Positions 1 to 32,295 of a stretch of DNA of 32,295 bases are shown in pieces. Source of the DNA: Candidatus Hydrogenedentota bacterium (GTDB taxonomy: Bacteria > Hydrogenedentota > Hydrogenedentia > Hydrogenedentales > SLHB01). The notes beneath the pieces were generated by a model that had not been told where the DNA came from, did no database searches, and saw nothing but the letters and a program-made list of their open reading frames with translations. Location: contig BTWA01000050.1 of NCBI GenBank assembly GCA_045863295.1, forward strand, positions 1 to 32,295. Reading direction: 5' to 3'. A program made the translations under genes and the position numbers. The stretch's first letter is position 1, and every line of letters begins with the position of its first letter.

Positions 1-275
1 CTGCAATCTGTCAACAGGTATTTTACTGCACTAGAGTCGGGGGGGGGTGAATTATGTATCTCGTTGCGGCGCTTGCGGTTTACCGCGAACGCCTGGCGCA
101 TGTTTCGGGCAACGGCTGATGATTTGGGGGAGAATGGCGTGATCTCCGAGAACCGCCCGGCGTGAATGGTGACCACGAACGTTTGCGCCTGAATTGTTCT
201 CCGTGCGTCGAACATCCCCTATCGCAACCCTTGTTCTCTCGGCCACGGCCGGCATTGGAATCGCCTTCCCGCCGC

Positions 276-2438
276 ATGGTACTTTCCACCGGTTTTTGTA
301 CGCGCGTACGCAGGGGAATTCTTTCACCGGTGTTGGCCATCTACATACTTTCGCTCGGCCTCTCCACGGGGCTGTTCGGCGTTTTTTCGCGGCGGATGCT
401 CGCGGACTTCGGGTATGTGCCGGACTTTTCCACGGGGGTTGTGGCGGCGTGCGGTGTGGCGGCGGGGTATTTGGCGTTTCAGATCGGGTATGTGGCTGTG
501 GTGCGCTTCTTCTGGCCGACAAAGACCAGCGCGCCGCTGCTTGCGGAGGCGTTGTCGCACGCCTCGTGCCTGGTCTTTGTGCCCTACCTGATGAACGTGT
601 CGATTCCGTGGCCGCACCCCGCGTTGGCGACGCTGGCGCCGCTGATTTTTCTTGCGGCGTTTGTAGGCGTGCACACCGTGCTGAAGCTGTTTGCGTTTTA
701 CTGCATACTTTACAGCCTTCCGGGCACGCGCGCGTGGACGCCCTTGTGGTTGGGATGTTCCGCCGCCGCGGCTTTGATTTGCGTCTTGTGCGTGAATGCC
801 TGGGCGGGTGCGGTTCGCACCGCGTTGCCGGTCGCCAATCCGAACCTGAGCCTGTTCCGGGTGGGGGGCATGCATTACGAGGCCATGCCGGTGCCCGAGG
901 GCGCGGTTGTGAAAAAGATGCTTCCTGACTGGCGGAATGAGGCCCTGGTGTTTCATTGGGCGCTTCCTCCCGAGACGGAAGTCCGGGCCGACGATCTGCT
1001 GGACGACATCTATGTGACTATCGTTTTTCCAGGCAAGTCCACAAAGCGCATTTCACGCGAGTTGAAGGCAACGGGAGACGGTTGGATCTCCATGCGCGTT
1101 GACCCCTCGGAAATACCGGAGGGTGCGGAGTCGTGCGAGATTATCTGGTACAACCAGCGGGAGACCGGCTGGCTGACGTTCGCGGAATTCCGGCCGGTGG
1201 CATTGTCGAACCGGGCGTTGTTGTTGGCGGGCCCGTTCCAGCATGTGCCGCGCCAGGAAAGCGCTCCTCCCAATGTGGTGCTGATTGCAATCGATGATCT
1301 GTGCGCGGGGCACATGTCCATCGAGAAATACGAAGGCGCCTCCACGGCGGCCATGGACCGCCTTGCCAAAACGGGTCTATACCTGCCGGCGGCGTACACC
1401 GCTTCGCCCGATGCAAAGGCTTCCGCCATGACATTGCTGACGGGGGCAAGCCCGATTGAGCATGGAATACTGGCGGGATTAACCGAACCGGCATCGGGCC
1501 GGATCCGGCCGTTGGCGGCACACTTCCGGGACATGGGCTACGCCACGGCGGCCTTTACGGAAGGCGATGATCGCAACGATTTGGTCATTGGGAGCGGCTT
1601 CGAATCCGGGTTTGACGGCTTCGACTCCGGCTATACCCGGGAAGCTTCGGAACAGGGCGATGCCCTTGCGGCGGGCTTTCGCGATGAGGGCTCCCGCGGC
1701 ACCCTTGCTTCCGCGACTACCTGGATCGGCGACTACAAGAACCTTCCGTTTTTCGTGTTCATCCGGCTGCACGAATTGTCGGGCGTGGAACCGAGGTCCC
1801 GCTACGGCGAGACCGTGATGGCCGGGGAACCTTCGCCCTTGGCGTTGTACGATGCCGCACTGACGTATATGGACAGCGAATTGGACCGGTTCGTGAAGTT
1901 CATCAAGGAAAACGACACGAAGAGCAACACGGTGATCGTATTGACCGCGACTCGAGGTAAATCGTTTGACGCATCCGGCACGCACCCGACTCCGGATTTC
2001 GTGGAGGATGTGCTGAGAACGCCGGTGATCATCAACGGTCCGGGCATCGGCGCGGAACGCAAAACCGGGCTGTATACGACCGAAGATCTCGCCCCCACCA
2101 TACTAACCTTGGCGGGCGCGACGGACGGGGTCGATCCCAAGCGCAACTTCCTGGCCGAAGATTATCTGAATTTTCCCGTATCCGTCGGCGGCGATCCGTT
2201 GATACTGGCCATCCGGGACGACCGGTGGCGCTTTATCTGGGGATCGAAGCGGCGCGCGTTTACCGGCGAAGCGCAGTCTCCGGAAACCGCCGTCGAACTC
2301 TACCCCATACGCAACTTCGGCTGGGAATCACAGCGCAGCGTGGCGCAACGATACCCGGATAGGGTGCGGCGCTGGGTGGACACGTTGACGGTCTACCACA
2401 CCACGGAACTGGCGGCGCGACAGACGGCCGGAAGGTAG
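276..2438 (+). CDS. Membrane-anchored sulfatase-like (alkaline phosphatase superfamily) protein with degenerate active site
   Basis: ORF 162..2438; likely start ATG 276 (MVLSTG). About 5 N-terminal hydrophobic segments, then PNVVLIAIDDL, AYTASPDAKASAMTLLTG, PFFVFIRLHE, YDAALTYMD, NTVIVLTATRG and LRTPVII. This is the sulfatase scaffold, but it lacks CxPxR and SDHG. Confidence 0.8.
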   Translation: MVLSTGFCTRVRRGILSPVLAIYILSLGLSTGLFGVFSRRMLADFGYVPDFSTGVVAACGVAAGYLAFQIGYVAVVRFFWPTKTSAPLLAEALSHASCLVFVPYLMNVSIPWPHPALATLAPLIFLAAFVGVHTVLKLFAFYCILYSLPGTRAWTPLWLGCSAAAALICVLCVNAWAGAVRTALPVANPNLSLFRVGGMHYEAMPVPEGAVVKKMLPDWRNEALVFHWALPPETEVRADDLLDDIYVTIVFPGKSTKRISRELKATGDGWISMRVDPSEIPEGAESCEIIWYNQRETGWLTFAEFRPVALSNRALLLAGPFQHVPRQESAPPNVVLIAIDDLCAGHMSIEKYEGASTAAMDRLAKTGLYLPAAYTASPDAKASAMTLLTGASPIEHGILAGLTEPASGRIRPLAAHFRDMGYATAAFTEGDDRNDLVIGSGFESGFDGFDSGYTREASEQGDALAAGFRDEGSRGTLASATTWIGDYKNLPFFVFIRLHELSGVEPRSRYGETVMAGEPSPLALYDAALTYMDSELDRFVKFIKENDTKSNTVIVLTATRGKSFDASGTHPTPDFVEDVLRTPVIINGPGIGAERKTGLYTTEDLAPTILTLAGATDGVDPKRNFLAEDYLNFPVSVGGDPLILAIRDDRWRFIWGSKRRAFTGEAQSPETAVELYPIRNFGWESQRSVAQRYPDRVRRWVDTLTVYHTTELAARQTAGR

Positions 2439-2447
2439 CGGCAACCG

Positions 2448-3338
2448 TCAACCCAGTTCGGACAGAAACACTTCGCGTTTTTCCGCCAACGATTTCTCGA
2501 AGGCGGCCAACACCTGCACCGGCTCCAGAAGTTGTTCAGGGGTCAACGGCCACACCCCGGTCCGGAAGCACTCGAGAAAGACGTTCATTCCGTCGAAATA
2601 GGAGGTGCTACTGTCGACCAAGTGTTCTTTCCATCCGTTCTTGCCGAAGGCCATGATGTGAAAAATGTGCGGCCCACGATCGGGTCCGACAAAATTCAGC
2701 GTCACCAGCCGGCCGTCGTTGAATTTGCAGAAGCCGGTGGCGCTGCCGCCGTGCGCCGTGGCCAAGACGGACTCGCAGCCGTAACCAAAAGTCGCGTGCA
2801 TTAATTCGACGCCATGGATGCCATAGAAAAAAATGCCGTCGTACTCGCTCCCGGTTTCGGCAGGTCCAGTACTCACCCCTTGGGTGAGCTCGCCGGCGGT
2901 CGCTTTCAGGTCGGCAATAAAAGACACGGTGGATTGGGCAAAACGCAGGGTGGAGAACGACGTGAAAGCAATCCCCGCCTGCTGGGCCGCCTCAATCATT
3001 TGTCTTGCATCGCTTACAGACGACGCCAGCGGCTTATCCACAAAAACGGGCTTTTTCGCCTTGATAAACGGCATCACGTCATGTAAATGTTTGCTGCCAT
3101 GACGCCAAACACACAAGACGGCATCAACATCGCCGATCATGTCTTCCATGTTGTCGACGATGTTTGGTATTTTTGACTTATCGGCGACTTCCTTCGTGCG
3201 GACGGGATCCGTGCCGTAAATGTACGTAACGTGCACACCTTCAATGCGGCTGTTCGGAGTATCACGTTCCAGATTGGTCAACGCACTGAACGCTTCCGCA
3301 TGGCTGTTGTCGGATCCGATGATACCAATCCTGAGCAT
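2448..3338 (-). CDS. Gfo/Idh/MocA family NAD(P)-dependent oxidoreductase
   Basis: N-terminal Rossmann MLRIGIIGSD, VFVDKPLA (EKP-type motif), FFYGIHGVE. GGAGAGG RBS just upstream on the minus strand. Confidence 0.85.
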   Translation of the reverse strand: MLRIGIIGSDNSHAEAFSALTNLERDTPNSRIEGVHVTYIYGTDPVRTKEVADKSKIPNIVDNMEDMIGDVDAVLCVWRHGSKHLHDVMPFIKAKKPVFVDKPLASSVSDARQMIEAAQQAGIAFTSFSTLRFAQSTVSFIADLKATAGELTQGVSTGPAETGSEYDGIFFYGIHGVELMHATFGYGCESVLATAHGGSATGFCKFNDGRLVTLNFVGPDRGPHIFHIMAFGKNGWKEHLVDSSTSYFDGMNVFLECFRTGVWPLTPEQLLEPVQVLAAFEKSLAEKREVFLSELG

Positions 3339-3367
3339 GGACGCCTCTCCCCCTAGTGCCGCGACGT

Positions 3368-3409
3368 AAATAAAAATGGCCGGAACGCAGGGTAACGCGT
3401 TATCCGGCC
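3368..3409 (-). terminator. Probable intrinsic terminator after the 3434..3751 gene
   Basis: Stem GGCCGGA-ACGC (3378-3388) pairs with GCGT-ta-TCCGGCC (3397-3409), followed on the minus strand by ATTTTTATTT (complement of 3368-3377). Confidence 0.65.
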
Positions 3410-3433
3410 TGAATTCCAGTATAAGGTGTCGGA

Positions 3434-3751
3434 TTAGCTCTTGGCTTTGGCTTTGGCTTTACTCTTGGCCTTCGCTTTGGGCTTTGCTTTGGCCTTCGGC
3501 TTGCTGGCGGCTTTCTTCTTGGGAGCGGCTTCGGCGGCTTCGGCTGTAGCCGATGCGTAGAAATGCTTTCCGGCCTCAAGCATGTTGCCGATGTGGCGCT
3601 TGGTTCCGTCGCTTAGCTCGATACCCTTCTTCTTAATGGTCTCGAGAAGCGATTCCCAATCCTGGTGTTCCCAGGATCCTTTTTGATCGGTGACGAATTT
3701 CTCGACCACCGTGATCACGTCTTTAAGCGTCGTCTTCTTGGCTGGCGGCAT
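3434..3751 (-). CDS. Small basic protein: helical N-terminal domain plus Lys/Ala/Pro histone H1-like tail
   Basis: 105 aa ending AAPKKKAASKPKAKAKPKAKAKSKAKAKAKS. AAGGAGA RBS upstream of the ATG and a terminator downstream. Confidence 0.8.
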   Translation of the reverse strand: MPPAKKTTLKDVITVVEKFVTDQKGSWEHQDWESLLETIKKKGIELSDGTKRHIGNMLEAGKHFYASATAEAAEAAPKKKAASKPKAKAKPKAKAKSKAKAKAKS

Positions 3752-3843
3752 GGTTCCAATCTCCTTCTGCCCGGTTCCTGGAAACGCCCGCTCCCACGAA
3801 AACCCGTCCTTCCCCCCCCACTTGGAACGAGCATCCTACGGAT

Positions 3844-3895
3844 ACCATACAGCAAGTACGCTTCATTTGCAATTGCCGCCGCAGGGTACGAGAAT
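3844..3895. promoter_or_regulatory. Candidate back-to-back sigma70 promoters sharing a palindromic -35
   Basis: TTGCAA at 3867-3872 is self-complementary. Minus strand: N17 then TATGGT (3849-3844). Plus strand: N17 then GAGAAT (3890-3895). Confidence 0.35.
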
Positions 3896-3962
3896 TCGCT
3901 GGTATGGAATTGCGCGACCGCGGAATACATGCATGCCATTGAACGGAGTGCGTAACGTTGCC

Positions 3963-4649
3963 ATGCTGAAGCGAATAGCCTTGGTTTTTTGTGGCGTTTT
4001 GGGAGTAATCGCGATGATTGCCGTTGGTGCCTGGATTGCTGTAGGTCTGATTTCCGTGAGTGGAATTGAAACACCCAAATACAGTGTGCTGGAAAAAAAG
4101 GATGGCTACGAAATCCGGGAATACAAGCCGTACATTGTGGCGGAAGTCGTAGTGACCGGCGAATTTAAGGAAGCGCTCAATGGAGGCTTCCGGCAAGTGG
4201 CCGATTACATTTTTGGCAATAACACGGTGGCGGACAAAGAAGGTGAATCCAAAGAGATCGCCATGACCGCCCCGGTCTTGGAGCAGAAGCCGGAGAGCCA
4301 GGAAATCGCGATGACGGCTCCGGTGTTGGAGCAACAGCCTGCCGGTGATGCCAGTGAAGCACACATCGTTTCTTTCGTAATGCCCAGCGAGTACACGATG
4401 GCGACATTGCCCAAACCCAACAATCCGGATGTAAAACTGACCGAGGTGTCTGCAAAGAAGTATGCCGTGCTGGAGTTCTCCGGATTCGTCCCGGCTAAAA
4501 AGGCGGACGAAAAAAAAGAGGAGATTCGCGGACTGGCCGCTAGGGACGGCCTGAAGACAACCGGCGAACCGTTGCTCGCACAATACAATCCGCCGTGGAC
4601 GCCTCCATTTATGCGGAAAAATGAAGTTTGGCTCGAGATCGAGCCGTAG
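3963..4649 (+). CDS. SOUL heme-binding protein with N-terminal membrane anchor
   Basis: ETPKYSVL, YEIREY, GFRQVADYIFGNN, IAMTAPV, SFVMPSEY, LPKPNNP and AQYNPPWTPPFMRKNEV are SOUL-family hallmarks. Likely start ATG 3963 (MLKRIALV). Confidence 0.9.
   Translation: MLKRIALVFCGVLGVIAMIAVGAWIAVGLISVSGIETPKYSVLEKKDGYEIREYKPYIVAEVVVTGEFKEALNGGFRQVADYIFGNNTVADKEGESKEIAMTAPVLEQKPESQEIAMTAPVLEQQPAGDASEAHIVSFVMPSEYTMATLPKPNNPDVKLTEVSAKKYAVLEFSGFVPAKKADEKKEEIRGLAARDGLKTTGEPLLAQYNPPWTPPFMRKNEVWLEIEP
4245..4340 (+). repeat. 48-bp in-frame tandem duplication within the SOUL gene
   Basis: ESKEIAMTAPVLEQKP followed by ESQEIAMTAPVLEQQP, diverged at synonymous sites. Confidence 0.85.
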
Positions 4650-4678
4650 TTCCTTCGCATACATTGCGGCGGCTTTAG

Positions 4679-4707
4679 TTGCAGGCTTGCCACGCATAAC
4701 CTACTAT
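4679..4707 (+). promoter_or_regulatory. Candidate sigma70 promoter for a leaderless mRNA
   Basis: TTGCAG (4679-4684)-N17-TACTAT (4702-4707). ATG 4714 lies at the expected +1 and no SD sequence precedes it. Confidence 0.4.
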
Positions 4708-4713
4708 GCGGGT

Positions 4714-5391
4714 ATGGGCGGCGTCTTCCGTACAATTAAGGTTCATTGGAACCGTTCCGACAGTGTGCTGACAACCGCGACAACGCTTTCCTTCGTCGCC
4801 TTTGTCGCAAACGCCTGGTTCGAGTCGGCGGAATTGTGCTACGTCGCGTCGATTGTCCCCCTTGGAATCCTTCTATATCGGGCCTTTGCGTCGACGGATT
4901 CGTCTCTTTGGCGTTCGCTCGTATTTGGTGCGTTGGTTGGAATCGCATGGCCCTTTGGCGAAGCATTGGTGACACTGACGGTGGGGTGGTGGGGCGACTA
5001 CGATGCGCCGGGGTTCACCGTCCTATACACGCCCCTCTATTGCATATTGATTGGCTGGCTGGCGTCGACCTATCTCTATTATCTCGGCGAACGCGCGTTG
5101 GCCATGGGTTTCAGCGCCAAGGCGGCCGCCGCGAACACGGCACTCGCCGCATTGGTCATTGGCGCGATTGGCGAGAACCTGTTCGTCGCCGCGCGCATGT
5201 GGCACTACGATCCCTCAATACTTGATATTGGGAGCGTCCCATTGTTTGTGCCCGTGGCATATGGCATCGGGTACGGGGTGTTGCCTCTGGTGAATCAACG
5301 TCCAATGGCCGTGCAATTTGTGGTATGGGTAACCGTGACGCTGGTGGCGTCGGTGGGGCTGGGACTGGTTACGGGCTTTTTTCCCCGGTAG
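4714..5391 (+). CDS. Polytopic integral membrane protein of unknown function
   Basis: About 7 hydrophobic segments with an internal twofold repeat (GEALV..GWWGDY..TPLY and GENLFV..RMWHY..VPLF). Likely start ATG 4714. Confidence 0.7.
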   Translation: MGGVFRTIKVHWNRSDSVLTTATTLSFVAFVANAWFESAELCYVASIVPLGILLYRAFASTDSSLWRSLVFGALVGIAWPFGEALVTLTVGWWGDYDAPGFTVLYTPLYCILIGWLASTYLYYLGERALAMGFSAKAAAANTALAALVIGAIGENLFVAARMWHYDPSILDIGSVPLFVPVAYGIGYGVLPLVNQRPMAVQFVVWVTVTLVASVGLGLVTGFFPR

Positions 5392-6982
5392 CCGGCAACG
5401 CAGCATCCCGGCGCGCGCGCAGGAGCCCACGGTCTGGGTACCAACGGGTATCGCCGGGAATGATGCCTGCGGGCAGCGCTTTGCCTTCGTGCGCTTCAAT
5501 GACCATGGAAAAGCCATGTTCCGACACTTCTTGAACCGTCATGCGCGCAGCATCTGTCTCTATGACGTCTCCTTCCCGGCTCCACGTCATGGGCCAGGGC
5601 GATACGTCGCGAGGCAGCTTTCCATGCACTTCGACAACTCCTCCCGTCGTGGTCCACTCATCCGTTGATACATTCAAGTATCGCGGGGCATCTGCATTCA
5701 TTCGAAGGAGCGAAACCGCATTTACTTTCTTGCTGAATGGCGTGTTGTACGCAATGGAGTCTGAAAAGCAGGCGGGCGCACCGCGCAGATTCTGGTAGTC
5801 CGGCAAAATGCCAAGCGCACTGCTGGGATTTGCTTCCGCATAGGCTACGGCTGCGGATTGAAACTGCCTCACTTCGATGCCGGTCTTGTGCCAGGTACGA
5901 TTGGAAATGATCTGCATTGCGAAGAAAATCGCCGCGATGCTGGAAGTCAATCCAACAAGCGGCAACCGCCACCGTGGGTGATCCATCGCACGGAAGATAA
6001 TGCCGAGAATGCTAATGAGGAACAGGACATGCGGCAGCAGCAATTGTCCTCCGCCAATCATATGCACGGGATCAATGGGCCGGTCTCCCGGATGCAACCG
6101 GAGTAAAACCATGCCGAGCAGTCCAAAGAGTATGACCGGACGGTTTGCCTTGCGCAGTATCAGCACAAGCAAACATACAACCAACGCGCCGGAAAGCCAC
6201 GCGAGCAACGGGTATTCGACGAAGCGGTGCGCGGTCTCCGGCAAGAAACCGAGCGGATAAAACAGAAAATAGAGCACACCAAACATCTGCCCGAATCCGG
6301 GAAAGCTTTCAAGTAGTGATGTACGGTTCACGTATACGGCAATTCCCCCGATCAGAATTAAAGGAATTGTACGGCGCCAGTTCCTCTTGTCGGGCACTAC
6401 GGCCAAATACTCGTACAGAACCAGAACGGCAAACAGGAACGTGTTTGCGGGATACAACAGCATGGCGATAGCCGCGATCGCCAGCGGAAGTGGATACGTC
6501 CACCACGTGCCGTAATACACGTGGAGCGCGTACGCAAGCAGTGCAACGATCCCCGCGAAACATGGAATGATATCGCCTATACCGGAAAGGTTTACCAAAG
6601 CCTCGGTGTGGGCGGGATTGGCCATGAACAAACAGGCCGCAAAAGTGCCAAACCACCAAAAACCGCGAACAGTCAGATTGGTGAAATGATAAATCCCATG
6701 CATGCAGGCATAGAAGAAGGCCAAATTGACCAAACGGTACCAGACGGCATGATCGCCGAATGCGCCGATCTCCCAGGCAAACAGTTCACGCGCGATCGGG
6801 GGCAGGGATACTCCGTTGTCCGCCAGATGCGCATAGTCGCGGCCTATCGGGTGCGACCAAAGTGCAAAGGAATAGACAAATAACAGATACACGAGCAAGG
6901 CGACGGCATCAAACGTATGCCGGTACTTGACTCGAATCTTTATGAATGGATGCGGATTTTCCGTGGGAATGTCGCTGGTCAT
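5369..6982 (-). CDS. Integral membrane protein, probable GT-C-fold glycosyltransferase
   Basis: More than 10 TM segments. WYRLVNLAFF...LFMANPAHTEALVNLSG resembles the YhlvNlllH...lFavHPlhtEaV motif of TMTC/GT-C-like proteins. Soluble C-terminal domain. Start taken as ATG 6982 (MTSDIP). Confidence 0.65.
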   Translation of the reverse strand: MTSDIPTENPHPFIKIRVKYRHTFDAVALLVYLLFVYSFALWSHPIGRDYAHLADNGVSLPPIARELFAWEIGAFGDHAVWYRLVNLAFFYACMHGIYHFTNLTVRGFWWFGTFAACLFMANPAHTEALVNLSGIGDIIPCFAGIVALLAYALHVYYGTWWTYPLPLAIAAIAMLLYPANTFLFAVLVLYEYLAVVPDKRNWRRTIPLILIGGIAVYVNRTSLLESFPGFGQMFGVLYFLFYPLGFLPETAHRFVEYPLLAWLSGALVVCLLVLILRKANRPVILFGLLGMVLLRLHPGDRPIDPVHMIGGGQLLLPHVLFLISILGIIFRAMDHPRWRLPLVGLTSSIAAIFFAMQIISNRTWHKTGIEVRQFQSAAVAYAEANPSSALGILPDYQNLRGAPACFSDSIAYNTPFSKKVNAVSLLRMNADAPRYLNVSTDEWTTTGGVVEVHGKLPRDVSPWPMTWSREGDVIETDAARMTVQEVSEHGFSMVIEAHEGKALPAGIIPGDTRWYPDRGLLRARRDAALPATGEKSP

Positions 6983-7153
6983 GGCGCGCAAGTCTAACGA
7001 TCAAACCACGGAAACTTCAACGCATTTCTTTACGCGTAATTCGTAAATATATCACTTTCCCGTCTTGCGCAGACCTGAGTCTTGCATTATCCTAGTCTCT
7101 GTAGTGGGATGTAATGTTTGCGCCAACGAGTCAATTCAGGAGTATCCATTCCA

Positions 7154-9055
7154 ATGAACCATCGTACGCGCACCGCCGTGCTTGCCGTTGCCGCTTTGGT
7201 TGTTGCCAGCGGTGCAGCGTTCGTCGTTTTGCAGTCACGCTCCGCACAGAGCGGGCGCACCGGCCTTGCCGACAGTGGCAATGGCGGGATTGCCGCGGAA
7301 TCTGACGTTTCGTCAGCCAACCCGCTTGCATTTCTGGATGACCTTACGTTCGCCAAGGCGGATGCGGCGACAATCAATCCAATCCTGCCTGCAACCGTGG
7401 CCAATTTCCGGCTGAGCGACACGGAAGGCAAATCGCATGAGCTGTACCGAATGAACATTGCCGAGGCTCTTGTGATTGTCTCGCATGGAACAGGATGCCC
7501 CATCCAGCAAAAGAGCTACCCGGAATTAACGGCACTTGAGAAAAAATACGGATCGCTTGGGTTCTTCTTTGTCTATCTCAACGGCAATCCACTGGACACC
7601 GTTTCCACCATAGAAGACGAACGCAGGGAATTCGGCGTTGCTACGCCTGTGCTGCTGGACGAGGCTCAGTTGGTGACCAACGCACTGGCCATCACCCGCA
7701 CGGCGGAAGTGATCGTGGTGACGCCCACGGATTGGCAGATTCGTTATCGGGGCGCGATCGACGACCGCTTGGGCTACGGCGCGGAAAAGCCCGTTGCGGG
7801 TGAGACGTGGTTACGAAACGCCCTGGATGCGATTGTGCTGGAGAAACCCATTGAAAAGCCGGTTACCGAGACGAAAGGGTGCCTTATTGACCGGAAGCCG
7901 CAGCCGGCCGGCGTTAGCTATACTAAGCATGTGGCGCCGATCGTGGCCCACCGGTGTGCCACGTGCCACCGCGATGGTGATATCGGTCCGTTTGCCTTCG
8001 ACAATGCCCGCAGCCTCGCGAGCCGCTCTGAGATGGTGCGCGAAGTGTTACTGACCAAGCGCATGCCGCCGTGGCACGCCGATCCCCACCTGGGTTCGTT
8101 CGCCAACGACGGCGCCATCACGCAAAAGGAAGTGCAAACAATCATCGCCTGGATCGACGGCGGCGCATCAAAAGATGGCGACCAGGATCCGCTGGAGGAC
8201 GTGGAGCCCGTAAAAGATTCCGCGTGGCCGTTTGGCGAGCCGGATGTTGTGCTGAGCCTGCCCCAAAACGTGCGTATTCCCGCGCAGGGCACCATTGACT
8301 ATCAGTACATCCATGTGCCGTACACTGGAACGGAAGATGCCTGGGTTCGCGCGGCGATAATCCAGCCAGGAAACATGCGGGCCGTGCACCACGTACTTGT
8401 ATTTGTTCAGTATCCGCCGGAAATGGCTGAGAAACAACCGGAATACGAAGGCGGTCTGGAAGGGTATTTCGCGGGCTATGTGCCTGGATCCGCGCCGTCC
8501 GCATTTCCTAGCGGATCGGGCAAGTACGTGCCCAAGGGATCCACATTCGTCTTTCAGATGCATTACACGGCAACGGGAAAGCCGGAAACCGACCTCACGA
8601 AAATGGGGCTGTACCTTTGCCCAGAGAAACCCGACCGCGAATTCATTACGACGGCGGCCTATAACACCGATTTCAGCATTCCACCGGGCACCCCCGAACA
8701 CCCCATTGCCGCCACCTATGCTGTGGCCCGGGATACAGTGCTGTATTCGGTCAGCCCGCACATGCACTACCGTGGAAAGTCATTCAGTCTTGAAGCGCAA
8801 TTTCCCGATGGCCGTAAGGAGATGTTGTTATCCGTGCCGTTCTATGACTTCAACTGGCAGACGCTGTATGAATTCAAGCAGCCCATCTCCCTGCCTGCCG
8901 GCACTCATCTGGTGTGCAACGGCGCTTTTGACAATTCAGCGACGAATCCGATGAATCCGGACCCCAGCAAGACCGTATACTTCGGGGAGCAAAGCTATGA
9001 AGAAATGTTCATCGGATACATGAACGTGATCGAGACGAAACAGAGCCCCTCGTAG
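7154..9055 (+). CDS. Exported redoxin (AhpC/TSA-like) + c-type heme + copper type II monooxygenase-like fusion protein
   Basis: Signal/anchor. NFRLSDTEGK..GTGCPI..YRGAIDD..GCLI (redoxin-like). CATCH heme motif and MPPWH. VHHV, FQMHY, PHMHYRG, YDFNWQ and EEMF match PHM/DBH-type Cu ligands. AGGAG RBS at 7138-7142. Confidence 0.85.
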   Translation: MNHRTRTAVLAVAALVVASGAAFVVLQSRSAQSGRTGLADSGNGGIAAESDVSSANPLAFLDDLTFAKADAATINPILPATVANFRLSDTEGKSHELYRMNIAEALVIVSHGTGCPIQQKSYPELTALEKKYGSLGFFFVYLNGNPLDTVSTIEDERREFGVATPVLLDEAQLVTNALAITRTAEVIVVTPTDWQIRYRGAIDDRLGYGAEKPVAGETWLRNALDAIVLEKPIEKPVTETKGCLIDRKPQPAGVSYTKHVAPIVAHRCATCHRDGDIGPFAFDNARSLASRSEMVREVLLTKRMPPWHADPHLGSFANDGAITQKEVQTIIAWIDGGASKDGDQDPLEDVEPVKDSAWPFGEPDVVLSLPQNVRIPAQGTIDYQYIHVPYTGTEDAWVRAAIIQPGNMRAVHHVLVFVQYPPEMAEKQPEYEGGLEGYFAGYVPGSAPSAFPSGSGKYVPKGSTFVFQMHYTATGKPETDLTKMGLYLCPEKPDREFITTAAYNTDFSIPPGTPEHPIAATYAVARDTVLYSVSPHMHYRGKSFSLEAQFPDGRKEMLLSVPFYDFNWQTLYEFKQPISLPAGTHLVCNGAFDNSATNPMNPDPSKTVYFGEQSYEEMFIGYMNVIETKQSPS

Positions 9056-9088
9056 TGTTCGCTCCGATCGGTGCGTGAGTAAACTCCG

Positions 9089-10039
9089 TTACGGTACAGA
9101 TGCGAAAAACGCCCAGATGGCTTCGGCGGCATTGATGTCGCGGCTGGTGTTGCCCACGCTTACAAGTTGTTCTAGCACGCTTGTGTACCCGCCGGGCCAC
9201 GTGTGGCCGCCCCCTTCAATCCGGTAAAAGACTACCGGGTGTCCTCCCGGATTCGCCGCGTGGGTTTCCCGAAACACACGGGTGCCGTCCATGGGATCGG
9301 TGTCGGGCAATTCCTCGACTTGGGGAGGCCCGCCGGCATTGTTGATGCCAATCCAATGCGCCACCGAATCGGCAGCGGATTGATACTGCACTTGCATGAA
9401 GGGACCCTGGTTCACGGTGCCTCCCTCCCACGGGAAAAACGGATCGGCCACACCCATCATCATCATCACGGGCAGGGGTTTGACCGGAGCGCAGAACGAA
9501 CCAAACCCTGCAGGCAGAGTGCACGCGACTCCGGCAATGGCCGTTATCCTGTCGCTTAACTCGCATGCCAGCCGGTATGTCATCAGTGCCCCGTTGGACA
9601 TTCCGGCCACAAAAACTTTGTTGGCGTCTAGTGAGTAATCGATGGCCAACTGATCCAGGACCGCAGCGATATAACCCGGGTCGTCTTCACCCGGGCCTTG
9701 CGTCTCATCCGTGGGATCCCCATTCCACACGCGCGAGACCGCATCCGGGTAACAAACCAGAAATCCCTCTCGATCGGCCACGACATCGAAACCGCTTTTG
9801 CGCTGCATGTCAACGCCCGTCAGGCTGAACGGATGCAAAGCAAGCACAACAGGCGTGGGCGTGCCGGGGGTATATGACTCGGGCACGTAAACAAGATACG
9901 TTCGCGTCCTTCCGCCGTGTTCAATCGTGGTCCGCACGGTGCCTTGGGGAAGCTTGGGGCATGCTCCACCCATGCACGCTACCACTATCAGCAGACAAAG
10001 ACCGGCAACACGAACCGGGCGTACCATCCTGCCTTGCAT
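9089..10039 (-). CDS. LpqC/PHB-depolymerase-family alpha/beta hydrolase (esterase), probable lipoprotein
   Basis: RTYLVYVP, VVLALH, AGMSNGA nucleophile elbow, ADPFFPWEGG, GGGHTWPG. Signal peptide ending GGAC. Confidence 0.85.
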   Translation of the reverse strand: MQGRMVRPVRVAGLCLLIVVACMGGACPKLPQGTVRTTIEHGGRTRTYLVYVPESYTPGTPTPVVLALHPFSLTGVDMQRKSGFDVVADREGFLVCYPDAVSRVWNGDPTDETQGPGEDDPGYIAAVLDQLAIDYSLDANKVFVAGMSNGALMTYRLACELSDRITAIAGVACTLPAGFGSFCAPVKPLPVMMMMGVADPFFPWEGGTVNQGPFMQVQYQSAADSVAHWIGINNAGGPPQVEELPDTDPMDGTRVFRETHAANPGGHPVVFYRIEGGGHTWPGGYTSVLEQLVSVGNTSRDINAAEAIWAFFASVP

Positions 10040-10136
10040 AAAACACTCACTGGGTTGCCGTAACGATTTTGGCCGTCGTTCACTCTATCATCCATGATTG
10101 GAGCAAGAATCGCAACAGGTCTGCAGTGAACGATTG

Positions 10137-11084
10137 CTATCGCTGAAATCGCGAGAGGAATTCCCATATGAGCGGCGTGGCTTCAATGTCCTGGCTGGTA
10201 TTGCCGGTGATGCCTTCGCGTAATGACGACCCTTTGCTGCCTGGCCAATCATGGCCGCCCCCCTGAATGCCGTAGAGGATCACTTCGGCGCCGTCTGTGC
10301 CATTAAGGTACGACCGTTTCCAGACACGCGTTCCGTCGGATGGATCGACGTCCGGAAGCCATTCCTCCGGTTGAGGGGCATCGCATGCGTTGAATTGCGC
10401 CCACAAAGCGACAGAATCCTCCACCGAATCCACCATGCCCCGCGGCCTCCCGTTGACGACCACGTTTCCACCCTCCCATGGCACGAGCGGGTCATCCATG
10501 CCGTTGATAAACTGAATGGGCATGGAATTGGCCGGCAGGCAGTTGGGAGTGAGTGCGCTCGGCATATTCCCGATCACAGGCGCCGCCGCTGCAAATACAT
10601 CGGATGCCTCGCACGCAAGCCGAAGAGTCATCATCCCGCCGTTCGACGGTCCGGTGACATAAATTCGGCTGGCATCAATGGACTGCGTCGACGCAAGGTG
10701 TGCTACGAGTGCGCGAATAAATCCGACATCGTCAATGCCGAGCCGTTGCGACTCAATGGCCGGGTCTTCGCGCCCGTCGTTCCAATTGCCCTCAATGGCA
10801 TCCGGGTAGACCGCGATGAATCCCTCGGAAAGTGCAAGAGCGTCAAATCCCACGCCTCTGCCAAACTGAGTGCCGTTGCCACCTCCCCCGTGCAGCCCCA
10901 CAAGCAACGGTACGGGCGCCTTTGTTTGCACAGGCGGTACGTACAACCGGTACGTGCGTACTTGGCCGTCGTGCTGCAACTCGCCATAGGTTACGCCGGG
11001 TGGATCCAGTTCACAACTGCTGGCCAGCATCGCGCTTAACACGCCCACAACCAACGCCAAAGAGCGAAAATCACGGCAAATCAT
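10137..11084 (-). CDS. LpqC/PHB-depolymerase-family esterase, probable lipoprotein
   Basis: LHGGGG, WNDGR, DDVGFI, TGPSNGG, DDPLVPWEGG, GGGHDWPG. Lipobox-like LASSC. AGGAG RBS. Confidence 0.88.
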   Translation of the reverse strand: MICRDFRSLALVVGVLSAMLASSCELDPPGVTYGELQHDGQVRTYRLYVPPVQTKAPVPLLVGLHGGGGNGTQFGRGVGFDALALSEGFIAVYPDAIEGNWNDGREDPAIESQRLGIDDVGFIRALVAHLASTQSIDASRIYVTGPSNGGMMTLRLACEASDVFAAAAPVIGNMPSALTPNCLPANSMPIQFINGMDDPLVPWEGGNVVVNGRPRGMVDSVEDSVALWAQFNACDAPQPEEWLPDVDPSDGTRVWKRSYLNGTDGAEVILYGIQGGGHDWPGSKGSSLREGITGNTSQDIEATPLIWEFLSRFQR

Positions 11085-11147
11085 GTCGTACTCCTAACTA
11101 CAGGCTCACCGTGAATACATACACACATTCACAATCAAAGGTTACAT

Positions 11148-13268
11148 TCAACCGGTATGCGGCATGCCAAACCGGCTGCTCAGACGCTCGGCAAGGCCAT
11201 TCAATCGGCGCGCGTAGGAAACTGCCTGTTCGTAGGAGGTACGGTGGGTTTGCCAGCTTGTCCAGGCTTCCCAGAGCTCAGCGACGATGGACGCGTCGGA
11301 AATATCGCCGAACGCAATCTCGAAGTCGGCCACGCCACGTTCCTTGTTGTTCACGTAGATGCCCTGTATGTTCAGCGCAATCCTTGTCAATGACATGGCA
11401 TCCCAAATAGCAGTGTGGGTGACAATATCGGACGCCGAAACCGATCCGTTCCGTATGGGCGGCATGAGAACGGGATCGTCAATCGACTGCAAAAATGCCG
11501 ACGCGACTTTGGTCGTCCTGCTCGCATGTTCTCCGATAGTTGTGCAGATTCCCGGCCATGCTTCGCGGGCTTCCGCCTGTTGTATGGCTAACACACCACG
11601 CTTATCCGGATAGAGCGTATCCCCGGTTATCCGCCCTTGCTCATACGAATCGCGAATGCGAAGAAAGAGTTCATCCAGTAGAACCACTTCTATCTCATCT
11701 TCAGGCAATCGTTTGACGGCTTCATGAATCGTTTTCAAAGTAACGTTGTGATTTACAAGGCAATACCAAAAGAGCGGGCGGTTGGGATTCGCATCCATGA
11801 AATCGCGGATGGTTTTGTACACGTCCGAATGCCGGTGGATGGCTTCGCCACAATAAATATAGGGTGCGCCCCCTCCAAGATAGTCCTTTTCGAACGCGGA
11901 CGCGCCCATGCCCCGTACGAACCCCAAACAGTCGGGCAGTTCGCGCCGCAACATGGGCACGAACGACGGCAAATCCACCTCTTGCCACCAGTGATCGTCA
12001 TCCCAGTTGGCCATGTAAGCCACGCGCAGCCCGGCGGCGTCCATGTATCGTCCGGTCTCGCGCAGGTAGCCGGCCGCATTGGGATGCAGGAAGGGGTAGG
12101 TGTAGAGGACGCCGTTGGTGGGTGCTACGAAATAGTCATTCGGTGTTTTCAGTTCGTACAGGTGGTTCATCACGGCCGGCATCAGATCGACCGCGACAGG
12201 CAGCACCCCCCAGTTGTACGGAATTGAACCATGGGCCTCTTCGGCAAACCTGCCCGCATTTCGCTGCAACACGCTCCATACGGCGTCGCCGTCGGTGTTC
12301 ATAAATGAGATGTATACCTTGTCGCGTGTTTCGGTCAGATCCGTCATTTTTCTGTGCGATTGAACCCGCGGCCGTTTGGGCGTCTCGATGGACTGGTGCA
12401 CGGTCAGGTTGCGACATGCCAGAGCGCACAACACGCTGTGCCCATGCCGGGCGGCGAGCGCTACGTATTCATGCTCATTGCAGCATATGCATCGCCATCC
12501 CAAGGCGCATCCGGGAGCCTGAAAGGAGGCAAATACCCGCTCGTGCAACGAGTATTCCTCCCGATCTCGTATGCTGGCGGACAGATCGCAAGTGAATATC
12601 CGGTGAGCCACCAGAAAATCGCGCATGTAGACTCCGGTGGCGGTCCAATTGGGATAGTCTGTACATGCGCTTCCAATCAACCTTGCATTGCAGCCGCTGG
12701 CCAGATTCTCGAGGGCCCACGTATAGAGATCGCGTCTGTTCTTCCAACGGCCCGTCAAATCGCTGAGCGGTTTTAGTCCAAGGCGTTCAAGCATCTTTGC
12801 CGTGGCTCTTGTCGCAGGTACGGTTCCGTTGGCGCTCCCCTGCATCATTGCAATGTTCACCGTATCGAGAACATCTTCGTCACACAGGGTGTAGCCGTTG
12901 CAAAATCCTTCCATCCGGCCAAACAGTTGATACGGATCATCCAGAACGGAGGTTTCGATCCCCAACTTGGTGTAGTAATCCAACCAGTAAGAGTCGTGTT
13001 CGTCTTGTACGAAGTAGACACAGGGATTGACTCGATTGACAAGCCCCTGAAAACTGGTAAGTGCCACCACATCATCCCAAGGCAATTCTTTGTGCAAAGG
13101 ACAGACGATCAGCTTGGAAACCGGCGGCAACGGTGGAAACAGACCGGAGAGCGTGTATAGGACTTCTTTTGCATCGGTCGCGTTGGTCTGCGAGTTTCCC
13201 GTCTGTGCGGCGGCTATGGTCGAACCTGCCGTCGCGGCGAGAATTTCCAGAAAGTGTCTGCGGTCCAT
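11148..13268 (-). CDS. Tat-exported GxGYxYP-type putative glycoside hydrolase
   Basis: Twin-arginine signal MDRRHFLEIL. LTSFQGLVNR..P.VY, NLTVH, YISFMNTDGDA, IPYNWGV..MPAVM and DYFVAPTNGVLYTYP match the GxGYxYP family pattern. GGAGG RBS before ATG 13268. Confidence 0.7.
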   Translation of the reverse strand: MDRRHFLEILAATAGSTIAAAQTGNSQTNATDAKEVLYTLSGLFPPLPPVSKLIVCPLHKELPWDDVVALTSFQGLVNRVNPCVYFVQDEHDSYWLDYYTKLGIETSVLDDPYQLFGRMEGFCNGYTLCDEDVLDTVNIAMMQGSANGTVPATRATAKMLERLGLKPLSDLTGRWKNRRDLYTWALENLASGCNARLIGSACTDYPNWTATGVYMRDFLVAHRIFTCDLSASIRDREEYSLHERVFASFQAPGCALGWRCICCNEHEYVALAARHGHSVLCALACRNLTVHQSIETPKRPRVQSHRKMTDLTETRDKVYISFMNTDGDAVWSVLQRNAGRFAEEAHGSIPYNWGVLPVAVDLMPAVMNHLYELKTPNDYFVAPTNGVLYTYPFLHPNAAGYLRETGRYMDAAGLRVAYMANWDDDHWWQEVDLPSFVPMLRRELPDCLGFVRGMGASAFEKDYLGGGAPYIYCGEAIHRHSDVYKTIRDFMDANPNRPLFWYCLVNHNVTLKTIHEAVKRLPEDEIEVVLLDELFLRIRDSYEQGRITGDTLYPDKRGVLAIQQAEAREAWPGICTTIGEHASRTTKVASAFLQSIDDPVLMPPIRNGSVSASDIVTHTAIWDAMSLTRIALNIQGIYVNNKERGVADFEIAFGDISDASIVAELWEAWTSWQTHRTSYEQAVSYARRLNGLAERLSSRFGMPHTG

Positions 13269-13322
13269 GATCACCCCTCCCCATCCAAGCCGCAATACGA
13301 GTGGCTATCCCGACCCGTTGGT

Positions 13323-14348
13323 CTACAAATTGAAATGTTCCCGTGCGTATTGATGCATGGCGCGCACATTCTCCGGCCGAGTCCCACGAGGGACCTCGCA
13401 CCCCGCTCCCACAATGTATCCCGGACCCGTCTGGCGATGACACTCCGCAATTGCATCATAAATCGACTGGGGAGTTCCGTCCTTCAGCACGCGAACCGGA
13501 TCAATATTTCCAAGCAAAACCTGACCAGTCGGCATGCACCTTCTTGCCTCGGCCAGCGAGGCCGGATAATCGAGATCGACGATCTCACAGCCGAGTTCAC
13601 CCATTCCCCTTAAAATAGGCGTAGTATTGCCGCAAATATGCAGCCGGACACGTCCGCCCATGGCTTGTAGCCCTTGAACAAGCCGTTTCTCCTCCGGAAG
13701 TACGAATGAATCGTATAGATCTGGTCCGATTAACGATGCCGCGGCATCGCCCACGCCAATCAGATCGGCCCCGGCTTCCAATTGGGCGCGCCCGAACTGC
13801 AGCCCCATTTCGACACAGAATGCCATTAAGTCACGCACAAAAGTCTCGTCTTCATAAAAATCCATCATTAACGTGTTGATGCCGCGCAAATCTGCCGCCT
13901 CGGCGCATGGGCCTTCCACCCACCCCTCAATCAACTTGTCGCCCTGGACGCGATCGTGAAACCGTTCTATCGCACGCACGCGATCGTGCATTCGCCCGCC
14001 GCCCAGTGGGTCGGGAATCTGCAATCCGATCAGTTCCTTCTTTTCTGAAAGACGCGCATGATTCTCGTCCACCGCGGGCGGCTGATTTTCGAAGTACTGT
14101 ATCGCAGCCCCGCAGTCGGCCGCTTCCCGTCCGGGATCGGATATGGCGGAGACGTGGTCCGCATCGTAGTCCTCCGAGAAACGCAATTGGGACTCAACAA
14201 GAACCCGATGATCGGTCGCATACGCGTGATAGGTGACGCCCGCATTGTCCGATGCGAACATCATGGTGATTGGCATAAAAGCAAGCCTAGCCGAAGTGTC
14301 CCCCTGAATTGCGCTCAACACTCTGTCTCGCCCATTTTCATGTGTCAT
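13323..14348 (-). CDS. URO-D superfamily protein, MtaA/CmuA-like methylcobamide methyltransferase
   Basis: EAADCGA, GWVEGPCAEAADLRG, AGADLIGVGDAAAS, LHICG, LGNIDP and GAGCEVP give the HxC...C zinc-ligand pattern of MtaA-type proteins. Confidence 0.85.
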   Translation of the reverse strand: MTHENGRDRVLSAIQGDTSARLAFMPITMMFASDNAGVTYHAYATDHRVLVESQLRFSEDYDADHVSAISDPGREAADCGAAIQYFENQPPAVDENHARLSEKKELIGLQIPDPLGGGRMHDRVRAIERFHDRVQGDKLIEGWVEGPCAEAADLRGINTLMMDFYEDETFVRDLMAFCVEMGLQFGRAQLEAGADLIGVGDAAASLIGPDLYDSFVLPEEKRLVQGLQAMGGRVRLHICGNTTPILRGMGELGCEIVDLDYPASLAEARRCMPTGQVLLGNIDPVRVLKDGTPQSIYDAIAECHRQTGPGYIVGAGCEVPRGTRPENVRAMHQYAREHFNL

Positions 14349-14507
14349 GGCATCGTTTTCCGAGCGTTGGCCCTGCGCTTACCGCACCATCGATCCCCCT
14401 GCGCATCACACTAAACTTCACGCTTGGCAACTTCAATAAGTACCCATAATGGCGTTCCAACGCCGTTGGCCCGAGTCCGCAACGTCAATCCGCGCCTGCT
14501 ACCAGAC

Positions 14508-14536
14508 TTGCAAGAGTCCGGCCGATTTACTACAAT
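14508..14536 (+). promoter_or_regulatory. sigma70-type promoter of the 14563-19435 operon
   Basis: TTGCAA (14508-14513)-N17-TACAAT (14531-14536), 26 nt upstream of ATG 14563. Confidence 0.6.
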
Positions 14537-14562
14537 GATGCTCACCCCCCTTGTAGAAAGCT

Positions 14563-15660
14563 ATGCGCAAAAACGCACACCAGCTTGTCAGCTACATCGC
14601 ACCCGCGGCCCCGGCCACAAGGAGGCCAGCGACCGGCGACGAACCATACCTGCGTCCCGAGATTGGTTTCACACCCAAGTGGTACCGCGACGCGCTGGGC
14701 ATCGATTTCAATGAGCAGTGGCATGCCGATCCCTCTTACCGGCGGGAGAGCATCCTGGCAATGCGGGCTGAGATTCGAAGCCGCTTTCCCCATACGGCCA
14801 TTGGCTCCATCGATCGCCCAGATTCTCCTCTTGATCTGCTGACAGGGGCATACGGCGCCTGCACCATCGCCGCCATATATGGCTTGCCCATACGCTTTCA
14901 TAGCGACAATTGGCCTGTAGCGGAAATCGTTCCGCTTACCGATGATGAACTGGAGCGACTGCAACCGCCCAATCTGGAATCCAATCCATTTTTTCTATCA
15001 CTTCTCGACCAAATGGATTGGATTGAGCGGAAAGAAGGCTGCATCAATGGCTTCATCAATTGGCAGGGAGTGCTGAACAATGCCCACCGGTTGCGCGGTG
15101 AACAACTGTTTCTCGACTTATTGATGGATCCCGAACGCTGCAGACATCTGTTCCAGTGCGTAGCGACGACCATGATCGATGCAGCTAAAATTGTTCATGC
15201 CCGCCAGCGTGCAACCGGTGTGTCCGTCCACTTTTTCACAGTAAGCAATTGCCTGGTAAACCTTGTATCACCTGACTTATATGAAACCTTACTGCTGCCT
15301 TTTGATAAGCAAATTTCCGGAGCATTTGAAGGCATCGGCATACACAATTGCGCATGGACTGTGGACCCCTATCTCGGGCATTACGCGTCCGTCCCGGGCG
15401 TTAGTTACATGGACATGGGGCTCGAATCCGATTTTGAGACTGCCCGTGCACTCTTTCCCGAAGCACGCCGTGCGGTCATGTACCGTCCCACCGAATTAGC
15501 CGGCAAATCCGAGGCCGACCTCATGGCAGACATGGAACGAATCGCACGTGAACTTGGGCCATGCGATCTGGTCATGGCGGATATCGAAAGCGGCACACCC
15601 GACGCTCGTGTGCAATGGGTAGTGGACACCTGCCGCCGCATCAGCGAGCGCATGGCATGA
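14563..15660 (+). CDS. Divergent URO-D superfamily protein (candidate substrate:corrinoid methyltransferase)
   Basis: GVLNNAHRLRGEQLFLDLLMDPE, NCLVNLVSPDLYE, GIHNCAW. Stop overlaps the next ATG (ATGA). Confidence 0.75.
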   Translation: MRKNAHQLVSYIAPAAPATRRPATGDEPYLRPEIGFTPKWYRDALGIDFNEQWHADPSYRRESILAMRAEIRSRFPHTAIGSIDRPDSPLDLLTGAYGACTIAAIYGLPIRFHSDNWPVAEIVPLTDDELERLQPPNLESNPFFLSLLDQMDWIERKEGCINGFINWQGVLNNAHRLRGEQLFLDLLMDPERCRHLFQCVATTMIDAAKIVHARQRATGVSVHFFTVSNCLVNLVSPDLYETLLLPFDKQISGAFEGIGIHNCAWTVDPYLGHYASVPGVSYMDMGLESDFETARALFPEARRAVMYRPTELAGKSEADLMADMERIARELGPCDLVMADIESGTPDARVQWVVDTCRRISERMA

Positions 15661-16652
15661 CGCCTCGAGATCAAATGATTGCCGCGTTGGAACGCCGCCC
15701 AATCACAGGGCGTGTGCCTCACTTTGAATTGGTCTTCTTTCTAACGATGCAAGCTTTTGGAAAAGTGCATCCACTCCATCGAAATTACAGCCAGTGGTGG
15801 CAAATGACCGATCATGAGAGACAACTGCACCGAATCGACATGGCGGACGTATTCATACAAACCGCCCGCCGGTACGAACACAACGCCATCTTTCTACATC
15901 CCGTACCTTATTCGGAAGATGAGGAAGTTCGCATGATCGACCTCGTCCGTGAAAAAACCGGCGATAATTACTTCTTAATGGTACACGGCGACGTCACCTA
16001 CGAAATACCGACCGGCGAAGACATGATGGCCTGGACGGCGTGGGTGTGCGAGAATATGGACGAAGCAAAACGGACAGCCGAAGCACGCGTGAATAAAAAA
16101 CTGGCTCAGGCTGAACGATTGGCCCGGCATGGTGGACTGGACGGCTTTGCACTTTGTGCGGACTACTGTTTCAACAACAATCCGTTCCTCAGTCCAGACA
16201 TGTTTGGTGAACTGGTGGCCCCTTTCCTGACTCGACTTTGTGAGGGAATGCGGGATCTCGGCTTTTATGTGATCAAACACACCGACGGCAACATCATGCC
16301 AATTATCGATCAAATTGTCGCGGCAAGGCCCCATGCATTGCACTCACTGGACCCGCAAGGCGGGGTGGACATCGCTGAAGTCAAGCGGCGTTTTGGCCAC
16401 CAGGTCTGTCTTATAGGAAATGTGAACTGCGGTTTGCTGAATTCAGGTACCGAAGAAGAAGTCATCGAGTCCGCGCGCTACTGCATTCGTCATGGTATGC
16501 CCGGCGGCGGTTACGTATTTTCGACCAGCAACTGCGCCTATACGGGTCTTCCACTGGAGCGATATGAACTCATGTGGAAGATATGGCACGACGAGGCCAT
16601 CTACCCGAGTCAACCCCTAACCAGAGCCACACACCATGAACTCCATTTGTGA
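15657..16652 (+). CDS. URO-D superfamily protein
   Basis: MTPRDQMIAALE, ADYCFNNNPFLSPDMF, IKHTDGNI, SLDPQGGVD, LIGNVNC, GGGYVFSTSNC. Start ATG 15657 is coupled to the upstream stop. Confidence 0.85.
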   Translation: MTPRDQMIAALERRPITGRVPHFELVFFLTMQAFGKVHPLHRNYSQWWQMTDHERQLHRIDMADVFIQTARRYEHNAIFLHPVPYSEDEEVRMIDLVREKTGDNYFLMVHGDVTYEIPTGEDMMAWTAWVCENMDEAKRTAEARVNKKLAQAERLARHGGLDGFALCADYCFNNNPFLSPDMFGELVAPFLTRLCEGMRDLGFYVIKHTDGNIMPIIDQIVAARPHALHSLDPQGGVDIAEVKRRFGHQVCLIGNVNCGLLNSGTEEEVIESARYCIRHGMPGGGYVFSTSNCAYTGLPLERYELMWKIWHDEAIYPSQPLTRATHHELHL

Positions 16653-17529
16653 CGACATTCGAACGCGGGGACCATTAGTCAGCGATGGCGGGTGGGGGAC
16701 ACTCCTCATCGCCGCTGGACTACAGCCCTCGGAGTGCCCCGAGGAATGGAATTGGAGCCACCCAGAACTGGTCAGTGATATTGCCAGACAATATTTCGAT
16801 GCCGGTGCTGACATCGTAACCACCAACAGTTTTGGCGGCTCCCGTTTCAAATTGGCTCACTACCATCTTCAATCACGCGTCGCGGAATTGAATGCGCGGG
16901 CCGCGGAGCTGTCGCGCTTGGCCGCCGGGCCCAATCGGCACGTCATGGCATCCATCGGTCCGACAGGGAAGATTCTGATGATGGGTGACGTAACGGAAGA
17001 AGAGATCTATGACGCTTTTCGCGAACAACTCGTCGCGCTCGAAAAAGGTGGCGCAGACGCATGTTGCATAGAAACCATGACCGCCATTGACGAGGCAGCC
17101 CTCGCAGTCCGGGCGGCAAAAGAGAATACTGCGTTGGAAATCATTTGCACGTTTACCTATGAACGCAAACTGGACGACACGTACCGCACAATGATGGGGG
17201 TATCGCCTGCTGAAATGGCCCACGCGGTCATCGCCGAAGGCGCAAGCATAGTCGGTACCAATTGCAGCCACGGCCCGGCCGCTATGGTCGAAATCGTGGC
17301 CGCATTGCATCAAGCCTCTCCGGATGTCCCTATTCTCGTGCAACCGAATGCCGGTGCGCCCATTCAGAGTGATTCCGGCATTGGTTATCTGGAGACGCCC
17401 GAATCCATGGCAGCTTTTGTGCAATCGTTTCTTCAGGCCGGGGCTTCCATTATCGGCGGTTGTTGCGGCACTACACCGCAGCATATCGCTGCCATCGCCC
17501 GTGCTCTGCAGGATCTACGTTCTAAGTAA
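16636..17529 (+). CDS. Stand-alone homocysteine S-methyltransferase domain (MetH N-terminal-like)
   Basis: VSDGGWGT, AGADIVTTNSFG, ASIGPTG, IETM, GTNCS, QPNAG, IIGGCCGTTP (three Zn-binding Cys). 297 aa with no pterin or B12 domain. Confidence 0.9.
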   Translation: MNSICDDIRTRGPLVSDGGWGTLLIAAGLQPSECPEEWNWSHPELVSDIARQYFDAGADIVTTNSFGGSRFKLAHYHLQSRVAELNARAAELSRLAAGPNRHVMASIGPTGKILMMGDVTEEEIYDAFREQLVALEKGGADACCIETMTAIDEAALAVRAAKENTALEIICTFTYERKLDDTYRTMMGVSPAEMAHAVIAEGASIVGTNCSHGPAAMVEIVAALHQASPDVPILVQPNAGAPIQSDSGIGYLETPESMAAFVQSFLQAGASIIGGCCGTTPQHIAAIARALQDLRSK

Positions 17530-17575
17530 TATCGTTGTGCCCACGCATGGGGCACGGAAAGCCAAGTTGCGACGC

Positions 17576-19435
17576 ATGGGAGACTCGACTGTTACCATTC
17601 GCTTCTTGCCCGGAGGCCAATCCATCGAGGTGCCGACGGGAACGCCGCTTCGCGACGCTGCGTCATTGGCCGGGATCGCGATGGAATATCCTTGCGCAGG
17701 CCTGGGCAACTGTGGCAAGTGCGTGGTTTCAATTCAGGGTAATGGCGGTCCTCTTACGGATTCCGAGTGGGCGTTGCTGGGCCATGAAGAATCTGAAAAG
17801 CAATACCGTTTGGCATGTCAGGCCTTTGCATTGTCGTCAATGGAAGTCGAGGTTGCCGATGGGGCGCTGTTGCCCGCCAGGTACCAGGTCCTAACCCATT
17901 CTACCGTGCAGTTCTCTGCCGCACCGGACCCACCACTTCGCAAATGCGTGGTTTCACTGCCACCACCGACTCTCGAGGACGATCTACCTGACGCCGCACG
18001 CCTTGCCCGATCGGCCGGACCGTTCGAGGCCGACCCCGAAACCCTGGACCATTTGGGTAAGGTGCTCCGCGAATGCAACTGGGCAGGCACCGCGGTTTTC
18101 GCCGGCGGGCGATTGGTTAACTTTGGACCCGCAAATCCACCCGTGCGCACTTGCGTCGTCGCGTTCGATATCGGCACCACAACACTGGCGGGCCGCTTAA
18201 TCGAATTACCGGACGGATCAGTGCTCGCAGAGGCATCAAGCCTGAATCCGCAGGTGGCCTACGGGGCCGACATCCTATCGCGTATAACCTACGGGGATCA
18301 GAGTACCGATTCGCTCCATCGGCTTCGGCAGGAAGTCATCGCCGCCATCAATGAACTCATAGACGATATGACCACGGCCGCGCAACTGGATTCCCATTTA
18401 ATTTATGCGGCCACTTTTGCGGGCAACACCGTTATGCAGCACATTCTGGCAGGGCTCGACCCTTCTAACATCGGCGTAACACCTTTTGTCCCCATCACGG
18501 CTGAGGCCATCGAATTAAGTGCCGAGGCGCTTTCCCTGCAGATTCACCCCAAAGCGGTATGCTACATATTCCCGGTAATCGCAGGTTACGTGGGTGGTGA
18601 TACCATTGCCGGCTTGCTCGCCTCCGGGTTTGCCGCCGATCAATCCCCTGCCCTGTTCATTGATATCGGAACAAATGGCGAAATGGTCGCTCGAAACGGA
18701 GGTAAGCTCCTCGCAACGTCGTGCGCTGCCGGACCAGCGTTCGAAGGATCGGGCATAGTTTGTGGTATGCGTGCATCGGAAGCGGCCATCGAAGCGGTTC
18801 GCCTCGAGGGTGATGTGCACTATAAGACAATTGCCAACCGTCCTCCCCGGGGAATCTGCGGCTCCGGCTTGATTGATCTCGTGGCGGAGCTTCTGCGCAC
18901 AGGGTTGCTCGATCCCACGGGAATACTGCTCGATCAGAACACACTACCCAGCGATACGCCGCAGGCGCTGGCGCAGCGGCTTCTGATGCTCAACGGCGAA
19001 ACAGCATTTGTTGTGGCGCACGGATCGGAGACACGTCACGGAAAACCCGTTTATGTCCTGCAGAGCGACATTCGCCAACTTCAGTTGGCGACCGCTGCGG
19101 TGCGAAGCGGTGTGACTATCCTCCTGCGGCATGCGGGACTTCACGAAAAAGACCTGAAAAGCGTGCTGGTTGCAGGTGCATTCGGAAACTACATTCGGCC
19201 GCACAATGCGCAACGCATAGGACTTTTGCCCAGTTCCGTTAATACAAACCGAATTCAATTCGGCGGCAATACGGCCCTCGCTGGAGCGCACGTAGCTGCA
19301 CTCTCGCTGCGATCGCGTCAGCAGGCCAGAGCTTTGGCCCGCACCGTCCGCCATGTAGATTTGTCATTAGACCCGGCATTTCAAGACGTCTTCGTGGAAT
19401 CGCTGTTCTTTCCCAATTCGGATAGGTGGGCATAA
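17576..19435 (+). CDS. ASKHA-family ATP-dependent corrinoid reductive activator (RACo/RamA-like) with N-terminal [2Fe-2S]
   Basis: CAGLGNCGKC...RLACQ, FDIGTTT, NPQVAYGADILSRI, GYVGGD, IDIGTNGE, AAGPAFEG, GICGSG, DIRQLQLA, AGAFG. Likely start ATG 17576. Confidence 0.92.
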   Translation: MGDSTVTIRFLPGGQSIEVPTGTPLRDAASLAGIAMEYPCAGLGNCGKCVVSIQGNGGPLTDSEWALLGHEESEKQYRLACQAFALSSMEVEVADGALLPARYQVLTHSTVQFSAAPDPPLRKCVVSLPPPTLEDDLPDAARLARSAGPFEADPETLDHLGKVLRECNWAGTAVFAGGRLVNFGPANPPVRTCVVAFDIGTTTLAGRLIELPDGSVLAEASSLNPQVAYGADILSRITYGDQSTDSLHRLRQEVIAAINELIDDMTTAAQLDSHLIYAATFAGNTVMQHILAGLDPSNIGVTPFVPITAEAIELSAEALSLQIHPKAVCYIFPVIAGYVGGDTIAGLLASGFAADQSPALFIDIGTNGEMVARNGGKLLATSCAAGPAFEGSGIVCGMRASEAAIEAVRLEGDVHYKTIANRPPRGICGSGLIDLVAELLRTGLLDPTGILLDQNTLPSDTPQALAQRLLMLNGETAFVVAHGSETRHGKPVYVLQSDIRQLQLATAAVRSGVTILLRHAGLHEKDLKSVLVAGAFGNYIRPHNAQRIGLLPSSVNTNRIQFGGNTALAGAHVAALSLRSRQQARALARTVRHVDLSLDPAFQDVFVESLFFPNSDRWA

Positions 19436-19436
19436 A

Positions 19437-20465
19437 TCAATACGTTGTGGATCCCCACGCTTCGTAGACAGCCGCAATATTCTCCGCCGGATCCGCGGTA
19501 CCCCATTCGCACTGGGCGATGAGCCCTCCTCGGCCGTCGTCAAACGCCCTGCGCACACGGCACACAGCCCGGTGCACGTCGGCCACCGTGCCAAAAGGCA
19601 GTACCGACTGCCGGCATATTTCTCCCCAAAACGTCATCCGGCCTTTGAAACGTTGTGCCAAGCCCTCGATATCCATGCAGAAGAGCTGCGTATTTATTGC
19701 ATCCACGCCTATCTCCAGGAAATCATCCATAATTGATTCGACGTTTCCATCGGTATGAAAAAAAACATATTTGCCGGCGGCTTTAATGGTATCGCAATAC
19801 TCGCGATACAACGGTTTAAAAACGCGCCGCCATAATTCGGGATCGACAAGAAGGTGATTTTGCGACCCCCAATCGTCAATAAAGGCTATGGCATCCACTT
19901 TGGTTCTTGCCCACAGCCGGATCTCATGAAGAAAGAACTCATGTACCAGATCGCGCAACCGGAAAAAGTCGGAACTCAGCAGCGCCAGGTCCAGGTAGGT
20001 GTTCTCTGTACCCCGTAAGAACTGCATGCGCTCAAAAAGGCGAACGCAGGTACTTGCACGCACGAACAAGTCTGTTGTTTCGCACTGGCGGTTAATTCCC
20101 GCGAAATCAATGCCCTCGAAGAGTTCCCAAGGCGCTTCAAATGCTGAATGCGCATCCCAGCCGATCAATGGATGGCCTTTCACTTCTCCCACGACGCCTT
20201 CCTCGGCAACGGTCCAGACACACCCCCATTCGTCGGTATAGTTACCAATCGTGTTCGGTACGCCAGCGGTCCGTTTGCCGGTGGCATACGGAAGCGGAGG
20301 CACCCAGAAATCCATGGGGTAGCGCGTAACCAGTTCCTCTAATTCCTTCTTGCGAAGCGCGGGAACGCCGGGCAAATGCCAAAGCTCACGCGGCGCACGA
20401 TCCGGATAGTTAAATTGTAAGCAACGTATTACTCGCTCACGCGATGTCACGGTCGGTCCCCCCAT
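19437..20465 (-). CDS. URO-D superfamily protein (methyltransferase-like)
   Basis: TSRERVIRCL..PDRAP, TDEWGCVW, FERMQFLRG, DDWGSQ, FFHTDGNV, FWGEICRQ..LPFGT, IAQCEWG. Start is ATG 20465 or GTG 20450. Confidence 0.85.
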   Translation of the reverse strand: MGGPTVTSRERVIRCLQFNYPDRAPRELWHLPGVPALRKKELEELVTRYPMDFWVPPLPYATGKRTAGVPNTIGNYTDEWGCVWTVAEEGVVGEVKGHPLIGWDAHSAFEAPWELFEGIDFAGINRQCETTDLFVRASTCVRLFERMQFLRGTENTYLDLALLSSDFFRLRDLVHEFFLHEIRLWARTKVDAIAFIDDWGSQNHLLVDPELWRRVFKPLYREYCDTIKAAGKYVFFHTDGNVESIMDDFLEIGVDAINTQLFCMDIEGLAQRFKGRMTFWGEICRQSVLPFGTVADVHRAVCRVRRAFDDGRGGLIAQCEWGTADPAENIAAVYEAWGSTTY

Positions 20466-20592
20466 TCCCCGGATTCTATGGTACGTCCAGGGAAGATGGG
20501 GCGCAACTCCCACCCTTTGGTGTACAATAAGTATGACAAGCGGGGCGTACGCTTGGGGGATACGCGCCCACGCAAATTGTAGAGGGGGAGCC

Positions 20593-21258
20593 ATGTCTGA
20601 AATTCTCGAACAAATCGCCGTCGCCATTGAACGGGGCAAGGTCAACAAAGATGCCTCGTATCCGCCCGACATGAAAGGCATGGACGGCACGGATGAATTG
20701 ACTCGCACAGCCCTGGCCATGGGCATTGCCTCGGGCGACGTACTGACTCAGGGCCTTATCGAAGGCATGACGCGCATCGGAAAACGCTATAGCGATGGAA
20801 AGGCGTTTGTTCCAGATCTCCTGATGGCGTCGAAAGCCATGAAGGCCGCCATGGCTCACCTGAAGCCGTACTTTGAATCCGGCCAGGCGCAACACCGCGG
20901 CACATTCGTAATTGGCACAGTGCAAGGAGATCTCCACGACATCGGCAAGAACCTGGTCGCGATGATGCTTGAAGGCAGCGGTTATAAAGTCATTGATCTC
21001 GGCGTTGACGTCTCCGCTGAAAAGTTTGTTAAGGCGGCCCAGGATAACCCGGGTTGCATCGTGGGTCTAAGTGCGCTGCTTACGACCACTATGGTGAACA
21101 TGGACAAGATCATCAAGGAGTTGAAGTCGGCGTGCCCGGATACCCGCGTGATCGTCGGCGGCGCGCCGCTTACGTTGGAGTTTGCCCGGAAGATCGAAGC
21201 CGATGCCTATGCCCCCGATCCTCACGGCGCGTTGGAATACCTGGCCTCTGTATCCTAA
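20593..21258 (+). CDS. Stand-alone corrinoid (B12-binding) protein, MtaC/MtbC/MetH-cap-like
   Basis: Cap domain (GLIEGM..IG..Y..GKAFVPDLLMASKAM), then GTVQGDLHDIGKNLV (DxHxxG), SALLTTT, VGGAP. GGGGGAG RBS. Confidence 0.93.
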   Translation: MSEILEQIAVAIERGKVNKDASYPPDMKGMDGTDELTRTALAMGIASGDVLTQGLIEGMTRIGKRYSDGKAFVPDLLMASKAMKAAMAHLKPYFESGQAQHRGTFVIGTVQGDLHDIGKNLVAMMLEGSGYKVIDLGVDVSAEKFVKAAQDNPGCIVGLSALLTTTMVNMDKIIKELKSACPDTRVIVGGAPLTLEFARKIEADAYAPDPHGALEYLASVS

Positions 21259-22517
21259 TAGGCACGGCACTCGCTAAACGTTTCGTAAAGCGCGAGCAGG
21301 TTTTCCGTGGGCACGCCTGCCTGCACGTTATGTATGGGGTTGAATACAAAGCCGCCGCCCGGACGAAAGATTGCAATCCGTTCGCGTACTTCGGCGCGCA
21401 CTTCGTCCGGCGTTCCGAACGGCAGTGTGTGCTGCGTATCCACGGCGCCGCCCCAGAATACGGCCCGGCTGCCAAATCCGGCTTTTAACTCACGAGGGTC
21501 CATGTGTGCGGCAGAGCACTGAACGGGATTTAGTATGTCGTACTCCGCTTCGAGAAAATCGTCGTAAAATACACGCACGGATCCACACGAATGGATAAAA
21601 GTCTTCCACGACGTGTTCTCATGAATCCAATGGTTCAGGCGTGACTGGAACGGCTTGTACAGATCGCGCAACACATCGGGCGAAATGAAGGGACCATGCT
21701 GTGCGCCAAAATCGGCGCCCGACATGAACACTACGTCCACAAGATCGCCCAGAATGGCCGCAATTCGCTTTAAATTGCCAAGTGCAATCTCGCATTGCCG
21801 GTAAAATATTTCATAAATATGGTCGCGCCGGGTGAGTGTGCTTGTATACCATTCGGTCATGTCGCGAATACCCTTCGGGTGTTTCAGCCACATTCCCGGC
21901 ACAAGCGCGATATCGCCAAAGGCCGTGCCTCCAAAGTTGCCCAACACCGCCAGCCCCGTAGATCGAAGTCGCGTTGCTTCCGCCTCAAAATGGCGCAAGG
22001 CAGCATCTGTGACAGGCGGAAATTCTTCCAGGTTATCGTGGATGTTCAACACTGCGTCATCGATGGGATCCTGCCGGACGATCGTGTCGAAATAATACCC
22101 GCCGTGAGGCATACGGCCGCTGGGAGCAGCGGACTTGTCGCCTCCGGGATACATGAGAATGTCGCCATTTGATTCAGGTTCGGTGTTGAATTCCCCCGGT
22201 ACCAGAACTGGCGTGCCATCAAATAACCGCCATTCTTTCCATCGTTCATTTCGAAAACCGAAAAGATTCTCCGGCGGACCGAACCCGACAACGTCCACAC
22301 CAAGTGCTTCCATCAAATCGGGTGCGATCTCACCCAACATCTGATACGGTTCGACCACCTTGACAGGCGTCCCTGGAGGGTCCAGAGTCAATGCCTGCCT
22401 GAGCTTGTATACGGAACTCACCTGCATACCGGTCACACCGCTTGATCCCAAATCCAGCGGAATGAGGTCCGGTTCGCGGTGGTTCAGTGTCTGCAGCACG
22501 CGTTCGCGCGAAGTCAT
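21255..22517 (-). CDS. URO-D superfamily protein (methyltransferase-like)
   Basis: MTSRERVLQTLNHREPDLIPLDLG, GADFGAQ..PFISP, FIHSCGS, LNPVQCSA, FWGGAVDTQHTLPFGT, GGGFVFNPIHNVQ. Start ATG 22517. Confidence 0.88.
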   Translation of the reverse strand: MTSRERVLQTLNHREPDLIPLDLGSSGVTGMQVSSVYKLRQALTLDPPGTPVKVVEPYQMLGEIAPDLMEALGVDVVGFGPPENLFGFRNERWKEWRLFDGTPVLVPGEFNTEPESNGDILMYPGGDKSAAPSGRMPHGGYYFDTIVRQDPIDDAVLNIHDNLEEFPPVTDAALRHFEAEATRLRSTGLAVLGNFGGTAFGDIALVPGMWLKHPKGIRDMTEWYTSTLTRRDHIYEIFYRQCEIALGNLKRIAAILGDLVDVVFMSGADFGAQHGPFISPDVLRDLYKPFQSRLNHWIHENTSWKTFIHSCGSVRVFYDDFLEAEYDILNPVQCSAAHMDPRELKAGFGSRAVFWGGAVDTQHTLPFGTPDEVRAEVRERIAIFRPGGGFVFNPIHNVQAGVPTENLLALYETFSECRAY

Positions 22518-22563
22518 TGTGTCCCCCTGCGCACGATGTCCCCGATTCGGCACGCAGCATGAA

Positions 22564-22941
22564 TCATATCACTTTCGACACCTCAAAGAGGATTACGACT
22601 ATCCAAATAACAATGCTGATTCCGGCGGCGGCCGCCGCCACATCCTTAATAGCTCCAATTTTCTCGTCATATCCCGTATCAAAGTAATCGCAGATGGCTT
22701 CTATGGCCGTATTGAATAGCTCCGCCATCAATACAAGTCCCGTTGCCATCAGAATGAGGAGCACATCCACGCTTTCCGAATAGACGAGGGCGGCAACTAA
22801 TGTCAGGACAGAAACCACCAGTTTGTACGCTACGCTGAAATCCTTCACGACGGCAAACCATACTCCGTTAAGGGCATGTTTAATCTTGCGAAACGGGTTA
22901 TAGGACAGTTGCGGATCTTTGGCCAAGAATTTGTTGGGCAT
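22564..22941 (-). CDS. dgkA: Prokaryotic diacylglycerol/undecaprenol kinase family membrane protein
   Basis: 125 aa, 3 TM segments. HALNG, AELFNTAIEAICD, KIGAIKDVAAAA. Confidence 0.8.
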   Translation of the reverse strand: MPNKFLAKDPQLSYNPFRKIKHALNGVWFAVVKDFSVAYKLVVSVLTLVAALVYSESVDVLLILMATGLVLMAELFNTAIEAICDYFDTGYDEKIGAIKDVAAAAAGISIVIWIVVILFEVSKVI

Positions 22942-23022
22942 GTGAAACTACCTTACAAGACGGTTACGCTGATCAATCAGTGTGAACATAAGCGGGAATC
23001 CCAAGCCGCACGGCCCGGAGTG

Positions 23023-23988
23023 TTAGTAGCCAGCTTCCTGACGACGGAACCTGGACAGAAACTCCCAAATCACCTGGGAGGCATTGATGTCTTGTGTATT
23101 GTTGCCGGTGAACAGTTCGCGTATGGGCGAATTGAAGTGGCTCGGCCAATCGTGGCCCCCGCCATGAATAGCATAAAGAACGACCTCTGCACCATCGGTG
23201 CCGTGCAAATACTCCCGCTTCCAGATCTGAGTGCCATCGTTCGCATCGACATCGGGTAGCCACACATCGGGCAGCGCGGCGTCGCATGCATTATGTTGCG
23301 CCCAGAACGCCACCGACTTGTCGACCGACTCCACCCGGCCTCGGTATACACCCAACAAGTAGATATACCCCCCCGCATACGGCACGATGGGATCCGACAT
23401 GCCATTGATAAACTGTATGGGCATGGGATGCGCCGGCTTGCACTGAGGGATTAGGTCCATGGGCATATTGCCCATTACGGGTGCGGCCGCCGCGAATACG
23501 TCTGACGCTTCGCAGGCCAACCGCAAAGCCATCATGCCGCCATTCGAAATTCCCGTTATGTACACACGAGTTGGATCGATCGGATACGTGTCGATCAGCT
23601 TCTCCACGAGAGCACGAATGAAGTCAACGTCATCAATGCCAAGGTACTGCGAGGGCACAGCCGGATCGTGTCGCCCGTCTCCCCAGTTCCCCTCTATGGC
23701 ATCGGGACACGCAAAGATGAAATGGTTCGCATCGGCGATCATATCGAATCCGGTTTCCGACGCAAATTGGACCGACGTATTCGAACTGCCGTGCAAACCA
23801 ATCAATAATGGAACGGTGTCCTCGCTCTTCAATGCATAAGGCAGGTAAAGACGGTAGGAACGGATAAGACCTTCGTGAATCATCACGCCGTGCTGGGCGC
23901 CTATCTTGTCGGCGCTGCAACCGGCGCCCGTCAGCGTCAACACAACGAGAATCGCGGCGACGCCAAGCCTAACTTCACTACGGCCCAT
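23023..23988 (-). CDS. LpqC/PHB-depolymerase-family esterase, probable lipoprotein
   Basis: LIGLHG, WGDGR, DDVDFI, TGISNGG, SDPIVPYAGG, GGGHDWP. Lipobox-like GAGC. GGGGAG RBS before ATG 23988. Close paralog of 10137..11084. Confidence 0.88.
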   Translation of the reverse strand: MGRSEVRLGVAAILVVLTLTGAGCSADKIGAQHGVMIHEGLIRSYRLYLPYALKSEDTVPLLIGLHGSSNTSVQFASETGFDMIADANHFIFACPDAIEGNWGDGRHDPAVPSQYLGIDDVDFIRALVEKLIDTYPIDPTRVYITGISNGGMMALRLACEASDVFAAAAPVMGNMPMDLIPQCKPAHPMPIQFINGMSDPIVPYAGGYIYLLGVYRGRVESVDKSVAFWAQHNACDAALPDVWLPDVDANDGTQIWKREYLHGTDGAEVVLYAIHGGGHDWPSHFNSPIRELFTGNNTQDINASQVIWEFLSRFRRQEAGY

Positions 23989-24127
23989 GGGCGGGAACTC
24001 CCCTGAGAACATCCAGGAATCCAGGCGACTGCCCCAGCATACAACAAGCTCCACGAGAAGCGCCAGCATCGACAAAAAATGCCCGCGGCAAACGAATGTT
24101 CGCGTGCCGCGGGCGTAGGACAATCTT

Positions 24128-26473
24128 CTACTTCTTAATCAGCCAGACTTCACTCAAACGCGACGCTTGGCGCCAGTTGACTCCCGGTTCATGCGGCACA
24201 TCAAACGTGAGTACAATCGTGCCGCTTTCATACAACGCCTGAGGAATTGGAAATTCCTTTATCTCCCCTATCCCCTTGCCGTCAAGCGTTGGCGTAATGA
24301 GTGTGCCGTTGACGCGCGGAAGGCATTGAGCAAGGCCGGTTGTACGTAATACATACGTTGCTGCCGTGTCCAGATTGTCATAGCGAAGACCGATGGGCCA
24401 GTCCATCTTGCCTATCCACGACTGCCTTACACGCGTCTTTCCTTCATCCCACCACATAAAGTCGGGATTCGGATTGCGGCGCATCAATGGGTCTGTGCTC
24501 ACGGCCTCGCCTCGAAGCACGCGATCCGATTGGGCGACGTTGCCGATGTCGTCGTAAAGACTGCCAGGCCCGGGATTTTCCCAAGTTGCAATTGTCTTCA
24601 AACGTTCGAGCTTTGCTTCTTCCGTTTCAAGTTTACGAATCTCCGCAAACTGGTCCTCATACCACCACCGGTTGTTCAGCGGATGATCCACGAAATCCAA
24701 CACCGCGCTCCGCTGCGGATTGTTGGCCTTGTACTTTTCCACACTGCTCTGGTACCCGATGCTCTTGAACAACTCTTCACACAAGGTTTCGACTTTGGCG
24801 CGCAATTCAGGCCTGGGATTGTTCGAATCCGCCTGCGCAAAAACCGCCAACGCCTGCTCCATCCGTGAATCCGCACCGCCGGCCAAATCGCTCAAGAGTA
24901 CGGCATTTGCCTGTTTCTCCAACCGGTCCTCCCGAATCAGTCGCGCGCGTACGTAGGCATCGTAGTTCGCCTTGAGTAAGCACAACTGCCATCGCCAGTT
25001 GCCCTTTAGCTCCGGCGCCGCTGCTTCCAAACCCTGCCAGTGCGTCAATGTCGCTTCGACACCGCCGTTGTCCGCCAGGGACCCATGCCAGTTCCGCTCC
25101 AGCGCATAAATGCCATCAGCCGCCTTCACGGCCACATGCGGTCCAAAGAACACACGGCAATACTCGATCAACACATCCCGCACATCGGCGTCGTAATCCC
25201 AACCGAGCGCGCTGAAAATGGTCTTGTTGACATCGTCGTGCATGCCGTCCGAGTACGAAATAAACCCATCTGTCGACTTGGCAAAAGCCCTGAATAGCGT
25301 ACTGAAATAGACGGGTTGTGGATTGGTGCCTTCACGGCCCGATGTAAAGGCAAACGCCGGATCAAGCCAAGGCGCGGGGTACTGTGCCCTCACTGTGTGC
25401 GTAATATCGGGATAATCGCGGAGCTGATACTGCTTGGGCAGCCGCGCCCGCAACTCCGGCAGGGGCTTGCTCGATGGACCGCCTACCGCGCCGCCAAACC
25501 ATGTGGGTTGATTCTTGGTGATCCAATCAAAAAAGTAGTCGACCTCCGGGTCGTCGAATCCCTGTAGCGACATCCACACCTTGGCGTGTGGATGGTGCTT
25601 CTTCAGCAACTTCGATACGTCCTCCAGAAACGGCATCACATCCTGAGGATGATTGTTGCCGGGATCGCCTCCTGGAAAGAAGACCGCGTCCAGGTGCGTG
25701 CATTCCTTATAGAACCCCTCGTGTTCCTGTAGATGGGCAGCGCGTTTGGCCGCGTCCGTCAAATCGACGGTCGCCGGGGTCCACACCCAGTAAGCCACCC
25801 CGTACTTCTCGCAGATGGTGCCCAGTCTCTTGTTCATTTCTTGCCGCGAAACCGGCATAAGAGGACTCTCGTCATCCTGAAACGGTATGTTCTCCACCGC
25901 ATTGACTCCGAACAGAGCCAACTCACGGATATACTGCTCATACTGTTCCGGAGTCCATGCGTCGTAAGAGTTGGCCGTCGTGCGATACCCCAATTGGTGC
26001 CCACGAATCGGTAATTCCGGAGATTCCACGGCGTTCAGCGCCGCAGTCAATCCCACAGCGCCTTTACCCCACTCCAATTGACGAAGTAGTTTTCCGACAC
26101 CGTTTAGGGCGCCCTTGGGGTCGACTCCCGCTATCCATATCACGTCGCCTTCCGTCGCAATGGCGAAGCCTTCTTTTGCGGTAATCGCGCCCTTCGTCGG
26201 TACATGCTTTCCTTTCAGTGTATTGGACGTCCCGGACAACACCGCGATCGCCTTGCCCACTTTGGGCCACGTTGTAGAAACCGGCCACCGTATGCCCGTT
26301 CGCTTCTCTACCTCTTCCACGAGCACGGTTGCCGCAGTCTGCTCTACCAGAGGCACTTTACCGCTCCGCACCACGACGGTAGCATTGCCAAGATCAATGG
26401 TCGGTTGTGCCTGTGCCCATCCGGCCAGCACACCCGTCAACATGAACCCCACGAACCACTTTCGTTTCAGCAC
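24128..26473 (-). CDS. Secreted protein with GH20/GH67 N-terminal (zincin-like) domain and uncharacterised catalytic-type domain
   Basis: AAGGAG RBS then GTG 26473. Signal peptide ending AQA. EGFAIATEGDVIWIAGVDPKGALNGVGKLL...ESPELPIRG is typical of GH20b/GH67-N domains. It is followed by YIRELALFGVNAVE and DAVFFPGGDPG. Confidence 0.65.
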   Translation of the reverse strand: MLKRKWFVGFMLTGVLAGWAQAQPTIDLGNATVVVRSGKVPLVEQTAATVLVEEVEKRTGIRWPVSTTWPKVGKAIAVLSGTSNTLKGKHVPTKGAITAKEGFAIATEGDVIWIAGVDPKGALNGVGKLLRQLEWGKGAVGLTAALNAVESPELPIRGHQLGYRTTANSYDAWTPEQYEQYIRELALFGVNAVENIPFQDDESPLMPVSRQEMNKRLGTICEKYGVAYWVWTPATVDLTDAAKRAAHLQEHEGFYKECTHLDAVFFPGGDPGNNHPQDVMPFLEDVSKLLKKHHPHAKVWMSLQGFDDPEVDYFFDWITKNQPTWFGGAVGGPSSKPLPELRARLPKQYQLRDYPDITHTVRAQYPAPWLDPAFAFTSGREGTNPQPVYFSTLFRAFAKSTDGFISYSDGMHDDVNKTIFSALGWDYDADVRDVLIEYCRVFFGPHVAVKAADGIYALERNWHGSLADNGGVEATLTHWQGLEAAAPELKGNWRWQLCLLKANYDAYVRARLIREDRLEKQANAVLLSDLAGGADSRMEQALAVFAQADSNNPRPELRAKVETLCEELFKSIGYQSSVEKYKANNPQRSAVLDFVDHPLNNRWWYEDQFAEIRKLETEEAKLERLKTIATWENPGPGSLYDDIGNVAQSDRVLRGEAVSTDPLMRRNPNPDFMWWDEGKTRVRQSWIGKMDWPIGLRYDNLDTAATYVLRTTGLAQCLPRVNGTLITPTLDGKGIGEIKEFPIPQALYESGTIVLTFDVPHEPGVNWRQASRLSEVWLIKK

Positions 26474-26618
26474 GTGAACTCTCCTTATGTCATAATGCGG
26501 ATTGGAGCTGGATAAACGTCCAATCCAGCCATTGTAATGGAACGCAACCGCTGGCAGGAAACACTTCATTCAGCCGCGCAATCGGCCGATCCGGCGGGCG
26601 GAAACCCGAGGCACTACC

Positions 26619-28151
26619 ATGCAACAGCAACGCGGCAATTGCACCAGTCACACTCTTAACCGCAGAACGTTTCTTGCGGCGGCCACCATGGCCGCTACCG
26701 GCCTGACCGCCCGCGGCCTCGAACGCGTTCAACAATCGCAGTCCCAAGTCGATAGGCACTTGACGGAGTATTTTTCCACCCAGGACAATTCCACGGGAAA
26801 CGCGCGTCCCGCCGATCAAAGACCCAACATTCTGCTCATTACCACGGATCAGCAATGGGCGGGCGCCATGAGTTGTGCGGGAAATCCGTACGTAAATACG
26901 CCCTCGATCGATAGCATCGCAAGCAACGGGGTTCAATTCGAGTGCGCCTATTGCGCCAATCCCATATGTGTCCCGTCTCGCACAAGCTACATGACAGGCA
27001 CCCCGTCGCACGAGAACGGGGTAGTAACAAACATGCGGCCGGATCAGATCGATGTGGCCGTCCCATGTCTTGCAAAAGTCCTGAAAGACAATGGCTACGA
27101 CACCGGATACGTAGGAAAATGGCATCTCCCGCACTCAATATCAGACACCAAATGGAGTGGATTCGATTTCACCGCGAATATCCGAAGTGGCGCCGTAGAC
27201 TTTGATGTCCCGGCCTCGTGCGCTGAATTTATGGTAAAGAGACGCAGCAACCCATACTTTCTCGTGGCTTCGTTCGTAAACCCACACGACATCTGCGAAT
27301 GGGCAAGGCGTTACAGCGGCATCGAAGAGCAACTCGGCAATGGGGAAATCGGCGCACCGCCACCACCGGATCAGTGTCCACCCATCCCGTCGAATCATGC
27401 CATACCAGAACCAGAGCCCGGGGTAATTCGTCAGCACCAGGCCGAGGAAAGTATGGCGAACGCGTACCCGACTCGAGATTGGACTGTGGAGGATGACCGG
27501 TGGCGTCAGTATCTCTGGGGCTACTACCGCATGATCGAACTTGTGGACACATACATCGGCCAAGTGCTCGAGGTTCTGCGGAAAACCGGCCAAGAAGAAA
27601 ATACAGTCATAGTGTTCACCAGCGATCACGGCGATGGAATGGGCGCTCACCGTTGGAATCAAAAAACCCTCTTTTATGATGAGGTATCTCGAATTCCGTT
27701 CATCGTAAGTTGGAAAGGACACACCAAGGCTGCCGCACGAGATCGAAAACGCCTCGTGAACATGGGCCTCGATCTCTTCCCAACCATGTTCGACTTCGCC
27801 GGCATCGAGAAACCGGCTTATCTACGAGGACTGAGCGCTGCGCCGAATGCAATGGGCATTGCATCTTCGCCCACCCATCCCTACATCGTATCCGAGAACA
27901 ACCACCATAAAGGATTCGGGAACCCAACCGGAGTGCACGGCAGAATGCTCCGCACCCCGCGATATAAGTACATCCGGTACAACGAAGGAGCAAACCCTGA
28001 ACAACTGTTTGACATGCAATTAGACCCAGGCGAAACCAAAAATATCGCCGTCGACATTCAATCGCAATCTATCCTGAACGAACATCGACACCTCTTGCAG
28101 GAATATATTGAATGTACATCGGACAACTTCCCCGCGATATGGACTGAGTGA
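26619..28151 (+). CDS. Formylglycine-dependent (Cys-type) sulfatase, Tat-exported
   Basis: NRRTFLAA Tat motif, PNILLITTDQQ, CVPSRTSYMTG (CxPxR), GKWH, NPHD, FTSDHGDG, QK, RIPFI, EQLFD..DPGETKN. Confidence 0.92.
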   Translation: MQQQRGNCTSHTLNRRTFLAAATMAATGLTARGLERVQQSQSQVDRHLTEYFSTQDNSTGNARPADQRPNILLITTDQQWAGAMSCAGNPYVNTPSIDSIASNGVQFECAYCANPICVPSRTSYMTGTPSHENGVVTNMRPDQIDVAVPCLAKVLKDNGYDTGYVGKWHLPHSISDTKWSGFDFTANIRSGAVDFDVPASCAEFMVKRRSNPYFLVASFVNPHDICEWARRYSGIEEQLGNGEIGAPPPPDQCPPIPSNHAIPEPEPGVIRQHQAEESMANAYPTRDWTVEDDRWRQYLWGYYRMIELVDTYIGQVLEVLRKTGQEENTVIVFTSDHGDGMGAHRWNQKTLFYDEVSRIPFIVSWKGHTKAAARDRKRLVNMGLDLFPTMFDFAGIEKPAYLRGLSAAPNAMGIASSPTHPYIVSENNHHKGFGNPTGVHGRMLRTPRYKYIRYNEGANPEQLFDMQLDPGETKNIAVDIQSQSILNEHRHLLQEYIECTSDNFPAIWTE

Positions 28152-28292
28152 ACTCTGCTCGCACAACAAAAGTTTCCGATACCAAGCTTTCTGTCGTAAC
28201 ACACTACGCCACAATTGGTTAACAACGCAGACGCAAGACGGCACTTCAGTTCCCCTTGCCACCCCAATTACACTGTTTTGCACATATAGATA

Positions 28293-28301
28293 TGGTATAC
28301 T
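28293..28301 (+). promoter_or_regulatory. Candidate extended -10 promoter for the NHL/C13 gene
   Basis: TGGTATACT (TGn-TATACT) in an AT-rich patch. No well-spaced -35. Confidence 0.4.
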
Positions 28302-28331
28302 TATTTCCAGCAACGGGGAGCACGTGCAGTT

Positions 28332-28360
28332 GCGTCACTATCGGGCAGTGACGTTTCTTC
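28332..28360 (+). terminator. Terminator-like hairpin
   Basis: CGTCACT-atcgggc-AGTGACG (28333-28353) followed by TTTCTT. Confidence 0.4.
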
Positions 28361-28433
28361 GAGGGAGCCGAAAATCCGCCGCGCATGTGTCGTTGCAAAT
28401 GACTGAAAGCGGTATTGCTGCGTCAAAGGGGAG

Positions 28434-28458
28434 CTGGAAGTGCCGATGGCACTTCCAG
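28434..28458. other. Perfect 11-bp hairpin abutting a GGAGG sequence
   Basis: CTGGAAGTGCC-gat-GGCACTTCCAG, with GGAGG at 28459-28463. Confidence 0.7.
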
Positions 28459-28601
28459 GGAGGACGTACGTACAGCATGCGACATGTGTTTGTAGCAACA
28501 AGAATTCAAGGACAAAGCTCTTTGGATTCCATACTATCTTGTTCATACCATGTCTGGCTGTCGCCGGCTATTGTATCTTCACAGTTCGTACAGTGCACTG
28601 T

Positions 28602-31600
28602 ATGATAGAAACTGAATTAGATACCAAACGCGACCTAGAGTCTGGCTTGCCCAAGAAAATCGCTGCGTACGCTCTCATATTGGTTTCATTTACCTCGTTT
28701 CATTCATTCGCGGATCCCACCTACCGCTTCGAACGCACGTGGCCAACTTTGCAGCAGCCTTGGTATTTCGCGAGGGCGTCCGGTGTTGTCGTAGATGATT
28801 CGGGTATTGTCTACATACTTGAAACGAACAATTCTCGCATCCAGAAGTTTGACGGAAATGGCATCCTTCTTTCCAGATGGGGAAGTCAAGGGACAGCGGA
28901 CGGGATGTTTCAACAACCTCGGGGAATTGCCTTGGACCGTGACGGCAATATTCTCGTTTCCGACACATTCAATAGCCGAGTACAAAAATTTGATCCTAAT
29001 GGTAAGTTTCTTGGGAAATGGGGAAAGCAGGGTGCGGGGGCGGGTCTGTTTCTCCTCCCAAAAGGAATAGCGACCGGCAAGGAGGGCGCCGTATTTGTAG
29101 TCGATAGCGGAAACGATCGAATTCAAAAATTTGACAGCGATGGTGCATTTATCACTATGTGGGGCAGTACCGGAGCAAGTGATGGGCAGTTTGAGTTCCC
29201 TGATGGTATTGCGGTTGATAGTACTGGCACGATCTATGTGGTGGATATGGGCAATAGCCGAATCCAGAAGTTTGACGAGAATGGAAACTTTCTTGGCAAA
29301 TGGGGGACGTTTGGATCTGGCCAAGGCCAGTTTGTGATTCCGGCGGCAATCACTGTTGGTGACACCGGGGTTGTTTGTGTCAGCGACCATCTACGAATAC
29401 AGAGGTTCGACCCGAGTGGCGCATTCCTGAGCGAGTTCAAAGATTATGTTTCCGATGGATACCTTTGGCGCATTTCGCCAGAAGGTCTTTTTTTGGACAA
29501 GACCAGCTGTCTTTACGCGGTGCAGGGAGGATGGGTGTGGAAATTTGTCACCGAGGATCGTCCCCAGACGCGGTGGGAAGCGTCGGGATGGAGAGGAGGT
29601 GAATTTCTTAATCCTTACGGGATTACCGCTGATGACATTGGAAATGTATATGTAGTCGATTCGGGCATGGGACGAATCCAAAAGTTCGACGCGAATGGAA
29701 ATTTCTTGCTGAAGTGGGGAACAACTGGATCTGGAAATGGACAATTCTTTCTACCGGAAGCCGCGGCATTCGATTCAAGCAACAATCTCTATGTTGCCGA
29801 TACGTATTCTCACCGGATTCAGAAGTTTACTCAGGAGGGCGTGTTTCTGGGTAAATGGGGTAGTCAGGGTGTTGGAGATGGACAGTTTGATCGTCCAACC
29901 GGTATTGCAGTTGACGCATCAGGAAATGTGTATGTCGCTGACTCCAACAACGACCGTATTCAGAAGTTTACCGGCGACGGTCTGTTCATAGAAAAATGGG
30001 GCACAACAGGTTCGGCTGATGGACAATTAAATAACCCAACGAGTGTGGCACTGGATTCGGTTGGACATGTATTTGTCTCTGATACTTCCAACAACAGAAT
30101 TCAAAAGTTTGATGAGCATGGAGTGTACTTGGGCAAGTGGGGAAGTTTTGGAAGTAGCGACGGCAAGTTCTTGTATGACTTTAGAATTACTATAAGTGAT
30201 GAAGACCTCTTGTATGCGATGGATAGTCAATCGGGCAGGGTTCAGATTTTCGATTTAAGTGGCACATTCATTCAAAAATGGGGGAGTTACGGCTCAAGTA
30301 CTGGACAGTTTAGCTCCGCATTTGGAATTGCTGTCGCACCCAATGGTGATGTATATGTCGCAGACACATTTAACCATCGTGTTCAGAAGTTTGCCGCGAT
30401 TGAATTGGAGAAGGATTCGAAAGCGGTTGTGGTCGCTGGGGGCGGACCATATCTTGGCAACAACTTGTGGGACTCCACACAAGCCTCAGCAAATTTTGCG
30501 TATCGCGCATTGAGTCATCAAGGCTTTGGAAAGAGTTCAATTTACTATCTATCCTCTGATACTCAGTTGGACCTAGACGAAAATGGTGTTGCCGATGATG
30601 TGGATGGAGAAGCGACCCTGACAAACCTGCAGTACGCTTTGAACGTATGGGCTCCGTCAGAGTTGAATGGCGTGCCGACGGGCGATGTGGTGGTCTATCT
30701 AGTGGATCACGGAGGCCCGGGCACATTACGCATGAGCGGGACGGAGACTCTGGATGCTTCTGTTTTTGCATCTTGGTGCAACACGTTGCAAGCAAACATT
30801 CAGGGCAAGCTCACGGTGGTGTACGACGCCTGTGAATCCGGGACATTTGTATCAGCGCTCAGCGCGCCTGTGTTTGCCGGCAGCCGTTTAGTGCTTACCA
30901 GTACGTCGCCTGGTGAAGAGGCCTACTTTGTTACGACCGGTACGATATCGTTCTCGAATTATTTTTGGACGCAGGTGTTTAATGGCGCAACAGTGGGTGA
31001 GGCCTTCGACATTGCGAACGCCGCCATGAGTCAGACGTTTCAGTTTCAGCATCCGTTGCTAGACGATAACGCGAACGGGCAAGGCAATGACGGTGGGGAT
31101 GGCGCGCTCGCCGCACTCACTCATATCGGCAATGGCACGCAGCAACACTGGACGGGTCCGGTAATTGGCGGCGTGTCGCCGGTGCAGAATCTAGATGGTA
31201 CAGCGACGTCAACGTTATGGGCAGACCCAGTGACCGATGCGGATGGTGTGGCGCGTGTGTGGGCAATCGTGCGATCGCCAAATGGTCAATCTGCGTCGTC
31301 TGGGACACCTGTTACTGGCATGCCGAGTGTGGATTTCAGTCCGGTGAGTGGAAACAGGTGGGAAGCGAACTATAGTGGATTTACGTCTGAAGGTACATAT
31401 ACCGTACTGGTCTACGCGCGTGATCGAATAGGTAATACATCTGCGCCTGAAGCAACGGAGGTGATAGTCAGTAATCCCTTGTCCAGGAAGGTTCTTATAG
31501 TTGCAGGAGGTGATCCAAGCTCCATTATTTGGCCGGTCTACGAAAAGACCGCTCAGTGGGCATACAGCGGTCTCATTTCACAGGGGTATGGCGACGAGAC

Positions 31601-32295
31601 AATTAACTACTTGAGCAGAACCTCTACCCCTGGTGTTGATGGACTGGCAGCGCTAAGCAATATTGAATACGGAATCCGCACGTGGGCGAGCACGGGTACT
31701 CAGGACCTGACCATCTATCTCATCGGCCCAGGCACGCTGTCTGGTATGTGGTTAAGTTCCACGGAGTTTCTTTTGTGGAGCGAGTTGGACGCTTGGCTGG
31801 ACGAGTTGCAGGCTACGTTGCCGGGCAAGGCGACGGTGGTGTGTGACACGGACAGCGCGGGCACGATTCTCATAGCTCTGAAGCCACCCGCGGGTAAACA
31901 AAGAATTACTCTTGCTAGCTCTAAAGCGGGTAAGTTGGCCTCGTTTTATCACGGCGGCTCAGTCAGTTTTTCCAAATATCTGTGGGCGCAAGTAGCGAAT
32001 GGGGCAACCACGGCACAGGCTTTCGGATTTGCCTCGCAGGCCATCCGGTATGCCACGGGGCAAGAGGCCTCTTTTGACGACAACGGCGACGGGGTATACA
32101 GCACCAAGAGCGACGGCTTCCTGTCTTCCACCTACTACATCGGGAACGGATTGCTTCTGGCTGGTGACGAGCCGCTTATTGGTTCCATTACGGGCGCGCA
32201 GGTGTTGAACGGGACGTCGCAGGCGACGGTGGCGGTGGACCAAGTAACGACCACCGGCAGCATAGCCGAGGTGCTGGCCCTGGTGATTCCTCCCG
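28602..32295 (+). CDS. Large secreted NHL-repeat / C13 (legumain-caspase fold) peptidase multidomain protein, 3'-truncated by the window
   Basis: Not in the ORF track. Hand translation is open from ATG 28602 to the window end (1231 codons). Signal-like KKIAAYALILVSFTSFHSFA, then YRFERTWPTLQQPWYF, 12 NHL blades (RIQKFD..G..L..WG..G...GQF..P.GIAVD), KAVVVAGGG...YLVDHGG...VYDACESG, an Ig-like linker and a second degenerate module. Exact start uncertain. Confidence 0.9.
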   Translation, partial: MIETELDTKRDLESGLPKKIAAYALILVSFTSFHSFADPTYRFERTWPTLQQPWYFARASGVVVDDSGIVYILETNNSRIQKFDGNGILLSRWGSQGTADGMFQQPRGIALDRDGNILVSDTFNSRVQKFDPNGKFLGKWGKQGAGAGLFLLPKGIATGKEGAVFVVDSGNDRIQKFDSDGAFITMWGSTGASDGQFEFPDGIAVDSTGTIYVVDMGNSRIQKFDENGNFLGKWGTFGSGQGQFVIPAAITVGDTGVVCVSDHLRIQRFDPSGAFLSEFKDYVSDGYLWRISPEGLFLDKTSCLYAVQGGWVWKFVTEDRPQTRWEASGWRGGEFLNPYGITADDIGNVYVVDSGMGRIQKFDANGNFLLKWGTTGSGNGQFFLPEAAAFDSSNNLYVADTYSHRIQKFTQEGVFLGKWGSQGVGDGQFDRPTGIAVDASGNVYVADSNNDRIQKFTGDGLFIEKWGTTGSADGQLNNPTSVALDSVGHVFVSDTSNNRIQKFDEHGVYLGKWGSFGSSDGKFLYDFRITISDEDLLYAMDSQSGRVQIFDLSGTFIQKWGSYGSSTGQFSSAFGIAVAPNGDVYVADTFNHRVQKFAAIELEKDSKAVVVAGGGPYLGNNLWDSTQASANFAYRALSHQGFGKSSIYYLSSDTQLDLDENGVADDVDGEATLTNLQYALNVWAPSELNGVPTGDVVVYLVDHGGPGTLRMSGTETLDASVFASWCNTLQANIQGKLTVVYDACESGTFVSALSAPVFAGSRLVLTSTSPGEEAYFVTTGTISFSNYFWTQVFNGATVGEAFDIANAAMSQTFQFQHPLLDDNANGQGNDGGDGALAALTHIGNGTQQHWTGPVIGGVSPVQNLDGTATSTLWADPVTDADGVARVWAIVRSPNGQSASSGTPVTGMPSVDFSPVSGNRWEANYSGFTSEGTYTVLVYARDRIGNTSAPEATEVIVSNPLSRKVLIVAGGDPSSIIWPVYEKTAQWAYSGLISQGYGDETINYLSRTSTPGVDGLAALSNIEYGIRTWASTGTQDLTIYLIGPGTLSGMWLSSTEFLLWSELDAWLDELQATLPGKATVVCDTDSAGTILIALKPPAGKQRITLASSKAGKLASFYHGGSVSFSKYLWAQVANGATTAQAFGFASQAIRYATGQEASFDDNGDGVYSTKSDGFLSSTYYIGNGLLLAGDEPLIGSITGAQVLNGTSQATVAVDQVTTTGSIAEVLALVIPP
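28760..30392 (+). repeat. NHL repeat array (12 blades, probably two 6-bladed beta-propellers)
   Basis: Successive motifs RIQKF, RVQKF, RIQKF, RIQKF, RIQRF, WVWKF, RIQKF, RIQKF, RIQKF, RIQKF, RVQIF, RVQKF at about 47-aa spacing. Confidence 0.88.

Follow-up and report, generated by a model that had tools for sequence, protein, structure and literature searches.

A gene cluster of an uncultured sludge bacterium, Candidatus Hydrogenedentota, appears to specify a modular methyl-transfer system that is based on corrinoid (vitamin B12) and uses homocysteine as the methyl acceptor, a reading to which we assign a probability of about 0.6. The cluster occupies positions 13323-22517 of the window, the whole stretch of 32,295 nucleotides that was analysed. 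The transfer steps, methyl donors and physiological role that we infer are as follows. The RACo activase would first bring the cobalt of the carrier to Co(I) at the expense of ATP and with an electron supplied by its [2Fe-2S] cluster. The zinc of a URO-D-fold enzyme would then bind a methylated oxygen compound, and the methyl group would pass to Co(I), much as in MtaB with methanol. Candidates for this step, each enzyme being substrate-specific, would be X2, UroD3, UroD4, UroD5 and two paralogues encoded elsewhere in the genome, outside the cluster. In the third step, the methyl-Co(III) carrier would dock on a stand-alone MetH-type homocysteine barrel, the Hcy enzyme, and the zinc-bound homocysteine thiolate would take the methyl group to yield methionine. 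For UroD1, methyl transfer between this carrier and a sulfur compound is probable. If the donors are methylated sugars, a blocking group would be taken off without oxygen, and its methyl would be saved as methionine and S-adenosylmethionine. The combination of URO-D donors, carrier and homocysteine exit was not found described in the literature searched, nor was the route.

The 22 main ORFs of the window were searched with Pfam and NCBIfam profiles. Five URO-D genes and one gene each for a corrinoid protein, an activator and a homocysteine domain had been claimed in a first-pass annotation, and all eight were found where it had placed them (Table 1). Its tight operon of two URO-D genes, Hcy gene and activase gene at 14563-19435 was also borne out by the ORF table and by starts fitted to orthologues: the X2 stop and the UroD3 start overlap by 4 bases, UroD3 and the Hcy gene overlap by 17 bases, and a gap of 46 bases precedes the activase gene. 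For three genes the ORF start and the fitted start differ (UroD3, 15561/15657; UroD4, 20726/20465; UroD5, 22553/22517). Short contigs identical to the window were present in four sludge runs from four studies; they run across the junction at 16636-16652 and, for the genes starting at 14563 and 17576, across the 5' ends.

Table 1. Genes of the cluster, with positions in the window
Gene	Position	Strand	Predicted product and features	Profile matches
UroD1	13323..14348	-	MtaA/MtbA-like URO-D-fold zinc methyltransferase, His-x-Cys...Cys	PF01208 E 2.9e-53
X2	14563..15660	+	divergent URO-D fold, first operon gene, His-x-Cys plus Asp; candidate O-demethylating MT-I	
UroD3	15657..16652	+	URO-D fold, His-x-Asp...Cys site, candidate MT-I	PF01208 E 4.9e-19
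Hcy enzyme	16636..17529	+	stand-alone MetH-type homocysteine-binding zinc barrel	PF02574 (S-methyl_trans) E 7.9e-72
RACo activase	17576..19435	+		Fer2, RACo_linker, Raco_middle, RACo_C_ter
UroD4	19437..20465	-	URO-D fold, His-x-Asp...Cys site, candidate MT-I	PF01208 E 7.5e-10
Corrinoid carrier	20593..21258	+		B12-binding PF02310 E 1.5e-26; B12-binding_2 PF02607 E 3e-16
UroD5	21255..22517	-	420-aa URO-D fold, candidate MT-I	PF01208 E 1.6e-10

Four of the five URO-D proteins passed the Pfam threshold of PF01208, the exception being X2, which on its own scored 18.4 bits (E 0.0012; cut-off 23.9). That X2 has the URO-D fold is evident from its aligned relatives, 41 of 59 of which match PF01208, from hhalign against the UroD5 family (probability 96.6%, E 6e-10), and from its AlphaFold (AF2) model (pLDDT 95.4), for which Foldseek retrieved uroporphyrinogen decarboxylases and MtaA 4ay7 (E 4e-10 to 7.5e-10, TM 0.59-0.67). 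Residues C230 and H261 of X2 are invariant, and orthologues are present in 24 of the 60 other Hydrogenedentota genomes used as phylum sample. UroD3 matches CdmB 9rui weakly (E 0.005); its orthologues in two related loci, L100 and L109 (72-77% identity), have kept KHTDGN and SNC. UroD4, transcribed divergently from the corrinoid gene, has orthologues adjoining that gene in seven loci (55-62% identity), with FFH(T/S)DG and AQCEWG kept. UroD5 belongs to a very large family (67-72% identity) from Hydrogenedentota, Anaerolineae and Planctomycetota, in which His309, Cys311 and His396 are invariant. In the zinc sites of X2, UroD3, UroD4 and UroD5, Asp or His replaces a Cys ligand. Altered sites of this kind are described for O-methyltransferases of the URO-D superfamily (Kountz and Balskus, PMC10418091), and the four proteins are therefore candidate O-methyl MT-I enzymes, UroD5 being a candidate for action on an imported sugar.

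The corrinoid carrier (221 aa) is composed of B12 cap and Rossmann domains, and its DxHxxG motif, DLHDIG, is invariant in all 35 aligned relatives. Among solved proteins, the nearest are 1y80, MttC 7xcn and CobDH 4jgi, an O-demethylase protein. Apart from MetH it is the sole methyl-transfer corrinoid protein in the genome, the other B12-binding_2 match being a CarH-like MerR regulator. The activase joins a [2Fe-2S] ferredoxin domain to an ASKHA domain, matches the AcsV-type NCBIfam model below the model cut-off (E 2.7e-123), and is the only RACo detected in the genome by tblastn. It is predicted to be the RACo-type ATP-dependent reductive activator of the carrier.

We propose that the Hcy enzyme is a methyl-corrinoid:homocysteine methyltransferase and the exit of the system. 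Its zinc cysteines C210, C276 and C277 are invariant (43 of 43), its best solved relative is the homocysteine domain of T. maritima MetH (1q7m, E 1e-42; BHMT, E 1e-16; HMT 5dml, E 1.8e-10), and the closest longer proteins are MetH of anaerobes with about 800 aa (43-47% identity). In NCBIfam the best match is to the N-terminal portion of bifunctional enzymes of the YitJ type (E 6.4e-76), which are without a corrinoid domain, and for many stand-alone copies no corrinoid gene lies nearby. These observations would suit a corrinoid-independent enzyme of the MmuM/YitJ type, dependent on S-methylmethionine or SAM, whose gene happens to be placed in a corrinoid operon. Such an enzyme is nevertheless improbable: the match to 1q7m far exceeds that to 5dml, the MmuM model yields 102.9 bits at a cut-off of 215, translational overlap binds the gene to the operon, no genome of the phylum sample has the carrier but not the Hcy enzyme, and in three genomes described below the Hcy enzyme is the sole candidate methionine synthase module. 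A complex of carrier and Hcy enzyme, predicted as the first-pass annotation had suggested, lends slight support to the proposed pairing. It scored 0.36, the best of three controls reaching 0.00; three runs agreed in at least 86% of contacts, with a partner pLDDT of at least 89. In a benchmark, 116 of 157 solved complexes came up to this mark, as did 2 of 215 mismatched pairs, and the passes scoring 0.60 or less comprised 18 of the 157 solved complexes and both passing mismatches. Since structures of MetH have already been solved, the pass may reflect likeness alone. Homocysteine would be a poor stoichiometric sink if the donor flux were large.

The earlier reading of several URO-D-fold proteins as MT-I enzymes fits the four with O-type sites, whereas UroD1 has an MtaA-like His-x-Cys...Cys site. 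Alignment of UroD1 to MtaA 4ay7 showed LHICGN and the later Cys to be conserved, and the motif is retained in orthologues of 65-69% identity. The score against NCBIfam mtaA_cmuA was 141.8 bits (cut-off 235.4), and neither the MtaA nor the MtbA cut-off of NCBIfam was reached. From the His-Cys-Cys site a sulfur substrate, a thiol or a methylthio compound, is probable, so that a role of UroD1 in the methyl transfer of thiols or thioethers is more likely, and it is a possible second methyl exit beside the Hcy enzyme. It could even be the main exit, by which another thiol, for example sulfide or methanethiol, would be converted to methanethiol or dimethyl sulfide, leaving homocysteine as a minor anabolic branch. 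Some anaerobes that O-demethylate methoxylated aromatics can methylate sulfide, and a volatile product would remove the sink problem. UroD1 has the full site of the coenzyme M methyltransferases, and as a single-copy and widespread protein it looks core-like: at E<=1e-50 it was detected in 42 of the 60 phylum genomes, and in none of the ten that lack the carrier and have no more than two URO-D hits. However, at this threshold no orthologue was found in 18 of the 60 genomes, several of which possess carrier and Hcy enzyme (G002, G011, G034, G036 and G050), whereas the Hcy enzyme accompanies the carrier in every case. In addition, UroD1 is transcribed divergently from the operon and could equally work on the donor side, with methylthio compounds as substrates. 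A main exit through UroD1 is thus considered unlikely.

The absence of a pterin-binding MT-II from the window, stated in the first-pass annotation, was confirmed for the 22 main ORFs. This result was extended to the entire genome (96% complete) by a six-frame profile search: PF00809 matched only a FolP-like gene on contig C5 and MetH on C2, and MtrH (PF02007) was not found. A stand-alone pterin MT-II was also absent from the syntenic relatives G005 and G047 and from the closed one-contig genome G022. Homocysteine instead of folate is therefore true of this genome but not of the lineage, because 12 of the 60 phylum genomes do contain a stand-alone pterin-binding protein. In G036 its gene adjoins the orthologue of the carrier gene, so that folate is a real acceptor for the carrier family elsewhere. 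In the lineage, the homocysteine exit runs beside a folate exit, and alone only in some genomes, including this one. The genome also retains a complete five-domain MetH. The cluster would thus be an additional methionine route and not the methionine synthase of the cell; the cell has no need of it for methionine. Two single-domain MetE-like genes elsewhere in the genome could use methyl-corrinoid as well. For three phylum genomes, G025 (100% complete), G034 and G001, neither a long MetH nor a MetE-family match was found. They harbor orthologues of Hcy enzyme and carrier together with a stand-alone pterin protein, and these split parts appear to be their only visible methionine synthase.

In a 96%-complete genome, a folate methyltransferase may have been missed or not recognised. 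One of the divergent URO-D proteins might act as such a methyl-tetrahydrofolate methyltransferase, which would make the cluster a second, split methionine synthase dependent on folate, or else a demethylase linked to folate. This possibility is raised by Kountz and Balskus for clusters without a pterin protein (PMC10418091), split MetH systems are known (PMC12478193), and the three genomes just mentioned depend on split parts. Relatives in need of a folate module, however, carry a recognisable Pterin_bind protein, and a full MetH is already available in the genome. To our knowledge, folate binding is known for no URO-D-fold enzyme, and we regard this explanation as very unlikely.

Comparisons with known systems revealed partial likeness in each case. 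A split cobalamin-dependent methionine synthase, MtgBCDE, has been described in Ruegeria pomeroyi and Phaeobacter inhibens (Mausz et al. 2025, PMC12478193; Price et al. 2018, 2021). As described there, it shares with the cluster a stand-alone homocysteine subunit (MtgE, PF02574 type), a RamA/RACo-type activase, and a stand-alone corrinoid protein common to methionine synthesis and a substrate-specific demethylase, one carrier thus having several partners. According to the same reports, methyl groups enter it through a glycine betaine methyltransferase of the MttB family, not through URO-D-fold enzymes; the pterin-binding MtgD is essential and bidirectional, whereas no pterin subunit is encoded here; and in the aerobic hosts the system is the only MetH of the cell, whereas a complete MetH is retained here. 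The four-component O-demethylases of acetogens and Desulfitobacterium consist of MT-I, corrinoid protein, MT-II and activating enzyme. They resemble the cluster in the URO-D-fold zinc MT-I, the small DxHxxG corrinoid protein (CobDH 4jgi) and the RACo-type activator, but their MT-II is a pterin-binding methyl-corrinoid:tetrahydrofolate methyltransferase in place of the homocysteine barrel, and their substrates are phenyl methyl ethers, whereas the context here points to sugars. Type 1 mlp clusters, as presented in the 2023 preprint of Kountz and Balskus (PMC10418091), likewise combine several URO-D/MtaA-like genes, a corrinoid protein and a RACE/RACo activase without a folate methyltransferase, and methionine is proposed there as a possible end of the methyl groups. 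In the preprint, the Mlps of these clusters show His-Cys-Cys sites almost uniformly and are assigned to methyl-sulfur or methyl-selenium compounds, whereas only one of five URO-D proteins here has such a site; its description of the core names no homocysteine methyltransferase gene, in contrast to the PF02574 gene of the operon. In Methanosarcina MtaABC (methanol:coenzyme M), methyl groups also pass from a donor enzyme via a corrinoid protein to a zinc thiol methyltransferase; UroD1 aligns to its MtaA, and relatives of the cluster include MtaB. The acceptor, however, is coenzyme M via MtaA, whereas a MetH-type homocysteine barrel is present in the operon, and UroD1 fails the NCBIfam cut-offs mentioned above. 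In the MesA-MesD core methionine synthases it is again a methyl-corrinoid protein, and not methyl-folate, that methylates homocysteine, but these are described as single-domain MetE-type barrels (PF01717; Price et al. 2021, PMC7857596) and the Hcy enzyme is of the MetH type. The two MetE-like genes of the host are likewise of the single-domain MetE type.

The association of the genes is conserved. The Hcy protein was used to retrieve 80 public loci, and in 46 of them a corrinoid gene of 215-235 aa is no more than 10 kb from the Hcy gene; these 46 stem from Hydrogenedentota, Bacteroidota, Nitrospiraceae-labelled and other MAGs. Of the 40 phylum genomes that have a close stand-alone Hcy gene, 20 have the corrinoid gene within 6 kb of it. 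A core of seven genes (UroD1, X2, UroD3, Hcy, RACo, UroD4 and Corr) recurs in L100 and L109 in another gene order, and L108 has five of the parts. Of the 60 phylum genomes, 48 encode a stand-alone corrinoid protein of the carrier's type, and all 48 encode a stand-alone Hcy enzyme as well. The seven genomes without a stand-alone Hcy enzyme also lack such a corrinoid protein, and six of them gave only one or two URO-D hits, the exception being G023 with 23. In L018 and L104 the operon order is URO-D, URO-D, Corr, MetH activation domain, Hcy, MtaB, which brings a known MT-I for methanol activation into this relay. About half of the examined loci have an Hcy gene without corrinoid or URO-D neighbour; adjacency is thus not obligatory. 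The core of the first-pass proposal, in which a number of URO-D enzymes share one corrinoid protein and homocysteine takes the place of folate at the exit, has therefore withstood both the search for a pterin MT-II and the analysis of co-occurrence, which proved strong.

The neighbours of the genes suggest O-methylated glycan sugars, for example methyl-rhamnose or methyl-fucose, as the most likely donors. The two extra URO-D paralogues of the genome have a GH78 rhamnosidase and a GH28 enzyme as neighbours. Genes for GH78 rhamnosidases, RhaT and a fucosidase flank the syntenic clusters, and in one relative the genes for pterin MT-II, GH106 rhamnosidase and a URO-D protein are consecutive. In 12 neighbourhoods of UroD5 orthologues, an MFS sugar transporter is adjacent in four, and other carbohydrate genes in four more. 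The flanks of the window, which are not syntenic with those of related clusters, contain sulfatases, a GxGYxYP protein and three Esterase_PHB/CE1-like esterases (9089-10039, 10137-11084 and 23023-24123). The esterases might just as well act on ferulate and other methoxylated phenolics, and the donors might then be methoxylated aromatics (ferulate, vanillate or syringate) freed by them. The Hcy gene of L121 adjoins two BD-FAE feruloyl/acetyl esterase genes, and the bacterial URO-D-type MT-I O-demethylases characterised according to PMC10418091 and PMC3727330 all use phenyl methyl ethers. Aromatic donors nonetheless seem doubtful, for no aromatic-ring catabolism gene was found in any neighbourhood examined, while rhamnosidases, a rhamnose porter, fucosidase, MFS sugar porters and sugar ABC transporters recur. 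With methylated sugars as donors, the task would be that of the cytochrome P450 6-O-methyl-D-galactose demethylase of marine aerobes, the removal of a methyl ether blocking sugar catabolism (PMC6292453); as reported there, that enzyme depends on oxygen and releases formaldehyde, whereas the system proposed here would be independent of oxygen and retain the methyl group.

An ORF table, together with a search of the 22 main window ORFs against Pfam, revealed eight genes between 13323 and 22517 (see table), confirming the cluster as the first-pass annotation had described it: five proteins of the URO-D fold (UroD1, X2, UroD3, UroD4 and UroD5), a 221-aa corrinoid protein (the carrier), a reductive activase (RACo), and a stand-alone MetH-type homocysteine methyltransferase (Hcy). 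The starts of several of the longest ORFs were too early and were reset from profile alignments and orthologues. With the reset starts, X2 overlaps UroD3 by 4 bases, UroD3 overlaps Hcy by 17 bases, and Hcy and RACo are 46 bases apart, so that these four genes form a tight operon. UroD1 is divergent from this operon, with 214 bases between them. Short contigs identical to the window stretch are present in sludge metagenomes of four studies, and since these pieces run across the junction of UroD3 with Hcy, the 5' end of X2, and that of RACo, they support the assembly. No RNA data set was among the listed sources of the stretch. The window was without Rfam matches at gathering score, and the region 13000-23000 without any at E<=1, so that no clue to a B12 or SAM riboswitch was obtained. 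A promoter and terminator scan of the window returned fewer promoter-like sites than were found in shuffled controls, among them one at 14508-14536 upstream of the operon, and provided no evidence.

Features of the window and of its genome, G000 (positions without prefix refer to the window; C, contig; L, fetched locus)
Feature	Position	Strand	Family match or remark
UroD1	13323-14348	-	URO-D, E 2.9e-53
X2	14563-15660	+	no Pfam match at E 0.001; URO-D at E 0.0012, below cut-off
UroD3	15657-16652	+	URO-D, E 4.9e-19
Hcy methyltransferase	16636-17529	+	S-methyl_trans (PF02574), E 7.9e-72
RACo	17576-19435	+	Fer2, RACo_linker, Raco_middle, RACo_C_ter
UroD4	19437-20465	-	URO-D, E 7.5e-10
Corrinoid protein (carrier)	20593-21258	+	B12-binding (PF02310), B12-binding_2 (PF02607)
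UroD5	21255-22517	-	URO-D, E 1.6e-10
SOUL protein	3690-4649	+	319 aa; two SOUL haem-binding stretches
ORF antisense to SOUL gene	3723-4697	-	324 aa; no family match
Giant protein	28440-32294	+	open at window end
Single-domain MetE-type gene	G000:C4:184384-185400 (L154:6361-7431)	-	Meth_synt_2, E 2e-24; 356 aa
Single-domain MetE-type gene	G000:C3:6814-7722 (L155:5749-6759)	+	Meth_synt_2, E 4e-23; 336 aa
CarH-like MerR/B12-binding gene	G000:C48:3778-4770 (L095)		adjoins lycopene cyclase and polyprenyl synthetase genes
Extra URO-D paralogue, 479 aa			adjoins GH78 rhamnosidase and GFO/IDH/MocA oxidoreductase
Extra URO-D paralogue, 364 aa			adjoins GH28 enzyme and sulfatase

The assignment of X2 to the URO-D fold was examined at the level of its family. 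A library-wide phmmer search yielded 534 representatives at E<=0.001, PF01208 was matched by 41 of the 59 aligned full-length members (best E 3.8e-19), and the family profile aligned to the UroD5 family with a probability of 96.6%. An AlphaFold model of X2 (mean pLDDT 95.4) found its best Foldseek matches in uroporphyrinogen decarboxylases and MtaA 4ay7 (E 4e-10 to 7.5e-10, TM 0.59-0.67). According to these results, the count of five URO-D-fold genes made at first reading was right. X2 and UroD1 were also considered as an obligate pair, which was rejected as a general rule, as they are neighbours in only six of 24 genomes with both, this genome included. Members of the UroD5 family are 67-72% identical across Hydrogenedentota, Anaerolineae, and Planctomycetota (at least 8000 scored proteins), which appears to be an unusually strong conservation for an uncharacterised enzyme; the family profile had no sequence match among solved structures.

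The zinc sites of the five proteins are not alike. Alignment to 4ay7 revealed a His-x-Cys...Cys site as in MtaA for UroD1, which is kept in its orthologues. The site of X2 consists of His-x-Cys plus Asp, that of UroD3 and UroD4 of His-x-Asp...Cys, and His309, Cys311, and His396 are invariant in UroD5. Thus, Asp or His replaces a Cys ligand in four of the five. According to the accessible text of Kountz and Balskus (PMC10418091), S-methyltransferases of the URO-D superfamily have His-Cys-Cys sites, and in its O-methyltransferases one or both cysteines have given way to carboxylates or non-ligands. Applying this rule, X2, UroD3, UroD4, and UroD5 would be O-type enzymes and UroD1 an S-type enzyme. 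UroD1 shares its site with MtaA and MtbA, but scores below the curated cut-offs (mtaA_cmuA, 141.8 vs 235.4; MtbA, 109.4 vs 600; MtaA, 97.5 vs 400).

The closest match of Hcy was the MetH homocysteine domain from Thermotoga (1q7m, E 1e-42), and Hcy is far more distant from BHMT (E 1e-16) and the SMM-type HMT 5dml (E 1.8e-10); Hcy also remained under the curated MmuM/BHMT cut-offs (PRK09485, 102.9 vs 215; PRK07534, 242.9 vs 338). Its zinc cysteines C210, C276, and C277 are invariant in all 43 relatives. The best 120 of 7830 longer homologues are nearly all MetH proteins of about 800 aa, with one of the YitJ type, and neither a fusion of Hcy to URO-D nor one to B12 domains lacking a pterin module was detected among them. 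The closest are the MetH proteins of anaerobes (43-47% identity), and identity to the MetH of G000 itself is only 32%. In the carrier, the motif DLHDIG (DxHxxG) is invariant in 35 of 35 relatives, and among solved structures the carrier is closest to a Moorella corrinoid protein, MttC, and the O-demethylase protein CobDH. A complex of carrier and Hcy was predicted with a score of 0.36, compared with 0.00 for the best of three controls; three runs shared at least 86% of contacts, and the pLDDT of the partner was at least 89. Of 157 solved complexes, 116 attained this mark, as did two of 215 mismatched pairs, and the range from the mark up to 0.60 held 18 of the 157 solved complexes and both mismatches that passed. 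The model gives weak support to the pairing, and its score may reflect likeness only, because MetH structures have been solved.

Further indications came from the distribution of the genes in 60 other genomes of the phylum, which are kin to each other, so that the counts describe a pattern and are not a statistical test. Most of these genomes have a stand-alone Hcy gene alongside MetH. A stand-alone carrier of the window type is present in 48, all of which also have a stand-alone Hcy gene, and in none of the seven without stand-alone Hcy. URO-D hits number just one or two in each of these seven apart from G023, which has 23; carrier-bearing genomes have from three to at least 28, and the whole sample ranges from one to at least 28. 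There is, therefore, a very large expansion of URO-D paralogues in Hydrogenedentota, served by one or two carrier proteins. In three genomes, G025 (100% complete), G034, and G001, neither a long MetH nor a MetE-family match was found, and orthologues of Hcy and carrier are present together with a stand-alone pterin protein. The split parts are the only visible methionine synthase of these organisms, and this pattern is the best available evidence that Hcy would work with the carrier.

Conservation of the gene neighbourhood was also borne out. A core of seven genes of the window recurs in different order in G047 (L100) and G005 (L109) with 49-77% identity, and the closed genome G022 (L108) has five of these parts, with a MetH-type activation domain instead of RACo. 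Outside this sample, 80 public loci were fetched with the Hcy protein; besides other MAGs, they represent Hydrogenedentota and many Bacteroidota (Prolixibacteraceae, Paludibacter and others). A corrinoid gene encoding 215-235 aa, often accompanied by URO-D genes, is located within 10 kb in 46 of these loci. One operon of a Hydrogenedentes MAG comprises two URO-D genes, carrier, MetH activation domain, Hcy, and MtaB, and thus places the known methanol-activating MtaB in the same relay. A common cassette of Bacteroidota consists of the carrier, a fusion of URO-D and thioredoxin domains, and Hcy; a CobW-type GTPase precedes or follows Hcy. This cassette was seen in L030, L076, L131, L132, and about 25 further loci; the fusion protein has about 540 aa, and FFVCGH instead of the His-x-Cys motif accompanies its thioredoxin-like domain. 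In five small genomes of one genus, g22 (loci L101, L103, L107, L112, and L114), carrier and Hcy are about 0.8-0.9 kb apart; in L101, the only annotated locus of these, a DUF169 (COG2043) gene lies in the gap and a URO-D neighbour is absent. Another locus, L110 (G003:C24), contains a distant stand-alone Hcy (41% identity) within 8 kb of RACo, an AcsE-like pterin protein, and CdhD. CdhD is part of CO dehydrogenase/acetyl-CoA synthase, and the arrangement points to a connection of homocysteine with the corrinoid protein of the Wood-Ljungdahl pathway.

Transfer of the methyl group to folate is an alternative to homocysteine as acceptor, and it was addressed in the window and in the rest of G000 (88 contigs, 96% complete; best matches to MAGs labelled Hydrogenedentota). 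No pterin-binding module was detected in the 22 main ORFs of the window. Matches to PF00809 (Pterin_bind) in G000 were limited to a FolP-like gene and a complete MetH (1249 aa, five domains), and MtrH was not found. By tblastn, the RACo of the window is the only one in G000, and MtaB, the stand-alone MetH activation domain, and the CobW-type GTPase, all present in related clusters, were not found in it. The carrier is the only methyl-transfer corrinoid protein of G000 besides MetH. A third B12-binding_2 match was rejected as a carrier, since it is a MerR regulator of the CarH-like type located next to carotenoid genes; its position suggests that carotenoid synthesis is controlled by light and B12. 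The two single-domain MetE-type genes of G000, one of which adjoins a glucuronoyl-esterase-like hydrolase and a 3-keto-disaccharide hydrolase, could encode either core methionine synthases or additional enzymes acting on methyl-corrinoid; two such genes also occur in G005.

A pterin-binding MT-II as the conserved partner of the carrier would argue against the relay proposed in the first-pass annotation, in which URO-D enzymes load the carrier and Hcy unloads it onto homocysteine to give methionine. No such MT-II was found in G000, G005, G047, or G022, but 12 of the 60 other genomes encode an additional stand-alone Pterin_bind protein. In G036, its gene is flanked by a URO-D gene and the carrier orthologue, and in G057 by the genes for MTHFR and formate-tetrahydrofolate ligase; in G025, its neighbours are a URO-D gene and a GH106 rhamnosidase gene; in G034, a weak Pterin_bind gene follows carrier and Hcy in one operon. 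These loci indicate that the system family has two exits, folate and homocysteine, and G000 would have the homocysteine exit alone of the two, plus whatever UroD1 does. The outline of the relay thus stood, with three amendments: one of the URO-D proteins is of the S type, relatives have a folate exit, and a complete MetH is kept.

Comparison with known systems revealed partial agreement with several of them. With split MetH and MtgCDE, the cluster has in common the homocysteine barrel with three zinc cysteines and the DxHxxG corrinoid module with cap, but not the pterin-binding methyl-tetrahydrofolate module. The nearest described system is MtgBCDE of roseobacters, a split methionine synthase and glycine betaine network (PMC12478193), which in the accessible part of that report shares a stand-alone Hcy subunit, a shared carrier, and a RamA-type activase with the cluster, and differs by its MttB-type donor enzyme and an essential pterin subunit. 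From the four-component O-demethylases, URO-D-fold MT-I, the carrier, and an ATP-dependent activating enzyme of the RACo/RamA type (Fer2 and three RACo domains) are present, whereas the pterin-binding MT-II to tetrahydrofolate is not, folate being the final acceptor of the classical enzymes. The mlp clusters lack the folate enzyme as well, but as far as the accessible text goes (Kountz and Balskus, PMC10418091), their sites are almost uniformly of the thiol type, His-Cys-Cys, which in the cluster applies to one protein of five, UroD1, and no Hcy gene is named among their core parts. The Mes core synthases would share the use of methyl-corrinoid, with a different barrel, according to the part of the source available (PMC7857596). 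In literature searches, which covered few subscription journals, no paper on a system of URO-D, corrinoid, and PF02574 proteins was found, nor one on corrinoid-dependent sugar demethylation. As far as these searches reach, the cluster is a widespread variant of modular corrinoid methyltransferase systems that is undescribed in print.

The methyl donors were assessed from gene context. The two clusters syntenic with the window are both flanked by GH78 rhamnosidases, and an L-rhamnose-proton symporter and a fucosidase also occur there; the two extra URO-D paralogues of G000 likewise adjoin GH78 and GH28 genes. The flanks of the window itself encode three proteins of the sulfatase type and three CE1-like esterases, together with a GxGYxYP protein and a protein with a GH20b domain. 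None of the 14 flanking genes of the window had a match at E<=1e-20 in 43 phylum loci (L099-L141), so that the cluster and the surrounding glycan genes do not form a conserved unit. Carbohydrate genes were present in eight of 12 neighbourhoods of UroD5 orthologues: an MFS sugar porter is directly adjacent in four, a sugar-type ABC system occurs in one, and malectin, GH94-like or GH120/CBM6 proteins in four, one of them with the MFS porter. Carrier or Hcy genes were near in none of the 12. Hcy was also located alone, within glycan-degrading loci, in L023, with a MetH activation-domain gene among glucuronoyl esterase, GH141, GH2, and GH31 genes, and in L121, beside two BD-FAE esterases.

Esterases could equally release methoxylated phenolics, and that these are the donors has about one chance in five; no gene for aromatic-ring catabolism was found in any locus examined, and gene context favours sugars over phenyl methyl ethers. 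Sugar-ether demethylation would, moreover, resemble the reaction of MtaB on methanol, with a zinc-activated oxygen and a Co(I) nucleophile. Methylated sugars are therefore favoured as donors, with about even odds, and O2-free removal of methyl ethers from glycan sugars is the likely role of the cluster. More generally, and with a probability of roughly 0.4, URO-D-fold corrinoid enzymes may constitute a large unstudied family of O2-independent sugar O-demethylases, with at least 28 paralogues in the richest genome of the phylum, each of which would pass the methyl ether of a different glycan sugar (methyl-rhamnose, methyl-fucose, others) to one carrier and from there to homocysteine or folate.

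Methyl ethers are common on algal, plant, and bacterial glycans, and they block sugar catabolism. The only characterised enzymes removing them from glycans are oxygen-dependent, according to the available part of PMC6292453, and a route by which anaerobes remove sugar methyl ethers was not found in literature searches. The cluster and its many relatives represent a candidate for such a route, consisting of four to five expressible enzymes, one carrier, an activase, and an acceptor enzyme. If true, URO-D sugar demethylases would correspond, in anaerobes, to the P450 sugar demethylases, and glycan methyl groups would become methionine directly. Homocysteine itself would be a terminal acceptor of corrinoid methyl-transfer systems, tying polysaccharide breakdown to methionine and SAM supply, and thousands of genes named "uroporphyrinogen decarboxylase family protein" or "methyltransferase" would obtain a function.

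Two other regions of the window should be mentioned. The ORF antisense to the SOUL gene, which fully overlaps it, is probably not a gene. The giant protein that runs to the end of the window combines seven NHL repeats and other beta-propeller matches with a peptidase C13 (legumain-like) domain.
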